NCBI GenBank assembly: GCA_046350795.1
Contig: JAXLZT010000001.1
Location: 389,164-453,163 of the forward strand
Direction of reading: 5' to 3'
DNA length: 64,000 nt
DNA from: Minisyncoccota bacterium
GTDB taxonomy: Bacteria; Patescibacteriota; Minisyncoccia; Phycocordibacterales; CALRHW01
The number at the start of each line of letters is the position of its first letter. Within the stretch, counting starts at the first letter, position 1. Below, in pieces: positions 1 through 64,000 of this stretch. The notes beneath the pieces were generated by a model, which saw nothing but the letters and a program-made list of their open reading frames with translations, searched no databases and was not told where the DNA came from. The position numbers and the translations under genes are program-made.

Positions 1-474
1 ATGACGATAGCTGACCTTGGCGCTGGTTCTGGTGCATATTGTGAGCCAGTAGCTATTGCTGTGGGCGACAAAGGCAAAGTATACGCTGTAGATGTACAAA
101 AAGATCTTTTGGCCAAGATAAAAAATGATGCCAACAAAAATCACATTTTAAATATAGAAGTGATTTGGGGTGATATAGAAAAAGTGGGTGGCACAAAGCT
201 ACGTGATGGCTGTGTCGACGGTGTCATAGCTAGCAACATACTTTTTCAGCTCACAAATAAAGAAGGTTTTCGTGCTGAAGTCAGGAGAATACTAAAGCCG
301 GGCGGTAGACTTTTTGTGATTGATTGGACCGACTCTTTTGGAGGACTTGGTCCACAGGGGGCATCTGTTTTTTCAGCTTCTTCATGTAAGAATTTTTTTC
401 AGACCGACTTTAATATTGAAAAAGAGTTTAATGCGGGTGCGCATCATTACGGGATAATTTTCAAAAAAAAATAA
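1..474 (+). CDS. SAM-dependent methyltransferase, class I (5' end truncated by window edge)
   Basis: Motif I-like DLGAGSGAY and the acidic loop VYAVDV near the N-terminus. The ORF begins at base 1. Confidence 0.55.
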   Translation: MTIADLGAGSGAYCEPVAIAVGDKGKVYAVDVQKDLLAKIKNDANKNHILNIEVIWGDIEKVGGTKLRDGCVDGVIASNILFQLTNKEGFRAEVRRILKPGGRLFVIDWTDSFGGLGPQGASVFSASSCKNFFQTDFNIEKEFNAGAHHYGIIFKKK

Positions 475-475
475 T

Positions 476-1777
476 ATGAAAGAAATGAGCAAATTTCAGT
501 TGATATTTATGGGAATTTTTGCAATTTTTATATTTGTTGGCGTGGCCATTTTTGCTCTAGGTAAATTTGGTAATAATCAGACTACTTCTACTGTGGTTGT
601 GTGGGGTTTTTTACCAATGAGTAAATGGAATGAGCTTGCCTCTGGACCAACACTAAGGGGAAATAAGCTTATTAAATTTGAGTATGTTCAAAAGACGGAA
701 GCGGGTTTTGATCAGGATTTGATAGAAGCACTCGCTTCTGGAAAAGGTCCGGATATTTTCTTTTTGACTCAGGATTCTATTTTAAAACATAAGGACAAGA
801 TACTACCGATACCATACAAGACGCTTTCAGAGCGGGATTTTAAAGATGTTTTCGTGCAAGAGGGTGAGCTTTATTTATCAAAAGATGGTGTGCTTGGTTT
901 GCCATTTACTATTGATCCAATGGTGATGTATTGGAATAGAACTATTTTTTCAAATGCAGGGCTTGCTGTGCCACCAAAATATTGGAGTGATTTTTACAAT
1001 CTATCTCAGGTGCTTACTATTAAAGACGGTTCTTTAAACATAAATCAAAGTACTGTAGCTTTGGGTGAATATGCAAATGTGTCACACGCTACAGAGCTTA
1101 TGGGTTTGCTTGTGATGCAAGCTGGTGGAGCAGTGTCTCAAAAAATAGATAATCAAGTAGAGAGCACTCTTTCAAATGATTTTAATGCGCCTATTGCACC
1201 AGCAGTTTCAGCCCTCTCTTTCTTTACTGAATTTGTAAATCCTCTTAAACCTTTTTATTCTTGGAATCGTTCTCTGCCAACATCTAAAAATCATTTTATC
1301 TTTGGAGATCTAGCCGTGTATTTTGGATATGCTTCTGAAGTAGAAGATATTCAAAATAAAAATCCAAATCTTAATTTTGATGTAGCAAAAATTCCTCAAT
1401 CCAAAGATGCTAGTGAGATTATCACTTTTGGAAAAATAAATGGCTTGGCTGTATCAAAAGCTTCCAAAAATCCTAGCGCAGCCATACAAGCCGCATTACT
1501 TTTGGTAAGTAAATCAGTGCTAAGTGAGCTTGGCGTTCTCACAAATCTGCCACCAGTACGCAAAGACATGCTCGCTGTGCGCCCGAGTGATACTTATATG
1601 TCTATATTTTACGATGGCGCAATACAATCTCGTGGTTGGCTTTCTCCTGACAAAAAAGAAGCCGATAAAATTTTTAAAGAAATGATAGAGTCTGTGACTG
1701 GCAACAGACGCACAGTGTCTGATTCTGTAAATCGTGCAGACTCGGAGCTTCAGATTTTATTTAAAAAAATGAAATAA
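476..1777 (+). CDS. N-terminally membrane-anchored extracellular protein, possibly solute-binding-protein-like
   Basis: Single N-terminal TM helix followed by a 400-aa hydrophilic domain. It starts 2 nt after the upstream stop codon. Product assignment is weak. Confidence 0.4.
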   Translation: MKEMSKFQLIFMGIFAIFIFVGVAIFALGKFGNNQTTSTVVVWGFLPMSKWNELASGPTLRGNKLIKFEYVQKTEAGFDQDLIEALASGKGPDIFFLTQDSILKHKDKILPIPYKTLSERDFKDVFVQEGELYLSKDGVLGLPFTIDPMVMYWNRTIFSNAGLAVPPKYWSDFYNLSQVLTIKDGSLNINQSTVALGEYANVSHATELMGLLVMQAGGAVSQKIDNQVESTLSNDFNAPIAPAVSALSFFTEFVNPLKPFYSWNRSLPTSKNHFIFGDLAVYFGYASEVEDIQNKNPNLNFDVAKIPQSKDASEIITFGKINGLAVSKASKNPSAAIQAALLLVSKSVLSELGVLTNLPPVRKDMLAVRPSDTYMSIFYDGAIQSRGWLSPDKKEADKIFKEMIESVTGNRRTVSDSVNRADSELQILFKKMK

Positions 1778-1778
1778 A

Positions 1779-2201
1779 ATGAAATCATCAATTAAAGTTT
1801 TATTAGCGAGTTTTTGTATGGTGCTGATTTTTTCTGCTAGCTTTGCACCGGTTTTTGTGCAGGCAAAAATACTTAGAGGTATCATTCCTTGTGGCAATTC
1901 ATCAAGTGGTGCCACCCCAGGTCAGATAAAAGCAGAAGAATGCAACTTTGGTGATCTACTTGCCCTGGGTCAAAATATTATAAAGACATTAGTTCTTTTA
2001 TCTATACCTATTACGGCTATAGTTTTTTGCTGGGCAGGATTTTTGTATCTATCTTCGGGTGGTGATACAAGTAAAATAAAACAAGCTAAAGAGATTTTTT
2101 GGAAAGTAATGTGGGGATTTATATTCATTCTGACAGCTTGGCTCATAGTATATGCTGCCACATCGCTTTTGGCGCCCGGTTTTAGTTTCTTATTGAAATA
2201 A
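1779..2201 (+). CDS. small membrane protein with C-terminal two-TM module (member 1 of paralogous array; VirB2/TrbC-pilin-like?)
   Basis: Signal peptide. The C-terminus (AIVFCWAGFLY...GG.TS..KQAKEIFWKVMWGFIFILTAW) aligns with the FFWG...WG..LFVMFS.WG family of the next genes. Confidence 0.5.
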   Translation: MKSSIKVLLASFCMVLIFSASFAPVFVQAKILRGIIPCGNSSSGATPGQIKAEECNFGDLLALGQNIIKTLVLLSIPITAIVFCWAGFLYLSSGGDTSKIKQAKEIFWKVMWGFIFILTAWLIVYAATSLLAPGFSFLLK

Positions 2202-2215
2202 TATATAATAAAAAC

Positions 2216-2713
2216 ATGAAATTTTTATTCACAGCACTTTTTACTCTAGCACTATCATCGTTTTTTGTTTTTACTGCGCACGCTCAAATGCTTCCAGAGC
2301 CGATGGATGCTGGTGGAGGTTATAGTGCTGGTGACACATCATTTCCTGGTCCAAATGGCCAGGGCACATCATTTCCTGGTCCAAATGGTCAAGGTTCCTC
2401 TTTTCCAAACCCATTTGGAAATACCAGTAACACAAACAGTCTTTCTGGTTTTGTACAGTTTGCTCTTGAAAAAATAGTTTTGCCTATCGGTGCAGTTGTT
2501 GTCGTGTTTTTTGTAATATACTCCGGATATCTTTTTGTGACGGCAAACGGTAGCGAAGACAAGCTTGAAAAAGCAAAGCACACATTTCTCGGTGTCGTGA
2601 TTGGCGCAGCAATACTTTTAGGATCTTGGACTATAGCTAGTGCAATAAAAGGTACTCTGTGTGAGATTGCGCCAAGTATTCCGGGTTTGTGTGGTGGTAG
2701 CAATAATCTTTAA
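2216..2713 (+). CDS. small membrane protein with SFPGPNGQG repeats plus C-terminal two-TM module (array member 2)
   Basis: Signal peptide. Three tandem 12-aa Gly/Pro repeats are encoded by a 36-bp direct repeat at about 2336-2410. The C-terminal two-TM module is homologous to the neighbouring genes. Confidence 0.5.
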   Translation: MKFLFTALFTLALSSFFVFTAHAQMLPEPMDAGGGYSAGDTSFPGPNGQGTSFPGPNGQGSSFPNPFGNTSNTNSLSGFVQFALEKIVLPIGAVVVVFFVIYSGYLFVTANGSEDKLEKAKHTFLGVVIGAAILLGSWTIASAIKGTLCEIAPSIPGLCGGSNNL

Positions 2714-2724
2714 TAAAAAAATTC

Positions 2725-3024
2725 ATGTGTCCATCCACCCCCAAAACATTTAAAGACGTCATCTGCATCTTTTTGGATTTGTTTAGTTTGATTATCCCGC
2801 TTTTGGCCGGACTGGCTCTTTTGGCTTTCTTTTGGGGTTTAGCAAAATTTATTTACAACGCTGGTAGTGAGTCTGCTCGAGAAGATGCAAAAAATGTAAT
2901 GTTCTGGGGAATTATTGGTCTATTTGTGATGTTTTCTATTTGGGGTATCGTCTCTTTCTTTACCCAAGACTTCTTTGGTGTAAGTTTTACTGGTCTACCA
3001 AGGTTGCCAGTTTTCCAAAATTAA
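2725..3024 (+). CDS. small two-TM protein, FFWG..WG family (array member 3)
   Basis: LLAFFWGLAKF...AREDAKNVMFWGIIGLFVMFSIWG. This is one of six near-collinear paralogs. Confidence 0.55.
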   Translation: MCPSTPKTFKDVICIFLDLFSLIIPLLAGLALLAFFWGLAKFIYNAGSESAREDAKNVMFWGIIGLFVMFSIWGIVSFFTQDFFGVSFTGLPRLPVFQN

Positions 3025-3028
3025 TGTC

Positions 3029-3361
3029 ATGAAGTATTTTTTAGTAATCTTTTCTTTGCTCTTACCGATTTTTGCACACGCTGCTGTTTCAAATGCGCGT
3101 GATCTCATACTAGCCGTCACTTCTTTGATTACTTTGGGTACTCCGATAGTCGCCGGTATTGCCCTCGCTGTTTTCTTCTGGGGTCTTGCTAGATTTATGT
3201 ATCATTCTGACAGCGAGGATTCAAAAGAAGAGGGGAAAAGAATAATGTTTTGGGGGATTATAGCTCTTTTTGTAATGTTTTCTGTGTGGGGTCTGGTCAC
3301 TTTTGTGGCTTCGGGCTTGGGAGTAGACGCCCATCCTGCAAACATGCTTTACGAGTTTTAG
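3029..3361 (+). CDS. small two-TM protein, FFWG..WG family (array member 4)
   Basis: Signal peptide followed by AVFFWGLARF...SKEEGKRIMFWGIIALFVMFSVWG. Confidence 0.55.
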   Translation: MKYFLVIFSLLLPIFAHAAVSNARDLILAVTSLITLGTPIVAGIALAVFFWGLARFMYHSDSEDSKEEGKRIMFWGIIALFVMFSVWGLVTFVASGLGVDAHPANMLYEF

Positions 3362-3454
3362 AGCTATTCACAACAAGCATTGTTTTTGTCTAGCCTTGTA
3401 GTATGATTATTGTATAGTTTTTGGATAATTATTAGTTAAGTAATTTTAAGAAAG

Positions 3455-3802
3455 ATGAAAAAAGTTATATTAGGAGGTGCAATGTTTTTTCTTCCCGCAT
3501 TTGTGTTTGCTGCAGAAGCCCTAAACAATGTTTACGGTATTATTCAGTCTATAGGTCAGATAGTGAGTGCTGTGATTCCAATAGTTTTTGCTCTTATCTT
3601 GGTTTATTTCTTTTGGGGTCTTGCAAGATTTGTCCTCAACTCAGGTGATGAAGACGCTAGAAAAGCGGGCCGTGGAATGATGATCTGGGGTATCGTAGCT
3701 CTTTTCGTAGCTGCTTCTGTGTGGGGTCTTACTGAGTTTATCGGAAAAGCACTTGGTATAAATGATGTTCAGGGTGTTCAGGTTCCTGGTATCTACAACT
3801 AG
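3455..3802 (+). CDS. small two-TM protein, FFWG..WG family (array member 5)
   Basis: Signal peptide followed by VYFFWGLARF...ARKAGRGMMIWGIVALFVAASVWG. There is a promoter-like AT-rich spacer upstream (3362-3454). Confidence 0.55.
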   Translation: MKKVILGGAMFFLPAFVFAAEALNNVYGIIQSIGQIVSAVIPIVFALILVYFFWGLARFVLNSGDEDARKAGRGMMIWGIVALFVAASVWGLTEFIGKALGINDVQGVQVPGIYN

Positions 3803-3814
3803 TAGTTACAATAA

Positions 3815-4078
3815 GTGATGACTATCAATACGCTTCTCAATAAGATTATTTCTGTAATACTCCAACCCATTGTTGTTTTGATGTTTGTGGTGGCTTTGAT
3901 GGTATTTTTCTGGGGAATTGTCCAGTTTATAAACACATCAAACACAGACGACGGTAGGGAAAAGGGGAAAAGAAATATCTTGTGGGGGGTTGTTGGAATG
4001 TTCATAATGTTTTCTGTGTACGGAATCATTCACATCATTTTACAGACGTTTGGCATTCCATCTCCATCGTATCTTTAA
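3815..4078 (+). CDS. small two-TM protein, FFWG..WG family (array member 6)
   Basis: MVFFWGIVQF...GREKGKRNILWGVVGMFIMFSVYG. Confidence 0.55.
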   Translation: MMTINTLLNKIISVILQPIVVLMFVVALMVFFWGIVQFINTSNTDDGREKGKRNILWGVVGMFIMFSVYGIIHIILQTFGIPSPSYL

Positions 4079-4088
4079 AAAATAGAAA

Positions 4089-4115
4089 ATCGCCCTTCTG
4101 GGCGGTTTTTGTTTG
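4089..4115 (+). terminator. intrinsic terminator closing the small-protein array
   Basis: CGCCC-TTCT-GGGCG stem-loop followed by TTTTTGTTTG. Confidence 0.5.
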
Positions 4116-4133
4116 TGTAAATAAGCGTGTCTT

Positions 4134-4174
4134 TTATAAAAGAAAGAAGCGGTAGACCACGTGGGTCCACCGCT
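4134..4174 (-). terminator. GC-clamp hairpin with TCTTTCTTTTAT tail (island-style terminator)
   Basis: AGCGGT...ACCGCT stem with inner GACC/GGTC pairing. On the minus strand it is followed by tctttcttttata. Confidence 0.4.
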
Positions 4175-4193
4175 CCGGATGAGATTGTTCAGC

Positions 4194-4904
4194 TCATCGC
4201 TGTTGTTCGGTCAGGTCACAGATTGCGGTGTACTGAAACACCTTGTTTCCGGACGTCGACGCTGGTCTTGACCGGAAAGCCATTACTGGCCCCGTCAGTT
4301 TCTCTCTTCCGAGATCAATCTGTCGCCCAGGCAGGTGTTTGGCTTTCACCACTCCACCATCGGCTTGCTGGAGCTCTAGGTCGAGCTCCTTGTCTGAAAG
4401 AATGGTTACTTTCTTGACGTTTGATGGCAGGTTTTGCCAATCCGACCACACCCCCGGCTCAGATGTGATCAGCAGGTTTGTCGAGCCAGCAACACTTGTT
4501 GCGATCACTTTCGGCGTTGAAGCCCTTACCACCAGACCGATCACACCAGAAATGGCCACAACAAAAGACGGTACCAAGATGATCAGGATCCACACGATCT
4601 TGAGGATCTTGCCCCAGGACCACTTGCGCGGGTCTGGACGAATCCAGAAGAGGGTGGCGATGAGCAGGATCACTCCACCAATCCATGCCAGGACCGGCCA
4701 CATGGAAGACCAGATGGCATAGAAGTCCGGTGGAGTGACGCTCTTTGAGACGATGCCGACGATGATAAACGTCGCCAGCAGACTGATCATTGTCAAAGCA
4801 TTCTTGGAGAATGCTTGAGTTTTGATCCACTTGGTAGCGACCTTCCTGTTTCGCCAACCAAGAACGACTCGATTGGTCACGTTTTTTCTCAGCCAATTCT
4901 TCAT
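4194..4904 (-). CDS. GC-rich membrane protein (three N-terminal TM helices plus a roughly 110-aa soluble C-terminal domain); possible NfeD-like partner of the adjacent SPFH protein
   Basis: Perfect SD (AAGGAGGTGAA) 2 nt ahead of the ATG at 4904. The composition is GC-rich. The product assignment is inferred only from its adjacency to the SPFH gene. Confidence 0.45.
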   Translation of the reverse strand: MKNWLRKNVTNRVVLGWRNRKVATKWIKTQAFSKNALTMISLLATFIIVGIVSKSVTPPDFYAIWSSMWPVLAWIGGVILLIATLFWIRPDPRKWSWGKILKIVWILIILVPSFVVAISGVIGLVVRASTPKVIATSVAGSTNLLITSEPGVWSDWQNLPSNVKKVTILSDKELDLELQQADGGVVKAKHLPGRQIDLGREKLTGPVMAFRSRPASTSGNKVFQYTAICDLTEQQR

Positions 4905-5039
4905 GGTTCACCTCCTTGGTGAATATGATTTTGTAGGTTTACCCGGAAGTTTACAAGGAACAATTCCTTATGTCCACTGCTTTAATACTAGCACAATTTT
5001 ACTTAAAAGTCAAGCATCTCAAATATGAAAATAATCGTC

Positions 5040-5084
5040 TTTTTAAATGAAAGGGCCGCGCAGCTCTGAAGAATTGCGCGGCCC
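5040..5084 (-). terminator. GC-clamp hairpin terminator downstream of SPFH gene
   Basis: GGGCCGCGCA...TGCGCGGCCC stem followed on the minus strand by TTTCATTTAAAAAG. Confidence 0.5.
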
Positions 5085-5115
5085 GTATTGATTCACACAC
5101 ATCACCTTGCGGTGA

Positions 5116-6300
5116 TTACTTGCCGTCGTTGGAAAGAGGCAATGTCACCCCAGGTACTTGACCAAGGACCAGTGTTCCCTTGACTTGGGAGTACTTGTCT
5201 GCCATGTACATGGCAGCTCCAGCACCATTGCCGGCGGTAGCAATCGCACCATAGCCCTCAGCTTGCGCTTTGAGCATGGCTTCTTCACCCTTTGCCTTGG
5301 CGACCAGATTGGCCTCCTCAACATTGGCCTTGGCTTTACCCTCGGCTTCAATGCCGGGAGCAGCAGCCAACTTCATCTCAGCTTCTTGACGTGCCCGCTG
5401 GATTTCCAGCTGGCCTGCGATGTACTCAGGTGGGGCTTCGATGGCCACAAGTTTGATCTCGACGATCTCTTGTCCCACCGTTTCCATGATACCGGGGTAT
5501 TCTTTGTCCCCGATCACCACCTTTTCGTTGACTGCCATGAGCGCTTGGATGAGTTCTGAGTTAGCCTCAATCCTTCCACCAGACGTTGTCAAACCCTTGA
5601 TGATTGTCTCAAAGGTTCGTCCTTCCTTGCCTGCGTACTGAAGCAGACCAGAAAAGATTGCCACCTTGACCCTGTTGATCCAGTCGCCCGGATTTGATGA
5701 GGTGCCAAAGAGTGTCTTGTGGACGTTTCTCGTTCTCAGCTGTACTGAGAGACGAAACTTCAGCTTGTTCTGTTTGCTGTCTTCCACTCCATCGATCTCC
5801 ATTCCGTACTGGTATGTACAAAAATGGAGTTGGATTTCCTCGGGTTCATGTGGGACGATCTTGTCGCCATCCACTTTTTCCCAAGCAAATTTCCACCTCA
5901 ATGGCTTGAAAATCGGATACCATCCGATCCACTCATAACCGTAGAGGCGGTGGATGAAGCTTCTTTCAAAGTCTCCTGGGAGTACTTCTCCACTGCCACT
6001 TGGACAGAGATGCTCACCCTTTTTCCAGTGAAACATCTTGTGCACGGTGCCACCATGCATGACCACCGCGTCGCAGTTTTCCTGCGCTTTGATGAAGAAT
6101 TTGGTGCCTCCATCAACCTTCGGATCGGCGAGCCGAGCGATGATGACACCGCACACCCACCAAGCCAGAAAGGTCAGACCACCCACCATGGCAATGATGC
6201 CGAGTGTGATGAACGCTGACACCGGTCCAAAGACCAGCCATGACAGGACGAATCCTGCCACGAGGGAGAACCAGAAAGACCAGCTCTTGAGAAAATTCAT
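5116..6300 (-). CDS. SPFH/band-7 (flotillin/YqiK-like) membrane protein, GC-rich
   Basis: Two N-terminal TM helices. The C-terminal region is rich in E/A/K/Q repeats (QLEIQRARQEAEMKLAA...AEGKAKANVEEANLVAKAKGEEAMLKAQAEGY), typical of flotillin-like proteins. SD AAAGGGGTG. Confidence 0.55.
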   Translation of the reverse strand: MNFLKSWSFWFSLVAGFVLSWLVFGPVSAFITLGIIAMVGGLTFLAWWVCGVIIARLADPKVDGGTKFFIKAQENCDAVVMHGGTVHKMFHWKKGEHLCPSGSGEVLPGDFERSFIHRLYGYEWIGWYPIFKPLRWKFAWEKVDGDKIVPHEPEEIQLHFCTYQYGMEIDGVEDSKQNKLKFRLSVQLRTRNVHKTLFGTSSNPGDWINRVKVAIFSGLLQYAGKEGRTFETIIKGLTTSGGRIEANSELIQALMAVNEKVVIGDKEYPGIMETVGQEIVEIKLVAIEAPPEYIAGQLEIQRARQEAEMKLAAAPGIEAEGKAKANVEEANLVAKAKGEEAMLKAQAEGYGAIATAGNGAGAAMYMADKYSQVKGTLVLGQVPGVTLPLSNDGK

Positions 6301-6358
6301 TGCGCACCCCTTTCAAAAGGTGTTAGTTGTTTATCTACCCAGAGGTCAATATCGTGAA

Positions 6359-6375
6359 AGTGGCAACGTGCCACT
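6359..6375. promoter_or_regulatory. perfect palindrome AGTGGCA-ACG-TGCCACT in the 5'UTR of the SPFH gene
   Basis: 7-bp inverted arms lying between a TTGACT/TATACT-like promoter (about 6405-6435, minus strand) and the SD. Confidence 0.3.
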
Positions 6376-6456
6376 TGTGTGTGATTACAAAAAACTCCAC
6401 CCTGATTAGTATAACAAAATACTACAAAAGTCAAGATTAGATAATCTCCACAAAAG

Positions 6457-6541
6457 TGGTGGGCGAGGGGAGAGTCGAACTCCCATGGATTACTCCACTA
6501 GTTCCTAAGACTAGCGCGGCTACCAATTACGCCACTCGCCC
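6457..6541 (-). tRNA. tRNA-Leu (anticodon TAG)
   Basis: Hand-folded cloverleaf. Acceptor GGGCGAG/CTCGCCC, anticodon loop CTTAGGA, long variable arm, T-arm GGGAG-TTCGACT-CTCCC. Confidence 0.8.
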
Positions 6542-6593
6542 AAATTTTTAAAAAATACCTATTGTCGGTCACTGCTTTCTTCGCACAACCGAG

Positions 6594-6666
6594 TCCGCCC
6601 ACCAGGATTCGAACCTGGGACCCACCGCTTAAGAGGCGGTTGCTCTACCAACTGAGCTATGGACGG
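6594..6666 (-). tRNA. tRNA-Lys (anticodon CTT)
   Basis: 73-nt cloverleaf. Acceptor CCGTCCA/TGGGCGG, D-arm GCTC-AGTTGGTA-GAGC, anticodon loop CTCTTAA, T-arm CCAGG-TTCGAAT-CCTGG. Confidence 0.8.
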
Positions 6667-6763
6667 TTATTAAACCTTGGTTTCAAACTACCAAAACAGC
6701 TATGGACGGTTATTAAACCTTGGTTTCAAACTACCAAAACAGCTATGGACGGTTATTAAAAGT
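6658..6763. repeat. 2.4 tandem copies of a 43-bp unit that begins inside the 5' end of tRNA-Lys
   Basis: The unit gctatggacggttattaaaccttggtttcaaactaccaaaaca repeats with exact 43-bp period (tatggacggt at 6658, 6701 and 6744). Confidence 0.85.
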
Positions 6764-6785
6764 ACATTTTATTTAATACCGTATC

Positions 6786-6834
6786 CTACATAAAAGAATA
6801 GAGCCGGGCAAGAACAAGTCGTGCCACAGGCTCT
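6786..6834 (-). terminator. GC-clamp hairpin with ATTCTTTTATG tail
   Basis: AGAGCCGGGCA...TGCCACAGGCTCT stem, downstream of the 83-aa membrane-protein gene. Confidence 0.4.
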
Positions 6835-6865
6835 GGGGTGGGGAGATGGCGACTGTGATGGTGGC

Positions 6866-7117
6866 TCATCCGTGAGCGGTCTGACGCATCAGAAACGCGT
6901 GGTGCTTCTTGGCCAGTATCTCTGACACAACCAGAATGTTCACCGCTGCAATCGTGACGGTCACCAACATGCAAAGCATCGCTGGGAAGATCGGCCAGTA
7001 GAGGAAGTCCTTGGTGGTCTGGTGCTGGTACATGAAGTACACAGCCATGACCGCAACCACCAGGCCGATCAAGTCCGTCAGTATGAGCCACCTGATCTGG
7101 CGGCGCAACTTTTTCAT
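6866..7117 (-). CDS. small GC-rich two-TM membrane protein (83 aa)
   Basis: Two hydrophobic helices. SD AAAGGAA precedes the ATG at 7117. Preferred over the overlapping 128-aa ORF 6786..7172. Confidence 0.45.
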   Translation of the reverse strand: MKKLRRQIRWLILTDLIGLVVAVMAVYFMYQHQTTKDFLYWPIFPAMLCMLVTVTIAAVNILVVSEILAKKHHAFLMRQTAHG

Positions 7118-7261
7118 GCCATTGTTCCTTTTCAGCTAGTGTTTGTCGCATCTCCACGACCGGAACTGTCATTTTTTACGATTATGACAGCACCCACATT
7201 ATCTAGTTTTTTTTGATAAAAGTCAATAAAAGTAATACACATATATCGGATTCTTGTATTG

Positions 7262-7309
7262 GTTGAAAAATAAAATCCGCCGGACACCACGAACGTGGGC
7301 CGGCGGATT
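7262..7309 (-). terminator. hairpin AATCCGCCGG...CCGGCGGATT with T-rich tail on minus strand
   Basis: 10-bp GC-rich stem followed on the minus strand by TTTATTTTTC. Confidence 0.4.
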
Positions 7310-7342
7310 GGCGGAGGTGCGAGTTGGTTTGCAGGGATCGGG

Positions 7343-7678
7343 TCAAACACAAATGACCAAAGTCCTGTTGACGTGAAGTCTGATGTCTGTGATGAGCTCG
7401 TGGTCATCACTGCCGACGAGCGCTTGGATGATCTGCGACAGCTTGTTGAGGATCAGCCCTCGAATCGAGCTTGGCACCTCGGAGATTGCCAAGGTGATCA
7501 TCAAAGCCACCCCCTCCGGAGAGAATTCGTCCCCAGCCTTCTTGAGGAGAAGGTGATTGAATCCTTTCAGGTTTAGGTTGTCGATCGAAAACAGCCGATC
7601 ACACAGCTGGTTGTGTGGTGGGAGGACGATCACCTTCGTCTCACGGCCACACCGATCATTGTTCTCACTTGTCCGCAT
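7343..7678 (-). CDS. GC-rich hypothetical protein (111 aa)
   Basis: ORF with SD-like GAGAGG and its own terminator. A palindromic operator-like site lies upstream. No recognisable domain. Confidence 0.4.
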   Translation of the reverse strand: MRTSENNDRCGRETKVIVLPPHNQLCDRLFSIDNLNLKGFNHLLLKKAGDEFSPEGVALMITLAISEVPSSIRGLILNKLSQIIQALVGSDDHELITDIRLHVNRTLVICV

Positions 7679-7712
7679 CTGCTAGCCTCTCAATGTGCAA
7701 ATTTACCACGAT

Positions 7713-7733
7713 CCTTGTGGTAAAGGGTCGACG
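7713..7733. promoter_or_regulatory. perfect palindrome TTACCAC-GATCCTT-GTGGTAA upstream of the 111-aa gene
   Basis: 7-bp inverted arms located 35-55 nt upstream of the start codon at 7678. Confidence 0.3.
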
Positions 7734-7932
7734 CTCACCTGAGCGCAGACAAGAAAGAAATATATCACGATAAATAGAGTGGGTCAAATAAGAGGGGTGT
7801 GAGTATCTTTTGTTCAAGTTATACTTTGTGTTTTTTTATCCACCACTTTTTTATAGCAGGTAGATATTGTATAGAAATAAAAAATCCTCTTGAGGTTTTT
7901 TAATTTTTTCTTCCATGTTTAAATCCTAAATG

Positions 7933-8016
7933 TGCCCAGGGCGGGAGTCGAACCCACAAGAGCTTTCGCCCACAACATTTTAAGTGTTGCGCGTATACCA
8001 ATTCCGCCACCTAGGC
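7933..8016 (-). tRNA. tRNA-Leu (anticodon TAA)
   Basis: Cloverleaf with acceptor GCCTAGG/CCTGGGC, anticodon loop CTTAAAA, long variable arm, T-arm GTGGG-TTCGACT-CCCGC. Confidence 0.8.
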
Positions 8017-8487
8017 ATTTTTTCTATTTCTTCCACGATGAGTTGTTTTTAGACTATGGCAATTTGGACAAAGAATTCTTAGGTTTTCTAATCTGTTGTC
8101 GTTATGTTTACCATTAATATGATCCAACTCTAGAGGTAATCTACCATCTTCTGACCATTTTGCCCACCCGCATTCTTCACACATAGCTTTCATTAAACCA
8201 TCTCTTAGTAACCTTTTTTTAAGTTTAAAACTCTGATAGGTGCTATTTTTAATAAGGATTTTTTCAATAGGGATTATTGGTTTGCCAATGCCAATCAGTC
8301 CTTTATTCCAGCTTTTTCCTTTAAAATGGTCAATGGGTATTTTGTATAACTCAATGAACTTCTTTATTTGAGAATAATTGCCACCCGCAGGAATAAGCTT
8401 AAGTTTTTTAATGACTTGTCGTGTACTCGTAGAAGAAAGACAGGCCTCTAATAGTTGGGCCTTTGTCCAAGATTTTTTTCTCTCCAT
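8011..8487 (-). CDS. HNH endonuclease
   Basis: C-terminal HNH motif LELDHINGKHNDNRLENLRILCPNCHSLKT. The start was moved to the internal Met (MERKK) because the longer ORF runs through tRNA-Cys. The stop codon overlaps the 5' end of tRNA-Leu(TAA). Confidence 0.6.
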   Translation of the reverse strand: MERKKSWTKAQLLEACLSSTSTRQVIKKLKLIPAGGNYSQIKKFIELYKIPIDHFKGKSWNKGLIGIGKPIIPIEKILIKNSTYQSFKLKKRLLRDGLMKAMCEECGWAKWSEDGRLPLELDHINGKHNDNRLENLRILCPNCHSLKTTHRGRNRKNA

Positions 8488-8547
8488 ATAAAAAAGTATA
8501 CCTACCTGAGATAATGGAAATCTAAAGAAGTTATAGAGAAACACTAG

Positions 8548-8621
8548 AGGCGTAGGTCGGGGTTGAACCGACGTATAGCAGTTTTGCAGACTGCCGCGTT
8601 TACCAACTTCGCCACTACGCC
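8548..8621 (-). tRNA. tRNA-Cys (anticodon GCA)
   Basis: 74-nt cloverleaf. Acceptor GGCGTAG/CTACGCC, anticodon loop CTGCAAA, T-arm GTCGG-TTCAACC-CCGAC. Confidence 0.8.
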
Positions 8622-8651
8622 TTCGTAGAGACACATCCATTTATACCATAT

Positions 8652-8975
8652 TTATAGGTCTATGCCGAGAGAGTCTATGAGTTGGCGATTTTTCTCGCCT
8701 TTGTCTATTTCAAAGTCAAAAAAGGGTATGTCGCGAATACGCATTTTTTCTTTTACAAACTCACGAAACTCTTTTCGCTTTCTTTTAGCAAATTCTAGTG
8801 CTGTGTGCTCAAATTTTTCTGGAAATACAGTGAAATAAATAACAGCCATATTGTTTTGCTCGTTGAATATGCCGTTTGTCACGGTAAGCATGGATGATGG
8901 ACTGGCCTCGTGTCGTAAAAACTCTGCAGCTAGATGCATTACTTGTTCTTTTACTTTTTCTTCACGTATGCTCAT
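8652..8975 (-). CDS. rbfA: ribosome-binding factor A
   Basis: About 107 aa, immediately downstream of infB in the conserved infB-rbfA order. N-terminus MSIREEKVKEQVMHLAAEFL resembles RbfA. Confidence 0.65.
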   Translation of the reverse strand: MSIREEKVKEQVMHLAAEFLRHEASPSSMLTVTNGIFNEQNNMAVIYFTVFPEKFEHTALEFAKRKRKEFREFVKEKMRIRDIPFFDFEIDKGEKNRQLIDSLGIDL

Positions 8976-8993
8976 GTCTTTTATTTTGTTTTA

Positions 8994-10544
8994 CTATATT
9001 TGTTTTTCTACGATACGCACAGACTCGATGCGATCTCCGGGAGCGAGCTCAATTTTTGATTCTATCATCGCACCAAATTCTGCACCTTCGGGTACTTCAC
9101 TCACTTTTTCTTTTTGTTTTTGTAAACCGCGGATTTTACCTGTACCTATTTCTGCTTCACGGCGTAATATTTTTACTTGTGCTCCAACGGACACACTTCC
9201 GGATTCTACTTTTCCACCTACAACTTGTTTATCTTTTTCTATACTAAATATTTTCAATATTTTTGCTTTACCGGTAGATTCTTCGACAGAGACGTGCGGT
9301 TTGCGCTCCTCTAGGAGGAGCTCTAGTGACTCAAGTAGTTTGTAAATGATATCGAAAAGTTGAATTTTGATACCTGAGCGTTCGGCTAGGCTAACTGCGC
9401 GCGGATCTGCTTTGCAGTGGAAGCCAACAACAACAGAAGACGGATTGCCCAAAGCTAGCTTGATATCACTTTCTGATATTGCACCGATTCCATTTTGAAT
9501 AACAGAAAATTCTACTTGATCATTTTTGAGCAACTCTATTTTATGCATTATTGCTTCTAGACTACCGCCCTTATCGGCTTTGAGTATGAGGGGAATAATG
9601 ACTGGGCCGTTTTCGGAGTTTTTTCTGTTTTTGTTTGAGCTTTTTTGTGCTTTTTGAATAGCGTTTTTTTCTTTTAAATTTTGCACGTAGCTTTCTGCTT
9701 CTTTTCGTGTTCCAAAAGTTTTAAAAGAAGCACCGACAGGTGGAAGTGTATCCCAGCCGATAATACATATTGGACTAGAAAAAGTAGCTTCTCTTATATT
9801 TTTACCTAAAAAGTTTTCCATGATACGAACAGGGGATATACTTTCACCCGCAACCACAAACATACCTTGTGATACTGTGCCTGTGCGTATGATGAGTGTG
9901 GCAGCAATGCCTTTTTTTGCATCTAGGTGGCTCTCTAGTACGATACCTTCGCCCGTTACATCACTTTCTCCTGTGAGATCTGCTAGATCTGCGACCAATA
10001 TCATCATATCGAGCAATTCATCGATACCTTCTCCTGTTTTTGCTGAAATGGGTACTGCTGGAATATCACCACCATATCCTTCTATGAAAATTTCATTTTC
10101 AGCGAGACTTTGTTTTGTGCGGTCTATGTTGGCGTCTGGTAAATCTATTTTATTTATAGCAACGATGTAAGGAATTTTTGCTTCAAGGATGCATTTTAGT
10201 GCATCGAGTGTTTGTGGCTTTACTCCATCGCCAGCTGATACCACAAGTATGGCAATGTCGGCTATCTGTACACCACGCATACGGAGTGCCTGAAAAGCTT
10301 CGTGACCAGGAGTATCTAGAAAAGTGATTTTGTGTTCTTTGCCGTCTGGGGCTTTGTGTACGACTTCGTATGCAGATACATGCTGTGTGATACCACCTGC
10401 TTCTCCAGCGATGACGTTTGTTTTTCGAATGTAGTCTAGTAGGCTAGATTTACCATGATCAATATGACCCATCACGGCAATGACGGGGGCTCTAGGTGTT
10501 TTAGAGTCGGTTTTTATGGGTTTTGTGGTGGTTTTGCTCAACAT
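8994..10544 (-). CDS. infB: translation initiation factor IF-2 (short form)
   Basis: G domain GHIDHGKSSLLD, DTPGHEAF, NKID, followed by beta-barrel domains. Confidence 0.9.
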   Translation of the reverse strand: MLSKTTTKPIKTDSKTPRAPVIAVMGHIDHGKSSLLDYIRKTNVIAGEAGGITQHVSAYEVVHKAPDGKEHKITFLDTPGHEAFQALRMRGVQIADIAILVVSAGDGVKPQTLDALKCILEAKIPYIVAINKIDLPDANIDRTKQSLAENEIFIEGYGGDIPAVPISAKTGEGIDELLDMMILVADLADLTGESDVTGEGIVLESHLDAKKGIAATLIIRTGTVSQGMFVVAGESISPVRIMENFLGKNIREATFSSPICIIGWDTLPPVGASFKTFGTRKEAESYVQNLKEKNAIQKAQKSSNKNRKNSENGPVIIPLILKADKGGSLEAIMHKIELLKNDQVEFSVIQNGIGAISESDIKLALGNPSSVVVGFHCKADPRAVSLAERSGIKIQLFDIIYKLLESLELLLEERKPHVSVEESTGKAKILKIFSIEKDKQVVGGKVESGSVSVGAQVKILRREAEIGTGKIRGLQKQKEKVSEVPEGAEFGAMIESKIELAPGDRIESVRIVEKQI

Positions 10545-10599
10545 AAAGGCTTAATTTGACACTATAACACAAAAAATACAAGTATTTTGTACCGTACTT

Positions 10600-11076
10600 C
10601 TATTTTGTGTTTACTTCAGATTTAGATTTTGCCACCACTTCTTTTTCTTCGTCGGACATTTCGTATTCGGAGCTAAAGTTTTTCAAGGGTTTTGAAAACA
10701 CGCTGATCCGCTCTCGGGAGTGTAAGCTAGACATTACCACACCATCGCCATTTTCATTTAAGAATGAAGTAGAAAAACTTTGATTGCCTCCAGCACCAGT
10801 ACCCTTAAAAGGATTAAATCTTATAGTTTCTACGCTTTGTATACTTTTACGTAATCTTTTCTCTATATTTAAAAAGTGTGCGCTAGCTTTTTCAGAAAAA
10901 TCCTGCATAGCTTTTATTTCTGTACGAATGATGTTCATGCCTTCTTCTATGTTTTTTGCATTTGTGCCACCTAGTATATTTTTTATTTTTATTTCTAGGC
11001 GAATGAGAAGTGCTATAAAGATCAATATAACAGCTAATACAATGTATAAAAAAATGTCTTCTGAAATGGGTATCAT
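10600..11076 (-). CDS. membrane-anchored hypothetical protein (DUF4446-like?)
   Basis: N-terminal TM helix, coiled region and an RFNPF motif. The family assignment is tentative. Confidence 0.4.
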   Translation of the reverse strand: MIPISEDIFLYIVLAVILIFIALLIRLEIKIKNILGGTNAKNIEEGMNIIRTEIKAMQDFSEKASAHFLNIEKRLRKSIQSVETIRFNPFKGTGAGGNQSFSTSFLNENGDGVVMSSLHSRERISVFSKPLKNFSSEYEMSDEEKEVVAKSKSEVNTK

Positions 11077-11130
11077 TTTTACTTAAATTAAGTGCTTGTA
11101 ATTATATATAAAAATACTTAAAATGGGTAT

Positions 11131-11949
11131 ATGGAAGATCTTACAAAAACTCAAATTATTTTGCTATGTCTTTTGGTGAGTTTTGTTACATCTATTGGTA
11201 CTGGTGTTATTACTTTTTCTTTGCTTTCCGAAGCACCACAAACAGTTACTCAAACTATAAATAGAGTTGTGGAAAGGACTATAGAAAAAGTTGTGCCTTC
11301 TGTGACAGACAATAAAACAACTACAAAAGAAATCACTACTGTAGTGGTCAAAGAAGAAGATCTATTTATTGATGCTATAAGTAAAAATACAAAAAGTTTG
11401 GTGCGTATAGTATCTGGTGAATCAAAAATTTTTTATGGTTTAGGTTTTATTTTGGATAAAGAGGGATATATTGTCACAGACTCGGGCGGTTTTAATCCTG
11501 AAGCTTCATACGAAGCAGTCCTAGCAGATGGAAAATCTTTCAAGGTCTCAAAAGTTGATGTAAAAGATTTGTCTGGAATATTGATTTTCAAAATAAAAAA
11601 GGATAAGGACGATAAAACAGAATTTATTCCCGCTACACTTGGCAATTCTGATGGACTTCAGCTGGGTCAGTCTGTGATAGCTATATCCGGGACTATGGAA
11701 GATTCAGCTGTAACCACAGGTAGAATTTCTCTATTAAAAAAATCTGGGGCAACAGCTACATCTACTGGATATGTTGATGTTATTGAGACTGATATGACTA
11801 TAGCAGATGGTACCACAGGCGGTCCTCTTTTAAATTTATCTGGACAGGTGGTGGGTCTCAGTACTATGGCTGTGGGTAGTGTTCAGAATGGAAATTTTGT
11901 TCCAATTTCTCTTGCACAAAAAGCTATTTCTGTAATAAACGAAAAGTAA
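11131..11949 (+). CDS. membrane-anchored trypsin-like (HtrA-like) protein with an atypical active site
   Basis: The S1 fold motif is GTTGGPLLNLSGQVVGL where GNSGGP is expected, and no His lies in the expected TNxHV position. Confidence 0.55.
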   Translation: MEDLTKTQIILLCLLVSFVTSIGTGVITFSLLSEAPQTVTQTINRVVERTIEKVVPSVTDNKTTTKEITTVVVKEEDLFIDAISKNTKSLVRIVSGESKIFYGLGFILDKEGYIVTDSGGFNPEASYEAVLADGKSFKVSKVDVKDLSGILIFKIKKDKDDKTEFIPATLGNSDGLQLGQSVIAISGTMEDSAVTTGRISLLKKSGATATSTGYVDVIETDMTIADGTTGGPLLNLSGQVVGLSTMAVGSVQNGNFVPISLAQKAISVINEK

Positions 11950-12008
11950 TTTAAAATCTGGACACTGTAGGGGGCGTTATTGTATTATTGCGCTGTAATT
12001 AAAAACAT

Positions 12009-14678
12009 ATGCCACCATTTAATCATTTCACAACAAAAGCAAAAGAGGCGATACGTAAGGCTCATGAGCTTGCTATTGAGCGTGGGCAAAATCATGTAAA
12101 CCCACTTCATCTACTTACCGCCCTCATTTTACAAGAAGAGAGTATGGTGTCTTCTATTTTGGACAAACTTGAAGTGGACACTATTTTGCTTACCGACTCT
12201 ATATTGGAAGCTATCGAGTCTCCAGAAACAGCTTCTACTTTGGCACCTTCATATCAGATTTATCTGACTCCAGAGCTAGCTCATACCATAGAGAGTGGTG
12301 CAAAGACTGCTGCTAGCATGAGTGATGAATTTGTTTCTACTGAACATCTCTTTATTGCAATTACAGAAGTGCCTGGTGTAGCAAAAGAAATTTTGACAAA
12401 GTTTAAAATTGATAAAAACCGAGTTCTTAAAGTTATAGAGGAGCTCAAGATGACGAAAGCGAGTGATGTGCAACAGCCGAAAAAATTTAAATCTATAGCA
12501 AAATATACTCGTAGTTTGACTAAATTAGCTCATGAAAACAAGCTAGATCCAGTTGTTGGTCGTGACAACGAAATATCTCGTATCATTCAGATACTTTCAC
12601 GTCGCAAGAAAAACAATCCTATTTTGATTGGTGAGGCCGGTGTGGGCAAGACAGCTATTGCCGAAGGACTCGCTATACGTATGGCTACAGGCAATGTGCC
12701 AGAATCATTGAAAGATAAAGAATTGGTTTCTTTGGACCTCGGACTTTTGATTGCTGGTACAAAATATCGTGGAGAATTTGAAGAAAGATTAAAAAATATT
12801 TTAAAAGAAATAGAGCGTGCTGATGGAAAAATAGTTTTGTTTATTGATGAGATACATACGATAGTTGGCGCTGGTGCTGCTGAGGGTTCTATTGATGCTT
12901 CAAATATGCTCAAACCACCTCTTGCACGTGGAGAGCTCCGTGCTATCGGTGCGACTACTTTAAAGGAATATCAAAAACATATTGAAAAAGATCCCGCCCT
13001 CACACGACGTTTTCAGCCTGTGTATATCAACGAGCCGAGTGTAGAAGACGCGATTACTATTTTGCGAGGACTAAAAGAAAAATATGAGCTTTATCACGGT
13101 GTGCGAATCACTGATGATGCAATAGTCGCAGCTGTAAATCTAAGTAGTAGATATATTACAGATAGATTTTTGCCGGATAAGGCTGTGGATCTCATAGATG
13201 AGTCTGCTTCTGTGTTAAAAATTTCTCTAGAAAATATGCCACCAGTGCTAGAGGAGGCGCATTCTCGCATAATGAAGCTTGAGATAGAAAAACAAGCTAT
13301 TTCAAAAGAAAAAACACCAAAATCAAAAGCGCGTTTGAAAGAGATCGAAAAAGATATTGCCGATCTAAAAGAAAAGACTTCTGAAATAGAATTAAAATGG
13401 AAGAATGAAAAAGAAACAGCTGCTGGTATAAAAGCTGTGAAAAAAGAGCTTGAAAGTCTGCGTCTAGAAGCTGAAGCTGCCGAAGCGCGCATTGATTTGG
13501 CTAAAGCTGCTGAGATTCGTTATGGAAAAATCCCTGCTTTTGAAAAAGATTTGGAAACAAAAACAAAACGTCTGAAAAAACTCCAGAGTTCAAGAAGTAT
13601 TATAAGAGAAGAAATAAAAGAGGCTGATATTGCTGAGGTTGTAGCGCGTTGGACAGGTATACCTATGGCAAGAATGCTTGAAGCAGAAGCAGAAAAACTT
13701 GGCAGAATGGAAGAGGTTTTGAAAAAGAGAATAGTCGGACAAGATGAAGCTGTAAAAAAGATCTCTGATACAGTAAAGAGGTCACGTGCTGGCATCGCAG
13801 ACCCAAATCGTCCTATAGGCTCATTTATTTTCCTTGGTCCTACTGGAGTTGGAAAAACTGAGCTCACAAAAGCTTTGGCTGAATTTATGTTTGATGATGA
13901 CAAAGCGCTTGTGCGTATAGATATGTCTGAGTTTATGGAAAAGCATTCTGTATCAAAGCTCATAGGCTCACCACCAGGATATGTTGGACATGAGGAAGGC
14001 GGTAGTTTTACTGAAACAATACGTCATAGACCTTACTCTGTAATACTTTTTGATGAAATTGAAAAAGCTCATCCTGAGGTGTTTAATATTTTGTTGCAGG
14101 TTTTGGACAACGGTCGTCTGACTGATGCAAAAGGCAGAACAGTCAATTTCAAAAATACTGTGATTATCCTTACTTCAAACGTCGGCGCTCAACACATCGA
14201 TAAAATGCAAAAGCTTGGTTTTGCAGAAGCAGGAGAAAAAGAGAGTTACGAAAATGTTAAAGAAAAACTTACAAACAGTCTAAAAGATTATTTCAGACCT
14301 GAGTTTTTGAATAGACTAGATGATATTATCGTCTTTGATGTTTTGTCACGAGAATCAATAGAGCAGATAGTTAAAATACAAGTTGAGATGGTGCGTGAAC
14401 GTCTTTTGGCTAAAGAAATAAAATTGGATGTATCTCCTGAGGTTTTGTCATATCTTGCAAGAGAAGGATACAATCCGCAATACGGCGCGAGACCTCTAAA
14501 GAGAATTATTCAAAATAAAATTTTGACTCCTGTAGCTTCTCTGATTATTTCAAAAGGTCTGATGAAGGGCGGTTCTGTATCTGTGGGAATGAAAGATGCA
14601 AACGAGTTTTCTTTTGAAGTTAAAAAGGGCAGAAGGGGAAGTTTGATTGGAGAAAATTTGATTCCTACCACACAATAA
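12009..14678 (+). CDS. clpB: ClpB disaggregase
   Basis: N-domain, two AAA+ modules ([24 protein letters not shown]) and a long coiled-coil middle domain. Confidence 0.9.
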
Positions 14679-14683
14679 TAAAA

Positions 14684-15847
14684 TTAGTGGTGATGGTGAA
14701 AATGTTTTATAGCGTTTTCTTCTGTCTCTAGAGTTTTTTCGTCCACTCCTTTATTTTTTCTCATCAAAATAAGAACAGCTATCCATGTTGTTATTGGCAC
14801 AGCTATCACTAGGCCTATACTTCCTATCATTGTACGTATTATTTCTGTCGCGAATATTTCTCTATTGATTGTTTGACCTATTGGACTGTTAGATGAATGA
14901 ACATATAAAAGTAATAACGGTAAAGAAACACCGACGTAAGCTATCGCTAGTGTGTTTACTAATGCGCCGATATGTTCTCGCCCAATACGCACGGCTCTAG
15001 TAAATATTGTCTTTCTTGGTAGATGTGGGGCGACGTGATTTAATTCCTCTACAGATATGGCTTGTCCAATAGCAACGTCATACAAGACTCCCAAAAGTCC
15101 TATTAGCATTCCACCCAAAAGCAGACCAACAAAATCTATAGAACCTCTAGTGTCAAAGTTTAGATAGACTGCTTCTTCATCACTAAAACCGCTCAATCTA
15201 GACCAGTGGACTGCAAAATAAGCCAATGCACCTGTAAGTATTACTGTAAAAATCATTCCAATCACGGCAGAGGTGGTGGTTTTGTTAAAACCATGCGTCA
15301 CATATGATCCTAAAATAATAATCAGAGATGACACAGCCAGACTGATGATAATAGGTGAGTATCCCTGGAGTATCCCTGGCAAGAGTACATAAAGTATTAA
15401 GACGAGACTACCTGAAAGACTTACTAATCCACGAATTCCTTGTATTCCGCCAAATATTAATACAAGTAAAACAAAAAGAATTATGAAAAATAAAATAGCG
15501 TTTATTCTGTATGGTTCACTTACAGAATACATTACCATTCCATCCTCTCCACGTTTGGTTATCTTTAGGTAAAATACCTCGTCTTTTTTTAAGCTTAAAT
15601 AATCATTTTCAACAATGACTTGCTTTCCCGTATCTGTACCGCTGATTATCTCTACTTTTAGTGTTTGGTATTCACTTGTTATATCTGTACCAGGTACATT
15701 TTTTATTTTTTTATCTACTATATCTATTACTTTTGCTTTTACTGTTGTTATATCGTCCTGTATCAATTCTTGTGCATTTAGAATGCTTGGCAAGAAAGCA
15801 GAGAATAAAAATATAAATAAAAAGGGTAAAAGTGACAGTTTTTTCAT
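14684..15847 (-). CDS. YibE/F-family membrane protein
   Basis: Signal peptide, beta-rich ectodomain, then multiple TM helices. His-rich C-terminus KHFHHHH. Confidence 0.5.
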   Translation of the reverse strand: MKKLSLLPFLFIFLFSAFLPSILNAQELIQDDITTVKAKVIDIVDKKIKNVPGTDITSEYQTLKVEIISGTDTGKQVIVENDYLSLKKDEVFYLKITKRGEDGMVMYSVSEPYRINAILFFIILFVLLVLIFGGIQGIRGLVSLSGSLVLILYVLLPGILQGYSPIIISLAVSSLIIILGSYVTHGFNKTTTSAVIGMIFTVILTGALAYFAVHWSRLSGFSDEEAVYLNFDTRGSIDFVGLLLGGMLIGLLGVLYDVAIGQAISVEELNHVAPHLPRKTIFTRAVRIGREHIGALVNTLAIAYVGVSLPLLLLYVHSSNSPIGQTINREIFATEIIRTMIGSIGLVIAVPITTWIAVLILMRKNKGVDEKTLETEENAIKHFHHHH

Positions 15848-15854
15848 AGATCAA

Positions 15855-16265
15855 TTATTGCATTTTGAAACAGTTTTTGCATGTGCCAAATAGCTCAAGT
15901 GAGTGTTCTGTTATTGACCCAAATTTTTTTGATTCTGCGGTCACTTTTTTTGTAATCTTATCAATTTCACAGATATTGAATTCTTCTACCAGACCGCAAT
16001 CTGTACATATTATGTGATGATGGTGGTGATTTGAAATCTCATAGTATTGAGAATTTTTTTGTAAGTTTACTTTTTTTAAAATGCCGGCGCGCTCAAAAGA
16101 GGAGAGTGTTCTGTAAATGGTAACCAAATCGAGCCTCGTTTTTTTAAAGATGTCTTCTGCACTTAGCGGTTTGCAGAAATCAGAAAACATTTCAATTATT
16201 AAAAGTCTAGCGGGTGTGACTTTTAATTTTGCTTCTTTAATTATTTTTTTTGCATCTTTTGCCAT
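15855..16265 (-). CDS. zur: Fur-family metalloregulator, probably Zur
   Basis: Winged-helix N-terminus, HHHHH plus CxxC...CxxC metal sites. It is divergent from a ZIP zinc transporter gene. Confidence 0.7.
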   Translation of the reverse strand: MAKDAKKIIKEAKLKVTPARLLIIEMFSDFCKPLSAEDIFKKTRLDLVTIYRTLSSFERAGILKKVNLQKNSQYYEISNHHHHHIICTDCGLVEEFNICEIDKITKKVTAESKKFGSITEHSLELFGTCKNCFKMQ

Positions 16266-16292
16266 TGGAGATAATTATATACTAAATGCAAA

Positions 16293-16320
16293 TAACTTGC
16301 AATTAAAATCTTTAAGTTAT
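16293..16320. promoter_or_regulatory. candidate Zur/Fur box (ATAACTT-N14-AAGTTAT palindrome) in divergent zur/zupT intergenic region
   Basis: 7-bp inverted arms within an AT-rich 28-bp palindrome between the two start codons. Confidence 0.4.
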
Positions 16321-16351
16321 ATACTGCTGTAATACTTAATTAAAAAACATT

Positions 16352-17092
16352 ATGCAATTAATTTTTATCAGTATTGCGGCTTTTATTTTTACTTTTCTTG
16401 GTGGAGCTTTTGCTTTGCGTTTCAAAGATAAACTCCATTTGATTTTAGGTTTTAGTGCTGGAGCTGTGATCGGAGTTGCTTTCTTTGATTTAATTCCAGA
16501 AGCTATTGAGCTCGGAGGTATTTCTCATGAAATTTCTACTATTACAGCTATTGTGGCATTAGGGTTTATTTTTTACATGATTTTAGACAGATTTATAATA
16601 ATGCACGGTCACAGTCATCATGATCATGTGGAATCTGAAAAAAATTGTGCACACAATAATCGCGGTCTACTTGGCGCTGGTAGCTTGTCTATCCATAGTT
16701 TTCTTGATGGAGTTGCTGTTGGATTAGCTTTTCAGGTTTCTTCAGCTGTTGGAATAATCGTCGCTGTGGCTGTTTTGGTGCATGATTTTTCTGATGGAAT
16801 AAATACTGTAAATATGATTTTGAAAAATGGTGGTAATAGAAAAAAGGCTTTGAAGTGGCTTTTTGTAGATTCTATTGCACCAGTTCTTGGAGTCGTTTCA
16901 ACTTTGTTTTTTGAATTACCAGAAAGCACCCTGGGCCTTGTCTTGGCTGTCTTTGCAGGATTTTTCTTGTATATAGGTGCTAGTGATTTATTGCCAGAAA
17001 GTCATCATAGTCATCCTACAAAATGGACAACAATAATGACGGTCTTGGGTCTTGTTGTTATGTTTTTGGCTATTAGAATTGCCGGACTTTAA
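16352..17092 (+). CDS. zupT: ZIP-family zinc transporter
   Basis: Multi-TM protein with His-rich loop HGHSHHDHVESE and ZIP-like TM motifs. Confidence 0.7.
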   Translation: MQLIFISIAAFIFTFLGGAFALRFKDKLHLILGFSAGAVIGVAFFDLIPEAIELGGISHEISTITAIVALGFIFYMILDRFIIMHGHSHHDHVESEKNCAHNNRGLLGAGSLSIHSFLDGVAVGLAFQVSSAVGIIVAVAVLVHDFSDGINTVNMILKNGGNRKKALKWLFVDSIAPVLGVVSTLFFELPESTLGLVLAVFAGFFLYIGASDLLPESHHSHPTKWTTIMTVLGLVVMFLAIRIAGL

Positions 17093-17093
17093 T

Positions 17094-18845
17094 TTATTTT
17101 TTCTCTGAGATTTCTGTAGTGATGCGTGTGAGCAAATCTTTTTCGTTTAGTGCGCCCAGATTTCCGAAATCACGACTTTCTAGTGTTACAGTATTTGATT
17201 CTACTTCTTTGTCACCAATGATTATCATGTAAGGAATTTTATCTACTTTTCCTGCGCGGATTTTTTTGCCGAGGTTTTCATCTTCATCTGCGAGCTCGGC
17301 GCGTATACCTGCGGTCTTTAGTGCTTCAAACACATTGCGAGCGTACTCATTGTGTGAGGGCATGATAGGAATCACTTTTGCTTGCACGGGTGAGAGCCAG
17401 AGAGGGAAAGCTCCAGCGTAGTGCTCAATGAGGAAACCAATCACACGCTCTATTGCTCCCACAGATGAACGATGTATGACCACAGCCTCTTTTTCTTTTC
17501 CATCACTATCTGTGTATGTGAGCTTAAACCTACCTGGCATTACAAAATCATATTGCACAGTAAAAGCGGTGTCTTCTTTGCCACGTACGTTTTTCATTTG
17601 CACGTCTATTTTTGGTCCATAAAAAGCAGCTTCACCTGGAGCTTCTACAAACTGTGAACCGCGCTTTTTTAATACTTCACGCAAGCGACCTTCTGCGTCA
17701 TCCCAAGCAGCATCATTTTTAAAATATTTTTTATCATCACTTCTATCACCGAGAGATAGTCTATAAGAATAATTTTTACCCATTTCTAGGCCAAAGATTT
17801 TTGCAATATATTCAATAAGATCGAGCGCGTTGTTTACTTCGCTTGTGGCCTGATCTGCATCTTTGCAAACTATATGCGCATCAGCCAGACAAAAACTTCT
17901 TACACGCATGAGACCTGATAGCTCACCACTTTGCTCATATCGATATAGCTTGGCTAGCTCGGCAATGCGCATTGGCAACTCTTTGTAGCTACGTGGCTTG
18001 CTCAGATATAGCTCAAAATGATGCGGACAAGTCATTGGACGAAGCATGTATTCTTCATCATCTATCTTTATCGGCGCGTACATCGAGTCTTTGTAATATG
18101 GATAGTGTCCGGACTTTTTGTATAAATCTAGATTTGCAATGTCTGGAGTGTAGACGTGTTTGTAGTTCCTCTTTATTTCTTCATCAGTAATAAATCTTTC
18201 TAGCTCACGGCGAATAGTCGCGCCCTTTTCTGTCCAAAGAGGCAGGCCCTTACCCACCACATCTGAAAACACAAAAAGACCAAGCTCTTTCCCAAGCTTT
18301 CTGTGATCGCGTTTTTCTGCTTCTTCGCGCTGAGCTACATATGCTTCTAGCTCTTCTTTTGTATCAAAAGCTAGTCCGTAAATGCGTGTAAGCATTTTGT
18401 TTTTTTCATCACCGCGCCAGTACGCACCTGCTACACGATCTAGAGCAAAAGATCCCTCGGCGATTTCTTTTGCTGGATTTTCTGTGTGTCCACCACGGCA
18501 AAGGTCGGTAAAGTCACCGGAAGTGTAGAGAGTTATTTTTTCTCCTTTTTCTACGATCTCGTCTATGAGCTCGAGTTTGTATGGATTATTTGCAAATTTT
18601 GCCCGCGCCTCGTCCGCGCTGACTTCTTGTGATTCAAAATTTTTCCAGCTCTTGAGAGCTTTTTTCATTTCTTTCTCAATACGAGGGAAATCTTTTTCTG
18701 AAACAGGGGAGGAAAATTCAAAATCATAATAAAAACCGTTGTCTACCGCTGGACCGATAGCGTTTTTTGCATCTGGATAAAGTTTCAATACCGCTGAGGC
18801 AAGCAGGTGGGCGAGTGAGTGCCGTTTATGTTCTAAGTTGTTCAT
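17094..18845 (-). CDS. thrS: threonyl-tRNA synthetase (lacking N-terminal TGS domains)
   Basis: Class II aaRS core plus C-terminal anticodon-binding domain. ThrRS-type editing/second-additional domain HSLAHLLA. Confidence 0.85.
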   Translation of the reverse strand: MNNLEHKRHSLAHLLASAVLKLYPDAKNAIGPAVDNGFYYDFEFSSPVSEKDFPRIEKEMKKALKSWKNFESQEVSADEARAKFANNPYKLELIDEIVEKGEKITLYTSGDFTDLCRGGHTENPAKEIAEGSFALDRVAGAYWRGDEKNKMLTRIYGLAFDTKEELEAYVAQREEAEKRDHRKLGKELGLFVFSDVVGKGLPLWTEKGATIRRELERFITDEEIKRNYKHVYTPDIANLDLYKKSGHYPYYKDSMYAPIKIDDEEYMLRPMTCPHHFELYLSKPRSYKELPMRIAELAKLYRYEQSGELSGLMRVRSFCLADAHIVCKDADQATSEVNNALDLIEYIAKIFGLEMGKNYSYRLSLGDRSDDKKYFKNDAAWDDAEGRLREVLKKRGSQFVEAPGEAAFYGPKIDVQMKNVRGKEDTAFTVQYDFVMPGRFKLTYTDSDGKEKEAVVIHRSSVGAIERVIGFLIEHYAGAFPLWLSPVQAKVIPIMPSHNEYARNVFEALKTAGIRAELADEDENLGKKIRAGKVDKIPYMIIIGDKEVESNTVTLESRDFGNLGALNEKDLLTRITTEISEKK

Positions 18846-18904
18846 AGATGAAATAATAGCAATTTTAAGGCTATTTTCAAAGGGATTTTTGGAAAGTTTG
18901 TGTA

Positions 18905-18933
18905 TTGACTTTTTGTATATAGTATGCTATTAT
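18905..18933 (+). promoter_or_regulatory. sigma70-like promoter TTGACT-17-TATTAT
   Basis: Near-consensus -35/-10 with a 17-bp spacer, upstream of the GC-rich membrane-protein gene. SD AAAGGGGGG at 18986-18993. Confidence 0.45.
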
Positions 18934-18997
18934 TATATGGTAAACACAGTCACGGAAAGCTCATTCCCAACTTCAACTCAACAGAAAGGGGGGTCAC

Positions 18998-19645
18998 ATG
19001 ACTCTTCAACAAATCTTTGCCATGTCCTCGGCGGTTCTCATGGTCATTGGTTCGGTGTGGCAGGTGTATGTGGCGATTCGTTATCCAAAGAAGGTCAGAC
19101 CAACTCTCGCGAGCTGGATCATCTTCTCCACCACTTTGACGTTGTCGTTTGTCACGTACTGGACCACCAAGGAACGAAACCTGGTGTCCAACGCAGCAAA
19201 CGCATCGGCAATGGTGGGTGCGCTCATTGTGTTTCTCGGAGCGCTGGCGATGCACATTCGAAGTGGTAACAAGTTGGCGTTCTCGCGCTTCCAGAAGGGA
19301 AGTCTGACATGCGCCAGCTTGATCGCTCTCGTGTGGGTCGTGATGGTTTGGGGTTTGGGATATAGCGGCCTTGTGCCAAACATCCTTACCCAAGTACTCA
19401 TGATCATTGGTTATTGCGTCACGGCCGACAAGGTGTGGCGTGCGACGAGCACTTCGGAGTCCTTCTTCTTGTGGTGGTGCATTTTCGCCTCTAGTATGCT
19501 GGGACTTGTCCCAGCGTGCGCGAGACTCGACGCTCTTGCGATCTTGTATGCCACCAGAGCCACTGTCTGTACCGGTCTTCTCCTGATCCTTCTGTATCGG
19601 ATCAAGAGTCGGTCGTCGCAGGCAAGTCTGGTCACCGTGGTTTGA
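18998..19645 (+). CDS. GC-rich 6-TM membrane protein (215 aa), paralog of 45634..46194
   Basis: Hydrophobic multi-TM profile. Shares the ASWI...GAL(I/L)V...SES(F/W)(F/W)LW motifs with the island protein at 45.6 kb. The antisense ORF 18950..19654 was rejected. Confidence 0.5.
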   Translation: MTLQQIFAMSSAVLMVIGSVWQVYVAIRYPKKVRPTLASWIIFSTTLTLSFVTYWTTKERNLVSNAANASAMVGALIVFLGALAMHIRSGNKLAFSRFQKGSLTCASLIALVWVVMVWGLGYSGLVPNILTQVLMIIGYCVTADKVWRATSTSESFFLWWCIFASSMLGLVPACARLDALAILYATRATVCTGLLLILLYRIKSRSSQASLVTVV

Positions 19646-19704
19646 GGGCTCCACTCATGAGTTGGATGTAAGGTAGCGAGGTGGGTACCATAACTCCACC
19701 CAAA

Positions 19705-19746
19705 AGCTGCGCAAAGACGAAAGTCAGTGCGCAGTTTTCTTTTTTA
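19705..19746 (+). terminator. hairpin CTGCGCA...TGCGCAG followed by TTTTCTTTTTT
   Basis: 7-bp GC stem with a 14-nt loop. The tail overlaps the dnaE stop codon. Confidence 0.5.
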
Positions 19747-22700
19747 TAGAGCCTTTGCTTTCTCTGCTATCACGCTCACTGTGCCATTACGCATAGATAT
19801 TTTTCCTTTTATCGCAATACATTTTTCTGGTACAAAGAAATCTTTAAACTCCTGAAGCACGCGCGGAAAGACCACGCATTCTATGCTACCAGTGAGATCG
19901 CTGATTTTTAGGAAAAGCATTGAGTCACCCTTTTTAGTGACGATGTTTTTTGCTTCTTCGACGATACCACCAAAGACTACAGGCATTCCTTCTTTCGCTT
20001 CCTCACATATTTTTTTTATACTTGAGTCTTTGCCGGAAAGTTTTTCTGCAAATTTATCGAGTGGGTGACCAGAAATATACAAACCGAGTAATTCTTTTTC
20101 CCAGGTGAGTTTTTCGGCTGATGTGGCTGGAGACGCTGGCTCAAGTCGTAATGTCGGCACAGTAGATGTATCTGTCATGAGACCAAAAAGTGAACTTTGA
20201 TTGTCACCATTTTTATTTTTTTCTTTGTTGTAAGTTAAAAGATTTTCAAGGTTTGATAGCATTAGGCCTCTTTCTCCAAATTCATCCATCGCTCCGGCTT
20301 TTATAAGAGCTTCAAGAGATTTTTTATTTAAATTTTTATCTTTTATTCTGTCGAGAAAATCTGCAAGGGATTTAAATTTTCCTCCACGTTTTCTCTCGTC
20401 GATAATGGAAGTAGCGATACCTTCACCAAAATTTTTTATTGTTGTAAGTCCAAAACGAATTTTGTCGCCACCTTCTGTAATGCCTTTTCCCACACCACCC
20501 CTGTTGCTCACCGTAGTAAATCCTTCAAAACTTTCGTTTATATTTGGTGCGAGCACAGGTATGTTCATACGTTTACACTCTGCAATGATTTCGGCTATTT
20601 TTTCTACATCTCCAGAATCTGCCGTAAGCACAGCTGTCATGTAGATAGCAGGGAAATTGGCTTTCATATATGCAGTTTGATATGCCACCTTGCCATAGCT
20701 GGCAGCGTGAGCTTTGTTGAATCCATACGCAGCAAAAGGCTCAATGAGTTTCCAGAGTTGATCTGCCTTTTCTTTTGAAAGACCGTTTTTTACTAGACCT
20801 TCGAGAAGCTTGCCTTTTTGTGCCTCCATTTCTGCTGGGATTTTTTTACCCATAGCTTTTCGGAGTTTGTCTGCTTCTAGCCAAGAGTATCCGCCCAGAT
20901 GTATCGCCGTGAGCATGACGTCGTCTTGGTATGTGATGACTCCATATGATTGACTCAAAATATCTTTTAGTCGCGGATCTAGAAAAGTGACGAGTTGTGG
21001 ATTGTGCTTGCGTTCTATGTATTGAGGAATGGATTCCATCGGACCTGGACGGTAGAGTGCCACCATCGCATTGATATCAAAAATAGAAGAAGGTTTGAGT
21101 TCTTTTAGAAAACGAGTCATGCCTGTGCCGTTGAGTTGAAAGAGACCAGTCGTCTCACCACGCGCAAGCATTTCAAAAGTTTTTTTGTCATCTATCGGTA
21201 TATTTTCAATATCAATTTCTATTCCGTCTATTTTTTTTACTATAGATACAGCGTCGGCAAGAATAGAAAGATTTTTTATCCCAAGAAAGTCAAATTTGAG
21301 TAGACCGGCATCTTCTACCGCATGCATGTCGTACTGGGTGATGATTTTGTTTTCTCCTTTTGTATCGTATTGCAGTGGCACAAAATCAATAAGTGGATCT
21401 GGAGAAATCACAACACCAGCAGCGTGCACAGAAATGTGTCGGGCTGCTCCCTCAATCTTTTTTGCCATGTCTATGATCTGTGTCACCTCTTTTTCTTCTT
21501 TGTACATTTTTTTTAGTTCGGGTACTTCTTTGAGTGCTCGGTCTATGGTCATAGGAAAACCCTGTGCGCCCATAGGAATGAGTTTGGCTATGCGATCACC
21601 GAGGCCGTATCCGAGGCCGAGAGCGCGGGTGACGTCACGCACAGATCCGCGAGCCGCCATCGTACCGAACGTACCGATTTGAGCTACTTTGTCGGCACCG
21701 TATTTTTGTTTTGCGTATTCTATTACTTCGTCGCGACGGTTGTCAGCATAGTCCATGTCGATATCGGGCGCGGATGGACGCTCAGGATTGAGGAAGCGTT
21801 CAAAGGGGAGTTTGTAGGCAAGTGGATCTACGTTTGTGATGCGGGCGAGGTACGTAGTAAGCGAGCCCGCCACAGATCCTCTGATTGTTGTGAGTATTTT
21901 GTTTTCATGAGCAAAGCGAAGTAAGTCTCCCACCACGAGAAAGTAAGGAGCATATCCTTTGTCACGTATTACTTTAAGCTCATATTCAAGTCGGTCGATG
22001 GCTTCGGGACTTTTTTCCATTTTTCGTATAGCAAAACCCTCATATGCAATGCGTCGTAGCTCATCATCATATGACAGACCACTTTCTACTATAAATTTTG
22101 GAAACACCCATTTACCTAGCTCAAGCCCCAGATTGCACATATCGGCTACTTTCTGTGTATTTTCTATTGCGTCCGGCAAATTTTTAAAATATTTCAGCGC
22201 TTTTTTTTCATCAATAAAAGAAAAATCTTCTTCTGAATCCTCGAGAGCGCGATCACTCCAATCACTGTTGGTCTGTATAGACATGAGAGTCTTGCGTGCG
22301 AGCCGATCTTTTTCACTGAGATAATAAACGTCGTGGGCAGCAACTATTTGTGTGTTGGTTTCGCGGGCCAGAGAGACGAGTGCGTCCATTTTTTCTTGAT
22401 GATTTGGAATTTCTGGATGATGACTGATTTCTATAAAAAAATTTTCTGCATCGTATATTTTTTTATACCAAGAAATAAGTTCGCGAGCCTGATCTAGGTT
22501 ACGATTTTTTACAGCCATAGCTATGTCTCCAGAAAAAGAAGGAGAAATACACACCAGTCCTTCACGATGTAGTTCAAGAAGCTCTTTGTCTACGCGTGGT
22601 TTGTAATAAAAGCCTTCTAGGTGAGCTGAGGTGACGAGCTTTATAAGATTTTTATAACCAGTTTCATTTTTTGCTAATAGAATGAGTCGAAAGCGAGAAT

Positions 22701-22950
22701 TGTCGATACCACTTTGTTTATCATGCCGAGTACGCACAGCTAAATATGCATCTATGCCGATGATGGGTTTGATGCCTGCTTTTTTACATTCTTTATAAAA
22801 CTCAATCGCACCGTAAAGATTGCAATTGTCGGTGAGGGCTAGCGCCGTCATGCCTGCTTCTTTTGCTACTTCTACAAGCTCGTCTATTTTAGGTAGAGCG
22901 TTGAGCAAACTATAGTGGCTATGTGTGTGAAGGTGTATAAATTTGCTCAT
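19744..22950 (-). CDS. dnaE: DNA polymerase III alpha subunit
   Basis: N-terminal PHP domain (HLHTHSHYSLL), polymerase core and C-terminal OB fold. Confidence 0.9.
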   Translation of the reverse strand: MSKFIHLHTHSHYSLLNALPKIDELVEVAKEAGMTALALTDNCNLYGAIEFYKECKKAGIKPIIGIDAYLAVRTRHDKQSGIDNSRFRLILLAKNETGYKNLIKLVTSAHLEGFYYKPRVDKELLELHREGLVCISPSFSGDIAMAVKNRNLDQARELISWYKKIYDAENFFIEISHHPEIPNHQEKMDALVSLARETNTQIVAAHDVYYLSEKDRLARKTLMSIQTNSDWSDRALEDSEEDFSFIDEKKALKYFKNLPDAIENTQKVADMCNLGLELGKWVFPKFIVESGLSYDDELRRIAYEGFAIRKMEKSPEAIDRLEYELKVIRDKGYAPYFLVVGDLLRFAHENKILTTIRGSVAGSLTTYLARITNVDPLAYKLPFERFLNPERPSAPDIDMDYADNRRDEVIEYAKQKYGADKVAQIGTFGTMAARGSVRDVTRALGLGYGLGDRIAKLIPMGAQGFPMTIDRALKEVPELKKMYKEEKEVTQIIDMAKKIEGAARHISVHAAGVVISPDPLIDFVPLQYDTKGENKIITQYDMHAVEDAGLLKFDFLGIKNLSILADAVSIVKKIDGIEIDIENIPIDDKKTFEMLARGETTGLFQLNGTGMTRFLKELKPSSIFDINAMVALYRPGPMESIPQYIERKHNPQLVTFLDPRLKDILSQSYGVITYQDDVMLTAIHLGGYSWLEADKLRKAMGKKIPAEMEAQKGKLLEGLVKNGLSKEKADQLWKLIEPFAAYGFNKAHAASYGKVAYQTAYMKANFPAIYMTAVLTADSGDVEKIAEIIAECKRMNIPVLAPNINESFEGFTTVSNRGGVGKGITEGGDKIRFGLTTIKNFGEGIATSIIDERKRGGKFKSLADFLDRIKDKNLNKKSLEALIKAGAMDEFGERGLMLSNLENLLTYNKEKNKNGDNQSSLFGLMTDTSTVPTLRLEPASPATSAEKLTWEKELLGLYISGHPLDKFAEKLSGKDSSIKKICEEAKEGMPVVFGGIVEEAKNIVTKKGDSMLFLKISDLTGSIECVVFPRVLQEFKDFFVPEKCIAIKGKISMRNGTVSVIAEKAKAL

Positions 22951-22977
22951 AATCTATTGTGATAGAATTATAACAAA

Positions 22978-23574
22978 ATGAAGAGTAAGTATCGATATAT
23001 TGTCGGAGTGGATGAGGTGGGGCGTGGACCTGTTGCTGGACCAGTGACGGTGGGTGCAGTGTGTGTTTCTGTGGATTTTGACATGAGTTTTTTGAAAGGT
23101 ATAAAAGATTCTAAAAAACTGTCTGCGCAAAAGAGGCGAGAGTGGAAAGAAAAAGTAAAAGAATTTCAAGAAAACGGTAATCTGGTGTGTGTAGTATCTT
23201 CTGTCGGTCCATTTACTATAGATCGTATTGGCATTAGTCGAGCGATAGCGCGTGCGATAAAACAATCCTTGTCACGCATCGGTGTGCGTCCCGATGAATG
23301 CATGGTACTTCTCGATGGAGGACTAAAGGCTCCTTGGGAATATTTTTTTCAAAAGACGATTATAAAAGGGGACGAAAAAGAGCCGGTAATAGCACTAGCT
23401 TCTATTTTTGCAAAAATTCACCGCGATACAAAAATGGAAAGACTTGCACAGCAGTATAAAAAATACGGTTTTGAAGAGCATAAAGGATATGGTACAGCAG
23501 ATCATATGAAGCAGATTAGAAAACATGGGTTGTCCAAGATTCACCGCAGAAGTTTTTTGAAGAATATAAAATAA
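22978..23574 (+). CDS. rnhB: ribonuclease HII
   Basis: GVDEVGRGPVAGPV active-site motif. Confidence 0.85.
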   Translation: MKSKYRYIVGVDEVGRGPVAGPVTVGAVCVSVDFDMSFLKGIKDSKKLSAQKRREWKEKVKEFQENGNLVCVVSSVGPFTIDRIGISRAIARAIKQSLSRIGVRPDECMVLLDGGLKAPWEYFFQKTIIKGDEKEPVIALASIFAKIHRDTKMERLAQQYKKYGFEEHKGYGTADHMKQIRKHGLSKIHRRSFLKNIK

Positions 23575-23586
23575 AAAAAAGAAAAA

Positions 23587-23612
23587 GGGGCCGCGTCGCA
23601 TGACGCGGCCCC
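23587..23612. terminator. perfect GC hairpin GGGGCCGCGTC-GCATG-ACGCGGCCCC, bidirectional
   Basis: Flanked by A-run on the plus side and, on the minus strand, by the CTTTTTCTTTTTTTT tail. Confidence 0.5.
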
Positions 23613-23649
23613 TTAGAGCTTACCCCACTCACACCCGACCGATCACTAC

Positions 23650-24375
23650 TCACTTGGCGATAGCCAGGGTCAGATCTGGGTGCGGCTCATAGCCCAAAGG
23701 CGTTGGAGCATCATCACGTAGTCCGCAGACCACGGATATGAGCTGTACGGCATTGTCCCGGCCCACCTTGACTGTGCTACTTGGTGCCGGCGTGTACCCC
23801 TCCCCGAGCTCAAAGCCGACCGCTTTGATGAGCTCGATGTACGGCACCCCAAGCGTGTCATCTTCAGCACCACAGTTGGGCGAGAAGTCTTCGATCAACT
23901 GTGGAAACACCAGAGTGTCTAGGATTTGCTCCATTTTGGCAAAGAACGCAAGGCTGAGCAGGCCAATCCTCGATCCACAGCAACTTGGCTTGTGCGAGAA
24001 CATGTCATCGACTCGTCGACTGTATCCATCGATGAGTGCTGCATAGTGGCGATCGAAGATGCCGTTGCCACCAGATATATTCCAATAGCCAAGGAGATGA
24101 TCAATGCTTTTTGTGTGTCCTGTTCGGTCAATGTACCGTTGCATGATCTCACGCGCTTCTGGATGGCGTAGGTGCTTTGCCGTCTTATCCATCCAGACCT
24201 GATGCTTGCCTCTCATGAACAGGGCTCGGTGGATACCGGCCACCCTTTTGAGACCCAGAACCTTCTCTTCTCCGTAGCAACGAAGTGCAGACTCGATCGC
24301 CCGGCTGAACTTGGGGCTCATTTCTCCCAGTAGTGCTCGTGCCTCCACTTGCCCAGCTTCTTCTTGCGTCATCAT
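23650..24375 (-). CDS. GC-rich soluble hypothetical protein (241 aa)
   Basis: Long ORF with SD GAAAGG. No recognisable motif. Confidence 0.5.
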   Translation of the reverse strand: MMTQEEAGQVEARALLGEMSPKFSRAIESALRCYGEEKVLGLKRVAGIHRALFMRGKHQVWMDKTAKHLRHPEAREIMQRYIDRTGHTKSIDHLLGYWNISGGNGIFDRHYAALIDGYSRRVDDMFSHKPSCCGSRIGLLSLAFFAKMEQILDTLVFPQLIEDFSPNCGAEDDTLGVPYIELIKAVGFELGEGYTPAPSSTVKVGRDNAVQLISVVCGLRDDAPTPLGYEPHPDLTLAIAK

Positions 24376-24390
24376 TGTCTTTGCCTTTCT

Positions 24391-24406
24391 ACCGTGCTTG
24401 CACGGT
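24391..24406. promoter_or_regulatory. palindrome ACCGTGC-TT-GCACGGT in the 5'UTR of the 241-aa gene
   Basis: Perfect 7-bp arms located 16-30 nt upstream of the start codon. Confidence 0.3.
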
Positions 24407-24577
24407 GTGAAGTGATTGTCTCAACGAACAGTCAGGATAGTAGCTAGTCACACGACTGGCCACTTCATATTTATTTCTGTCCAAAATAATGACATACAAA
24501 ACGCATTTAAGCAAGTCTAAATGGGCGCGTATCAATACCGTTGCCTTTTTTCTATAATTGTATATAATCTTTTTCAT

Positions 24578-24790
24578 ATGGTTGTAAGAATGCGAAGCAC
24601 ACGATCCCATACGGGCAATCGCCGATCTCATCATGCGCTAAAGATGAAGTCTCTTTCAAAATGCGCAAAGTGCGGTACTCCTACTATGGGACACCGAGCT
24701 TGTATCAACTGTGGTTCATACAAGGGACGGACAGTGATAGACAGACTTGCAAAAGTTACTAAAACAGCAAAAAAGAAAGAAAAAAAATAA
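24578..24790 (+). CDS. rpmF: ribosomal protein L32
   Basis: RRSHHALK...CAKCG...HRACINCGSYKGR zinc-ribbon pattern. Start moved to internal MVVRMRS. TATAAT at about 24564. Confidence 0.7.
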   Translation: MVVRMRSTRSHTGNRRSHHALKMKSLSKCAKCGTPTMGHRACINCGSYKGRTVIDRLAKVTKTAKKKEKK

Positions 24791-24839
24791 ATGGGCGAGT
24801 GCGGTGCGGGGCGAAGAAAGTTCTTAAAACAAAAAAATA

Positions 24840-25742
24840 ATGGCAAATAGGCATCTATCGAGATCAATAGTCACACAATCACTCTTTGAATGGGACTTCA
24901 ATAAAAAGAGCGATAAAGAAGCTATGGAAATCTTTTCTCGTAATGCCAAGGAATTCGCTCCTGGCATGGGCGATTTTTCTTTTATGGAAAATTTGATGAA
25001 AAATGTCGTTGATAAAAGAAAAGACCTAGATGTGATCATTGAAAAAGCAGCACCTGATTGGCCGATAGACAAGATCTCTATTATCGACCGAAATATTTTG
25101 CGCATCGGCCTATACGAGTTACTTTTTTCAGACAGAAAGGAAGTGCCTCCAAAGGTGGCAATAAACGAAGCGATAGAGCTAGCAAAAACATTTGGTGGCG
25201 AGACTAGTGGTAAATTTGTAAACGGAGTACTTGGTGCTGTCTACAAAGAAATGGGTGAGCCTGGTAAAGAAGAGACATCAAAGCGCAAGCGACATCCAGA
25301 TATTCCAGATGATCAGGCTCCGATAGAAAAACTCGGTGGCGCTGTGGTATATGCAAAAGATGGCGAAGATATTTATCTAGCATTGGTACACGATGTGTTC
25401 GGTCATTGGACTCTATCAAAGGGGCATCTTGAAGAGGGTGAAGAAGACGATGCTGGTATAAAGAGGGTAATAAAAGATGAGCTTGGTTTAAAAATAAAAG
25501 TAGGACAGGAGCTGGGACATAATGGCTATATTGCTTTTGATCCAGAAAAGGGAAAGATAAAAAAGCAGGTACATTATTATTTGGCTGAATCAAAATACGA
25601 AGATATCAAACTAAAAGAAAGTGGTGGACTAGATGACGTGCGTTGGTTTAAACTCGCTGATATCCTTGACCTTAATTTTTATAATGATATTCTGCCGATT
25701 GTAACCAAGGCAATAAACATCCTCCTAGAAAAGGCAAAATAA
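24840..25742 (+). CDS. nusB: NusB antitermination factor fused to a C-terminal NUDIX-fold domain
   Basis: N-terminal 140 aa NusB-like (NILRIGLYELLF...ELAKTFGGE...FVNGVLG). C-terminal 150 aa with a Nudix-box-like GHLEEGEEDDAGIKRVIKDELGL. Confidence 0.7.
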   Translation: MANRHLSRSIVTQSLFEWDFNKKSDKEAMEIFSRNAKEFAPGMGDFSFMENLMKNVVDKRKDLDVIIEKAAPDWPIDKISIIDRNILRIGLYELLFSDRKEVPPKVAINEAIELAKTFGGETSGKFVNGVLGAVYKEMGEPGKEETSKRKRHPDIPDDQAPIEKLGGAVVYAKDGEDIYLALVHDVFGHWTLSKGHLEEGEEDDAGIKRVIKDELGLKIKVGQELGHNGYIAFDPEKGKIKKQVHYYLAESKYEDIKLKESGGLDDVRWFKLADILDLNFYNDILPIVTKAINILLEKAK

Positions 25743-25759
25743 TGCTTTGATACGTAAAT

Positions 25760-26452
25760 ATGGCTATAGACTTCTCAAAATTTGAAGAAAAAGCTGGAGT
25801 AAAATTTAACGATAAAAACCTGCTAAAACAGGCTTTTGTTCATCGTTCATATATAAATGAAAACAAAGAATCAGGATTAGAGCACAATGAGCGACTCGAG
25901 TTTCTTGGAGACGCTGTGCTAGAGCTAGTGATCACTGATTATTTATACAAACAATATCCTGACAAAAATGAGGGTCAAATGACGAGCTACCGCTCTGCGC
26001 TAGTAAATGCTACGACTTGTGCGGAGGTAGCAACTGCTTTAGATATAAATGATTTTTTGCTTTTATCAAAAGGCGAAATGAAAGATACTGGCCGTGCTCG
26101 ACAATATATTTTGGCTAACACACTAGAGGCCATCATCGGTGCTATTTATTTAGATCAAGGATATGAAATTGCAAAAGAATTTATTTATAAAAACATTTCT
26201 CCACTTATTGATGGAATTATTTTAAAGGGAAGTTGGATAGATTCAAAAAGTTTATTTCAAGAAAAAGCACAAGAAATGGAAAGTGTTACTCCCGCGTATA
26301 AAACAATAAAAGAAACCGGACCAGATCATGATAAGAGATTTATGGTCGGTGTCTATTTAGGAAAAGAGCTTGTCGCTTCTGGAGAGGGGGAATCAAAACA
26401 AGATGCTGAGCAAGAAGCTGCTCGAAAAGGTCTTGAAAAGAGGGGATGGTAA
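25760..26452 (+). CDS. rnc: ribonuclease III
   Basis: ERLEFLGDAVLELVITDYLY signature plus C-terminal dsRBD. Confidence 0.9.
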   Translation: MAIDFSKFEEKAGVKFNDKNLLKQAFVHRSYINENKESGLEHNERLEFLGDAVLELVITDYLYKQYPDKNEGQMTSYRSALVNATTCAEVATALDINDFLLLSKGEMKDTGRARQYILANTLEAIIGAIYLDQGYEIAKEFIYKNISPLIDGIILKGSWIDSKSLFQEKAQEMESVTPAYKTIKETGPDHDKRFMVGVYLGKELVASGEGESKQDAEQEAARKGLEKRGW

Positions 26453-26460
26453 TATTTTAA

Positions 26461-26491
26461 AACCCTGCGCGCTTGGTAGCACGCAGGGTTC
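26461..26491 (+). terminator. hairpin CCCTGCG...CGCAGGG followed by a T-run
   Basis: Downstream of rnc; usable in both orientations. Confidence 0.45.
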
Positions 26492-26508
26492 AGGTTGTTT
26501 TTTGCTGT

Positions 26509-26916
26509 CTAGGTCATGCGATCTTCTTCGCCTTCTCTGGAGAAATGGAGATCGCTGGGAATCATGCCCCTTCTGATCACGTCCACCCAGTCAATGAACT
26601 CCTCTGTTCCGGCATACTTGCCGTTGACGTGCCTTTTCACGATGATGCCATTTCTTTCTGATCTGACGAAGCACCAGTTGGTGGGAAACGGAGCATCTCT
26701 TCGTGGTTCGACGATCACAGAGTCTCTTGTCGCGGTCTCAAAGAGACGCACGACCGCCTCTATGTCTCGATCATGCTTGTGGTCCGGAAGATTCGGGGGC
26801 TGGTCATCTGTGACCTTTGCCCGCTTTTCCCTTTTCTGCACAAAAAAGGTGATGAGTACCACGATTGCAGTCATCAGTGTGCCTGCACTCACGATGACGA
26901 TTTGTTCCTTGTGCAT
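26509..26916 (-). CDS. GC-rich small membrane-anchored protein (about 135 aa from the internal Met)
   Basis: SD AGGAGAA precedes the ATG at 26916. One TM helix (LMTAIVVLITFFV). Palindrome AGAGCA-CAA-TGCTCT at 26956-26970 and a TTGACT promoter at about 27004. Confidence 0.4.
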   Translation of the reverse strand: MHKEQIVIVSAGTLMTAIVVLITFFVQKREKRAKVTDDQPPNLPDHKHDRDIEAVVRLFETATRDSVIVEPRRDAPFPTNWCFVRSERNGIIVKRHVNGKYAGTEEFIDWVDVIRRGMIPSDLHFSREGEEDRMT

Positions 26917-27050
26917 ATGCTTCTCCTGATGAGTTGGTGTTGTGTACTTGTTTTTAGAGCACAATGCTCTTCCTAAACTATTTTTATAATAGATTTATAT
27001 ATAAGTCAAGTATTTTATACGCATTCAAATAATGCTAATCTTAGAAATAC

Positions 27051-29333
27051 ATGTATCTAAAAGGTCTGGAAATTTCAGGTTTTAAATCTTTTGCTAAAAA
27101 GAGCAATTTGGAATTTACTACACCTATTTCTGCTATTGTTGGACCCAACGGTTCTGGTAAATCAAATATTGCTGAAGCTTTTAGATTTGTTCTTGGTGAA
27201 CAATCTATAAAATCTTTGCGTGGAAAAAAAGGTGAAGATTTGATTTTTAATGGAAGTACAGAGGTTGGTCGATCAAATCGCGCTTCTGTAAAAGTTGTTT
27301 TTGATAATGCGCGTAGATTTTTGAATATTGATTTTGATGAGGTTTCTATAGAGCGCGTCGTTCATCGTGATGGTGTAAACGAATATTTTATAAACGGTAG
27401 TCAGGTGAGGCTCAAAGATATTATCGAGCTCCTTGCTGGTGCGCACATTGGCTCATCTGGGCACCATATTATTTCTCAGGGTGAGGCGGATAAAATTTTG
27501 AATGCAAATTTGCGAGAGAGGCGTTCAATGATAGAAGATGCTCTCGGATTAAAGATATATCAATACAAAAGACAAGAAAGCGAGAGAAAATTAGAGAAGA
27601 CAGAAGAAAATATTAAATCTGTAGAATCTTTGAGAAAAGAGGTCGCTCCGCATCTGAGATTTTTGAAAAAGCAGGTAGAGAAGGTTGAAAAAACTATGCA
27701 GATGAAAGAGGAGCTAAAGACTCTTTATTTGGAATATTTCAAAAGAGAAGACGATTATATAAAAAGAGCGAAAGAACAAAATGAGAAGGAGCGCGCGCCA
27801 CTACAGAGCGAGCTCGAAGCGCTCGAGGCGGACTTGGCGCGCGCGAAAAAAACCCTCGAAGACTCTACCGGAAAGGATAAAAAAAGTTTGGAGGTTATTG
27901 GTATTGAGGAAAACATCAGAAAAGTCAGAAATGCAAAAGACGCTTTGTTTAGAGACTTGGGCAGAATAGAAGGAGAGATATCTTCAGAGGAAAGAATAAT
28001 CAAAAAGCAAAAAGAGATCGCTCATTCTGAAGAGGGTAAAATGGTTAGCTTGAAAGACGTAGAAGGTTTTGCTAATGAAGTCGTAAAAAATGTTGAAAGC
28101 GCAGAAACCCTAAATGATTTAAATCAAATAAAGAAACTTTTCCAAAACATAAAAGAAATAGTTGTTAGTTTTATTTCAAAAAACAGGACACAAGTAAATG
28201 ATTCTCTCGTAAAAGAATCAGAGGAGCACATTGCTTCACTTCGTGCACAGAAAAAAGATTTAGAAAAACAAGCTTCTGATTTTGAAAAAGAAGAAAAGGA
28301 TCTGCAGGATAAATACAGTTTACTTCGTGCAGAAATAGAAAAAGAAAAAGACACAAACAGAGAGGCTGAAAGGCAAATGTTTGCTTTGATGAATAAGCAA
28401 AATGAGATCATTTCAAAAATGAACATCATTAAAGGTTCTCTGGAAAAATTGCGACTAGAAGAGGATGATTTTAGAAGAGAGCTCGGTGAGGCCGGTGTCT
28501 TGATAGGTAGAGCTGTCCTCGACTTTTCTTCTTTTACACTTCCACCCGTATCTATAGATATGTACGGAAAAGATGAGCCAAGGAGCGCCCAAGAGGATCG
28601 ACGTCGCGCTATTGAAAAAATAAAGATTCGCATAGAAGACGCTGGCGGTGGATCGAGCGATGAAATAATGAAGGAGTATAGAGAGGTAAGTGAGCGTGAT
28701 ACTTTTTTGGAAAGAGAGTTGGAGGATTTGCAAAAATCTGCGATTTCACTCAAGGCGCTTATTGTAGAACTCGATGAAAAACTTACAACAGAGTTTAAAA
28801 ATGGAGTAGAAAAAATAAACGTTCAATTTCAGGAATTCTTTTCTTTGATGTTTGGTGGTGGCAACGCAGAGCTTGTTGTGGTGAAAGAAAAAAAGAAAAA
28901 ACGCGCAGAAAACGACGCTGATATTTTTAGTGTATTGGAGATGGATGAAAATCAAATACCAGAAGAAGAGGATGGAGAGGAAGGTTTGGATATAAGCGTA
29001 AGTTTACCTCGCAAAAAAATAAAAGGCCTCGTGATGCTTTCTGGAGGCGAGAGAGCACTTACATCTATTGCTCTACTTTTTGCTGTTTCTCAGGTAAATC
29101 CTCCTCCATTTATTATTTTGGATGAAACAGATGCCGCTTTGGATGAAGCAAATTCAAAAAAGTATGGAGATATGATAGAAAATCTTTCAAAGTATTCTCA
29201 ACTTATTTTAATTACACACAATCGTGAGACTATGTCTCGAGCAGGAATATTGTATGGAGTGACAATGACATCTGGAGGTGTATCAAAGTTACTTTCTATT
29301 GAGTTTGAAGAGGCTGTGGCGGTGGCAAAATAA
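27051..29333 (+). CDS. smc: SMC-family chromosome segregation ATPase (short form)
   Basis: Walker A GPNGSGKSN, long coiled coil, signature LSGGERALTSIALLFA and Walker B ILDETDAALD. Confidence 0.8.
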   Translation: MYLKGLEISGFKSFAKKSNLEFTTPISAIVGPNGSGKSNIAEAFRFVLGEQSIKSLRGKKGEDLIFNGSTEVGRSNRASVKVVFDNARRFLNIDFDEVSIERVVHRDGVNEYFINGSQVRLKDIIELLAGAHIGSSGHHIISQGEADKILNANLRERRSMIEDALGLKIYQYKRQESERKLEKTEENIKSVESLRKEVAPHLRFLKKQVEKVEKTMQMKEELKTLYLEYFKREDDYIKRAKEQNEKERAPLQSELEALEADLARAKKTLEDSTGKDKKSLEVIGIEENIRKVRNAKDALFRDLGRIEGEISSEERIIKKQKEIAHSEEGKMVSLKDVEGFANEVVKNVESAETLNDLNQIKKLFQNIKEIVVSFISKNRTQVNDSLVKESEEHIASLRAQKKDLEKQASDFEKEEKDLQDKYSLLRAEIEKEKDTNREAERQMFALMNKQNEIISKMNIIKGSLEKLRLEEDDFRRELGEAGVLIGRAVLDFSSFTLPPVSIDMYGKDEPRSAQEDRRRAIEKIKIRIEDAGGGSSDEIMKEYREVSERDTFLERELEDLQKSAISLKALIVELDEKLTTEFKNGVEKINVQFQEFFSLMFGGGNAELVVVKEKKKKRAENDADIFSVLEMDENQIPEEEDGEEGLDISVSLPRKKIKGLVMLSGGERALTSIALLFAVSQVNPPPFIILDETDAALDEANSKKYGDMIENLSKYSQLILITHNRETMSRAGILYGVTMTSGGVSKLLSIEFEEAVAVAK

Positions 29334-29337
29334 TCTA

Positions 29338-29366
29338 TTGACAAATTTTTGTGAGTGTTGTTTACT
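29338..29366 (+). promoter_or_regulatory. sigma70-like promoter TTGACA-17-TTTACT
   Basis: Consensus -35 immediately after the smc stop codon. Palindrome ATTTGAG-N8-CTCAAAT at 29396-29417. SD AAAAAGGAG at 29455-29463. Confidence 0.4.
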
Positions 29367-29469
29367 ATTTAAGGGTTCTTTGTGAAAGAATCATCATTTG
29401 AGATCGTATGCTCAAATCCAGTCGCCTTCGAGATAATTTCAAAAAGGCTAACAGAAAAAGGAGCACATC

Positions 29470-30237
29470 ATGAAAGCATGGACTCAAGTCCCCGCTGGCG
29501 ACATCAATGCCGCCAATCAACGTCTGTGGGGAGCGATCGGCGACAACGCCGAAGAGGTCGCAGCCCGCATCAACACCGACCCTGCGTTCGTGGCGAACAT
29601 CGCACGACTCATGGTCAATGGCGGTTACGAGCCGTCAACGTCACAGAAGCTCGCCCGCGAGATCATGGGCAAGAACTTCTTCGGTATCGAGGAGGCGATC
29701 AAACACTTCGGGGTTAATCCCACGAAGCAACAGCTCGCTTGCTTGGCTGAAGTTCCGTGGAGCGAGGAAGTGCTGAAGTCATGCAAGGACACGCACGTTC
29801 TCGTCGCCGTCTTTCCGCTGTCGATCCTCGACATCCGTGGACACGCCCGAAAGCAGTCCGACCGGACCCTGTTTTACTCACAGGACTGGTATGACAAGCA
29901 GGCCTTCGCCAAGGACAAGGGCGAAGTCGGCTGGCAGTTGGTCCGCAAGGAACCGATCGCCAACTCGACCTCGAAGATGTGGAACGATCAACAGGCACTC
30001 CTCTCGAAAGACGAGGAAACTCCGACTGCTCGGATCGTGGTTTACACCATGGTCGGCCACCTCCTCGCTACTGGAGAGCGTCTGTTCGAGAAGATCTACG
30101 TTCGTTGCGTCGATCTCGACTCGGACGGTGACCGCGTCAGCGTCCGCGGCTTCGATGCCGGGGGTCTCGTCGTCTACGGCTGGTGCGGCGGCGACCGCGA
30201 TTTCAGCATCGGCTTGTCGGCTGCCAGGAAGCAGTGA
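29470..30237 (+). CDS. very GC-rich hypothetical protein (255 aa)
   Basis: Long ORF in a stretch of about 60% GC. The alternative-frame ORFs are GC-content artefacts. No recognisable motif. Confidence 0.5.
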   Translation: MKAWTQVPAGDINAANQRLWGAIGDNAEEVAARINTDPAFVANIARLMVNGGYEPSTSQKLAREIMGKNFFGIEEAIKHFGVNPTKQQLACLAEVPWSEEVLKSCKDTHVLVAVFPLSILDIRGHARKQSDRTLFYSQDWYDKQAFAKDKGEVGWQLVRKEPIANSTSKMWNDQQALLSKDEETPTARIVVYTMVGHLLATGERLFEKIYVRCVDLDSDGDRVSVRGFDAGGLVVYGWCGGDRDFSIGLSAARKQ

Positions 30238-30275
30238 TTCTTGATCCCTTGAGGGCTTGTCCTTCTTGAACACTT

Positions 30276-30318
30276 GAGCCTCCGCGAAGTTTTTTTGCGG
30301 AGGCTCTTTCTTTTTAAA
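30276..30318 (+). terminator. hairpin GAGCCTCCGC...GCGGAGGCTC followed by TTTCTTTTTAAA
   Basis: 10-bp GC stem. Convergent with the rnr stop codon. Confidence 0.55.
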
Positions 30319-32236
30319 TCAAAATAAAATCAAGAGTCTTTCTATCTAAATCTGCATTTGTTACCTTAAATTTCACCTTATCTCCGAGAGAGTATTTTTT
30401 ACCAGTTTTTGTTCCTATTAGTGAGTAATTTTTTTCATCGAGTTCGTATGTATCGTCTTTCATATCACGAATCTTTGCCATTCCTTCACATTTTGTTTCT
30501 GTCTCTTCAATATAAATACCCCATTCACTAATACCAGAAATAGTACCTTCAAACTCTTGTCCGATTCGACTACTCATGTACTCTACTTGTTTGTATTTTA
30601 TAGAAGCTCTCTCTGCTTCTGCAGCAGAAATTTCTTGCTCTGATGCTTCCATAGAAATTTTTTCATATTTCTCAAATTCGTTTTGCTCAACTTTTCCTTT
30701 TGTCAGTTGTCTCTGAAGCAATCTGTGCACTATTAGATCTGGATATCTACGAATAGGGGAAGTGAAATGTGTATAGTATTCAAAGCCTAGACCAAAGTGA
30801 CCAATGTTGCGAGTAGAGTAAATAGCTTTTGCCATTGATCGTAGAGTTGCTGTTTTTATTAGGGATTCAGATGATGAACCCTCTACTTTTTTTAGCATAG
30901 CGCTTATATCTTTTGCTGAAACATTTCCGTCTTTTTGTTTAAGTTCAAAACCAAGTGCCTTTAAAAAGATTGCTAGATTAGCGATTTTTTCTGAGTTTGG
31001 TTCTGGGTGAATTCGATAAACAAAAGCTTCACCTTTTTTACTTTTTTCATTTACCTCAAAAACAACCTGCGCCACTTCGCGGTTTGCAAGGAGCATATAC
31101 TCTTCTACGAGCTTGTGCGTATCGAGGCGTGCCTTTTTGTATACGCGTATAGGAACACCCTTTTCATCTAGCTCAAATCGCACTTCTTCTGTTTCAAAAT
31201 CGATTGCTCCATTTTGTTTTCTCTCTTCTTGCATTATTTTTGCAATCTTGTTGAGTGTGTCCAACTCTTTCCACCACTCCATACTTCCACCACTGTTTAT
31301 GGTTTCCTGAGCATTTTCATATGCAAATCTTTTATTGGAGTTTATTATTGTTTTTCCAAACCATCTTTCTTTTATTTTTGCGTCTTTTGTCATTACAAAG
31401 ACAGAAGAGAAAGCAAATTTGTCTTCGTGAGGATTTAGACTACACATATCGTTTGAGAGAATTTCTGGGAGCATCGGTATTGTCCTGTCTACCAAATATA
31501 CTGAAAAACCTCTTTTGCGAGCTTCTTTGTCTAAAACACTTCCTTCGGTGACAAAGTGAGATACGTCAGCTATATGCACTCCTATTTCATAATCACCGTT
31601 TGGTAATTCTTTAAAAGAGATTGCATCATCAAAATCTTTTGCATCTACAGGATCAATGGTGAAAGTCGCTGTATCACGAAAATCTTTTCTCTTTTTAACT
31701 TCTTCTGCAAAGTTTGCGCGGGCAATTTCTGATGCTCTTTTTGCTTCTTCTTCTACTTCTGGTGGAAAATCAGTATCAAAACCTTTTTCTAAAACGATAG
31801 ATTGCATCTCTACATCATGCACACCTTTCTTTCCTAGCACACGTAGTACTTCGCCGACAGGGCTACTTTTTACATCTTTCCATTCTGCGATTCGTACAAA
31901 TATTTTGTCTCCATGCTGTGCGCCGTTTGTTTTTGTTGGATCAATGAGAATGTCTTTGTACAATCTTTTATCGTCGGCTATTAGGTATAGCCCCTTTTCG
32001 TCTTTATCAGCTACTCCGACAAAGGACATTTTGTTGCGCTTTATTATTTTTACTACTTGACCTTGTTGACGTACGCCTTTTACAGGGGGAAGAAGCTCGA
32101 CTTCTACTTCGTCGTCGTTTAAGGCTGTTTTTAGGAGATGTGTTTGTATCTCGATGTCTTCTTCTACTCCTTCTACCGGCAGGTATCCTATGGCTTTTGA
32201 AGTGATCTTTATGTGTCCGGAAACTTTGTTATTCAT
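30314..32236 (-). CDS. rnr: ribonuclease R
   Basis: Cold-shock/OB N-terminus, RNB catalytic domain and C-terminal S1 domain. Confidence 0.85.
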   Translation of the reverse strand: MNNKVSGHIKITSKAIGYLPVEGVEEDIEIQTHLLKTALNDDEVEVELLPPVKGVRQQGQVVKIIKRNKMSFVGVADKDEKGLYLIADDKRLYKDILIDPTKTNGAQHGDKIFVRIAEWKDVKSSPVGEVLRVLGKKGVHDVEMQSIVLEKGFDTDFPPEVEEEAKRASEIARANFAEEVKKRKDFRDTATFTIDPVDAKDFDDAISFKELPNGDYEIGVHIADVSHFVTEGSVLDKEARKRGFSVYLVDRTIPMLPEILSNDMCSLNPHEDKFAFSSVFVMTKDAKIKERWFGKTIINSNKRFAYENAQETINSGGSMEWWKELDTLNKIAKIMQEERKQNGAIDFETEEVRFELDEKGVPIRVYKKARLDTHKLVEEYMLLANREVAQVVFEVNEKSKKGEAFVYRIHPEPNSEKIANLAIFLKALGFELKQKDGNVSAKDISAMLKKVEGSSSESLIKTATLRSMAKAIYSTRNIGHFGLGFEYYTHFTSPIRRYPDLIVHRLLQRQLTKGKVEQNEFEKYEKISMEASEQEISAAEAERASIKYKQVEYMSSRIGQEFEGTISGISEWGIYIEETETKCEGMAKIRDMKDDTYELDEKNYSLIGTKTGKKYSLGDKVKFKVTNADLDRKTLDFILI

Positions 32237-32316
32237 TTATAGAACTATAGCAGATTGGGCATAAAACGGAAATATTGGGTTTGACCAAATACAGCCTTTC
32301 TGTTAAGATAACCGCC

Positions 32317-32727
32317 ATGTTAAAAATCAGATTACAGAGAGTAGGAAGAAAGCACGAACCGACTTTTCGGCTCGTTTTGTCTGACTCAAAAAATAGTCCA
32401 AAGAGTGGAAAGACTCTAGAAACTTTGGGTGCATATGATTCTCGTCGAGGTGAAAAAGCAGAGTTTAAAAATGATCGCATTAAGCACTGGATTTCTAAGG
32501 GCGCACAGCTTTCTGGTACAGTTCACAATCTTTTGGTGTCAAAAAAGGTAATCGAAGGAAAGAAAATAAACGTTCTTCCAAAAAAGAAACCTATTGCAAA
32601 AGAAGGGGGTGAAACTCCTGCAGCTCCGGTAGCACCAGCGGCTCCAGCCGAAGCACCTGTAGCAGAAGTAGCACCTGCTCCTGAAGCGCCAACTGAAACT
32701 CCAGCACCAGAATCTACACAAGCTTAA
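32317..32727 (+). CDS. rpsP: ribosomal protein S16 with Ala/Pro/Glu-rich C-terminal extension
   Basis: MLKIRLQRVGRKHEPTFRLV N-terminus. Start moved to the internal Met. Confidence 0.75.
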   Translation: MLKIRLQRVGRKHEPTFRLVLSDSKNSPKSGKTLETLGAYDSRRGEKAEFKNDRIKHWISKGAQLSGTVHNLLVSKKVIEGKKINVLPKKKPIAKEGGETPAAPVAPAAPAEAPVAEVAPAPEAPTETPAPESTQA

Positions 32728-32740
32728 ACAAAAAATAAAA

Positions 32741-32785
32741 ACAGTCTCTAGTGAAGAGGCTGTTTTTATTTTGTTGTAACTTATC
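32741..32785 (+). terminator. intrinsic terminator after rpsP
   Basis: CAGUCUCU...AGAGGCUG stem followed by TTTTTATTTTG (host-style tail). Confidence 0.45.
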
Positions 32786-32885
32786 CGTTGACTCTATATT
32801 TGCGTATTATAAAATTATACTAGCAGTATAAAAGTCGCACACTGCACGCAAGAATTCTTATTAGTTAGTACCTTTAGAAAATTTT

Positions 32886-33200
32886 ATGCAAGAACAAGAC
32901 GCACAGTTTTTAGAATATGTAGTAAAGGCTTTGGTAGACAATCCAAACGATGTGAAAATCAAGAGAACAGTAGATGAAATGGGTGTTTTAATGAATCTAG
33001 ATGTAAATCCTGCAGATATGGGAAAGATAATCGGACGAGAGGGAAACACAGCAAAGGCTATCCGCACACTATTGCGAGTAGTGGGAATGAAAAATAACGC
33101 TAGAGTAAATCTAAAGATCAATGAGCCAGAAGGGGGAATGAGAACAGAAATGAAGGCTTCAAAGACTGTGGATGAGGCGATGGAGGATTTGAAGATTTAA
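32886..33200 (+). CDS. KH-domain RNA-binding protein (YlqC/UPF0109-like)
   Basis: GxxG-containing KH motif IIGREGNTAKAIRTLL. Conserved position between rpsP and trmD. Confidence 0.7.
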   Translation: MQEQDAQFLEYVVKALVDNPNDVKIKRTVDEMGVLMNLDVNPADMGKIIGREGNTAKAIRTLLRVVGMKNNARVNLKINEPEGGMRTEMKASKTVDEAMEDLKI

Positions 33201-33362
33201 GTAAAAGTGGATAAAAACAAAAAGGGTGTTGAGAAAAGACTCGCGCAGGCGCGACGGCGCCGAGCGGAGCAGCAATCCCAGCAGGGATTGACGCGTGCTT
33301 TTCGAGACACTCTTTTTGTTTTTATACTTGTTTTTTCTTGAATTTTGTGGTTTAATCACCGC

Positions 33363-34007
33363 ATGAATTTTCACATCATTACGTTGTTTCCAGACGCTTT
33401 CAGCTCGTATCTAGGCGAGTCTATTATTAAACGTGCAATAGAAGACAAAAAAATTCGCATTAAATTTTACAATCCTCGCGACTTTAGTGACGACAAATGG
33501 AAACGTGTGGATCAAAAGCCGTACGGCGGTGGCCCTGGTATGGTGATACAAGCTTTGCCCGTTGCAAAAGCTATAGCTAAAGCGAAAGGCAAAAAACCGG
33601 CAAAAATAATTTTCCTTTCTCCAAGCGGAAAGCAATTTACAAATGAATATGCAAAAACGACAGCAAAAAAATACAAAGACATCATAATAGTCTCTGGTCG
33701 TTATGAAGGTATCGATGCCCGAGTGAAAAAGATGTTTAAAATGGAAGATGTTTCTGTCGGACCGTTTGTGCTCACGGGCGGAGAGTTGCCGGCGATGCTC
33801 ATGATTGACTGTATTGCTCGACAGGTGAAAGGCGTGCTCGGCTCTATCGACTCATTAGAAGAATCACGTGTAGCTAGTCCAGATGTGTATACACGTCCAG
33901 AAGTTGTGTCTTTCAAAAAGAAAAATTATCGTGTGCCCAAAATTCTCCTTTCCGGTAATCATGCAAAAATCGACGAGTGGCGAGAGGGTAGAAAAAATAG
34001 GCTGTAA
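33363..34007 (+). CDS. trmD: tRNA (guanine37-N1)-methyltransferase
   Basis: MNFHIITLFPD...YGGGPGMV SPOUT/TrmD motifs. Confidence 0.85.
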   Translation: MNFHIITLFPDAFSSYLGESIIKRAIEDKKIRIKFYNPRDFSDDKWKRVDQKPYGGGPGMVIQALPVAKAIAKAKGKKPAKIIFLSPSGKQFTNEYAKTTAKKYKDIIIVSGRYEGIDARVKKMFKMEDVSVGPFVLTGGELPAMLMIDCIARQVKGVLGSIDSLEESRVASPDVYTRPEVVSFKKKNYRVPKILLSGNHAKIDEWREGRKNRL

Positions 34008-34064
34008 TATGAAGTTATTGAGCACGTCTCAATAAGCGTGATATCAATAAATAACAATATTTTA

Positions 34065-35222
34065 ATGAAAAAACTTTTAATACCGGTGTTTCTGGGAACT
34101 TTTCTTTTTATGGGTTTTATCTCAGTGGCAAAAGCTGAGATCATCATGAATCTAGCTCAGACTCAGGAGGCTATTAGGACGGTTCAAGCTGATTCATCAA
34201 TGAGTCCAGAAATTAAGCAGTCAATCATTGCTTCTTTGCAGGACAAAGTAAAGATGTTTATGTTATCAAACACTTTTAAAAATGATCTTACCCTGGGCAG
34301 TACCGGTCCAGAAGTTGTTGCTTTACAAACACGTCTTGAGGGCGATGGTTTTTTGAAAATGCCAGCTGGTGTTTCTAAGGGTTATTTCGGTATGGCCACT
34401 AAAGCCGCATTAGAGAATTATCAGAATAAATATGAAGTAAATAAACATTTACCTGAAAATGAAAAAGAAATTGGTATCGTTGGTCGAAATACACGAATGA
34501 ATCTCAATCAAACAATGCCAGTAACAATCGATAATCAAATAATTGTTTCGGGTAATGATTATGAAGTTTGGGTTAAAGATGTTGATCAGGCGATTCTCTG
34601 GAGAGGTGGTCGTACAGACAAAAAAGTAAATGTTTACCTTATAAGTGAGTCTGGAAATGAGACATACAAAATAGGAAAGGATTTAACGGTTAGAGCTTCA
34701 GGTGGTCTGACCCAAGGTTATTTTATTTTTAAATCGGAAGAAAATCCAGAAGTAAAAAAAGAGCAAAAGTATTTTGTTAAAGTTTGTCAGGGTTCAAACT
34801 GTGATATGGGCGATAGACCAATTTTCTACACCGAAACTTCACCAATAAAAATTATTTCACCAGTAGAAGGAGAGACCTGGAAAACGGGAAAAACAAAAAA
34901 CATGAACATAAAATGGGAGACGACGGGTTCTGCTGATGTTGATTATGTAAATGTTGCTATTGATGGATACGATAGTTGGGTTGGGGGTTTTAATTTTTGT
35001 GCACAATGGCCTTACTGCATTGGATTGGTGTCAGCTGTGGATCCTGGCCAATCAACTTTATTTAAAGAAAAGATGCCAGCCAATGGTACATATAAATTTA
35101 AGTTTCCCAAACAAAATCAGCCAGATACGCATACTATAAAAATAACTGCTTATAAAAACGGGGAAGACGGAAGGTCTTTTGTGGTTGGATATGACATTCG
35201 TACGGTTAATGTTGTGAAGTAG
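34065..35222 (+). CDS. secreted protein with peptidoglycan-binding (PG_binding_1-like) domain
   Basis: Signal peptide. LTLGSTGPEVVALQTRLEGDGF...GYFGMATKAALENYQ motif. Confidence 0.5.
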   Translation: MKKLLIPVFLGTFLFMGFISVAKAEIIMNLAQTQEAIRTVQADSSMSPEIKQSIIASLQDKVKMFMLSNTFKNDLTLGSTGPEVVALQTRLEGDGFLKMPAGVSKGYFGMATKAALENYQNKYEVNKHLPENEKEIGIVGRNTRMNLNQTMPVTIDNQIIVSGNDYEVWVKDVDQAILWRGGRTDKKVNVYLISESGNETYKIGKDLTVRASGGLTQGYFIFKSEENPEVKKEQKYFVKVCQGSNCDMGDRPIFYTETSPIKIISPVEGETWKTGKTKNMNIKWETTGSADVDYVNVAIDGYDSWVGGFNFCAQWPYCIGLVSAVDPGQSTLFKEKMPANGTYKFKFPKQNQPDTHTIKITAYKNGEDGRSFVVGYDIRTVNVVK

Positions 35223-35230
35223 GTCACTAT

Positions 35231-35259
35231 TTGACAAAAAACGGCCTATAGTCTATACT
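35231..35259 (+). promoter_or_regulatory. sigma70-like promoter TTGACA-17-TATACT for the rpoBC operon
   Basis: Near-consensus hexamers. Followed by three TTAGCAA direct repeats (35288-35320) and a leader hairpin at 35367-35397. Confidence 0.4.
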
Positions 35260-35421
35260 TTTCGCAATTGCAAAGATTGAGTTACGGTTAGCAATACATT
35301 AGCAAAATTGTATTTAGCAAATCTTGCCAGCATACAATAATTAAATTATCAGCCAAATTATTAGAACACCTCTAAAAAGGTGGTTTTTGTGTTTTTGTTA
35401 GTAATTTTTTAATAAAAAGAT

Positions 35422-38400
35422 ATGTCACCACACATGCATACTGATTCGAAAGCGACACGAGAGAAAAAGTATTTCAGCAGATTTAAGAAGCCACTTGCAC
35501 CAATGCCAAATTTGGTGGAGTCTCAGATGACTTCTTTTAATTGGCTGATTGAAAAGGGTCTAAAAGAAATTTTTGATGAGTTTTCTTCAATAAAAGATTA
35601 TTCTGAGAAAAAATTTCAGTTAGATTTTACTGGTTTTGAGCTAAGTGCTCCAAAATACGATGAGTTTTATGCAAAGGACAATAAAATGTCTTATGAAGCT
35701 CCTCTTAAAGTAAAAGTACGTCTAACAAATAACATTTTAAAGACTGCAAAAGAGCAGGAAATTTTCCTAGCGGATTTTCCACTCATGACAGCTCACGGAA
35801 CCTTCATCATAAGTGGTATTGAGCGTGTTATCGTGCCTCAGCTTGCTCGATCTTTTGGAGTTTTCTTTACTTCTCAAGAAATAAAAGGACGAACTCTCTT
35901 TGGTGCAAAAATCATTCCATCTCGTGGTGCATGGATTGAGATTGAAACTGATGCAGACGGAGTTATTTATGTTCGTGTAGATAAAAAACGAAAATTCCCA
36001 GTAACATCTCTACTTAGAGTGCTTGGTGCTCATACAGACAAAGATATTTTGGCTTTGTGCAAAGACAATGAGTTGGCAAAATCATACCTAGAAAAGTCTC
36101 TTGCAAAAGATCATGCAAAGACTCTAGATGAAGCTTATGTAGAAATTTATAAAAAGCTAAGAGACGGTGATCTAGCTGCTGTAGAAAATGCAAAAGAGTT
36201 TGTTCACTCTATATTTAGTGAAGAAAGATACGATCTATCAAGAGTTGGACGATTTAGATTTAACCAAAGATTTGAAAAAGGTCTTGATGAAAAAAGTCTA
36301 TCAAAAAAGACAATCAATCTAGATGATATGAACACTATCATCTCAAACATTGTGACTCTAAATAATACAGAGGGTGCACATGAGGATGATATTGATCACC
36401 TAGGATCACGACGCGTGAGATATGTTGGTGAGCTTTTCCAGCAAAAAATCAGAATGGGTATGGCGCAGATAAAGCGAAATATCCAAAACAGAATGTCTAC
36501 AGTAGATACTGATGTTACTTTGCCTGTACAATTTATCAGTCCAAAGCCACTACAAGCTCGTATTAAAGAATTCTTTACAACAAATCAGTTGTCACAGTTT
36601 ATGCAACAGACAAATGCACTAGAAGAGCTAGAGCATTTGCGAACACTTTCTGCTCTCGGTCCTGGAGGTCTCAATAGATCTCGCGCAGGATTTGAAGTGC
36701 GTGACGTGCACACATCTCATTACGGTAGACTTTGTCCTATCCATACTCCCGAAGGTCCAAACATCGGTCTTATCTTGAGACTTGGACTTTATGCGCGTAT
36801 CAATGAGTTTGGAATGATCGAGACTCCATACGCAAAAGTAAAAAATGGAAAGGTGACTGATGAAATTGTTTACATGAATGCTTTGGAAGAAGAGCTTTAT
36901 AAAATAGCTCACGCAGCTACAGCTACAGATGAAAACGGAAAGATTTTGGTTGATAACGTAGAAGTGCGTATCAAAGGAAAGCCAGGATTAATTTCAAAAG
37001 ACCAAGTGGACTTTATAGATATTTCTACAAGTCAGGCTTTCTCTGTGGCTACTTCTATGATTCCTTTCTTGAATCACGATGATGCAAACCGCGCACTCAT
37101 GGGATCAAACATGCAAAAACAAGCTACTCCTTGTCTAATACCAGAAGCTCCTTTGGTTGCTACAGGTATAGAAGACAGAGCCGTGCTTGATACAGGAAGA
37201 CTACTTTTAGCAGAAGAGGCTGGTACTGTGACACATTCTGATGCAAAGAAAATCGTCATCAAAAATGAAAAAGGAAAGGAAAAAGAATACAAGCTAGTTA
37301 ATTTTTCTCGAACAAACGGATTTACGGCTTTTCATCAGCGCCCAAGTGTGAATGTTGGAGATAAAGTAAAGAAGGGACAAATGATCGTGGACAGCTCATC
37401 TAGTGATAGAGGGCAAATGGCTTTGGGCCAAAATATTTTGGTTGCTTTCATGTCATGGTCTGGATCAAACTACGAAGACGCTATTATCGTTTCAGAAAGG
37501 CTTGTAAAAGAAAGTAAGTTTTCATCTATTCATATAGAAGAGTTTGTAGTAAACGTACGCGATACAAAACTAGGACCTGAAGTAACTACTTGTGATATTC
37601 CAAACGTTGGTGAATCAAAACTAAAAAATCTTGCAGAAGACGGTATCATTCGAGTCGGAGCAGAGGTGCGATCTGGAGATATTCTTGTCGGAAAGATTAC
37701 TCCAAAGGGCGAAACACAACTTACTCCAGAAGAAAGATTGCTTCGATCACTTTTCGGTGAAAAAGCTCGTGATGTAAAAGATACATCAAAGAGAATGGAA
37801 GGAGGAAAGCGCGGACGTGTTATAAACGTACAAGTATTTTCTCGAGAAAAAGGTGACAAACTAGAGTCAGGAATTATAAAAAGAATTCATATTGAAGTAG
37901 CACAGCTTAGAACAGTGTCTGTTGGAGACAAACTAGCTGGACGTCACGGAAACAAGGGAGTTATTTCTAGAATCCTTCCTGAAGAAGATATGCCATACAT
38001 GGCTGACGGTACTCCTATAGATATCATTTTGACACCACTAGGTGTGCCTTCACGTATGAATCTCGGACAGATACTCGAGCTTCATTTGGGACTTGCTGCT
38101 CATACATTAAACTATCAAGCAATAGTTCCTCCTTTTACTGGTGCGACTGATAAAGAAATAAAAGAAGAATTAAAGAAGGCTGGATTTGCAGAAAATGGAA
38201 AGATGCAACTCTTTGATGGACGCACAGGTGTGCCTTTTGATCAGGAAATTGCTGTCGGATACATGTACATCATGAAGCTTCATCACATGGTAGAGGACAA
38301 GATCCACATGCGTTCTATCGGACCATACTCTCTTATCACACAACAGCCACTTGGAGGAAAAGCTCAAGGTGGAGGACAGAGATTTGGAGAAATGGAAGTG

Positions 38401-38637
38401 TGGGCACTTCTCGGACACGGTTCTGCGCACACTTTGCGTGAAATGCTTACAGTAAAATCAGACGATATCTTGGGAAGATCTGCAGCCTTTGATTCTATCG
38501 TGAAGGGTGAAAAAGTTGGTGAACCAAATACCCCAGCATCTTTCAACGTTCTCTTGAACAATCTACGAGGTATAGGACTTGATATAGATTTGAGACAAAC
38601 AAAAAGGTCGGAGCAAGAAGAGGGAGAAAACGAATAA
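35422..38637 (+). CDS. rpoB: RNA polymerase beta subunit
   Basis: Full-length RpoB with conserved rifampicin-cluster and catalytic motifs. Confidence 0.95.
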   Translation: MSPHMHTDSKATREKKYFSRFKKPLAPMPNLVESQMTSFNWLIEKGLKEIFDEFSSIKDYSEKKFQLDFTGFELSAPKYDEFYAKDNKMSYEAPLKVKVRLTNNILKTAKEQEIFLADFPLMTAHGTFIISGIERVIVPQLARSFGVFFTSQEIKGRTLFGAKIIPSRGAWIEIETDADGVIYVRVDKKRKFPVTSLLRVLGAHTDKDILALCKDNELAKSYLEKSLAKDHAKTLDEAYVEIYKKLRDGDLAAVENAKEFVHSIFSEERYDLSRVGRFRFNQRFEKGLDEKSLSKKTINLDDMNTIISNIVTLNNTEGAHEDDIDHLGSRRVRYVGELFQQKIRMGMAQIKRNIQNRMSTVDTDVTLPVQFISPKPLQARIKEFFTTNQLSQFMQQTNALEELEHLRTLSALGPGGLNRSRAGFEVRDVHTSHYGRLCPIHTPEGPNIGLILRLGLYARINEFGMIETPYAKVKNGKVTDEIVYMNALEEELYKIAHAATATDENGKILVDNVEVRIKGKPGLISKDQVDFIDISTSQAFSVATSMIPFLNHDDANRALMGSNMQKQATPCLIPEAPLVATGIEDRAVLDTGRLLLAEEAGTVTHSDAKKIVIKNEKGKEKEYKLVNFSRTNGFTAFHQRPSVNVGDKVKKGQMIVDSSSSDRGQMALGQNILVAFMSWSGSNYEDAIIVSERLVKESKFSSIHIEEFVVNVRDTKLGPEVTTCDIPNVGESKLKNLAEDGIIRVGAEVRSGDILVGKITPKGETQLTPEERLLRSLFGEKARDVKDTSKRMEGGKRGRVINVQVFSREKGDKLESGIIKRIHIEVAQLRTVSVGDKLAGRHGNKGVISRILPEEDMPYMADGTPIDIILTPLGVPSRMNLGQILELHLGLAAHTLNYQAIVPPFTGATDKEIKEELKKAGFAENGKMQLFDGRTGVPFDQEIAVGYMYIMKLHHMVEDKIHMRSIGPYSLITQQPLGGKAQGGGQRFGEMEVWALLGHGSAHTLREMLTVKSDDILGRSAAFDSIVKGEKVGEPNTPASFNVLLNNLRGIGLDIDLRQTKRSEQEEGENE

Positions 38638-38663
38638 CTTAATCAATCAAAATCAAAAAAAAT

Positions 38664-41600
38664 ATGAATACAAAATATACAACAAAATCAAAAGGACAAG
38701 GAACACAAGGTGATTTTGACATGATTACACTAAAGCTTGCTTCGCCTGAAAAAATTAAAGAATGGTCTTTTGGTGAAGTTACAAAGCCAGAAACTATAAA
38801 TTATCGAACACAAAGAAGTGAGAGAAACGGTCTTTTCGATGAAAAGATTTTCGGTCCAGATAAAGATTATGAATGTTACTGTGGAAAGTATCGAGGTATC
38901 AGATATAAGGGTGTAGTCTGTGAAAAGTGTGGAGTCGAAATCACACGATCTATCGTGCGACGAGAAAGAATGGGTCACATAGAATTGGCTACTCCAGTCT
39001 CTCACATTTGGTTTTTGAGAAGTATGCCTTCTCGAATCAGTATGCTTTTGGGTATTCCTACTTCTGATTTGGAGAAAGTAATTTACTTTGCTGGATACAT
39101 TGTTACAAGTGTTTCAGAGCCAGAAAGATTGAGAATTCTAAAAGATCTGGATTCAGAATTTAAGGCAAAAATAAAGTCTGTAAATGATGAAAAGACAAAA
39201 GAGGCGATAAAAGAGATGCTCGTAAACGCAAAGAGAGACATCGAAGGTATTCAAGCTGGACGTGTTCTTGATGAAGTCGAGTATCACAATTTCTCAGTAA
39301 AATACGGAACTCTTTTTGAGGCTGGAATAGGCGCAGAAGCTATTTACAAAATTTTCAAAGATTTAAATCTTGAGAATCTAGAGAAAACTCTCGTAGCTGA
39401 TTTGGAAAAAGCTGGAGCAATAGAAGTAGACAAAATAAATAAGAGACTTTCTCTTATTCGTTCAATGATTAAGACTGGCGTACGACCAGAGTGGATGTTT
39501 TTGACACGTATTCCTGTGATTCCACCAGCTCTTCGACCAATGGTTCCGCTTGATGGGGGACGATACGCTACTTCAGATGTAAACGATTTGTACCGACGTG
39601 TTATAAACAGAAACAATCGTCTAAAAAAGCTAAAAGAAATTTTTGCGCCAGAAGTTATCTTAAGAAACGAAAAAAGAATTTTACAAGAAGCGGTAGACTC
39701 ACTCATCGACAATTCTATTCGTCATGGAAATTCTCCTTCTTCTGCTGTAAATCAATCTCAACGTCGCCCACTAAAATCTCTTTCTGACAACTTAAAAGGT
39801 AAAAGAGGTTTGTTCCGTGCAAATCTTCTTGGAAAACGTGTTGATTATTCAGGACGTTCTGTGATCGTTGTGGGTCCTGAACTTAAGCTCAATCAGTGTG
39901 GACTACCAAAACATATGGCTCTTGAGTTGTTTAAGCCGTTTGTGATTTCTCAACTTATTAAGCGCGAACTTGCATACAATATCCGTGGAGCAAGCCGACT
40001 TATCGAAGACGGTATACCTGAAGTATGGGCTATCCTAGAAGAAGTAATCAAAGATAAATACGTGCTTCTAAATCGTGCTCCTACTTTGCATCGTCTTGGT
40101 ATACAAGCTTTCAAGCCTATCCTTATCGAAGGAAATGCTATTCAGGTTCATCCTCTAGTATGTACAGCTTTCAACGCTGATTTCGACGGAGACCAAATGG
40201 CTGTTCACGTTCCTCTATCCAAAGAAGCTCAAGCGGAAGCAAGAGAAATAATGGCTTCTGACAAAAATATTTTGAAGCCAGGAAGTGGAGATCCTATTAT
40301 TTCAGGAAAGATGCTTGATATCGTACTTGGTTGTTATTGGATGACTAAGGTTGTAGATGGTAAAAAGGGTGAAGGAAAATATTTTGAAGATCCAGCAAGC
40401 GCTATCAGAGCTTTTGATTATGGAGAAGTAGATTTCCGAGCAAAAATAAAGGTTCTTCCTACCGAAGAAGTAAAATACAAAGTTTTTGAAGGAAAAGTTT
40501 TTGAAACTTCTGTTGGACGTTTGCTTTTCAACAGTGTTTTGCCAAGCGATTATCACTACATGAACGGTGAAATAAATCGAAAGAAAATGTCTGAGATAGT
40601 GGACGATTTGATTGAGAAATACGGAATCGAAAATGTTCCTTCTATCATGGACAACATTAAAGCTTTCGGATTTAAGTATGCTACTTATTCTGGAGTAACT
40701 TGGGGTATTGATGATGTCCTTGTTCCATCAGCAAAAGATAACGTAATAAAAGTTGCGAAAGAAAAGTCTGATCAAATAATGGATCAATATAACTCAGGAT
40801 TTATTTCAGAAGAAGAAAGACTTAGAAAAAATATTGAAATTTGGCACGGCGCAAAGAATGAAGTTGAAAAACTTATTCCAGAGGCTTTGCAAAAGCACGG
40901 CTCTGTATATGACATGGTAAATTCAGGAGCCCGAGGTTCTATCGGAAACATTACTCAGATGGTGGGTATGAAAGGTCTTATCCAAAATACTGCTGGAGAG
41001 ACTATCGAATTCCCAATTCTTTCATGTTCAAAAGAAGGTCTTTCACCTCTTGAATATTTCATTACGACTCACGGTTCTAGAAAAGGTCTTACTGATACAG
41101 CTCTTAACACAGCGAAAGCGGGATACCTTACACGCCGACTCTTTGATGTGGCTCAAGACGCTATTATTACAGAAGAAGATTGTGGAACAAAAGAAGGAAT
41201 CAAACTTAGAAAAGAAAATGCTTCTGGAATCGAAATTCCTCTTTCACGAAATTGTAAAGGACGTTTCCTTGCTGAAGATGTTGTAAACTCAAAAGGTGAA
41301 GTTTTGTTTAAGAAAGGTGATTTCTTAACAAAAGAAAATGCTTTGATTATAGACAAAGAAGGTATACAGGAAGTTGTTGTAAGATCTCCTTTGGTTTGTA
41401 AAACTCACACTGGTGTATGCGTGAAGTGTTATGGTGCTGATCTAGGAAAGCACAAGATTATTGATCTTGGTGAAGCTGTAGGTACTGTTGCTGCTCAAGC
41501 TATCGGTGAGCCTGGAACACAGCTTACAATGCGTACATTCCATGCCGGAGGTACAGCGTCTGTCGGTGGAGACATTACTCAGGGTCTACCTCGTGTTGAA

Positions 41601-42332
41601 GAAGTGTTTGAAAAACGAAAGCCAAAAAATCCAGCTGTCGTAAGTCATGTAGAAGGAGTCATTACTGCTGTAGAAAATTCTGGCGCGGACAAAAAGATTG
41701 TTGTTCTTCCAGAAATCTCAGATAAATCAAAGATAAAGACAAAGGGTGAAGTAGAATATCCAGTAAGTCCACAGCGTATGATATTGGTAAAAGTGGGAGA
41801 TAAGGTACAAAAGGGTGATCTTCTTACTGATGGTTCTGCTGATATTGATGAGTTGTTTAAGTATGCTGGAAAAGAAAAAGCAGAAAACTACATCATTCGA
41901 GAAATTAGCAAGCTATACGAGCTACAAGGAGAAGCTGTGTCTCGAAAGCATATTGAAGTCATCGTGCGACAAATGTTTGCTCGTCGAAAGATAAAAGATA
42001 AGGGAGATACAGGTCTATCAGTTGGAGATGTGGTAGAAATGTCAGAACTTTCAGCTGAAAATAGAAAAGCACGTGAAGCTGGAAAAGAAGAAGCAAAATC
42101 AGAACCAGTAGTAATGGGTATCACAGAAGTATCTCTTTCAAGAAAGAGTTTCCTTTCAGCTGCGTCATTCCAGCATACGACTCGAGTGCTTATCAATGGT
42201 TCAATCAGAGGAAACACAGACAAGCTTATAGGACTCAAGGAGAATGTCATTATTGGAAGATTGATTCCTGCAGGTACTGGCTTTGAAGGAAGTCCAAAGA
42301 ATCAGTTGATAAAAGAAATAAAGCAGGATTAA
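38664..42332 (+). CDS. rpoC: RNA polymerase beta' subunit
   Basis: Zn finger CX2CX12CX2C and NADFDGD catalytic loop. Confidence 0.95.
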   Translation: MNTKYTTKSKGQGTQGDFDMITLKLASPEKIKEWSFGEVTKPETINYRTQRSERNGLFDEKIFGPDKDYECYCGKYRGIRYKGVVCEKCGVEITRSIVRRERMGHIELATPVSHIWFLRSMPSRISMLLGIPTSDLEKVIYFAGYIVTSVSEPERLRILKDLDSEFKAKIKSVNDEKTKEAIKEMLVNAKRDIEGIQAGRVLDEVEYHNFSVKYGTLFEAGIGAEAIYKIFKDLNLENLEKTLVADLEKAGAIEVDKINKRLSLIRSMIKTGVRPEWMFLTRIPVIPPALRPMVPLDGGRYATSDVNDLYRRVINRNNRLKKLKEIFAPEVILRNEKRILQEAVDSLIDNSIRHGNSPSSAVNQSQRRPLKSLSDNLKGKRGLFRANLLGKRVDYSGRSVIVVGPELKLNQCGLPKHMALELFKPFVISQLIKRELAYNIRGASRLIEDGIPEVWAILEEVIKDKYVLLNRAPTLHRLGIQAFKPILIEGNAIQVHPLVCTAFNADFDGDQMAVHVPLSKEAQAEAREIMASDKNILKPGSGDPIISGKMLDIVLGCYWMTKVVDGKKGEGKYFEDPASAIRAFDYGEVDFRAKIKVLPTEEVKYKVFEGKVFETSVGRLLFNSVLPSDYHYMNGEINRKKMSEIVDDLIEKYGIENVPSIMDNIKAFGFKYATYSGVTWGIDDVLVPSAKDNVIKVAKEKSDQIMDQYNSGFISEEERLRKNIEIWHGAKNEVEKLIPEALQKHGSVYDMVNSGARGSIGNITQMVGMKGLIQNTAGETIEFPILSCSKEGLSPLEYFITTHGSRKGLTDTALNTAKAGYLTRRLFDVAQDAIITEEDCGTKEGIKLRKENASGIEIPLSRNCKGRFLAEDVVNSKGEVLFKKGDFLTKENALIIDKEGIQEVVVRSPLVCKTHTGVCVKCYGADLGKHKIIDLGEAVGTVAAQAIGEPGTQLTMRTFHAGGTASVGGDITQGLPRVEEVFEKRKPKNPAVVSHVEGVITAVENSGADKKIVVLPEISDKSKIKTKGEVEYPVSPQRMILVKVGDKVQKGDLLTDGSADIDELFKYAGKEKAENYIIREISKLYELQGEAVSRKHIEVIVRQMFARRKIKDKGDTGLSVGDVVEMSELSAENRKAREAGKEEAKSEPVVMGITEVSLSRKSFLSAASFQHTTRVLINGSIRGNTDKLIGLKENVIIGRLIPAGTGFEGSPKNQLIKEIKQD

Positions 42333-42373
42333 TTTTAAGGTTTGGATGGGTTTAGTGCGTTCACTAAAATAAA

Positions 42374-44110
42374 ATGTCATCCTCAGTAGACCTTATAAAA
42401 GAAAAGCTCGATATTGCCGACATTGTTGGATCGTATATTAAGCTTGAAAAAGCTGGCTCAAATTTTAAAGGGAAATGTCCTTTTCACAACGAAAAGACTC
42501 CTTCCTTTTTCATCTCGCCTGATAGGGGTACTTACTATTGTTTTGGTTGTGGAGCAAAAGGAGATATTTTTACTTTTGTGCAAGAGTTTGAAGGACTCGA
42601 TTTTCGGGGCGCTCTAAAAAATCTAGCACTACGCGCTGGCATAGAGCTAGAACAAGAAAATCCTACGGTGCGTAGCGAAAAAGATAGGCTGTACTCCGCT
42701 CTCGAGCAAGCCTCATTCTTTTTCCAAAAAAATCTGGCTGATAATACGGAAGCAAAAAAATATTTGCTCGGTCGCGGTCTATCAGAAGAGACAATAAAAG
42801 AATGGAGTATAGGATACGCACCACTTGCTTGGCAGGAGTTACATGATTTTTTGGTTGCTAAAGGTTTTACAAAAAGTGAACTTGAAAAAGTGGGTCTCAT
42901 TAAAAAAAGTGAAAAACGAGCGGGTGAGTATTATGATGTGTTTCGTGGTCGTATAGTTTTTCCTATTTTTGATGTGGGTGGTAGAGTCATTGCTTTTTCC
43001 GGCAGAATACTGGTTGATGACGGCAAATCTCCAAAATACCTAAACACACCAGAAACGATTCTCTTTAACAAATCAGAGACTCTGTATGGCCTGCACAAAG
43101 CAAAAGTAGACATTCGTCGCAAGGACTATTCTATACTTGTTGAGGGACAAATGGATCTCGTGATGTCGCATCAAGCTGGCTTTGGCAATACTATAGCCTC
43201 TTCTGGTACCGCTTTTACTTCTGAGCATTTGGGTAAGCTCAAGCGTCTGTCCAATCGTATCGTGATGGCTTTTGATGCCGATGGTGCTGGTTTTACCGCT
43301 GCCAACAAAAGTGCACAATTAGCGCTTTCTCTTGGTATGGAGGTAAAGGTGGCTCTTTTGCCAAAAGGTAGCGATCCAGCGGAGCTTATAAAAAAAGATA
43401 TTGATGCCTGGAAAGATGTTTTAAAAAACACCATGCATATTATTGATTTTTATATGCAATCTTTACTAAGTCAAAATCTCGATGCGCGAAAATTAACAAA
43501 AGAAATACAAACAAAAGTGTTGCCGTATATTAACATGCTTGAAAGTAGCATGGAGCGAGCACATTTTGTTTCAAAGATTGCTGAACGTGTCGGTATAAAA
43601 GAAGATGCATTGTGGGAGGATTTAAAAAAACTTCCTGTGAATGCAAACGTTGTCTCAAGTATGAATAGTGTTTCGACACCAACACAAGAGACACACCGAC
43701 AGTCCAGTCCGTCTTTTAGGAAAAATTCGATTGAAAAAAAGATTTTAGGAATAAAAATGTGGCAAGAGAGTCTGTCAGAGCCAAAAATAAAATTAGACGA
43801 GCTCATGACTAGACTTGAGGCCACAGTGGGCAAGGATACAGTCGCTTCATTGCTTTCAGAGCTTGAGCCAAATAAAAACGAGCTAATCTTTGAGGTAGAG
43901 GCGTATTATGATAATAGAGACGGCATTGAAGATGAGATTAGTGAACTTTTTAACAATCTCGAAGAAGAACGTCTTAAAGAAGAATTTGTGCGGACGATGT
44001 CGGAGCTAGGCAAAGCAGAGAGAGAAAAAGATTTGAGCAAAGTAGAAACACTTCTCGCAAAATGTACTGAAATATCAAAAAAGATCGCCCTGCTTCCAAA
44101 GAAAAAATAA
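42374..44110 (+). CDS. dnaG: DNA primase
   Basis: Zn-ribbon CPFHNEKTPSF...CFGCG and TOPRIM domain. Confidence 0.9.
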   Translation: MSSSVDLIKEKLDIADIVGSYIKLEKAGSNFKGKCPFHNEKTPSFFISPDRGTYYCFGCGAKGDIFTFVQEFEGLDFRGALKNLALRAGIELEQENPTVRSEKDRLYSALEQASFFFQKNLADNTEAKKYLLGRGLSEETIKEWSIGYAPLAWQELHDFLVAKGFTKSELEKVGLIKKSEKRAGEYYDVFRGRIVFPIFDVGGRVIAFSGRILVDDGKSPKYLNTPETILFNKSETLYGLHKAKVDIRRKDYSILVEGQMDLVMSHQAGFGNTIASSGTAFTSEHLGKLKRLSNRIVMAFDADGAGFTAANKSAQLALSLGMEVKVALLPKGSDPAELIKKDIDAWKDVLKNTMHIIDFYMQSLLSQNLDARKLTKEIQTKVLPYINMLESSMERAHFVSKIAERVGIKEDALWEDLKKLPVNANVVSSMNSVSTPTQETHRQSSPSFRKNSIEKKILGIKMWQESLSEPKIKLDELMTRLEATVGKDTVASLLSELEPNKNELIFEVEAYYDNRDGIEDEISELFNNLEEERLKEEFVRTMSELGKAEREKDLSKVETLLAKCTEISKKIALLPKKK

Positions 44111-44148
44111 TTTTAATACAAAAATAAAAAAAATAATCGCGAAAACAT

Positions 44149-45393
44149 ATGAAAAAAAATAAAAAAACAATTTCAAAAAAGAAGTCTAAAAAAATTACAA
44201 AAAAATCTGTAAAGAAAGCAAAGCCAGTTAAAGCAAAAAAGGCTAAAAAAGAAAAAGCTGTAAAGAAATCTACAAAAAAAGTCGAATCAAAAGTATCTAC
44301 ATCCAAGAAAAATCAGAAACTAGAAAATGGTGTGAAAACACTTATTTCAAAGGGAAAGGAGCGTGGATTTATTACCTACGACGAAATCCTAAAAGAATTC
44401 CCAACTATCGAGGACGATATACTTTTCCTCGAGGATCTATACCAGCAACTCATGGTGGCTGGCATCGACATACTAGAAGGAGGAGGATTGCTTGATTCGA
44501 AAGATCCAGCAGATGATCCAGCTATAAAAAAATATACATACAACAAGGGCGAGGGCTCACCATATGATTCTATTCAAATGTATTTGAAAGAAATCGGCCA
44601 GTATCCACTCATTTCTGGGGGTCAGGAAAAAGATTTGGCAAAGCGCATTGAAAAAGGGGATCAAGAAGCAAAAAATTTGCTCGCTCGTTCCAATCTCCGC
44701 CTCGTGGTGTCTATTGCAAAAAAATATGTAGGACGAAGTCCGGATCTCACACTTCTTGATTTGATTCAGGAGGGCAATCTCGGTCTCTTTAAAGCTGTAG
44801 ATAAATTTGATTGGACAAAGGGATATAAGTTTTCTACATATGCTACATGGTGGATCAGACAGGCCATCACTCGTGCTCTAGCAGACCAATCTCGTACTAT
44901 TCGTGTACCGGTGCACATGGTGGAAACTATTGCAAAATACAAGCAGGTGGTGCGCCGACTTTCTCAAGATCTTGGCCGTGATCCTTTACCAGAAGAAGTG
45001 GCAATGGAAATGAATCTAGATGTAGATAAAGTTTATAATATTGAAAAAATAGATCAGAGCACCGTGTCTCTTGAAAGTCCGGTGGGGGATGATGGTGACG
45101 ATGGCAAATCAACTCTGGGTGACTTTATCGCTGACGACAAAATCCTTTCTCCAGATCAGGATTCTTCACGACGTATTATTTCAGATCAAGTAAAAGAAAT
45201 TCTAAACGACCTTCCACCAAAAGAGCGAAAAATTCTAGAAATGCGTCACGGGCTCGTGGACGGCATTACTCATACACTTGAGGAAGTAGGTAAAGAGTTT
45301 GGTGTGACTCGTGAGCGTATTCGACAGATTGAAGCAAAGGCGCATGAAAAAATCCGTCAGCATGAAAATATCAATCGATTGAGGAATTATTAA
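44149..45393 (+). CDS. rpoD: primary sigma factor with Lys-rich N-terminal extension
   Basis: Regions 1.2-4 ([27 protein letters not shown], region 4 HTH). Follows dnaG as usual. Confidence 0.9.
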
Positions 45394-45398
45394 CTAGC

Positions 45399-45498
45399 AA
45401 CAAAAAAAGCTTTCTCAGGGTACGGACTTTTTGAAGCTTAAAAAGTCCTGAAACGCTCGGCTCGACAGCCTCGCGACCCCCTTCGAAAGCTTTTTTGT
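45399..45498 (+). terminator. nested inverted repeats downstream of rpoD
   Basis: Outer AACAAAAAAAGCTTTC / GAAAGCTTTTTTGTT and inner GGACTTTTT-GAAGCTT-AAAAAGTCC hairpin. Confidence 0.4.
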
Positions 45499-45540
45499 TG
45501 CTTACACGAGTCTTTTCTCAATATGGTTTTTGCTTTGATA

Positions 45541-45601
45541 TTTTCAAAAGAAAACGCCGCACCGAGAGTGTGCCCGACGGGCGTCCTCTCTAGTGCGGCG
45601 T
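45541..45601 (-). terminator. hairpin ACGCCGCAC...GTGCGGCGT followed (minus strand) by TTTTCTTTTG
   Basis: 9-bp GC stem with a 30-nt loop. Confidence 0.45.
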
Positions 45602-45633
45602 GTATGCCGACATGGTTTTTGTGCCAGCTTCCC

Positions 45634-46194
45634 TTATCTGAGAACCAGCACTGTCATCGTGGTGTTCAGGACGAAGCATCCGCATGGGATGAGACGCTCC
45701 TCGATTGTCCACTTCTTTGCTCCATAGCAGGAAAGGACGCAAGAGAAAGCGACACCAGCCCATAGCCACCAACTCTCTGAGTTCGGTTTCAGCCACGCAT
45801 CATACATGGCTGGAAACGCAGCGATCGTCATGGCGGTCATGCAAGCGACGATTGCCAACTTGGGGCCAGATCTCCACCAGCAGATCACCGCGACTGCCAT
45901 CCCGATGGCAGAGATCATTTCCACCAGACCCCAATGCCACGTTCCTTTCCCGAGAAGGATGATCGTGACGAGGAGAGCTCCGAGTGTGAACCCAGCAGGA
46001 AGCCAGGGTCGCTTGTTGCCGGCTGCAACGCAGCCAACAAGGATCAGGGCATCAAGCACTGTCCACATGATCCAGCTCGCTGTATTCTGGGGTAAGTCGT
46101 GTACCATCAGATAGACAGCGAAGGCGACGATCACGATCGTCGAGATCAATCCTCCAATCAGACCGATTCTCTTTTTCAAGAGTTCGTTTTGCAT
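45634..46194 (-). CDS. GC-rich 6-TM membrane protein (186 aa), paralog of 18998..19645
   Basis: Shares the ASWI, GAL(L/I)V and SESWWLW motifs with the 215-aa island protein. SD GAAAGG. Inverted repeat GGCCGCAT...ATGCGGCC upstream at 46244-46286. Confidence 0.5.
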   Translation of the reverse strand: MQNELLKKRIGLIGGLISTIVIVAFAVYLMVHDLPQNTASWIMWTVLDALILVGCVAAGNKRPWLPAGFTLGALLVTIILLGKGTWHWGLVEMISAIGMAVAVICWWRSGPKLAIVACMTAMTIAAFPAMYDAWLKPNSESWWLWAGVAFSCVLSCYGAKKWTIEERLIPCGCFVLNTTMTVLVLR

Positions 46195-46550
46195 CGTTAG
46201 CCTTTCGGTTTGTTGTGATTCTTAGACTGCTGCCCACGATATTGGCCGCATTTTTCAAGACCCGGAAGATCCTAAAAGATGCGGCCAACGAAAACCATAT
46301 CAAGGAACTATTACGCGAAATAATAGCATACAAAAATAAAAAAGTCAATAAAAAAGAAGGCCACCCCCAAAAGGGTGGCGCTGAGGGTTGTTATTGACTT
46401 GTCGAATGGTGTTTCGCCCGGCGAGTCAATGCTGAGAGACATGCTGTACGCGAACTCGCTCTGTCAGAGAGGTTGGTGAAGTTGACTTTTTTCTACAATG
46501 TCTTAGTCTGTTTGAGGACATCACCACATACAAAAGAAAGGAGGTGATAA

Positions 46551-47468
46551 ATGATCCGTAAAAATGGAAGAGGTGGTGGCACTCAGAGCGATACGTCCGA
46601 ACTGCTTCGATTTTTTTCGGGCAAGATTGAGCAATACCCCATTCTTACAAGAGAGGAGGAGGTGGAGCTTTTCAAGCGTATCGAAGCTGGTGACGTACAG
46701 GCAAGAGAAGACCTGGTGTATTCAAACGTACGCATCGTCATTAAGACGGCCTTCGTGTACTGGAATATATCTAGAAAACGTTATGGGCCAATCCATTTCG
46801 CTCTAGATGATCTGGTCCAGGTGGGGTTCACCGGTCTCTATAGGGCCGTTGAGAAGTTTGACTGGCGACGCGGGAACAAGTTTTCCACATACGTCAGTTG
46901 GTGGATTCGTCAGGCGATTTCGAGGCTGATATGCAATACGGGTAACACAATCAGGTTGCCTGTGAATTTGCAGGCACGTATCTCGAAATATCGGAAGACT
47001 GTCATCCGCCTTACCAAGGAACTAGGCCGTACTCCTCATCTAGTAGAGATAGCTGGGAGGATGAAGCTGAGGGTGGATTGTGTCGAAGAACTGATAGCGA
47101 TTACTCAGATTCAACCCATGTCACTCGACGAGCCGTCTTCACCAGAATCTCCAGACAGCACGCTTTTATCTGTTATACCGACCAAGGGTGTTCAGCCATG
47201 GAGAGATGTTCATAGGCAGAATATTCTGGCGTTTAAACAGGAGAAGATCGAGAGGGTGTTGAAATCTCTCACTTCTCAAGAACGTGATGTCATCACATTG
47301 CGCTTTGGTCTTGATGGGCAGGGTGAGCGCACTCTTGGGGAGGTTGGTAAGTTGTACGGTGTTACTCGAGAGCGGATTAGACAGATAGAGGGCAAGGCAC
47401 TTCTCAAACTTCGCGAACGCCACGAAGAAGATCTCGCCGAACTTCTTTTCGAAATGGGCGACAAATGA
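46551..47468 (+). CDS. second sigma70-family sigma factor (group 2-like, no region 1.1), moderately GC-rich
   Basis: Regions 1.2/2 (QYPILTREEEVELFKRIEAGD, FSTYVSWWIRQAISRLI), 3 and 4 ([19 protein letters not shown]). Perfect SD AAAGGAGGTGA. Upstream inverted repeat ATTGACT-N24-AGTCAAT at 46393-46430. Confidence 0.7.
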   Translation: MIRKNGRGGGTQSDTSELLRFFSGKIEQYPILTREEEVELFKRIEAGDVQAREDLVYSNVRIVIKTAFVYWNISRKRYGPIHFALDDLVQVGFTGLYRAVEKFDWRRGNKFSTYVSWWIRQAISRLICNTGNTIRLPVNLQARISKYRKTVIRLTKELGRTPHLVEIAGRMKLRVDCVEELIAITQIQPMSLDEPSSPESPDSTLLSVIPTKGVQPWRDVHRQNILAFKQEKIERVLKSLTSQERDVITLRFGLDGQGERTLGEVGKLYGVTRERIRQIEGKALLKLRERHEEDLAELLFEMGDK

Positions 47469-47469
47469 T

Positions 47470-47512
47470 GAACCATGCGTGAGATTTTTGCGCGTGGTTC
47501 TTTCTTTTCTAA
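47470..47512 (+). terminator. hairpin GAACCATGCG...CGCGTGGTTC followed by TTTCTTTTCT
   Basis: 10-bp stem with island-style tail. Confidence 0.5.
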
Positions 47513-47538
47513 AATAATCACATGATATAATTGCCTCA

Positions 47539-50481
47539 ATGACCTCAAAAAAATTTCAAGAATTATATAAAAGCCTCAACCCCCGCCAAAGAGAGGCTGT
47601 AGATACTATAGAAGGCCCTGTGATGGTCATTGCCGGCCCTGGAACGGGCAAAACGTCTATTCTAACGCTCCGTATTGCAAATATCTTAAAGGAGACTCAA
47701 ACACCCGCTTCGGGCATTTTGGCTATTACTTATACAGAAGCTGGAGTGAAGGCGATGAGAAAAAAACTGCGTGAGATTATTGGTAGCCGATCTGATGATA
47801 TTCGCATCCATACTTTTCATAGCTTTGCTGTGTCTGTCATTCGTGATTTTCCAGATCATTTTCCACATCTTTTTGAAACAGAGCCTGCGACTGATATAGA
47901 AGCAAGAAATTTTATAGAAAAAATTTTACAGAAAAAAGAATTTGCAGATTTACGACCTTTTGGAAAACCTGATATGTATATTGATCCCATCCTTCGTACT
48001 ATCAGTGAAGCCAAAAAAGAAGCGTATACGCCAGAGATGATAAAATCATTTGCCGTAGAAATGATTGCGCAGATACAAAACGATGAAACTCAGATTTCCA
48101 GTCGAGGAAAAACAAAAGGTGAATTGAAGGCTGACGCCAAGAAAAAAATCGAAAAATGTGAAAAAACAATTCTTTTGGCGGATGTGTATGATTTTTATGA
48201 ACAGGCAAAAAAAGAAGCTGAGAAAATTGATTTTGACGATATGATTTTTGAGCTTCAGACAGCGCTCAAGCGTGACGAGCTTCTTTTGCGACTACTTCAA
48301 GAGCAATATTTATATCTGCTCATTGACGAACATCAGGATACTAATGATTCTCAAAATGATCTGATATTGATGATTGCTGACTTTTTTGACACGCCAAACG
48401 TTTTTATCGTTGGTGATGAAAAACAAGCTATTTATCGTTTTCAAGGTGCGTCTGTAGAAAATTTTCTTAAATTTAAAAATATTTGGCGTGACGTCAAACT
48501 CATTCAGCTTGATACAAATTATCGCTCACAACAAAAAATTCTTGATGCCGGATTTCGTCTTATAGAAAATAATTACGAAGAAGGAGAGCACGCCGAGCTT
48601 CGTCTAGAGCTTGCCTCTGGTAAAAAAGATGCTCAGGAGCGCCCTGTAACTATTGTGAAAACTGATAGTATTACCGACTCAGAGGGATATATGGCAAAAA
48701 AGATACAGGAAATACTCACAGATGATTCTTCTGAGATTGCTCTCATTGTGCGTACAAATGCGGCGGTTGGTCGCCTAAAAAGGCTTTGTGAGGGTTATGG
48801 TATTAGAGCGGCAAGTGTGAGAAATGTTGGAATATTTGAACATCCTGCTGGTGGATTATTTTTTGATCTTTTATCTGCGATAAAAAATCCACTCGACAAT
48901 GAGGCGCTTTCTAGGACTGTTGTAGCCGGGTTGTGGGGTGTTTCTTTTGAAGAGCAATTATCTCTTTTAAAAGAAATCCGATCATCTGGAGGTGTAAAAA
49001 AAGGAGCGTTGGCAGAGAAATTAAAAACACTGCGAGATAGTATGCTATCCGGTGATCCTCTCGGTTTTCTATTTGAAGTTGCAGAAACATCTGGATATAT
49101 TGAAAAAATTTCTGTTGAGCCGGAGCGAATAGAGATTTGGCGTGGAATTATTGATTTTGCAGAAACTATTTTAAGAAGTAGGGATAATTTTTCTGACACA
49201 GTCATCCTTATTGATGAGCTTATTTCATACAGAAACCTGTCGGAGCAAAAGCAGGTAAAAGTCTCCTCGGGTGATTCGGATGCGCGCGTAAAAATCATGA
49301 CTGCGCACGGTAGCAAGGGTCTTGAATTTGATTATGTTTTTATTCCTTACGCCACAGAGTCATTTTGGATGAAAAAATCACATTCTTCTTTTTTTGCACT
49401 TCCGTTTGATAAGCCTTCAAAAGATGATGATGTAAAAGATTCTCGAAGACTTTTTTATGTAGCTTTGACGCGCGCCAAAAAACACGTAGAAATTTTAACT
49501 CACAATGAGTTGGAAAACGGTGAAATGGAATTAACACTTCGTTTTATAGATGAGCTTGGAGAAGAAAATATCGAGATAGAAAATATTGGAAAAATGGAGT
49601 TTGTGCCGTATCAGCCACGAAAAACCGGAGAAGAAAAGTTTAGAGCGAGCTATCTTGAGGCAACAAAAAGAGTACTTACAGAAAACGGACTATCTGTGAC
49701 AGCTCTAAATCATTTTTTGACATGTCCCAATAGCTTTTTGTATAAAAGTGTTCTAAAAATCCCAGAGCTTCCGACAGTGGGTTCTGAAAAAGGTAATGCT
49801 ATGCACAAGGCTCTAGCATATGTATTTAGATCTGGGCCGGAATTTAGAAAAGGTCCGCTAGAACAGATTGAAAAGACGATCAAAGAAAAAGCGTTTGAAT
49901 ATTTAGATGATTCTTTTTTGAGAAAGTTTGAAATAGAGGCTTTGAAGCAAACGCTCGAGAATGAGATTCCAAATATAGTTGCGGGACTAAAAGACCTTTT
50001 TACCACTGGTGGAAAGATTAATGTTGAAAAATCTGTAGCGGGGGAAATCGAGGTTGAGATTTCGGGTGGTGCAAAAATCAAGATATTGATACATGGAAAT
50101 CTTGATTTAGTAATATTTGGCGAAAATACATTAGAGGTGTTTGATTTCAAGACAAAAAAGGGTATGACCCAAGCTGAAATAAAGGGGGAGACTAAAAATT
50201 CAGATGGCGGATATTTTAGACAGCTCGTATTTTACACCTTACTTCTTTCTCAAAATCCTGACTCACAAGGAAAGGCAATCAATTCTTCTCTCATATTTTT
50301 GACACCAGACGATCAAGGAAGAATACGTCGAGAATCACTGCCGGTCTCAGCAGAGGATTTGGTCAGTATTAAAGAAAATATAGCCACACTCACAGAAAGT
50401 GTTTTTTCTGGTGCAATTTTGGATAAGGTTTGTGAAGAAGAAAAGTGCCAGTGGTGTGCTTTGAGAAAGATTTCTAGTTAG
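47539..50481 (+). CDS. UvrD/PcrA-family helicase fused to C-terminal RecB-family PD-(D/E)xK nuclease with Cys cluster (AddA/AdnB-like)
   Basis: Walker A AGPGTGKTS plus UvrD helicase motifs. C-terminal nuclease motif GNLDLVIF...EVFDFKTKKG and a Cys cluster near the C-terminus (...VCEEEKCQWCAL). Confidence 0.8.
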   Translation: MTSKKFQELYKSLNPRQREAVDTIEGPVMVIAGPGTGKTSILTLRIANILKETQTPASGILAITYTEAGVKAMRKKLREIIGSRSDDIRIHTFHSFAVSVIRDFPDHFPHLFETEPATDIEARNFIEKILQKKEFADLRPFGKPDMYIDPILRTISEAKKEAYTPEMIKSFAVEMIAQIQNDETQISSRGKTKGELKADAKKKIEKCEKTILLADVYDFYEQAKKEAEKIDFDDMIFELQTALKRDELLLRLLQEQYLYLLIDEHQDTNDSQNDLILMIADFFDTPNVFIVGDEKQAIYRFQGASVENFLKFKNIWRDVKLIQLDTNYRSQQKILDAGFRLIENNYEEGEHAELRLELASGKKDAQERPVTIVKTDSITDSEGYMAKKIQEILTDDSSEIALIVRTNAAVGRLKRLCEGYGIRAASVRNVGIFEHPAGGLFFDLLSAIKNPLDNEALSRTVVAGLWGVSFEEQLSLLKEIRSSGGVKKGALAEKLKTLRDSMLSGDPLGFLFEVAETSGYIEKISVEPERIEIWRGIIDFAETILRSRDNFSDTVILIDELISYRNLSEQKQVKVSSGDSDARVKIMTAHGSKGLEFDYVFIPYATESFWMKKSHSSFFALPFDKPSKDDDVKDSRRLFYVALTRAKKHVEILTHNELENGEMELTLRFIDELGEENIEIENIGKMEFVPYQPRKTGEEKFRASYLEATKRVLTENGLSVTALNHFLTCPNSFLYKSVLKIPELPTVGSEKGNAMHKALAYVFRSGPEFRKGPLEQIEKTIKEKAFEYLDDSFLRKFEIEALKQTLENEIPNIVAGLKDLFTTGGKINVEKSVAGEIEVEISGGAKIKILIHGNLDLVIFGENTLEVFDFKTKKGMTQAEIKGETKNSDGGYFRQLVFYTLLLSQNPDSQGKAINSSLIFLTPDDQGRIRRESLPVSAEDLVSIKENIATLTESVFSGAILDKVCEEEKCQWCALRKISS

Positions 50482-50494
50482 AGTTTTGTTCTCT

Positions 50495-51292
50495 TTACTT
50501 CAAAATCAAATCAATAATAGATTTCATCATTTCATAAGGCATAGCGCCACTTACAAATATTTTTCTCTCATCTTTTGATAGGCCCATAATGTCGGAGCTA
50601 CCAGGTTGTTGCATTTTTAGTATTTCAGCGTTGTTGAAAGCAATGAATTCTTTTAGCTCTTTACTAGGTGCTTTGTTTAAAATAAATATACTATAAGGAG
50701 TGCCTCTTCCACCAATTTTCACAGCTTCTTTATAGTCATTGTCTACTTCTCCTGCAAATTTACCGCTATTTAAACATGTTTCAAAAGCTGTTTTGTCTAG
50801 ACCTACTTGTACTGCAATTTTTGGTAATTCTGCTGGATCTAAACCGTCGTTTGATGTTGTTTTTGCATAGAGGGCATTTATATACTCCCAAAATTTTGCA
50901 TTGCCACCTAGATCAGCTGCACATTCTGTAGCTTCTGCTTCTTTTCTCGCTTTTTTATGTAGTCCATCCAAAGGAAAATGTCTATATACCCAGGTAAATT
51001 TACCGTCTTTTCCGTATTCATCCACAAAACGATTTAGAGTATCATGAAATCTTTTACAGAAAGGACATTCTGTATCTGAGTATTCTACTAGCATTACTTC
51101 AGCATTTGGGTTGCCTACGATATGGTCTGAAGAGTCTATTGGTTTTATGTTTATTTCTATAGCCTGTTTTTCTTTTACTAAAGGGTTTTCTACTACACTA
51201 GTGCTATTTTTGTTACTTAAAATAACTGCTCCACCAATGAGAACGCCAGCCAATATGATAGCTATCGGAATTGTAAGTGTATTTTTCTCCAT
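50495..51292 (-). CDS. DsbA-like thiol:disulfide oxidoreductase, membrane-anchored
   Basis: Thioredoxin-fold CPFC active site following an N-terminal TM anchor. Confidence 0.7.
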   Translation of the reverse strand: MEKNTLTIPIAIILAGVLIGGAVILSNKNSTSVVENPLVKEKQAIEINIKPIDSSDHIVGNPNAEVMLVEYSDTECPFCKRFHDTLNRFVDEYGKDGKFTWVYRHFPLDGLHKKARKEAEATECAADLGGNAKFWEYINALYAKTTSNDGLDPAELPKIAVQVGLDKTAFETCLNSGKFAGEVDNDYKEAVKIGGRGTPYSIFILNKAPSKELKEFIAFNNAEILKMQQPGSSDIMGLSKDERKIFVSGAMPYEMMKSIIDLILK

Positions 51293-51351
51293 GATTTAAC
51301 TCTTATTATTAATTTCACTTATTGTATCACAGATGTTATTCTGATGTGTAT

Positions 51352-52158
51352 ATGGACATTTTTTCTGCCATTTTGCTTGGTGTGGTACAGGGTGTGACCG
51401 AGTTTTTACCCATCTCTTCTTCTGGGCATTTGATTGTAATGCGTGATTTGCTTGGTTTGAAGATTGGAGGATCGCTTGCTTTTGATGCTGTGCTTCAGCT
51501 CGCTACGTCACTCGCTGTGTTGCTTTATTTTTGGAAAGATCTTGTGGCTCTTGTGCGAGTCAGAGATGTGAAAAACAAAACTCTAGTGTGGGCAATATTG
51601 GTCGGTACTATACCGGCCGTGCTGGTGGGTTTTCTATTTGAAGATAAAATAGATGTACTTTTTAGAAACTCACACACTGTAGCGTGGGCCCTTATTGTTG
51701 GTAGTATTTTATTTTTTATTGCGGAAAGATATTCAAAATCTTGTGAGCGAAAAAGTGCGGATATGAAAGACATTGATGCTACATGCGCACCGCATGGGAT
51801 TTCGGTGAAAAGGGGATTTATCGTGGGTTGTTTTCAGGTGTTAGCACTAATACCTGGTATGTCACGTTCAGGCTCTACTATTTCTGGGGGGTTACTTTTA
51901 AATATAAAAAGAGAAGATGCTGTGAGATTTAGTTTCCTACTTTCTTTACCAATTTTGCTTGGGTCGGGTTTAAAAAAGTTATTGGATTTGGGTGGCAATG
52001 GGGGAATAGATATACCACTCGTAGTTGGTTCTGTCGTCGCTTTTGTGGTTGGCCTTGCTTCAATTCATTTTTTAATTATTTATTTGCGTAGACACACCCT
52101 CAATGCTTTTATTATTTATCGTATTCTGCTCGCGTTGGCGATTTTTATATTTTTTTAA
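51352..52158 (+). CDS. uppP: undecaprenyl-diphosphate phosphatase
   Basis: MDIFSAILLGVVQGVTEFLPISSSGHL N-terminal signature. Start moved to the internal Met. Confidence 0.85.
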   Translation: MDIFSAILLGVVQGVTEFLPISSSGHLIVMRDLLGLKIGGSLAFDAVLQLATSLAVLLYFWKDLVALVRVRDVKNKTLVWAILVGTIPAVLVGFLFEDKIDVLFRNSHTVAWALIVGSILFFIAERYSKSCERKSADMKDIDATCAPHGISVKRGFIVGCFQVLALIPGMSRSGSTISGGLLLNIKREDAVRFSFLLSLPILLGSGLKKLLDLGGNGGIDIPLVVGSVVAFVVGLASIHFLIIYLRRHTLNAFIIYRILLALAIFIFF

Positions 52159-52164
52159 TTAATG

Positions 52165-52193
52165 TTGACATTGGGCTGTATAGTGTGTATAAA
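52165..52193 (+). promoter_or_regulatory. consensus sigma70 promoter TTGACA-17-TATAAA
   Basis: Perfect -35 and a 17-bp spacer. Palindrome TACCGA-TTGTG-TCGGTA at 52206-52222 in the 5'UTR. Confidence 0.5.
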
Positions 52194-52255
52194 TTGTTTT
52201 GGAAGTACCGATTGTGTCGGTATTTAGGGGTACAAACTTAACGGAGATTTAGTCC

Positions 52256-52759
52256 ATGACGAAGACGTCATTAAAGTTTCGTGTCCGAACTCACGGGATT
52301 GTGGTTGATGTTCGACAAGACAGCAAGTGGGTCAATGCAATTTCTGTGATGGCCGTCATGCGTCCCGGCTCTTTTGATGTGAGCCGGGTAGGCGGACTCT
52401 ATCCTCCCGTTGGTAATGGGATGATCAAGAAGAGCCTCACTCTGCTGAATTTCCCAGAAGGTGACGGTGGTTTGGACAGTGCTGTTGTTTGGGCCAAGGA
52501 TAATGGCCTGAAAACAGTCGAACCACGTTCACTTTTTGCCATCAAGACGGCACACCCCGGACTTCACAAGAAGATCGGTCAGGGTGGGGTAGTTCTCGTG
52601 GAGACTGTCGGATGTACGCTGAATCATACTGGCTTCCCTGACAAACGCCATCTGTGTTGCGTTGTCTTGGGGGACGGTGTGCCCGCTGTCGGACTGTTTC
52701 CGGTCAACCAATTCAACGGCTTTGGTAGCCACGACACCTGGTTTGTGTTTAGTGACTAG
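52256..52759 (+). CDS. GC-rich hypothetical protein (167 aa)
   Basis: ORF flanked by its own consensus promoter and terminator. No recognisable motif. Confidence 0.5.
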   Translation: MTKTSLKFRVRTHGIVVDVRQDSKWVNAISVMAVMRPGSFDVSRVGGLYPPVGNGMIKKSLTLLNFPEGDGGLDSAVVWAKDNGLKTVEPRSLFAIKTAHPGLHKKIGQGGVVLVETVGCTLNHTGFPDKRHLCCVVLGDGVPAVGLFPVNQFNGFGSHDTWFVFSD

Positions 52760-52795
52760 TGTGTTGGCACCAGAAACCAGACTTCAGTCTCACTT

Positions 52796-52840
52796 CCGCG
52801 CGAGCGCCTCATGGCCCTCGCGCGGTTTCTATTTTCTATA
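52796..52840 (+). terminator. hairpin CCGCGCGAG...CTCGCGCGG followed by TTTCTATTTTC
   Basis: 9-bp GC stem. Confidence 0.55.
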
Positions 52841-52854
52841 TTTTTTGTCAGAAA

Positions 52855-53439
52855 TTAAAAAGGCAGGGTAAAAGTCATTCCTGCACCAGAATCTTCAGAT
52901 TTTTTATCCCAATGTTTTGTATCAAGTTTTATTTCCATTACTACACCACCCTCCTTAAACTTTAAACCATTGTTTTTTATTGCGTATTCAAAGACATCTT
53001 TCGTAATTTTCACATCATCAAGGCAGTATTTTTTCACTTTTTCTTTTTCACCTTTTCGCCACCATTCTACAGCTTCAAGCCCGTGCCCAGATTTTTTTAT
53101 ACCCAAAGTTGCCTCGGCTATTTGGTCGAGTTTCATTCTGCGTCCGAAAGAGTTTTTTATTTCTTTGAGTATGTCTAGATGTTGTATTTTTGCTAAATCA
53201 CCAGCGTAGTATTTGTTTAAAAGGGGTAAGTCAAAGTGTTCAGAATTGAAACCAATGAGTAGATCAGCTTTTTCTAAAATAGGCCAAAGTTGCCCAAACT
53301 CCTCTTTCTCAAAAGTGGAGTAGGTGTCGGATTCATAATCGTATATTCCAACAATAGAAATATCTAAAAGAGAGGGATCGTTTTTACCAACATCAGAAAA
53401 AATATTGCTTGTTTCAATATCAAATACTACTTTTTTCAT
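52855..53439 (-). CDS. DEDD-family 3'-5' exonuclease (DnaQ-like)
   Basis: Exo I motif VVFDIETS. RNase H-like fold size. Confidence 0.6.
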   Translation of the reverse strand: MKKVVFDIETSNIFSDVGKNDPSLLDISIVGIYDYESDTYSTFEKEEFGQLWPILEKADLLIGFNSEHFDLPLLNKYYAGDLAKIQHLDILKEIKNSFGRRMKLDQIAEATLGIKKSGHGLEAVEWWRKGEKEKVKKYCLDDVKITKDVFEYAIKNNGLKFKEGGVVMEIKLDTKHWDKKSEDSGAGMTFTLPF

Positions 53440-53440
53440 A

Positions 53441-54730
53441 TTATCTGATTATAAAATCTGCTATTTTTTCTGATTCTTCTAATCCAAAATCTGTCTCTTC
53501 GCGAGTTGTGAGATTTTTAATTTTGATTTTTTTATCTTGAGATTCTTTGTTTCCTATGATTACCAAAAAAGGAATTTTGTCATTTAGAGCTTTTTTTATT
53601 TGGTCACCAACATTTTTGCCTGTGTAGTCTATAGCTGTATTTAAACCCTGTGCACGTAGAGAATCAGCAAAATTTTGTGCCACTCCAAAGGCATCGTCAA
53701 TGACGCCAATGTATAGGTCTGTTGCAGATTTGAATTCAGGCAAAAGGCCGTGAGTTTCTAGAAAATCTCTCACGGTCACATCACCAGCGCCAAATCCTAC
53801 AGCTGGCACTTTGTCATTACCAAAAAGTGAAAGTAAATCGTCGTATCTTCCGCCACCAAAGAGTGATCGTCGATTTTCAGGGTTGGTATCAAATATTTCA
53901 AATACAATGCCGGTATAATAGTCTAATCCGCGCACTACAGTAGCATCAAAGACCACGTTTTGAATTCCCAAAGATGCAAGTCCGTCTATTAAATTGACTA
54001 AATTTTTGACCAAAGGGTTGTCTTCTCCGAGAACCTCAATCAATTTTTTGTTTGATTCTATTACATTCAAAAATTCTTCTACATGAGAATCTTTTTTAAA
54101 TATACCTCCAAGCATTTCCTTGAAAACTTCTACCGTGCTTTTTGCCTTTTTATCTATAGCTTTTGAAACTTTGTATATTTCTTCTTCGCTTAGTTCAAAT
54201 TTTTCATAAAGGGCGTTCATGATGCGACGATCATTGATGCGGATTTCAAAATCGCTGTCTTTTGCGCCAAAATTTTTCATTAGTCTGTGAGCGACGACAA
54301 GTATTTCTTTTTCTGCTTCATTATTTTCTACGCCAAAAATATCTACGTTGAGTTGCCAGTGTTCACGTAGTCGTCCGCGCTGAGGTTGTTCGTATCTGAA
54401 AAGATTTGGAATAGAATACCAGCGCAAAGGATAGGAGAGTTCGCGCTTTTTTGCTGCTACCATGCGTGCGACTGTTGGCGTCATTTCTGGACGCAAAGTC
54501 ACATCTCTATCACCTCTGTCTTTAAAAGAATATGTTTGGTTGTTTACTATTTCTTCACCCGATTTTGCTTGATAGAGCTCTGATGGTTCTAATACAGAGG
54601 CGCTGTATTCGCTATAACCAAAGCTTTCTACTGTCTCTCGCATTTTCTCAAATATGTAGTTTTGCACGTACATGTCCTCTGGATAGAAGTCGCGGACACC
54701 TTTGTATGAATCGGTCGAAATTTTCTTCAT
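53441..54730 (-). CDS. hisS: histidyl-tRNA synthetase
   Basis: Class II motifs and HisRS N-terminus KGVRDFYPED. Confidence 0.9.
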   Translation of the reverse strand: MKKISTDSYKGVRDFYPEDMYVQNYIFEKMRETVESFGYSEYSASVLEPSELYQAKSGEEIVNNQTYSFKDRGDRDVTLRPEMTPTVARMVAAKKRELSYPLRWYSIPNLFRYEQPQRGRLREHWQLNVDIFGVENNEAEKEILVVAHRLMKNFGAKDSDFEIRINDRRIMNALYEKFELSEEEIYKVSKAIDKKAKSTVEVFKEMLGGIFKKDSHVEEFLNVIESNKKLIEVLGEDNPLVKNLVNLIDGLASLGIQNVVFDATVVRGLDYYTGIVFEIFDTNPENRRSLFGGGRYDDLLSLFGNDKVPAVGFGAGDVTVRDFLETHGLLPEFKSATDLYIGVIDDAFGVAQNFADSLRAQGLNTAIDYTGKNVGDQIKKALNDKIPFLVIIGNKESQDKKIKIKNLTTREETDFGLEESEKIADFIIR

Positions 54731-54768
54731 GGGTTAAATTGTAGCTAAAATCGTGATATTCTACAAGA

Positions 54769-55515
54769 ATGTCTATTTTCCCAATAAACAAAAATCTGGG
54801 CGAAACGCCCCTAGAAGCACTCAATCATCTGCGTATAGAGCGACCAGAATACAAAGATAGTCCGATGACATATGCTGGCAGGCTCGACCCAATGGCCGAA
54901 GGCGTGCTTTTAGTGCTGACGGATGAAGACAATACTCGTCGTGAGGAATTTTTAGGCTTGGAAAAAGAATATGAATTTGATGTCCTTTGGGGTGTCGAGA
55001 CTGACACATATGATGTACTTGGCAAAATTGTCGCAGAGAAAATCCCTGCGGTTTTTGATAAAAAAGAATTCACAAAGATGATTGAAAAATATACAGGAAT
55101 ATACAATCAGCCGTATCCGCCGTATTCATCTCAGCCGGTAAATGGCAAACCACTTTTTGCATGGGCTCGCGAAGGGCGACTCGGTGAAATAGAAATTCCA
55201 AGTAAAGAAATAGATATTAAAAAACTCGAACACGTGGGCGACAGACGCATCATCACTGCAGATTTAAAAGAAAAAATACTTGGCAATATTGCGCTAGTGA
55301 AGGGGGATTTTCGACAAAAAGAAATCGTGGATCTGTGGCAGAAATTTTTCTCCAAGCATCCAAGCGCTATTTTTACTTTTTCTACATTCCGCGCGACTGT
55401 GACTAGCGGGGCATATATGCGTGGGCTGGCGCATACTTTTGGGCGCGAGCTTGGATGTGGTGGTTTGGCTTTAAAAATCATCCGCACAAGAGTGGGGAAA
55501 TATCAGAAAGACTAA
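54769..55515 (+). CDS. truB: tRNA pseudouridine55 synthase (TruB family)
   Basis: Catalytic motif TYAGRLDPMAEGVLLVL. Confidence 0.8.
   Translation: MSIFPINKNLGETPLEALNHLRIERPEYKDSPMTYAGRLDPMAEGVLLVLTDEDNTRREEFLGLEKEYEFDVLWGVETDTYDVLGKIVAEKIPAVFDKKEFTKMIEKYTGIYNQPYPPYSSQPVNGKPLFAWAREGRLGEIEIPSKEIDIKKLEHVGDRRIITADLKEKILGNIALVKGDFRQKEIVDLWQKFFSKHPSAIFTFSTFRATVTSGAYMRGLAHTFGRELGCGGLALKIIRTRVGKYQKD
55376..55430. repeat. 55-bp segment of the truB 3' coding region, copy 1 of a direct repeat (copy 2 at 55836-55890)
   Basis: tttttctacattccgcgcgactgtgactagcggggcatatatgcgtgg(g)ctggc occurs twice, about 460 bp apart, with one indel. Confidence 0.8.
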
Positions 55516-55544
55516 TTTCGAAGCGGATGTTTTTCGGGGTGGGG

Positions 55545-55573
55545 TTGACATTATTTTTTTTGTATGTTAGTAT
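55545..55573 (+). promoter_or_regulatory. sigma70-like promoter TTGACA-17-TAGTAT
   Basis: Located in an AT-rich stretch just after the truB stop codon. Confidence 0.4.
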
Positions 55574-55579
55574 CTGTCT

Positions 55580-55843
55580 CAGAACATTCTGATGCTGTCT
55601 TTGGTACTATACGGCTGATCCCCGTATAGACCGGTGGTAGTCAACCCACCCGATAGATAATGGTAAGATAGCAAGCTAGTATTGGGCATCACGTTGCAAA
55701 AGAAAACTTCGTGAGCCGGTGGTAGTCAACCCACCTAGTGAGAAAAAGTATGGCAGTGCTTTATCTCATCGACTTGTCTCAAAAACAAGTCAACAACAAG
55801 TCTGCCAACACAAACACCACGCACATGTGGTGTTTTTCTTTTT
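55580..55843 (+). ncRNA. candidate about 260-nt noncoding RNA with two identical stem-loops, ending at an intrinsic terminator
   Basis: No ORF of 60 aa or more. The 20-nt element CCGGTGGTAGTCAACCCACC (hairpin GGTGG-tagtcaac-CCACC) occurs at 55631 and 55705. Terminator ACACCAC-GCACAT-GTGGTGT plus TTTTTCTTTTTC at 55813-55843. Confidence 0.35.
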
Positions 55844-55890
55844 CTACATTCCGCGCGACTGTGACTAGCGGGGCATATATGCGTGGCTGG
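55836..55890. repeat. copy 2 of the 55-bp truB-derived direct repeat
   Basis: See copy 1. Begins with the T-tail of the ncRNA terminator. Confidence 0.8.
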
Positions 55891-55938
55891 CTTTTAGAAT
55901 ATTAAGAAAAAGAGTAGGGAATTATATTTCGGAATAAT

Positions 55939-55967
55939 TTGACTTTTTTAAATATTACTGATTAAAT
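55939..55967 (+). promoter_or_regulatory. sigma70-like promoter TTGACT-17-TTAAAT
   Basis: Upstream of the 164-aa island ORF. Confidence 0.4.
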
Positions 55968-56018
55968 GTTGGAGACGTTCTTAATGTTCGACCAATGTCC
56001 ATCAACTCAGGAGGTGTC

Positions 56019-56513
56019 ATGTCCACGACGACAGAACCAACTATCGCCTGTCTGGAGGACAGGAAGAGTCTCATCGAGGCGGCCGTGAAGAGACTCATCG
56101 AAGACTGCGAAGGTCAGCTGCTGGTGAAGAAGGGAGAACGGGCGAATATCACCATCACGCTCGGGGTCGGACTATCCGATGAACGACCCCACCATTCGTT
56201 CAAGGTGGATCTCAAGGTGCAAAGCAAGTCTGACAGGATGCGCACCCTGGGTCCTGTCACGACTGTAGAGGAGTGGTCGCGACTGAGCAATCTCAGCTTC
56301 CGGTCTCCAGCCATCGCCGAGTTCATCCAAGCTCTCAAGCCAGTTGCTGGCAAGTCAAGATCTGCTCGCGCCGGAGATTTCTTCCGGTATGGCAACGAGA
56401 TTCACAGCATCAATCAGAAGCTTCGTGACAGCGACATTCGAATGAGGGTGAGAGGAACATATGGGGGCATGTTCCAAGATCGCCACTTCACTCTCGTGAG
56501 AGTGGGGCATTGA
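56019..56513 (+). CDS. GC-rich hypothetical protein (164 aa), candidate toxin-like partner of the upstream ncRNA
   Basis: SD AGGAGGTG sits 5 nt before the ATG at 56019 (the alternative upstream ATG at 55995 lacks an SD). No recognisable motif. Confidence 0.5.
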   Translation: MSTTTEPTIACLEDRKSLIEAAVKRLIEDCEGQLLVKKGERANITITLGVGLSDERPHHSFKVDLKVQSKSDRMRTLGPVTTVEEWSRLSNLSFRSPAIAEFIQALKPVAGKSRSARAGDFFRYGNEIHSINQKLRDSDIRMRVRGTYGGMFQDRHFTLVRVGH

Positions 56514-56540
56514 TGGATCGACGAATTTCGGGAAGCAATG

Positions 56541-56590
56541 GCCCGAGGTGTGTGCTTCAGTGCACATGCCTCGGGCTGTTTCATTTGTAG
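56541..56590 (+). terminator. hairpin GCCCGAGG...CCTCGGGC followed by TGTTTCATTTG
   Basis: 8-bp GC stem just after the stop codon. Confidence 0.45.
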
Positions 56591-57045
56591 AAAATATTTA
56601 TCCCATGTTATTGTTATATCGGATTGTGGGGTGATGCGTTTATTCATTACTGATTCCTTTCCTCCTAACCTGAGGAGATCTAATGCTCTAACGAATGAAC
56701 ACAAAGAGGAAAAAGCACCACGTGGACTTGATCACCTACGTGGGCGAGGTGGGTAGCAAATCCCCCCAGTTGTTTCTGGGCAAGAAGGGTGTTGTGATGC
56801 ATGCACATGGCACTTGGTGGTCCGCGGTCGCCGCTACGCCCTTCCCAAGCCGGTAGCTCTCGTCTGACTGCTTTCCAGTGGCAGATGATCTACTCAGTAT
56901 GGACATTCATTAGTTCGATCGTGTGTCCGTATGAACCCCTAGAGGAACAGGGGTTAGCAGAATGGAATCGAACACGCTACCGCGTTAATGCTTTCGCGGT
57001 GAGGCGAGATAAGAGCATCCGGTTGCCTCGTAGGCATCCGGCGTC

Positions 57046-57090
57046 ACCACCGAACTGCGCGCACGCGTACTCGGTGGTATTTTAATTATA
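57046..57090 (+). terminator. hairpin ACCACCGA...TCGGTGGT followed by ATTTTAATTAT
   Basis: Ends the GC-rich noncoding stretch 56590-57090. Convergent with the typA stop codon. Confidence 0.4.
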
Positions 57091-57096
57091 TTGTTT

Positions 57097-58851
57097 CTAT
57101 TTCTTAAGACTTTTCTTTCTCAGTCTCACACTCTCAGGGGTGATTTCTATAAAGTCATCTTCGGCCATGATTTCCATCGCGCGTTCGATTGAAAGCTTGA
57201 ATGCTGGTACCAAAAAGATTCCTTCGTCAGATCCAGACGCACGCATGTTGGTGAGCTGTTTTCCTTTTGTGGGATTCACATACATTGTGTCGCCTTTTGT
57301 AACATTTCCTACGATCATTCCTTCGTATACTTCTGTTGTAGGCTCGATGTATAGGACTCCTCGTTCTTGCAAGTTAGCCAAAGAGAAAGCTAAAGCTTTT
57401 CCTCCTGCCATAGAAACCATTGAGCCATATGACTGCTTTTTTATTTCTCCTACGTGTGGTTTGAATTCTGTAAATCGGCTTGAAATAATTCCTTCGCCTT
57501 TTGTGTCGATGACAAATTGTCCTCGATATCCGAGTAGGCCACGAGTTGGGATTTCAAAAATAATTCTTTGATGACCCTGCTCTTGCTTCATGTTTGTAAG
57601 GATTCCTTTTCTTTCGCCGAGTCGAGCAATGACGGCACCAGCACTTTCATCCGGCACATCTACTATAACTTCTTCAAAAGGTTCATAAGTGACTCCGTCT
57701 ATTTCTTTTAATATAACGTTTGGCTGTGATACTTGTAGTTCAAAACCTTCGCGTCGCATATTTTCTAGCAAGATAGCAATGTGTAACTCTCCACGACCAT
57801 AAACTGTAAAATGCTCTCCTTCATTAAAATTTACTTTCAAACCGACATTTATCTCAAGCTCTTTTTCTAGTCGATCACGAATCTGTCTTCCTGTGACATA
57901 TTTTCCTTCGCGTCCAGCAAAAGGCGAGTCGTTTACTAGAAAATTTAGGGAAATTGTTGGCTCATCTATTTTAATAGCAGGTAGCGCTTCTTGATCTACA
58001 TTTTGGCAAATAGTTTCTCCGATATATATCTGAGGAAGTCCGGCTATCATCACTATGTCTCCAGCTGTTGCTTCGTTTATTTCCTTTTTTTGTATTCCTT
58101 CAAATGTGAAAATTTTAATTAATTTTCCTGAGTAGTTTGTTCCATCAACTTTTTTTACTACCACAGGCTCACCAACCTTTATTTTTCCTTCATACACACG
58201 GCAGACAGCTAGACGTCCGAGGAAGTTGTCGTAGCCAAGGTTGAAAGTTTGCATGCGAAGTGGTGCTGATGTGTCGCTCGGCGCTGGTGGTACTTGTTTT
58301 AAGATAGTTTCTAAAAGGGGAGTCAAATCTTTTGCTTCGTCTTCTAAGTTCATTTTTGCAGTACCATCTCGTCCTACAGCGTAGACAGTTGTGAAATTCA
58401 TTTGTTCATCGCTAGCACCTAGGTCAAAAAATAGCTCGAGCACTTCGTCTACTACTTCTTTTGGTCGAGCAGCTGGTTTGTCTATTTTATTTACGATAAC
58501 GATAGGTTTGAGGCCGAGCTCTAGAGATTTTTTTAATACAAAGCGAGTCTGTGGCATAGGACCCTCCTGGGCGTCTACCACGAGAAGCACTGTATCTATA
58601 GAACGAAGCACGCGCTCCACCTCTGAGCCGAAGTCGCTGTGGCCTGGAGTGTCCACTATGTTTATTTTCGTGCCTTTATATGAAATAGAGGTATTTTTTG
58701 CGTATATAGTGATACCACGCTCTCTTTCAAGGGCGTTTGAGTCCATAGTAGCGCCTTCTTCTGCGGCACCTGTTTGCTTCATTATTGCGTCAGTAAGAGT
58801 AGTCTTACCATGATCCACGTGGGCTATGATTGCTATGTTTCTTATTTCCAT
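57097..58851 (-). CDS. typA: translational GTPase TypA/BipA
   Basis: [26 protein letters not shown], and C-terminal TypA-specific domains. 584 aa. Confidence 0.85.
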
Positions 58852-58925
58852 TTTTTTGTTTTGTAACGAATGTCTATTAAAGCAGTAAAAAATAAAAGTG
58901 TCAATCTGCTCGGTGTGGACGCTCG

Positions 58926-59201
58926 TTGTTTGCCTTTATTTTACTTGGTATAATATTTTCAATGAAAGATCCACTGGCTATTTTGTCTAATTTTCATATA
59001 CACATTACTCGTGATATCGTCTGGCTTGTTTTCGTGGTCGCTTGTGCGATAGCTGGTCTTTTTAGTGCGGTTTTATTTTTTCACTGGAGAATGTATGGAA
59101 TGAAAAATTATCGTATCGTGTTGGCAGAGATGGTTTTTTTGGTAGGTATTATTTTAATTTTTATGTTTGCTTTTTCTTCTGCTTTTCAATTTACACAATA
59201 A
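58926..59201 (+). CDS. small membrane protein
   Basis: Three hydrophobic helices. No recognisable motif. Confidence 0.4.
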   Translation: MFAFILLGIIFSMKDPLAILSNFHIHITRDIVWLVFVVACAIAGLFSAVLFFHWRMYGMKNYRIVLAEMVFLVGIILIFMFAFSSAFQFTQ

Positions 59202-59202
59202 T

Positions 59203-59748
59203 ATGCTTAACCTAGAGAACGATGAAAAAATAATCTTAGAAGTGCGCAAACATTGGTTTGTGTTTTTAGGTAATGTTATCGGTTTTTTTGTTGGTGGAGT
59301 TTTGCCGATCGTCTTTTATTTTTTGATAGTTACTTTTTCTTCTTTTGATATTTTAAAAATAATTTATGAGTATAAATCTCTTTATTTTTTTATTTACTCA
59401 TTGTGGCTTCTTTTGCTTTGGGTTTTATTTTTTATACAATGGACCAACTATTATCTAGATGTGTGGTATGTGACGGAAAAAAGAATCATAGATGTAAATC
59501 AAAAGGGTATTTTCCATCGCGAAATCTCTAATCTCAGATTTGATAAAATTCAGGATATTAGTATTGAGGTGCGCGGTTTTATTGCCACCATGTTAAATTA
59601 TGGTGATATTAGTGTACAGACTGCAGCGGAAGACAGTAGTGATTTTGTTATGAAAAATGCAAGAGATCCTCAACGTATTCGCAGAATAGTTTTTAGTCAG
59701 CACAATATAGAGGCAGAAAAACTGAGAAAGGTAAAAATAGAGAGCTAG
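59203..59748 (+). CDS. membrane protein with bacterial PH (bPH_2/YdbT-like) domain
   Basis: N-terminus LENDEKIILEVRKHWFVF followed by two TM helices. Start moved to the internal Met. Confidence 0.45.
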   Translation: MLNLENDEKIILEVRKHWFVFLGNVIGFFVGGVLPIVFYFLIVTFSSFDILKIIYEYKSLYFFIYSLWLLLLWVLFFIQWTNYYLDVWYVTEKRIIDVNQKGIFHREISNLRFDKIQDISIEVRGFIATMLNYGDISVQTAAEDSSDFVMKNARDPQRIRRIVFSQHNIEAEKLRKVKIES

Positions 59749-59776
59749 ACACAAAGATATATTTTAAATAAATTAA

Positions 59777-59808
59777 GACCGGCCCGAGGAATGTCCCCGG
59801 GCCGGATT
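59777..59808. terminator. hairpin CCGGCCCGGGG...CCCCGGGCCGG, bidirectional
   Basis: GC-rich palindrome lying between convergent genes. Confidence 0.4.
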
Positions 59809-59840
59809 TGTTGAATTGCGCGCGCACTTGTTGTGTTGCG

Positions 59841-60173
59841 CTAGCCGATCTGCAGGATTTTGTTCCTGCTGATAGAGCCGAGCTTGGTGCAGACGCCGTC
59901 CACCTTCTTTTTCAGTCTGGTGGATCGAATGTCGTACGGCACGGGCATCAGGAGCGCCGCCTTCAGAAAGGCAAAGACGTTCTCGTACCACGATTCCGCA
60001 TCACAGATGGCTGTGGCATCATTGAACAACGCGGTGTTGCTCGTCGATGGTGGGTTGTGTTGCACAGATGTGCAGATGGTCTTCGAGTCACCGGTCTCAG
60101 CGGAGCTGTGGGGTGTCGAAGTCAAGCACATGATTGCGCACAGAAGGGCGAGAATGCCCACGATATTCCGCAT
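59841..60173 (-). CDS. GC-rich small secreted/lipoprotein-like Cys-containing protein (about 110 aa)
   Basis: SD GGAGGT sits 7 nt before the ATG at 60173. Signal peptide LALLCAIMC with possible lipobox. Confidence 0.45.
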   Translation of the reverse strand: MRNIVGILALLCAIMCLTSTPHSSAETGDSKTICTSVQHNPPSTSNTALFNDATAICDAESWYENVFAFLKAALLMPVPYDIRSTRLKKKVDGVCTKLGSISRNKILQIG

Positions 60174-60253
60174 GGTCTGTACCTCCATCACTAGGGGTTG
60201 GAAAGAGCACGACTCGACGCTGGAACTTCTTCTACCCGGAACTACCTTGGGAT

Positions 60254-60281
60254 ATTATATGCTAGTATTTAAATAATTCAA
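60254..60281 (-). promoter_or_regulatory. sigma70-like promoter TTGAAT-16-TATAAT
   Basis: Consensus -10. Divergent from the start of the SPOUT methyltransferase gene. Confidence 0.4.
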
Positions 60282-60282
60282 T

Positions 60283-60894
60283 ATGAAAGAGGTTGATAAA
60301 AAAACAGGTAAAAAATCACATGAAAAATTGGGCGCTTTTGAGTTTAAATCAAAGACACTTTCATATGATCCCAACAAGCCCCGCAATAGAGCCGACTATC
60401 TCAAATGGCTCACTGACGATGAGGTAAAAAAATATCTTGCAGAGCGCAAGCTCAACTATGGTGTGCTCATTGTCAATCTTTTGTATGACAACAATGCTGG
60501 CAACATAGTACGCAGTGCCAACGCTTTTGGTGCTGGTGAAATCGTTTTGTATGGACATAAAACCTTTGATAGACGAGCCAGTGTCGGCTCTGAGTTTTAC
60601 GAATATTTTAGGCATATTAAATTTACAGAAGACATAGACACACTCTTTTCTGAGTATGAGTTGGTGGTGGCTGTAGAAAATGGCACCGAGGCTATAGATC
60701 TAGCAGATTTTAAATGGGATAAAAATAAAAAGACGCTTATTGTTTTTGGTCAGGAAAGTGGGGGAATACCAAAAGAAATTTTAGATAAGTGTCATCATGT
60801 GGTGGAAATAAAACAAATGGGTAGTGTGCGATCACTCAATGTGGCTGTAGCTGCTGGTATTGTGATGAATGATTATTGTACAAAGACTCGATAG
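60283..60894 (+). CDS. SpoU/TrmH-family RNA 2'-O-methyltransferase
   Basis: SPOUT motifs NAGNIVRSANAFGA, IVFGQESGGIP and SLNVAVAAGIV. Confidence 0.75.
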   Translation: MKEVDKKTGKKSHEKLGAFEFKSKTLSYDPNKPRNRADYLKWLTDDEVKKYLAERKLNYGVLIVNLLYDNNAGNIVRSANAFGAGEIVLYGHKTFDRRASVGSEFYEYFRHIKFTEDIDTLFSEYELVVAVENGTEAIDLADFKWDKNKKTLIVFGQESGGIPKEILDKCHHVVEIKQMGSVRSLNVAVAAGIVMNDYCTKTR

Positions 60895-61014
60895 TAGTAT
60901 GGTGGCGGTAAATAAATTTTTTATAAGTTTTTGATAAATTTTTTATATAAATTTTTTGTGACAGTTTGCTTTTGCGCGGTATAATTTTATTACTGTACTG
61001 CTTCATGACGCTTT

Positions 61015-62226
61015 TTGTACGTCATTATGCTCGCTCAAAAGACTATTGATGAGATCAATCGTAGTCCCCACCTTGCTGTTGTTGGCTTTGTTAGTTGTCT
61101 TGTAGAAGATGCTTTCGGATCACACGTATCTGATGTTCATTTGCAACCCACGGAAACACAAATACGCATTAGATTTAGAGTGGATGGAATTTTACAAGAC
61201 ATTGCTTTTTTGCCGAGGAAATTTTTTCCTGAAGTAGTCTCTCGTATAAAAATAATTTCAAATCTCAGAACAGACGAACACAAAAATCCTCAGGATGGTC
61301 GTTTTCGACATACAGTAGACGGATCTTCTTTTGATGTGCGTGTTTCTTGTGTGCCCACTCATCATGGAGAAAGTATTGTGTTGCGTTTACTTACAAGCAC
61401 ATTTTCCTTGAGTTCACTTTCACATCTCGGTTTTTTACCAGATGATGAGGAAAAAATATTAAATTGTCTTAGAAAACAATCTGGCATGATTTTGATCACG
61501 GGCCCCACTGGTTCAGGTAAAACCACTACACTTTACACTCTTATAAAGCTACTTAATAAATCAGAAAGTTCTATTGTGACAATAGAAGATCCTGTAGAGT
61601 ATTCTGTTGCTGGCATAAAGCAGATACAGACTAATGCGCGTGTAGGTCTGACTTTTGCAAATGGTTTACGTTCTATTCTCCGCCAAGACCCAGACATTAT
61701 TATGGTTGGAGAAATACGAGATATAGAGACTGCTCAGATAGCTGTAAACACAGCTCTGACTGGTCATTTACTTCTTTCTACTTTGCATACCATTGACTCT
61801 GCTTCGGCGATACCGCGATTGGTAGATATGAAAGTAGAGTCTTTTCTGATCGCATCTACTTTACGTCTCGTTATTGCTCAGCGTTTGGTAAGAAAAATTT
61901 GTCAAAATTGTAAAAAATTGCGCGATATTACTTTTATAGAGAAAAATATTTTTTTCCATACATATAAACACAACCTGCAAAATGCGTGGATTGGTCAAGG
62001 ATGTGAAAAATGTAAATTAACAGGATATTTTGGTCGCGTAGTGGTATGTGAGATTTTGTGTATTAACGAAAAAATTTGTGATGCAATCGTTGCGTGTGCT
62101 GGAACAGCAAAAATAAAAAATATTGCTACTGAGTCTGGTATGACTCTACTCATAAAAGACGGCATAAGAAAAATAGAGTCTGGTATCACCACGATAGAAG
62201 AGGTTTTTCGTTGTTTAAATGAATAA
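61015..62226 (+). CDS. pilB: type II/IV secretion ATPase (PilB/GspE-like, short form)
   Basis: Walker A GPTGSGKTTTL, Asp and His boxes, and tetracysteine CQNCKK...CEKCK. Confidence 0.8.
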   Translation: MYVIMLAQKTIDEINRSPHLAVVGFVSCLVEDAFGSHVSDVHLQPTETQIRIRFRVDGILQDIAFLPRKFFPEVVSRIKIISNLRTDEHKNPQDGRFRHTVDGSSFDVRVSCVPTHHGESIVLRLLTSTFSLSSLSHLGFLPDDEEKILNCLRKQSGMILITGPTGSGKTTTLYTLIKLLNKSESSIVTIEDPVEYSVAGIKQIQTNARVGLTFANGLRSILRQDPDIIMVGEIRDIETAQIAVNTALTGHLLLSTLHTIDSASAIPRLVDMKVESFLIASTLRLVIAQRLVRKICQNCKKLRDITFIEKNIFFHTYKHNLQNAWIGQGCEKCKLTGYFGRVVVCEILCINEKICDAIVACAGTAKIKNIATESGMTLLIKDGIRKIESGITTIEEVFRCLNE

Positions 62227-62231
62227 ATTTA

Positions 62232-63305
62232 ATGAATAGTGTCAAAAATATATTTACCAGAAAGATTTCACTTCGTGAGCAAGCATATTTTGCGTCGCGT
62301 TTGGCTTTTTTAGTGGGTGCTGAGATTTCTCTTTTAGATAGTTTACTTATGCTTCGCGATCAATCAAAAAAGAATAAAGAAAAAAAATTGATAAATAAAA
62401 TAATAGACGATGTTTCTCAGGGTAGTTTTCTTTCAAATAGTCTAGAAAAAATAAAGCCCAGATTTAGTCCTCTGGCCATACAGATTATTCGTACTGGAGA
62501 AATGACGGGTACACTAAGTACAAATCTGAAGTATGTTTCTGAGGAGCTTAAAAAGAGACAGATTTTATTTCAAAAAATTATTAGCGCACTTTTTTATCCA
62601 TTTTGTATCGGCCTTTCGACTATAGGAGTGACAAGTATGGTTACTTTGTATATTTTACCAAAAATAATACCAATTTTTTCTAGTCTAAAAGCTAAATTGC
62701 CCACAAGCACCAGAATTCTTATTTCTTTTCATTCTATTGTTACAAGTCATTGGATTTTTATTTTAAGCATCATTTTTATTTTTTCTTTCACTTTTATTAT
62801 TTTATGGAAAAAATATAAAAATTTTAGGATTCGTTGTGAGTACGTGTGTCTAAATGTGCCAATCTTTGGTCAGATGTTTAGATTTTATGAAATTACTCAA
62901 GCTTTTCGTACACTTGGTCTTTTATTAAAAAGTGGCGTGACACTAAAAGATGCTATAAAAAATATTAGTAATGGAAGCGCTTCTGATATTTATAAAAAAG
63001 AGTATTTACTGCTTTCGAAAAGTGTATCTAATGGCTTGCCTACATCACACTTTCTGGCTTATAAAGAAATACTTTTTCCGACAATGGTTAGTCAAATGCT
63101 TTCGGTGGGTGAATCATCTGGTAATTTGATAGAAGTATCTCTTTACATCTCTGAATATTACGAAAGGGAACTTGATGAAATTATAAAAAAGTTAAGCTCA
63201 ATGCTTGAGCCGGTGTTGATGATTATTATGGGGGTGGTTGTGGGTTTTGTGGCTATATCTGTGATTACTCCCATATATCAGATTACGCAAAATATTAAAA
63301 GATAG
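62232..63305 (+). CDS. pilC: type IV pilus/T2SS platform protein (PilC/GspF family)
   Basis: Two GspF-like repeats and three TM helices, immediately downstream of the ATPase. Confidence 0.75.
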   Translation: MNSVKNIFTRKISLREQAYFASRLAFLVGAEISLLDSLLMLRDQSKKNKEKKLINKIIDDVSQGSFLSNSLEKIKPRFSPLAIQIIRTGEMTGTLSTNLKYVSEELKKRQILFQKIISALFYPFCIGLSTIGVTSMVTLYILPKIIPIFSSLKAKLPTSTRILISFHSIVTSHWIFILSIIFIFSFTFIILWKKYKNFRIRCEYVCLNVPIFGQMFRFYEITQAFRTLGLLLKSGVTLKDAIKNISNGSASDIYKKEYLLLSKSVSNGLPTSHFLAYKEILFPTMVSQMLSVGESSGNLIEVSLYISEYYERELDEIIKKLSSMLEPVLMIIMGVVVGFVAISVITPIYQITQNIKR

Positions 63306-63327
63306 ATTCAAAAAATAAAAATATTTT

Positions 63328-63654
63328 ATGATTTTACAAAATCGTCACGGATTTACTTTGATAGAGATTTTATTGGTACTTGGGCTCATGTCTATAGTAT
63401 TGATAATGATTCCTATATTTGATTTGAGTTCATTTAAAAAAGATTCAAAACAAGATGAAATAAATATCTTTATACAAGATTTGCAAAAAGTTAGGAGTGC
63501 TGCGATGAACAATATAAGTGGACAAGATCACGGCGTTTTTGAAAGTCTTACCGGAAATGTGTCACAAGAGAGGGAGATTGTCTTTAAGGATGAGACGAAT
63601 ACTCTTTATAATGCAACCGTTACAATAAACCATGAAGGGGGAATTGATTGGTAA
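63328..63654 (+). CDS. type IV pilin/pseudopilin
   Basis: Class III signal peptide RHG-FTLIEIL with Glu at +5 of the mature hydrophobic segment. Confidence 0.7.
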   Translation: MILQNRHGFTLIEILLVLGLMSIVLIMIPIFDLSSFKKDSKQDEINIFIQDLQKVRSAAMNNISGQDHGVFESLTGNVSQEREIVFKDETNTLYNATVTINHEGGIDW

Positions 63655-64000
63655 ATTTTTCGGTGAGCGACTTTTTAGTCAACGAGGTTTTTCTACTATC
63701 GAAGTTCTCATTGCTTTTGTTGTAATTATCGTATCTTTATCTGCGGCCGCTAGTATTTCTTTTGGTGCCCAATCACTTTTAATAGATAGTGAGTTTAATT
63801 TATCAGCCATTTCTCGTATTGAAGAGGTTTTAGAAAAAAGCCGTTCCCTTTTTTCAGAAGACTTTGAAAGTTTTATTTTGGCAACATCCACTGTAGATGG
63901 TTTTTATCAAGAAAAAGTGGATATTTTAAATATTACCCCTTGTGTAAAAAAAATTTCTGTGATGGAAGCGTGGAAACAAGAGGGTGTAAGTAAGGAACTG
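63632..64000 (+). CDS. second type IV pilin/pseudopilin (3' end outside window)
   Basis: ATG at 63632 overlaps the previous gene by 23 nt. Prepilin motif QRG-FSTIEVLIAFVVII. Absent from the ORF track because no stop codon falls within the window. Confidence 0.55.
   Translation, partial: MKGELIGKFFGERLFSQRGFSTIEVLIAFVVIIVSLSAAASISFGAQSLLIDSEFNLSAISRIEEVLEKSRSLFSEDFESFILATSTVDGFYQEKVDILNITPCVKKISVMEAWKQEGVSKEL

Follow-up and report, generated by a model that had tools for sequence, protein, structure and literature searches.

The interval between truB and typA, 1.6 kb long here, is a hypervariable accessory slot within a clade of Paceibacterota (CPR). In the window, the 64,000-nt stretch of DNA that was analysed, the slot is a recombination patchwork of two diverged copies of an RNA family, one orphan protein gene and leftover truB ends. 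We give a probability of about 60% to its having been built by truB-anchored, homology-facilitated illegitimate recombination ("C-terminal displacement"), which stacked cargo behind the gene.

NCBI protein U0522_02420, from a Candidatus Paceibacterota MAG, matches the window TruB with 100% identity. The truB tail (55425-55515) encodes GGLALKIIRTRVGKYQKD*, an allele found in this genome alone among the C-termini compared. Three independent transcription units are stacked behind it, RNA-1, the ORF164 cassette and RNA-2, with transcription presumably starting at the predicted promoters. The features are:

54769..55515, + strand: truB (tRNA pseudouridine-55 synthase), functional; Pfam TruB_N match, 2e-24
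55545..55573, + strand: RNA-1 promoter, TTGACA-17-TAGTAT; 10/12 consensus positions, TG before the -10 hexamer
55577..55845, + strand: RNA-1, predicted structured sRNA of ~270 nt; fold and covariance-model matches
55812..55845, + strand: RNA-1 terminator; hairpin 55812-55835, then T-run
55833..55891, + strand: displaced truB fragment, core of copy 2; encodes FSFSTFRATVTSGAYMRG, with a 1-nt deletion (GCGTGG-CTGGC) common to L002
55887..55937, + strand: tail of a third truB allele, LAFRILRKRVGNYISE*; own stop, its codon position matching that of truB
55939..56021, + strand: ORF164 promoter-like TTGACT-17-TTAAAT (55939-55967), leader and Shine-Dalgarno AGGAGG (56009-56014); read from the sequence
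56019..56513, + strand: ORF164, orphan protein gene, 164 aa; from ORF and composition, the last codons (RVGH*) entering the probable truB-tail remnant
56499..56536, + strand: probable third truB-tail remnant, AGAGTGGGG...AATTTCG..AAGC; where ORF164 ends, in frame with truB
56537..56590, + strand: terminator after ORF164; 56537-56580 by scan, near-identity to L002 resuming with the T-tail from 56577
56630..57085, + strand: RNA-2, full-length family member (5′ end uncertain); from model R2, fold and 3′ domain alignment
57097..58851, - strand: typA/bipA, right-hand boundary of the variable locus, convergent to truB; Pfam families listed for its orthologues

The truB-typA gap varies widely among related loci, which are given L numbers here. 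It measures ~73 nt (L006), 152 nt (L007), 392 nt (L033), 454 nt (L024), 509 nt (L034), 602 nt (L029-31), 955 nt (L035/36), 1117 nt (L002), 1272 nt (L004) and 1617 nt (window). The 602-nt gap carries a 148-aa orphan ORF; in other relatives the position is empty or holds other cargo.

The closest relative is L002 (TruB identity 95%). It has the same RNA module, with three repeat units in its RNA-1 versus two in the window, and is without ORF164: window 55892-56576 stands for 102 nt of L002 (7207-7308), with flanks that are 98-100% identical. Against a background of 2-5 differences (mismatches or indels) per 100 nt between the two, we counted 16-27 in 55400-55600, at most 2 in 55600-57200, and 9-14 in 57200-57400. 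By this alignment ORF164 appears to be a separate, later insertion, whose right-hand junction is ambiguous: 56498 if the third truB-tail remnant is accepted (p ~0.005), or 56576.

A structured RNA family behind truB

The first-pass annotation had described a promoter, a non-coding RNA with repeated hairpins and a terminator, flanked on both sides by a copy of the truB end. This description holds, down to the TTGACA-17-TAGTAT promoter and the terminator hairpin with its T-run. Both promoter hexamers are kept in L002 within a patch that is otherwise 27% diverged, and analogous TTGACA promoters adjoin the truB stop codon in L004 and L033. Folding, one of the checks proposed earlier, gave a structured RNA (55577-55850; z = -5.8 versus dinucleotide shuffles), with a closing stem (55594-55602 / 55665-55672), hairpin A (55607-55629, loop CUGAUCC), hairpin B1 (55633-55650, loop UAGUCAAC), hairpin X (55687-55715), hairpin B2 (55718-55735) and further hairpins at 55738-55769 and 55771-55791. 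Covariance-model matches cover 55597-55668 (76 bits) and 55679-55753 (37 bits). The two copies of the 20-mer CCGGTGGTAGTCAACCCACC reported earlier are present, at 55631-55650 and 55716-55735, but the spacing given for them, 74 nt, is wrong: their starts are 85 nt apart, and 65 nt separate the two. RNA-1 is without the 3′ domain of full-length family members. Its terminator hairpin is the RNA's own, and the opening bases of the displaced truB fragment provide the U-tract; the junction reads AAACACCACGCACATGTGGTGTTT|TTCTTTTTCTACATTCC, the same as in L002, and the T-run would be the recombination junction as well as part of the terminator.

Model R2, built without window sequences, matches 56711-56784 (E ~2e-5), one of its three matches in the 64 kb. 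Since this match falls inside the GC-rich stretch 56577-57096, the window holds two genes of the RNA family; the second, at ~56630-57085, had been overlooked in the first-pass annotation. RNA-2 has hairpin A′ (56718-56743, loop ACUUGAUCAC), hairpin B′ (56748-56767, loop UAGCAAAU) and long GC-rich hairpins, and its 3′ domain and terminator (57047-57077) are common to L034 and L024. Its fold z-score is -3.1, and it is identical to L002 at 518 of 520 positions, versus 97.0% for typA. The promoter scan returned no promoter for RNA-2; a possible extended -10, TGTTATATC, lies at 56612-56620.

The family module consists of an 8-bp (long) hairpin and, after it, a 5-bp hairpin whose loop is UAGYCAWC, on the truB strand between truB and typA; RNA-1 contains two modules and RNA-2 one. 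Pairing is 100% in hairpin B, where 3/5 pairs show double-sided changes and the covariation score is reached by 0/500 shuffles; for hairpins A and B combined, pairing is 98.5% and 6/13 pairs show double-sided changes, statistics that are limited by an alignment of about seven distinct genes from related metagenome-assembled genomes. Model R1 matches only the + strand of the truB-typA gap, in the window, L002, L004, L024, L033 and L034, and fold z-scores for the RNAs are -5.8, -5.3, -3.4 and -3.1. The covariance search that had also been proposed, run against Rfam, gave no family match: Rfam 15 at gathering thresholds returned only 4 tRNAs in the whole window, and in permissive searches (E<=1 for the locus; E<=10 for the RNA regions of the window, L004 and L034) all matches were far below the gathering score. 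ARAGORN found no tmRNA. RNA-1 and RNA-2 are members of an undescribed, clade-restricted family of structured RNA with compensatory changes.

We suggest, with low confidence, that the RNA may be a stand-alone multivalent platform that presents conserved loops (UGAUC and UAGUCAAC), each in 2-3 copies, for binding by a protein or another RNA, and whose unit number could change through unequal crossing-over. It is like the sponge sRNAs (CsrB/CsrC, RsmX/Y/Z) in standing alone, in having its own promoter and terminator (predicted here), and in its repeated same-loop hairpins of variable unit number; unlike theirs, its loops are not GGA, and the likeness is architectural only. The G/C-rich 5-bp hairpins with the UAGUCAAC loop resemble T-arms, and the RNA always lies directly behind truB. 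A bolder proposal, which we consider improbable, is that this modular RNA represents a new sRNA class of Patescibacteria that works with TruB (as decoy, substrate or chaperone client) or titrates another factor, the truB 3′ end being a portable anchor that spreads cassettes by natural transformation among CPR bacteria.

Displaced truB ends

The repeat of the truB 3′ end, reported earlier as 55 bp recurring after some 460 bp, was confirmed as a 54-nt direct repeat (55371-55424 / 55833-55886; 53/54 identical, 462 nt start to start), far beyond chance. The homology anchor is the final ~145 nt of truB, starting at 55371. A small ORF noted earlier as running in frame through the downstream fragment is present (55738/55749-55905). 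Beyond what had been seen before, copy 2 runs past the 54-mer, through a 1-nt deletion and a ~40-nt deletion, into a diverged tail with a stop (55887-55937); a probable tail remnant at 56499-56536 had likewise escaped notice.

L002 copy 2 extends for 132 nt to its own stop codon, encoding FSFSTFRATVTSGAYMRG|LAHTFGRELGCGAIALRIVRARVGKYIVD, with LAHTFGRELGCGAIALRIVRARVGKYIVD as its tail. In the window, ~40 nt are missing where copy 2 meets the third-allele tail, and the join falls on a TGGC microhomology (CTGGC/TTGGC). This tail (55887-55937) has 73% amino-acid identity to the L033 TruB C-terminus (tblastn) and 58-73% DNA identity to each sampled truB end. Three truB tails, each followed by its own cargo, can be read: KYQKD* then RNA-1, KYIVD* (L002 copy 2) then RNA-2, and NYISE* then ORF164. 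Homology between truB copies ends at the stop codon, and the stops in L002 copy 2 and the window tail share the codon position of the truB stop, which argues that the displaced pieces are former functional 3′ ends of diverged alleles from different lineages. The segment 56499-56536 aligns to the truB tail and downstream sequence with a local score of 23 (p ~0.005, 2000 shuffles) and to the L002 copy-2 tail with p ~0.025; it is a probable third truB-tail remnant, with moderate support. Displaced tails were found in none of 13 other distinct relatives and are seen only in the window/L002 lineage, so stacking is rare and not a general property of the slot.

Under C-terminal displacement, incoming DNA segments would begin inside the conserved truB 3′ end, which serves as homologous anchor, and their other end would be joined illegitimately at microhomology; the resident truB end and its downstream cargo would be pushed downstream rather than replaced. 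RNA-1 would have been stacked on copy 2 and RNA-2 first, in the common ancestor with L002, and ORF164 inserted into copy 2 later, in this lineage. Two marks of displacement were found: diverged truB 3′ ends each followed by different cargo, and non-homologous junctions at microhomology (TGGC; T-run). Among the sparsely sampled relatives, none has a truB end and cargo that closely match either copy 1 and RNA-1 or the third tail and ORF164; since donor genomes were not found, we infer the mechanism and the direction and order of events. That the repeat is 53/54 identical in the window but 48/54 in L002 calls for a further event, for example gene conversion or a recent crossover. Displacement of this same kind was put forward to explain T6SS immunity arrays and Rhs loci (PMC5361080).

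An in-situ tandem duplication of a unit of truB 3′ end, promoter and RNA, with the RNA copies diverging and gene conversion keeping the truB pieces alike, would give exactly the order seen (truB, truncated RNA, truB fragment, full-length RNA) with breakpoints in truB and in the RNA, and gene conversion could account for the 53/54 identity in the window. We nevertheless consider it unlikely. RNA-1 and RNA-2 can be aligned only at the level of structural motifs, whereas the adjacent truB pieces are 83-98% identical. An unselected copy should decay like its non-coding neighbours; copy 2 instead has an open tail of the right length with a sharp end at the stop. In L002, copy 2 is no nearer to the truB of that genome (83% identical) than to the truB of L022 (85%), and the third tail, LAFRILRKRVGNYISE*, is a different, distant allele.

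Still less likely is site-specific integration of small non-autonomous elements by a tyrosine or serine integrase acting in trans on an att site in the truB 3′ end, the repeats being attL and attR. Direct repeats of a gene 3′ end do flank the inserted DNA, truB is intact because that DNA brings a replacement end, cargo has accumulated in tandem, and the window has a near-perfect 54-nt "core". In L002, however, the "core" is 89% identical (48/54) and no better kept than the following 79 nt to the stop codon, likewise 89%. The homology covers ~132 nt of coding sequence and ends at a stop codon, which fits gene ends of different alleles better than an att core; the third-tail junction is a deletion at a 4-nt microhomology, and the "element" between the repeats is just 462 bp. 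No integrase or recombinase ORF was found in 55516-57096, where the ORFs are ORF164 and short unsupported ones, none with a Pfam match, or in the immediate flanks of 20 related loci. The earlier suggestion of an att site or target duplication can be kept in so far as the duplication is a recombination scar, but the copies are diverged coding alleles and probably neither a fixed att core nor a target-site duplication.

ORF164 and the toxin-antitoxin reading

The 164-aa ORF with a strong Shine-Dalgarno sequence that had been noted is there (56019-56513), AGGAGG lying 4 nt before the ATG; the separate promoter claimed for it can be read at 55939-55967 but falls short of the promoter-scan criteria. 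The ORF164 frame has one stop, versus 2-13 in other frames. GC content at its three codon positions is 0.56/0.44/0.65, while GC3 of truB, hisS and typA is 0.31-0.39, a composition that looks foreign. Among 1.84 billion protein cluster representatives ORF164 matched only itself, with no match in Pfam (E<=1), PADLOC (E<=10), PHROGs or PDB sequences (E<=10), and no tblastn match in any of 20 related loci. Its AlphaFold2 model (pLDDT 51) is too poor for a fold test, and Foldseek gave no match at E<=0.001.

The first-pass annotation had likened the locus to the type III toxin-antitoxin and abortive-infection systems ToxIN and AbiQ; on such a reading the repeat RNA would be an antitoxin, processed and bound by ORF164 as endoribonuclease toxin. 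The order of promoter, repeat RNA, terminator and ~165-aa gene superficially matches ToxIN, as it does AbiQ/antiQ, CptIN and TenpIN; repeat number differs between strains (2 versus 3), a variability these systems share; and the orphan ORF164 could be a novel toxin fold. Against this, L002 has the RNA without ORF164, and this one close relative largely settles the question. The RNAs of L004, L024, L033 and L034 are also without a same-strand downstream protein gene, the gaps of L024, L033 and L034 holding no called gene and that of L004 an unrelated minus-strand ORF. RNA and ORF164 are thus not inherited together, unlike the partners of type III systems, and they differ in composition and history. 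In the window a truB pseudogene fragment parts ORF164 from the RNA, and ORF164 has its own promoter-like site and a truB-tail remnant. The proposed search of the protein for ToxN, AbiQ and CptN, extended to TenpN, gave no signal in Pfam, PADLOC or PDB sequences. Type III antitoxins are contiguous tandem repeats of ~34-40 nt (~36 nt) directly upstream of the toxin gene; the units here are two-hairpin modules of 79-85 nt. The toxin-antitoxin reading is very improbable, given the RNA of L002 without ORF164, the four relatives with no same-strand protein gene downstream of the RNA, and the missing toxin signal in Pfam, PADLOC and PDB sequences.

An assembly artefact, by which strain variants of a hypervariable locus were concatenated through common truB k-mers in metagenome assembly, is barely credible: the locus does vary among strains and the Logan unitig L001 breaks within the truB repeat, but two assemblies that were deposited separately, the window and L002 (SRP135725), both contain the RNA-1/copy-2 junction, the 1189-nt contig L001 (SRR14234072) spans the copy 2 / third tail / ORF164 / RNA-2 junctions, and assembler output requires junction k-mers to be present in the reads.

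Related systems

The closest parallels to the displacement proposed here are the "orphan" arrays of Rhs, CdiA-CT/immunity and Vibrio cholerae T6SS effector-immunity loci, formed by C-terminal displacement (Kirchberger et al., 2017, PMC5361080, citing Jackson et al., 2009 and de Vries and Wackernagel, 2002). In both, a conserved gene is the anchor, new cargo comes with a replacement 3′ end, the old end and its cargo are shifted downstream, and the product is a string of diverged 3′-end fragments, each with different cargo, in mosaic tracts of different origin. Unlike those arrays, the truB locus is anchored on a housekeeping gene for tRNA modification instead of a polymorphic toxin gene, and carries an sRNA gene plus an orphan ORF where they carry toxin-immunity pairs; it has no more than two or three layers, all in one lineage, and no selective logic like the retention of immunity genes is evident.

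Islands at the 3′ ends of tRNA, tmRNA or protein genes similarly duplicate the 3′ end, keep the gene intact through a replacement end and stack in tandem; in contrast to integrase islands, there is here no integrase and apparently no discrete conserved core, the repeats are coding alleles that end at the stop, and the inserts are of 0.46-0.7 kb. Integron cassette arrays also show promoter-proximal stacking of small, unrelated and often orphan cassettes, but intI, attI and attC are absent here, and each cassette would have its own promoter and terminator.

The locus gives a caution that a layout of promoter, repeat RNA, terminator and small ORF is insufficient to call a type III toxin-antitoxin system. 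To our knowledge, almost no non-coding RNAs beyond the universal ones are known from the tiny genomes of Patescibacteria, and the locus adds a covariation-supported structured RNA family to that lineage. It would also be a clean natural case, at an ordinary housekeeping gene, of the displacement recombination best known from polymorphic toxin loci. Given the natural competence demonstrated in Patescibacteria (PMC10633639), the case bears on how CPR bacteria may acquire accessory genes.

The truB-typA spacer and its counterparts in relatives

The window derives from a metagenome-assembled genome of Candidatus Paceibacterota (Patescibacteria/CPR); the TruB it encodes matches NCBI protein U0522_02420, from a 562-kb contig, at 100% identity. 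We located all the features that a first-pass annotation had described downstream of truB (the truB repeat, promoter, 20-mer pair, terminator and 164-aa ORF, here ORF164), correcting only the spacing of the 20-mers, which is 85 nt start to start, not 74 nt. RNA folding, proposed there as a check, found 55577-55850 far more stable than shuffled controls (z = -5.8).

Features of the truB-typA locus, in window coordinates
54769-55515, truB (Pfam TruB_N)
55371-55424 and 55833-55886, 54-nt direct repeat of the truB FSTFRATVTSGAYMRG region (53/54 identical)
55545-55573, TTGACA-17-TAGTAT promoter
55577-55845, + strand, RNA-1
starts 55631 and 55716, two exact copies of the 20-mer CCGGTGGTAGTCAACCCACC
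55812-55835, terminator hairpin of RNA-1
56019-56513, ORF164 (164 aa), AGGAGG upstream
56537-56580, terminator after ORF164
56630-57085, + strand, RNA-2

The small ORF noted earlier as running through the terminator into the repeated truB segment is also present in the truB frame. It has 55 codons (55738-55905; GTG start, ATG at 55749, ending WLLEY*), extends past the RNA-1 terminator and into the displaced fragment of truB, and was most likely created incidentally by the junction.

We gathered truB loci from 20 related assemblies, among which the truB-typA spacer is hypervariable. The spacers of loci L006 (~73 nt) and L007 (~152 nt) are effectively empty sites; those of L033, L024 and L034 are 390-510 nt with no gene called within; and those of L029-32, L035/36, L003, L004 and L022 are 600-1270 nt and hold unrelated orphan ORFs. 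Three of these slots contain, on the minus strand, a membrane protein of 181-226 aa with two CxxC pairs (a zinc-ribbon-like motif) at its C-terminal end (L003:6814-7494, L004:3289-3924, L022:2306-2851). The orphan ORFs of L029-32 and L035/36 are GC-rich, unrelated and 137-148 aa long, with a TTGACC promoter abutting the truB stop codon.

The spacer is 1617 nt in the window and 1117 nt in the closest relative, L002, whose TruB is 95% identical to that of the window. In L002 the promoter-RNA-terminator module recurs with three repeat units of ~80 nt; behind it come a longer second truB copy (132 nt) and then sequence matching the window from 56577, without the ORF164 cassette (window 55892-56576). 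L002 also has another strain-specific intergenic cassette, absent from the window, of ~880 nt between hisS and truB (L002:5119-6000, corresponding to window 54751/54769), comprising a GC-rich membrane ORF of 181 aa together with a TTGACT promoter and a terminator.

ORF164 as an orphan gene

The order of RNA, terminator and small protein gene had suggested a type III toxin-antitoxin locus with ORF164 as toxin. This reading is not supported: since L002 carries the RNA module without ORF164, the protein is not the partner of the RNA. Nor was the expected toxin family found, ORF164 having no family in Pfam, PADLOC or PHROG and no sequence relative in PDB. Among 5.8 billion protein clusters, searched by word index, and 1.84 billion cluster representatives, searched exhaustively with HMMER, the only hits were ORF164 itself and P0122, an Fn3-repeat protein rejected as a homologue, its score being inflated by nine repeats. 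The sole identical match is a 1189-nt Logan contig of the same locus. AlphaFold2, run on the single sequence with no alignment, gave a model with pLDDT 51, and Foldseek with this model as query found nothing in PDB below E = 0.07. Codon-position GC is 0.56/0.44/0.65, against a GC3 of 0.31-0.39 in host genes; the ORF164 frame has one stop and the other frames 2-13; and its RNA does not fold with unusual stability (z = -1.3). The failure to find relatives, the GC3 contrast, the single stop in frame and the ordinary fold point to a genuine protein gene acquired horizontally.

A structured RNA family present twice

The 20-mer was considered as an iteron or arm-type DNA site and rejected, because its stem changes are compensatory and its loop is conserved. 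The element, hairpin B, has a 5-bp G/C-rich stem and the loop UAGUCAAC, and also occurs downstream of truB in L004, L024, L033 (twice) and L034 (twice), with the stems GGUGG/CCACC, GGCGG/CCGCC, GAUGG/CCAUC and GGCGU/ACGCC. Over ten instances every stem cell is paired, three of the five pairs have double-sided changes, and the covariation score was reached by none of 500 shuffles. Upstream of it lies hairpin A, of 8 bp, whose loop usually contains UGAUC; in five genes the two hairpins together reach 98.5% pairing, and 6 of their 13 base pairs carry double-sided changes.

R1, a covariance model built for the two-hairpin module, matched only the + strand of the truB-typA gap, in the window, L002, L004, L024, L033 and L034; there was no match in the other relatives, with empty or ORF-holding spacers. 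A second model, R2, built from L002, L033 and L034 only, gave exactly three matches over the whole 64-kb window, at 55597-55667, 55680-55752 and 56711-56784. The third sits inside the GC-rich stretch 56577-57096, so that the locus has two genes of the family. This stretch holds the 3′ domain and terminator common to the L034 and L024 RNAs, folds with z = -3.1, and is identical to L002 at 518 of 520 positions (compared with 97.0% for typA, 97.8% for hisS and 94.2% for truB). RNA-2 is full length (~430-460 nt), while RNA-1 (~270 nt) has two modules and two hairpins without the 3′ domain.

Rfam gave no match for RNA-1, RNA-2 or their homologues, only sub-threshold noise (E<=1 for the locus; E<=10 for the RNA regions in the window and in L004 and L034), and ARAGORN found no tmRNA. 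Exact and degenerate scans of metagenome and viral collections for the hairpin-B motif yielded chance matches only, in unrelated, mostly GC-rich coding contexts, so the family could not be extended by motif scans.

The RNA is accessory and patchily present among relatives, as well as stand-alone, highly structured and modular; its unit number differs between genomes otherwise ~100% identical in this block. As a low-confidence guess, it may be a multivalent binding platform or sponge displaying conserved loops. A functional link to TruB, from the T-arm-like hairpins and constant adjacency, is speculative. Complementarity of 4-5 nt between loop A (UUGAU/CUGAU) and loop B (GUCAA) (window 55607-55650 and 56718-56767) would permit a kissing interaction, which we do not claim since it shows no covariation in L034 or RNA-2. 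The RNA-2 loop A′ UGAUCACCU presumably resembles the 3′ end of 16S rRNA, without covariation support.

Displaced truB ends and the proposed recombination at the locus

Downstream of RNA-1 lies a displaced truB 3′-end fragment, copy 2, with a 1-nt deletion common to the window and L002. With the deletion corrected, copy 2 of L002 encodes FSFSTFRATVTSGAYMRG-LAHTFGRELGCGAIALRIVRARVGKYIVD*, an entire TruB C-terminus ending at the codon position of the functional gene's stop (KYQKD*), and likeness to functional truB stops at the stop codon. The window's copy 2 breaks off after GCGTGG-CTGGC, where a TGGC microhomology joins it, with ~40 nt missing, to a third tail. The third tail encodes LAFRILRKRVGNYISE*, of the right length, much more diverged and most like the L033 C-terminus; directly 3′ of it is the promoter-like site of ORF164. 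The end of ORF164, read in the truB frame, includes AGAGTGGGG...AATTTCG (p about 0.005), a probable further truB-tail remnant.

Simple duplication of the truB end in situ would also leave repeated ends, but copy 2 of L002 is no nearer its own truB (83% identity) than the truB of L022 (85%), homology is restricted to coding sequence, and in every copy the stop has kept its codon position. These sequence comparisons show the copies as once-working gene ends that would have evolved in different genomes before joining, a separate history that argues against duplication in situ. The truB end is indeed duplicated, as the att-site or target duplication proposed earlier had it, but the same history argues against a fixed att core; the L002 54-mer is only 89% identical, like the next 79 nt. 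No recombinase gene is present. The junctions occur in two assemblies that were deposited separately, and a separate Logan unitig spans them, which makes an assembly artefact unlikely.

Homology-facilitated illegitimate recombination leading to 'C-terminal displacement' has been proposed for Rhs loci and for the T6SS immunity arrays of V. cholerae (PMC5361080), and the pattern here matches it. Incoming DNA would anchor within the conserved gene and join illegitimately at its far end, pushing the resident gene end and cargo downstream. The RNA-1 terminator would be a by-product of the first such event, its hairpin coming from the RNA and its U-tract from the 5′ end of the displaced truB fragment.

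A map of differences from L002, counting mismatches or indels, is a mosaic over a background of 2-5 per 100 nt. The functional truB tail and promoter spacer (55400-55600) have 16-27 per 100, with both promoter hexamers kept; 55600-57200 has 2 or fewer; and 57200-57400, within the 3′ part of a typA otherwise 97% identical, has 9-14, mirroring the patch on the truB side. The paired divergent patches suggest that the slot has a recombination breakpoint on either side. At 59100-59700 divergence jumps to ~15-30%, another mosaic boundary downstream of typA. One report (PMC10633639) describes natural competence as demonstrated in Patescibacteria, which makes transformation-driven events plausible.

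About eleven islands of at least 50% GC occur in the window, within a 40%-GC genome.

Other GC-rich islands in the window
4089-7786
18945-19799
21440-21968
23510-24487
26414-26951
29372-30358
45416-46219
46673-47510
52158-52855 (167-aa ORF at 52256-52759)
59720-60323

By blastn and tblastx they have no relation to each other or to the truB-typA locus, and they may represent foreign genes or structured RNAs. In some, both strands contain long ORFs. The last two are missing in L033 and L006, whose flanking genes lie next to each other or nearly so, and by this comparison are lineage-specific insertions. Flanking gene ends are not duplicated at the islands, these two included, so displacement is not a genome-wide signature; among the other related loci we found no displaced truB tails elsewhere. 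We describe the locus as a new clade-restricted sRNA family, occurring twice, with an orphan cassette and probable truB-anchored displacement scars.
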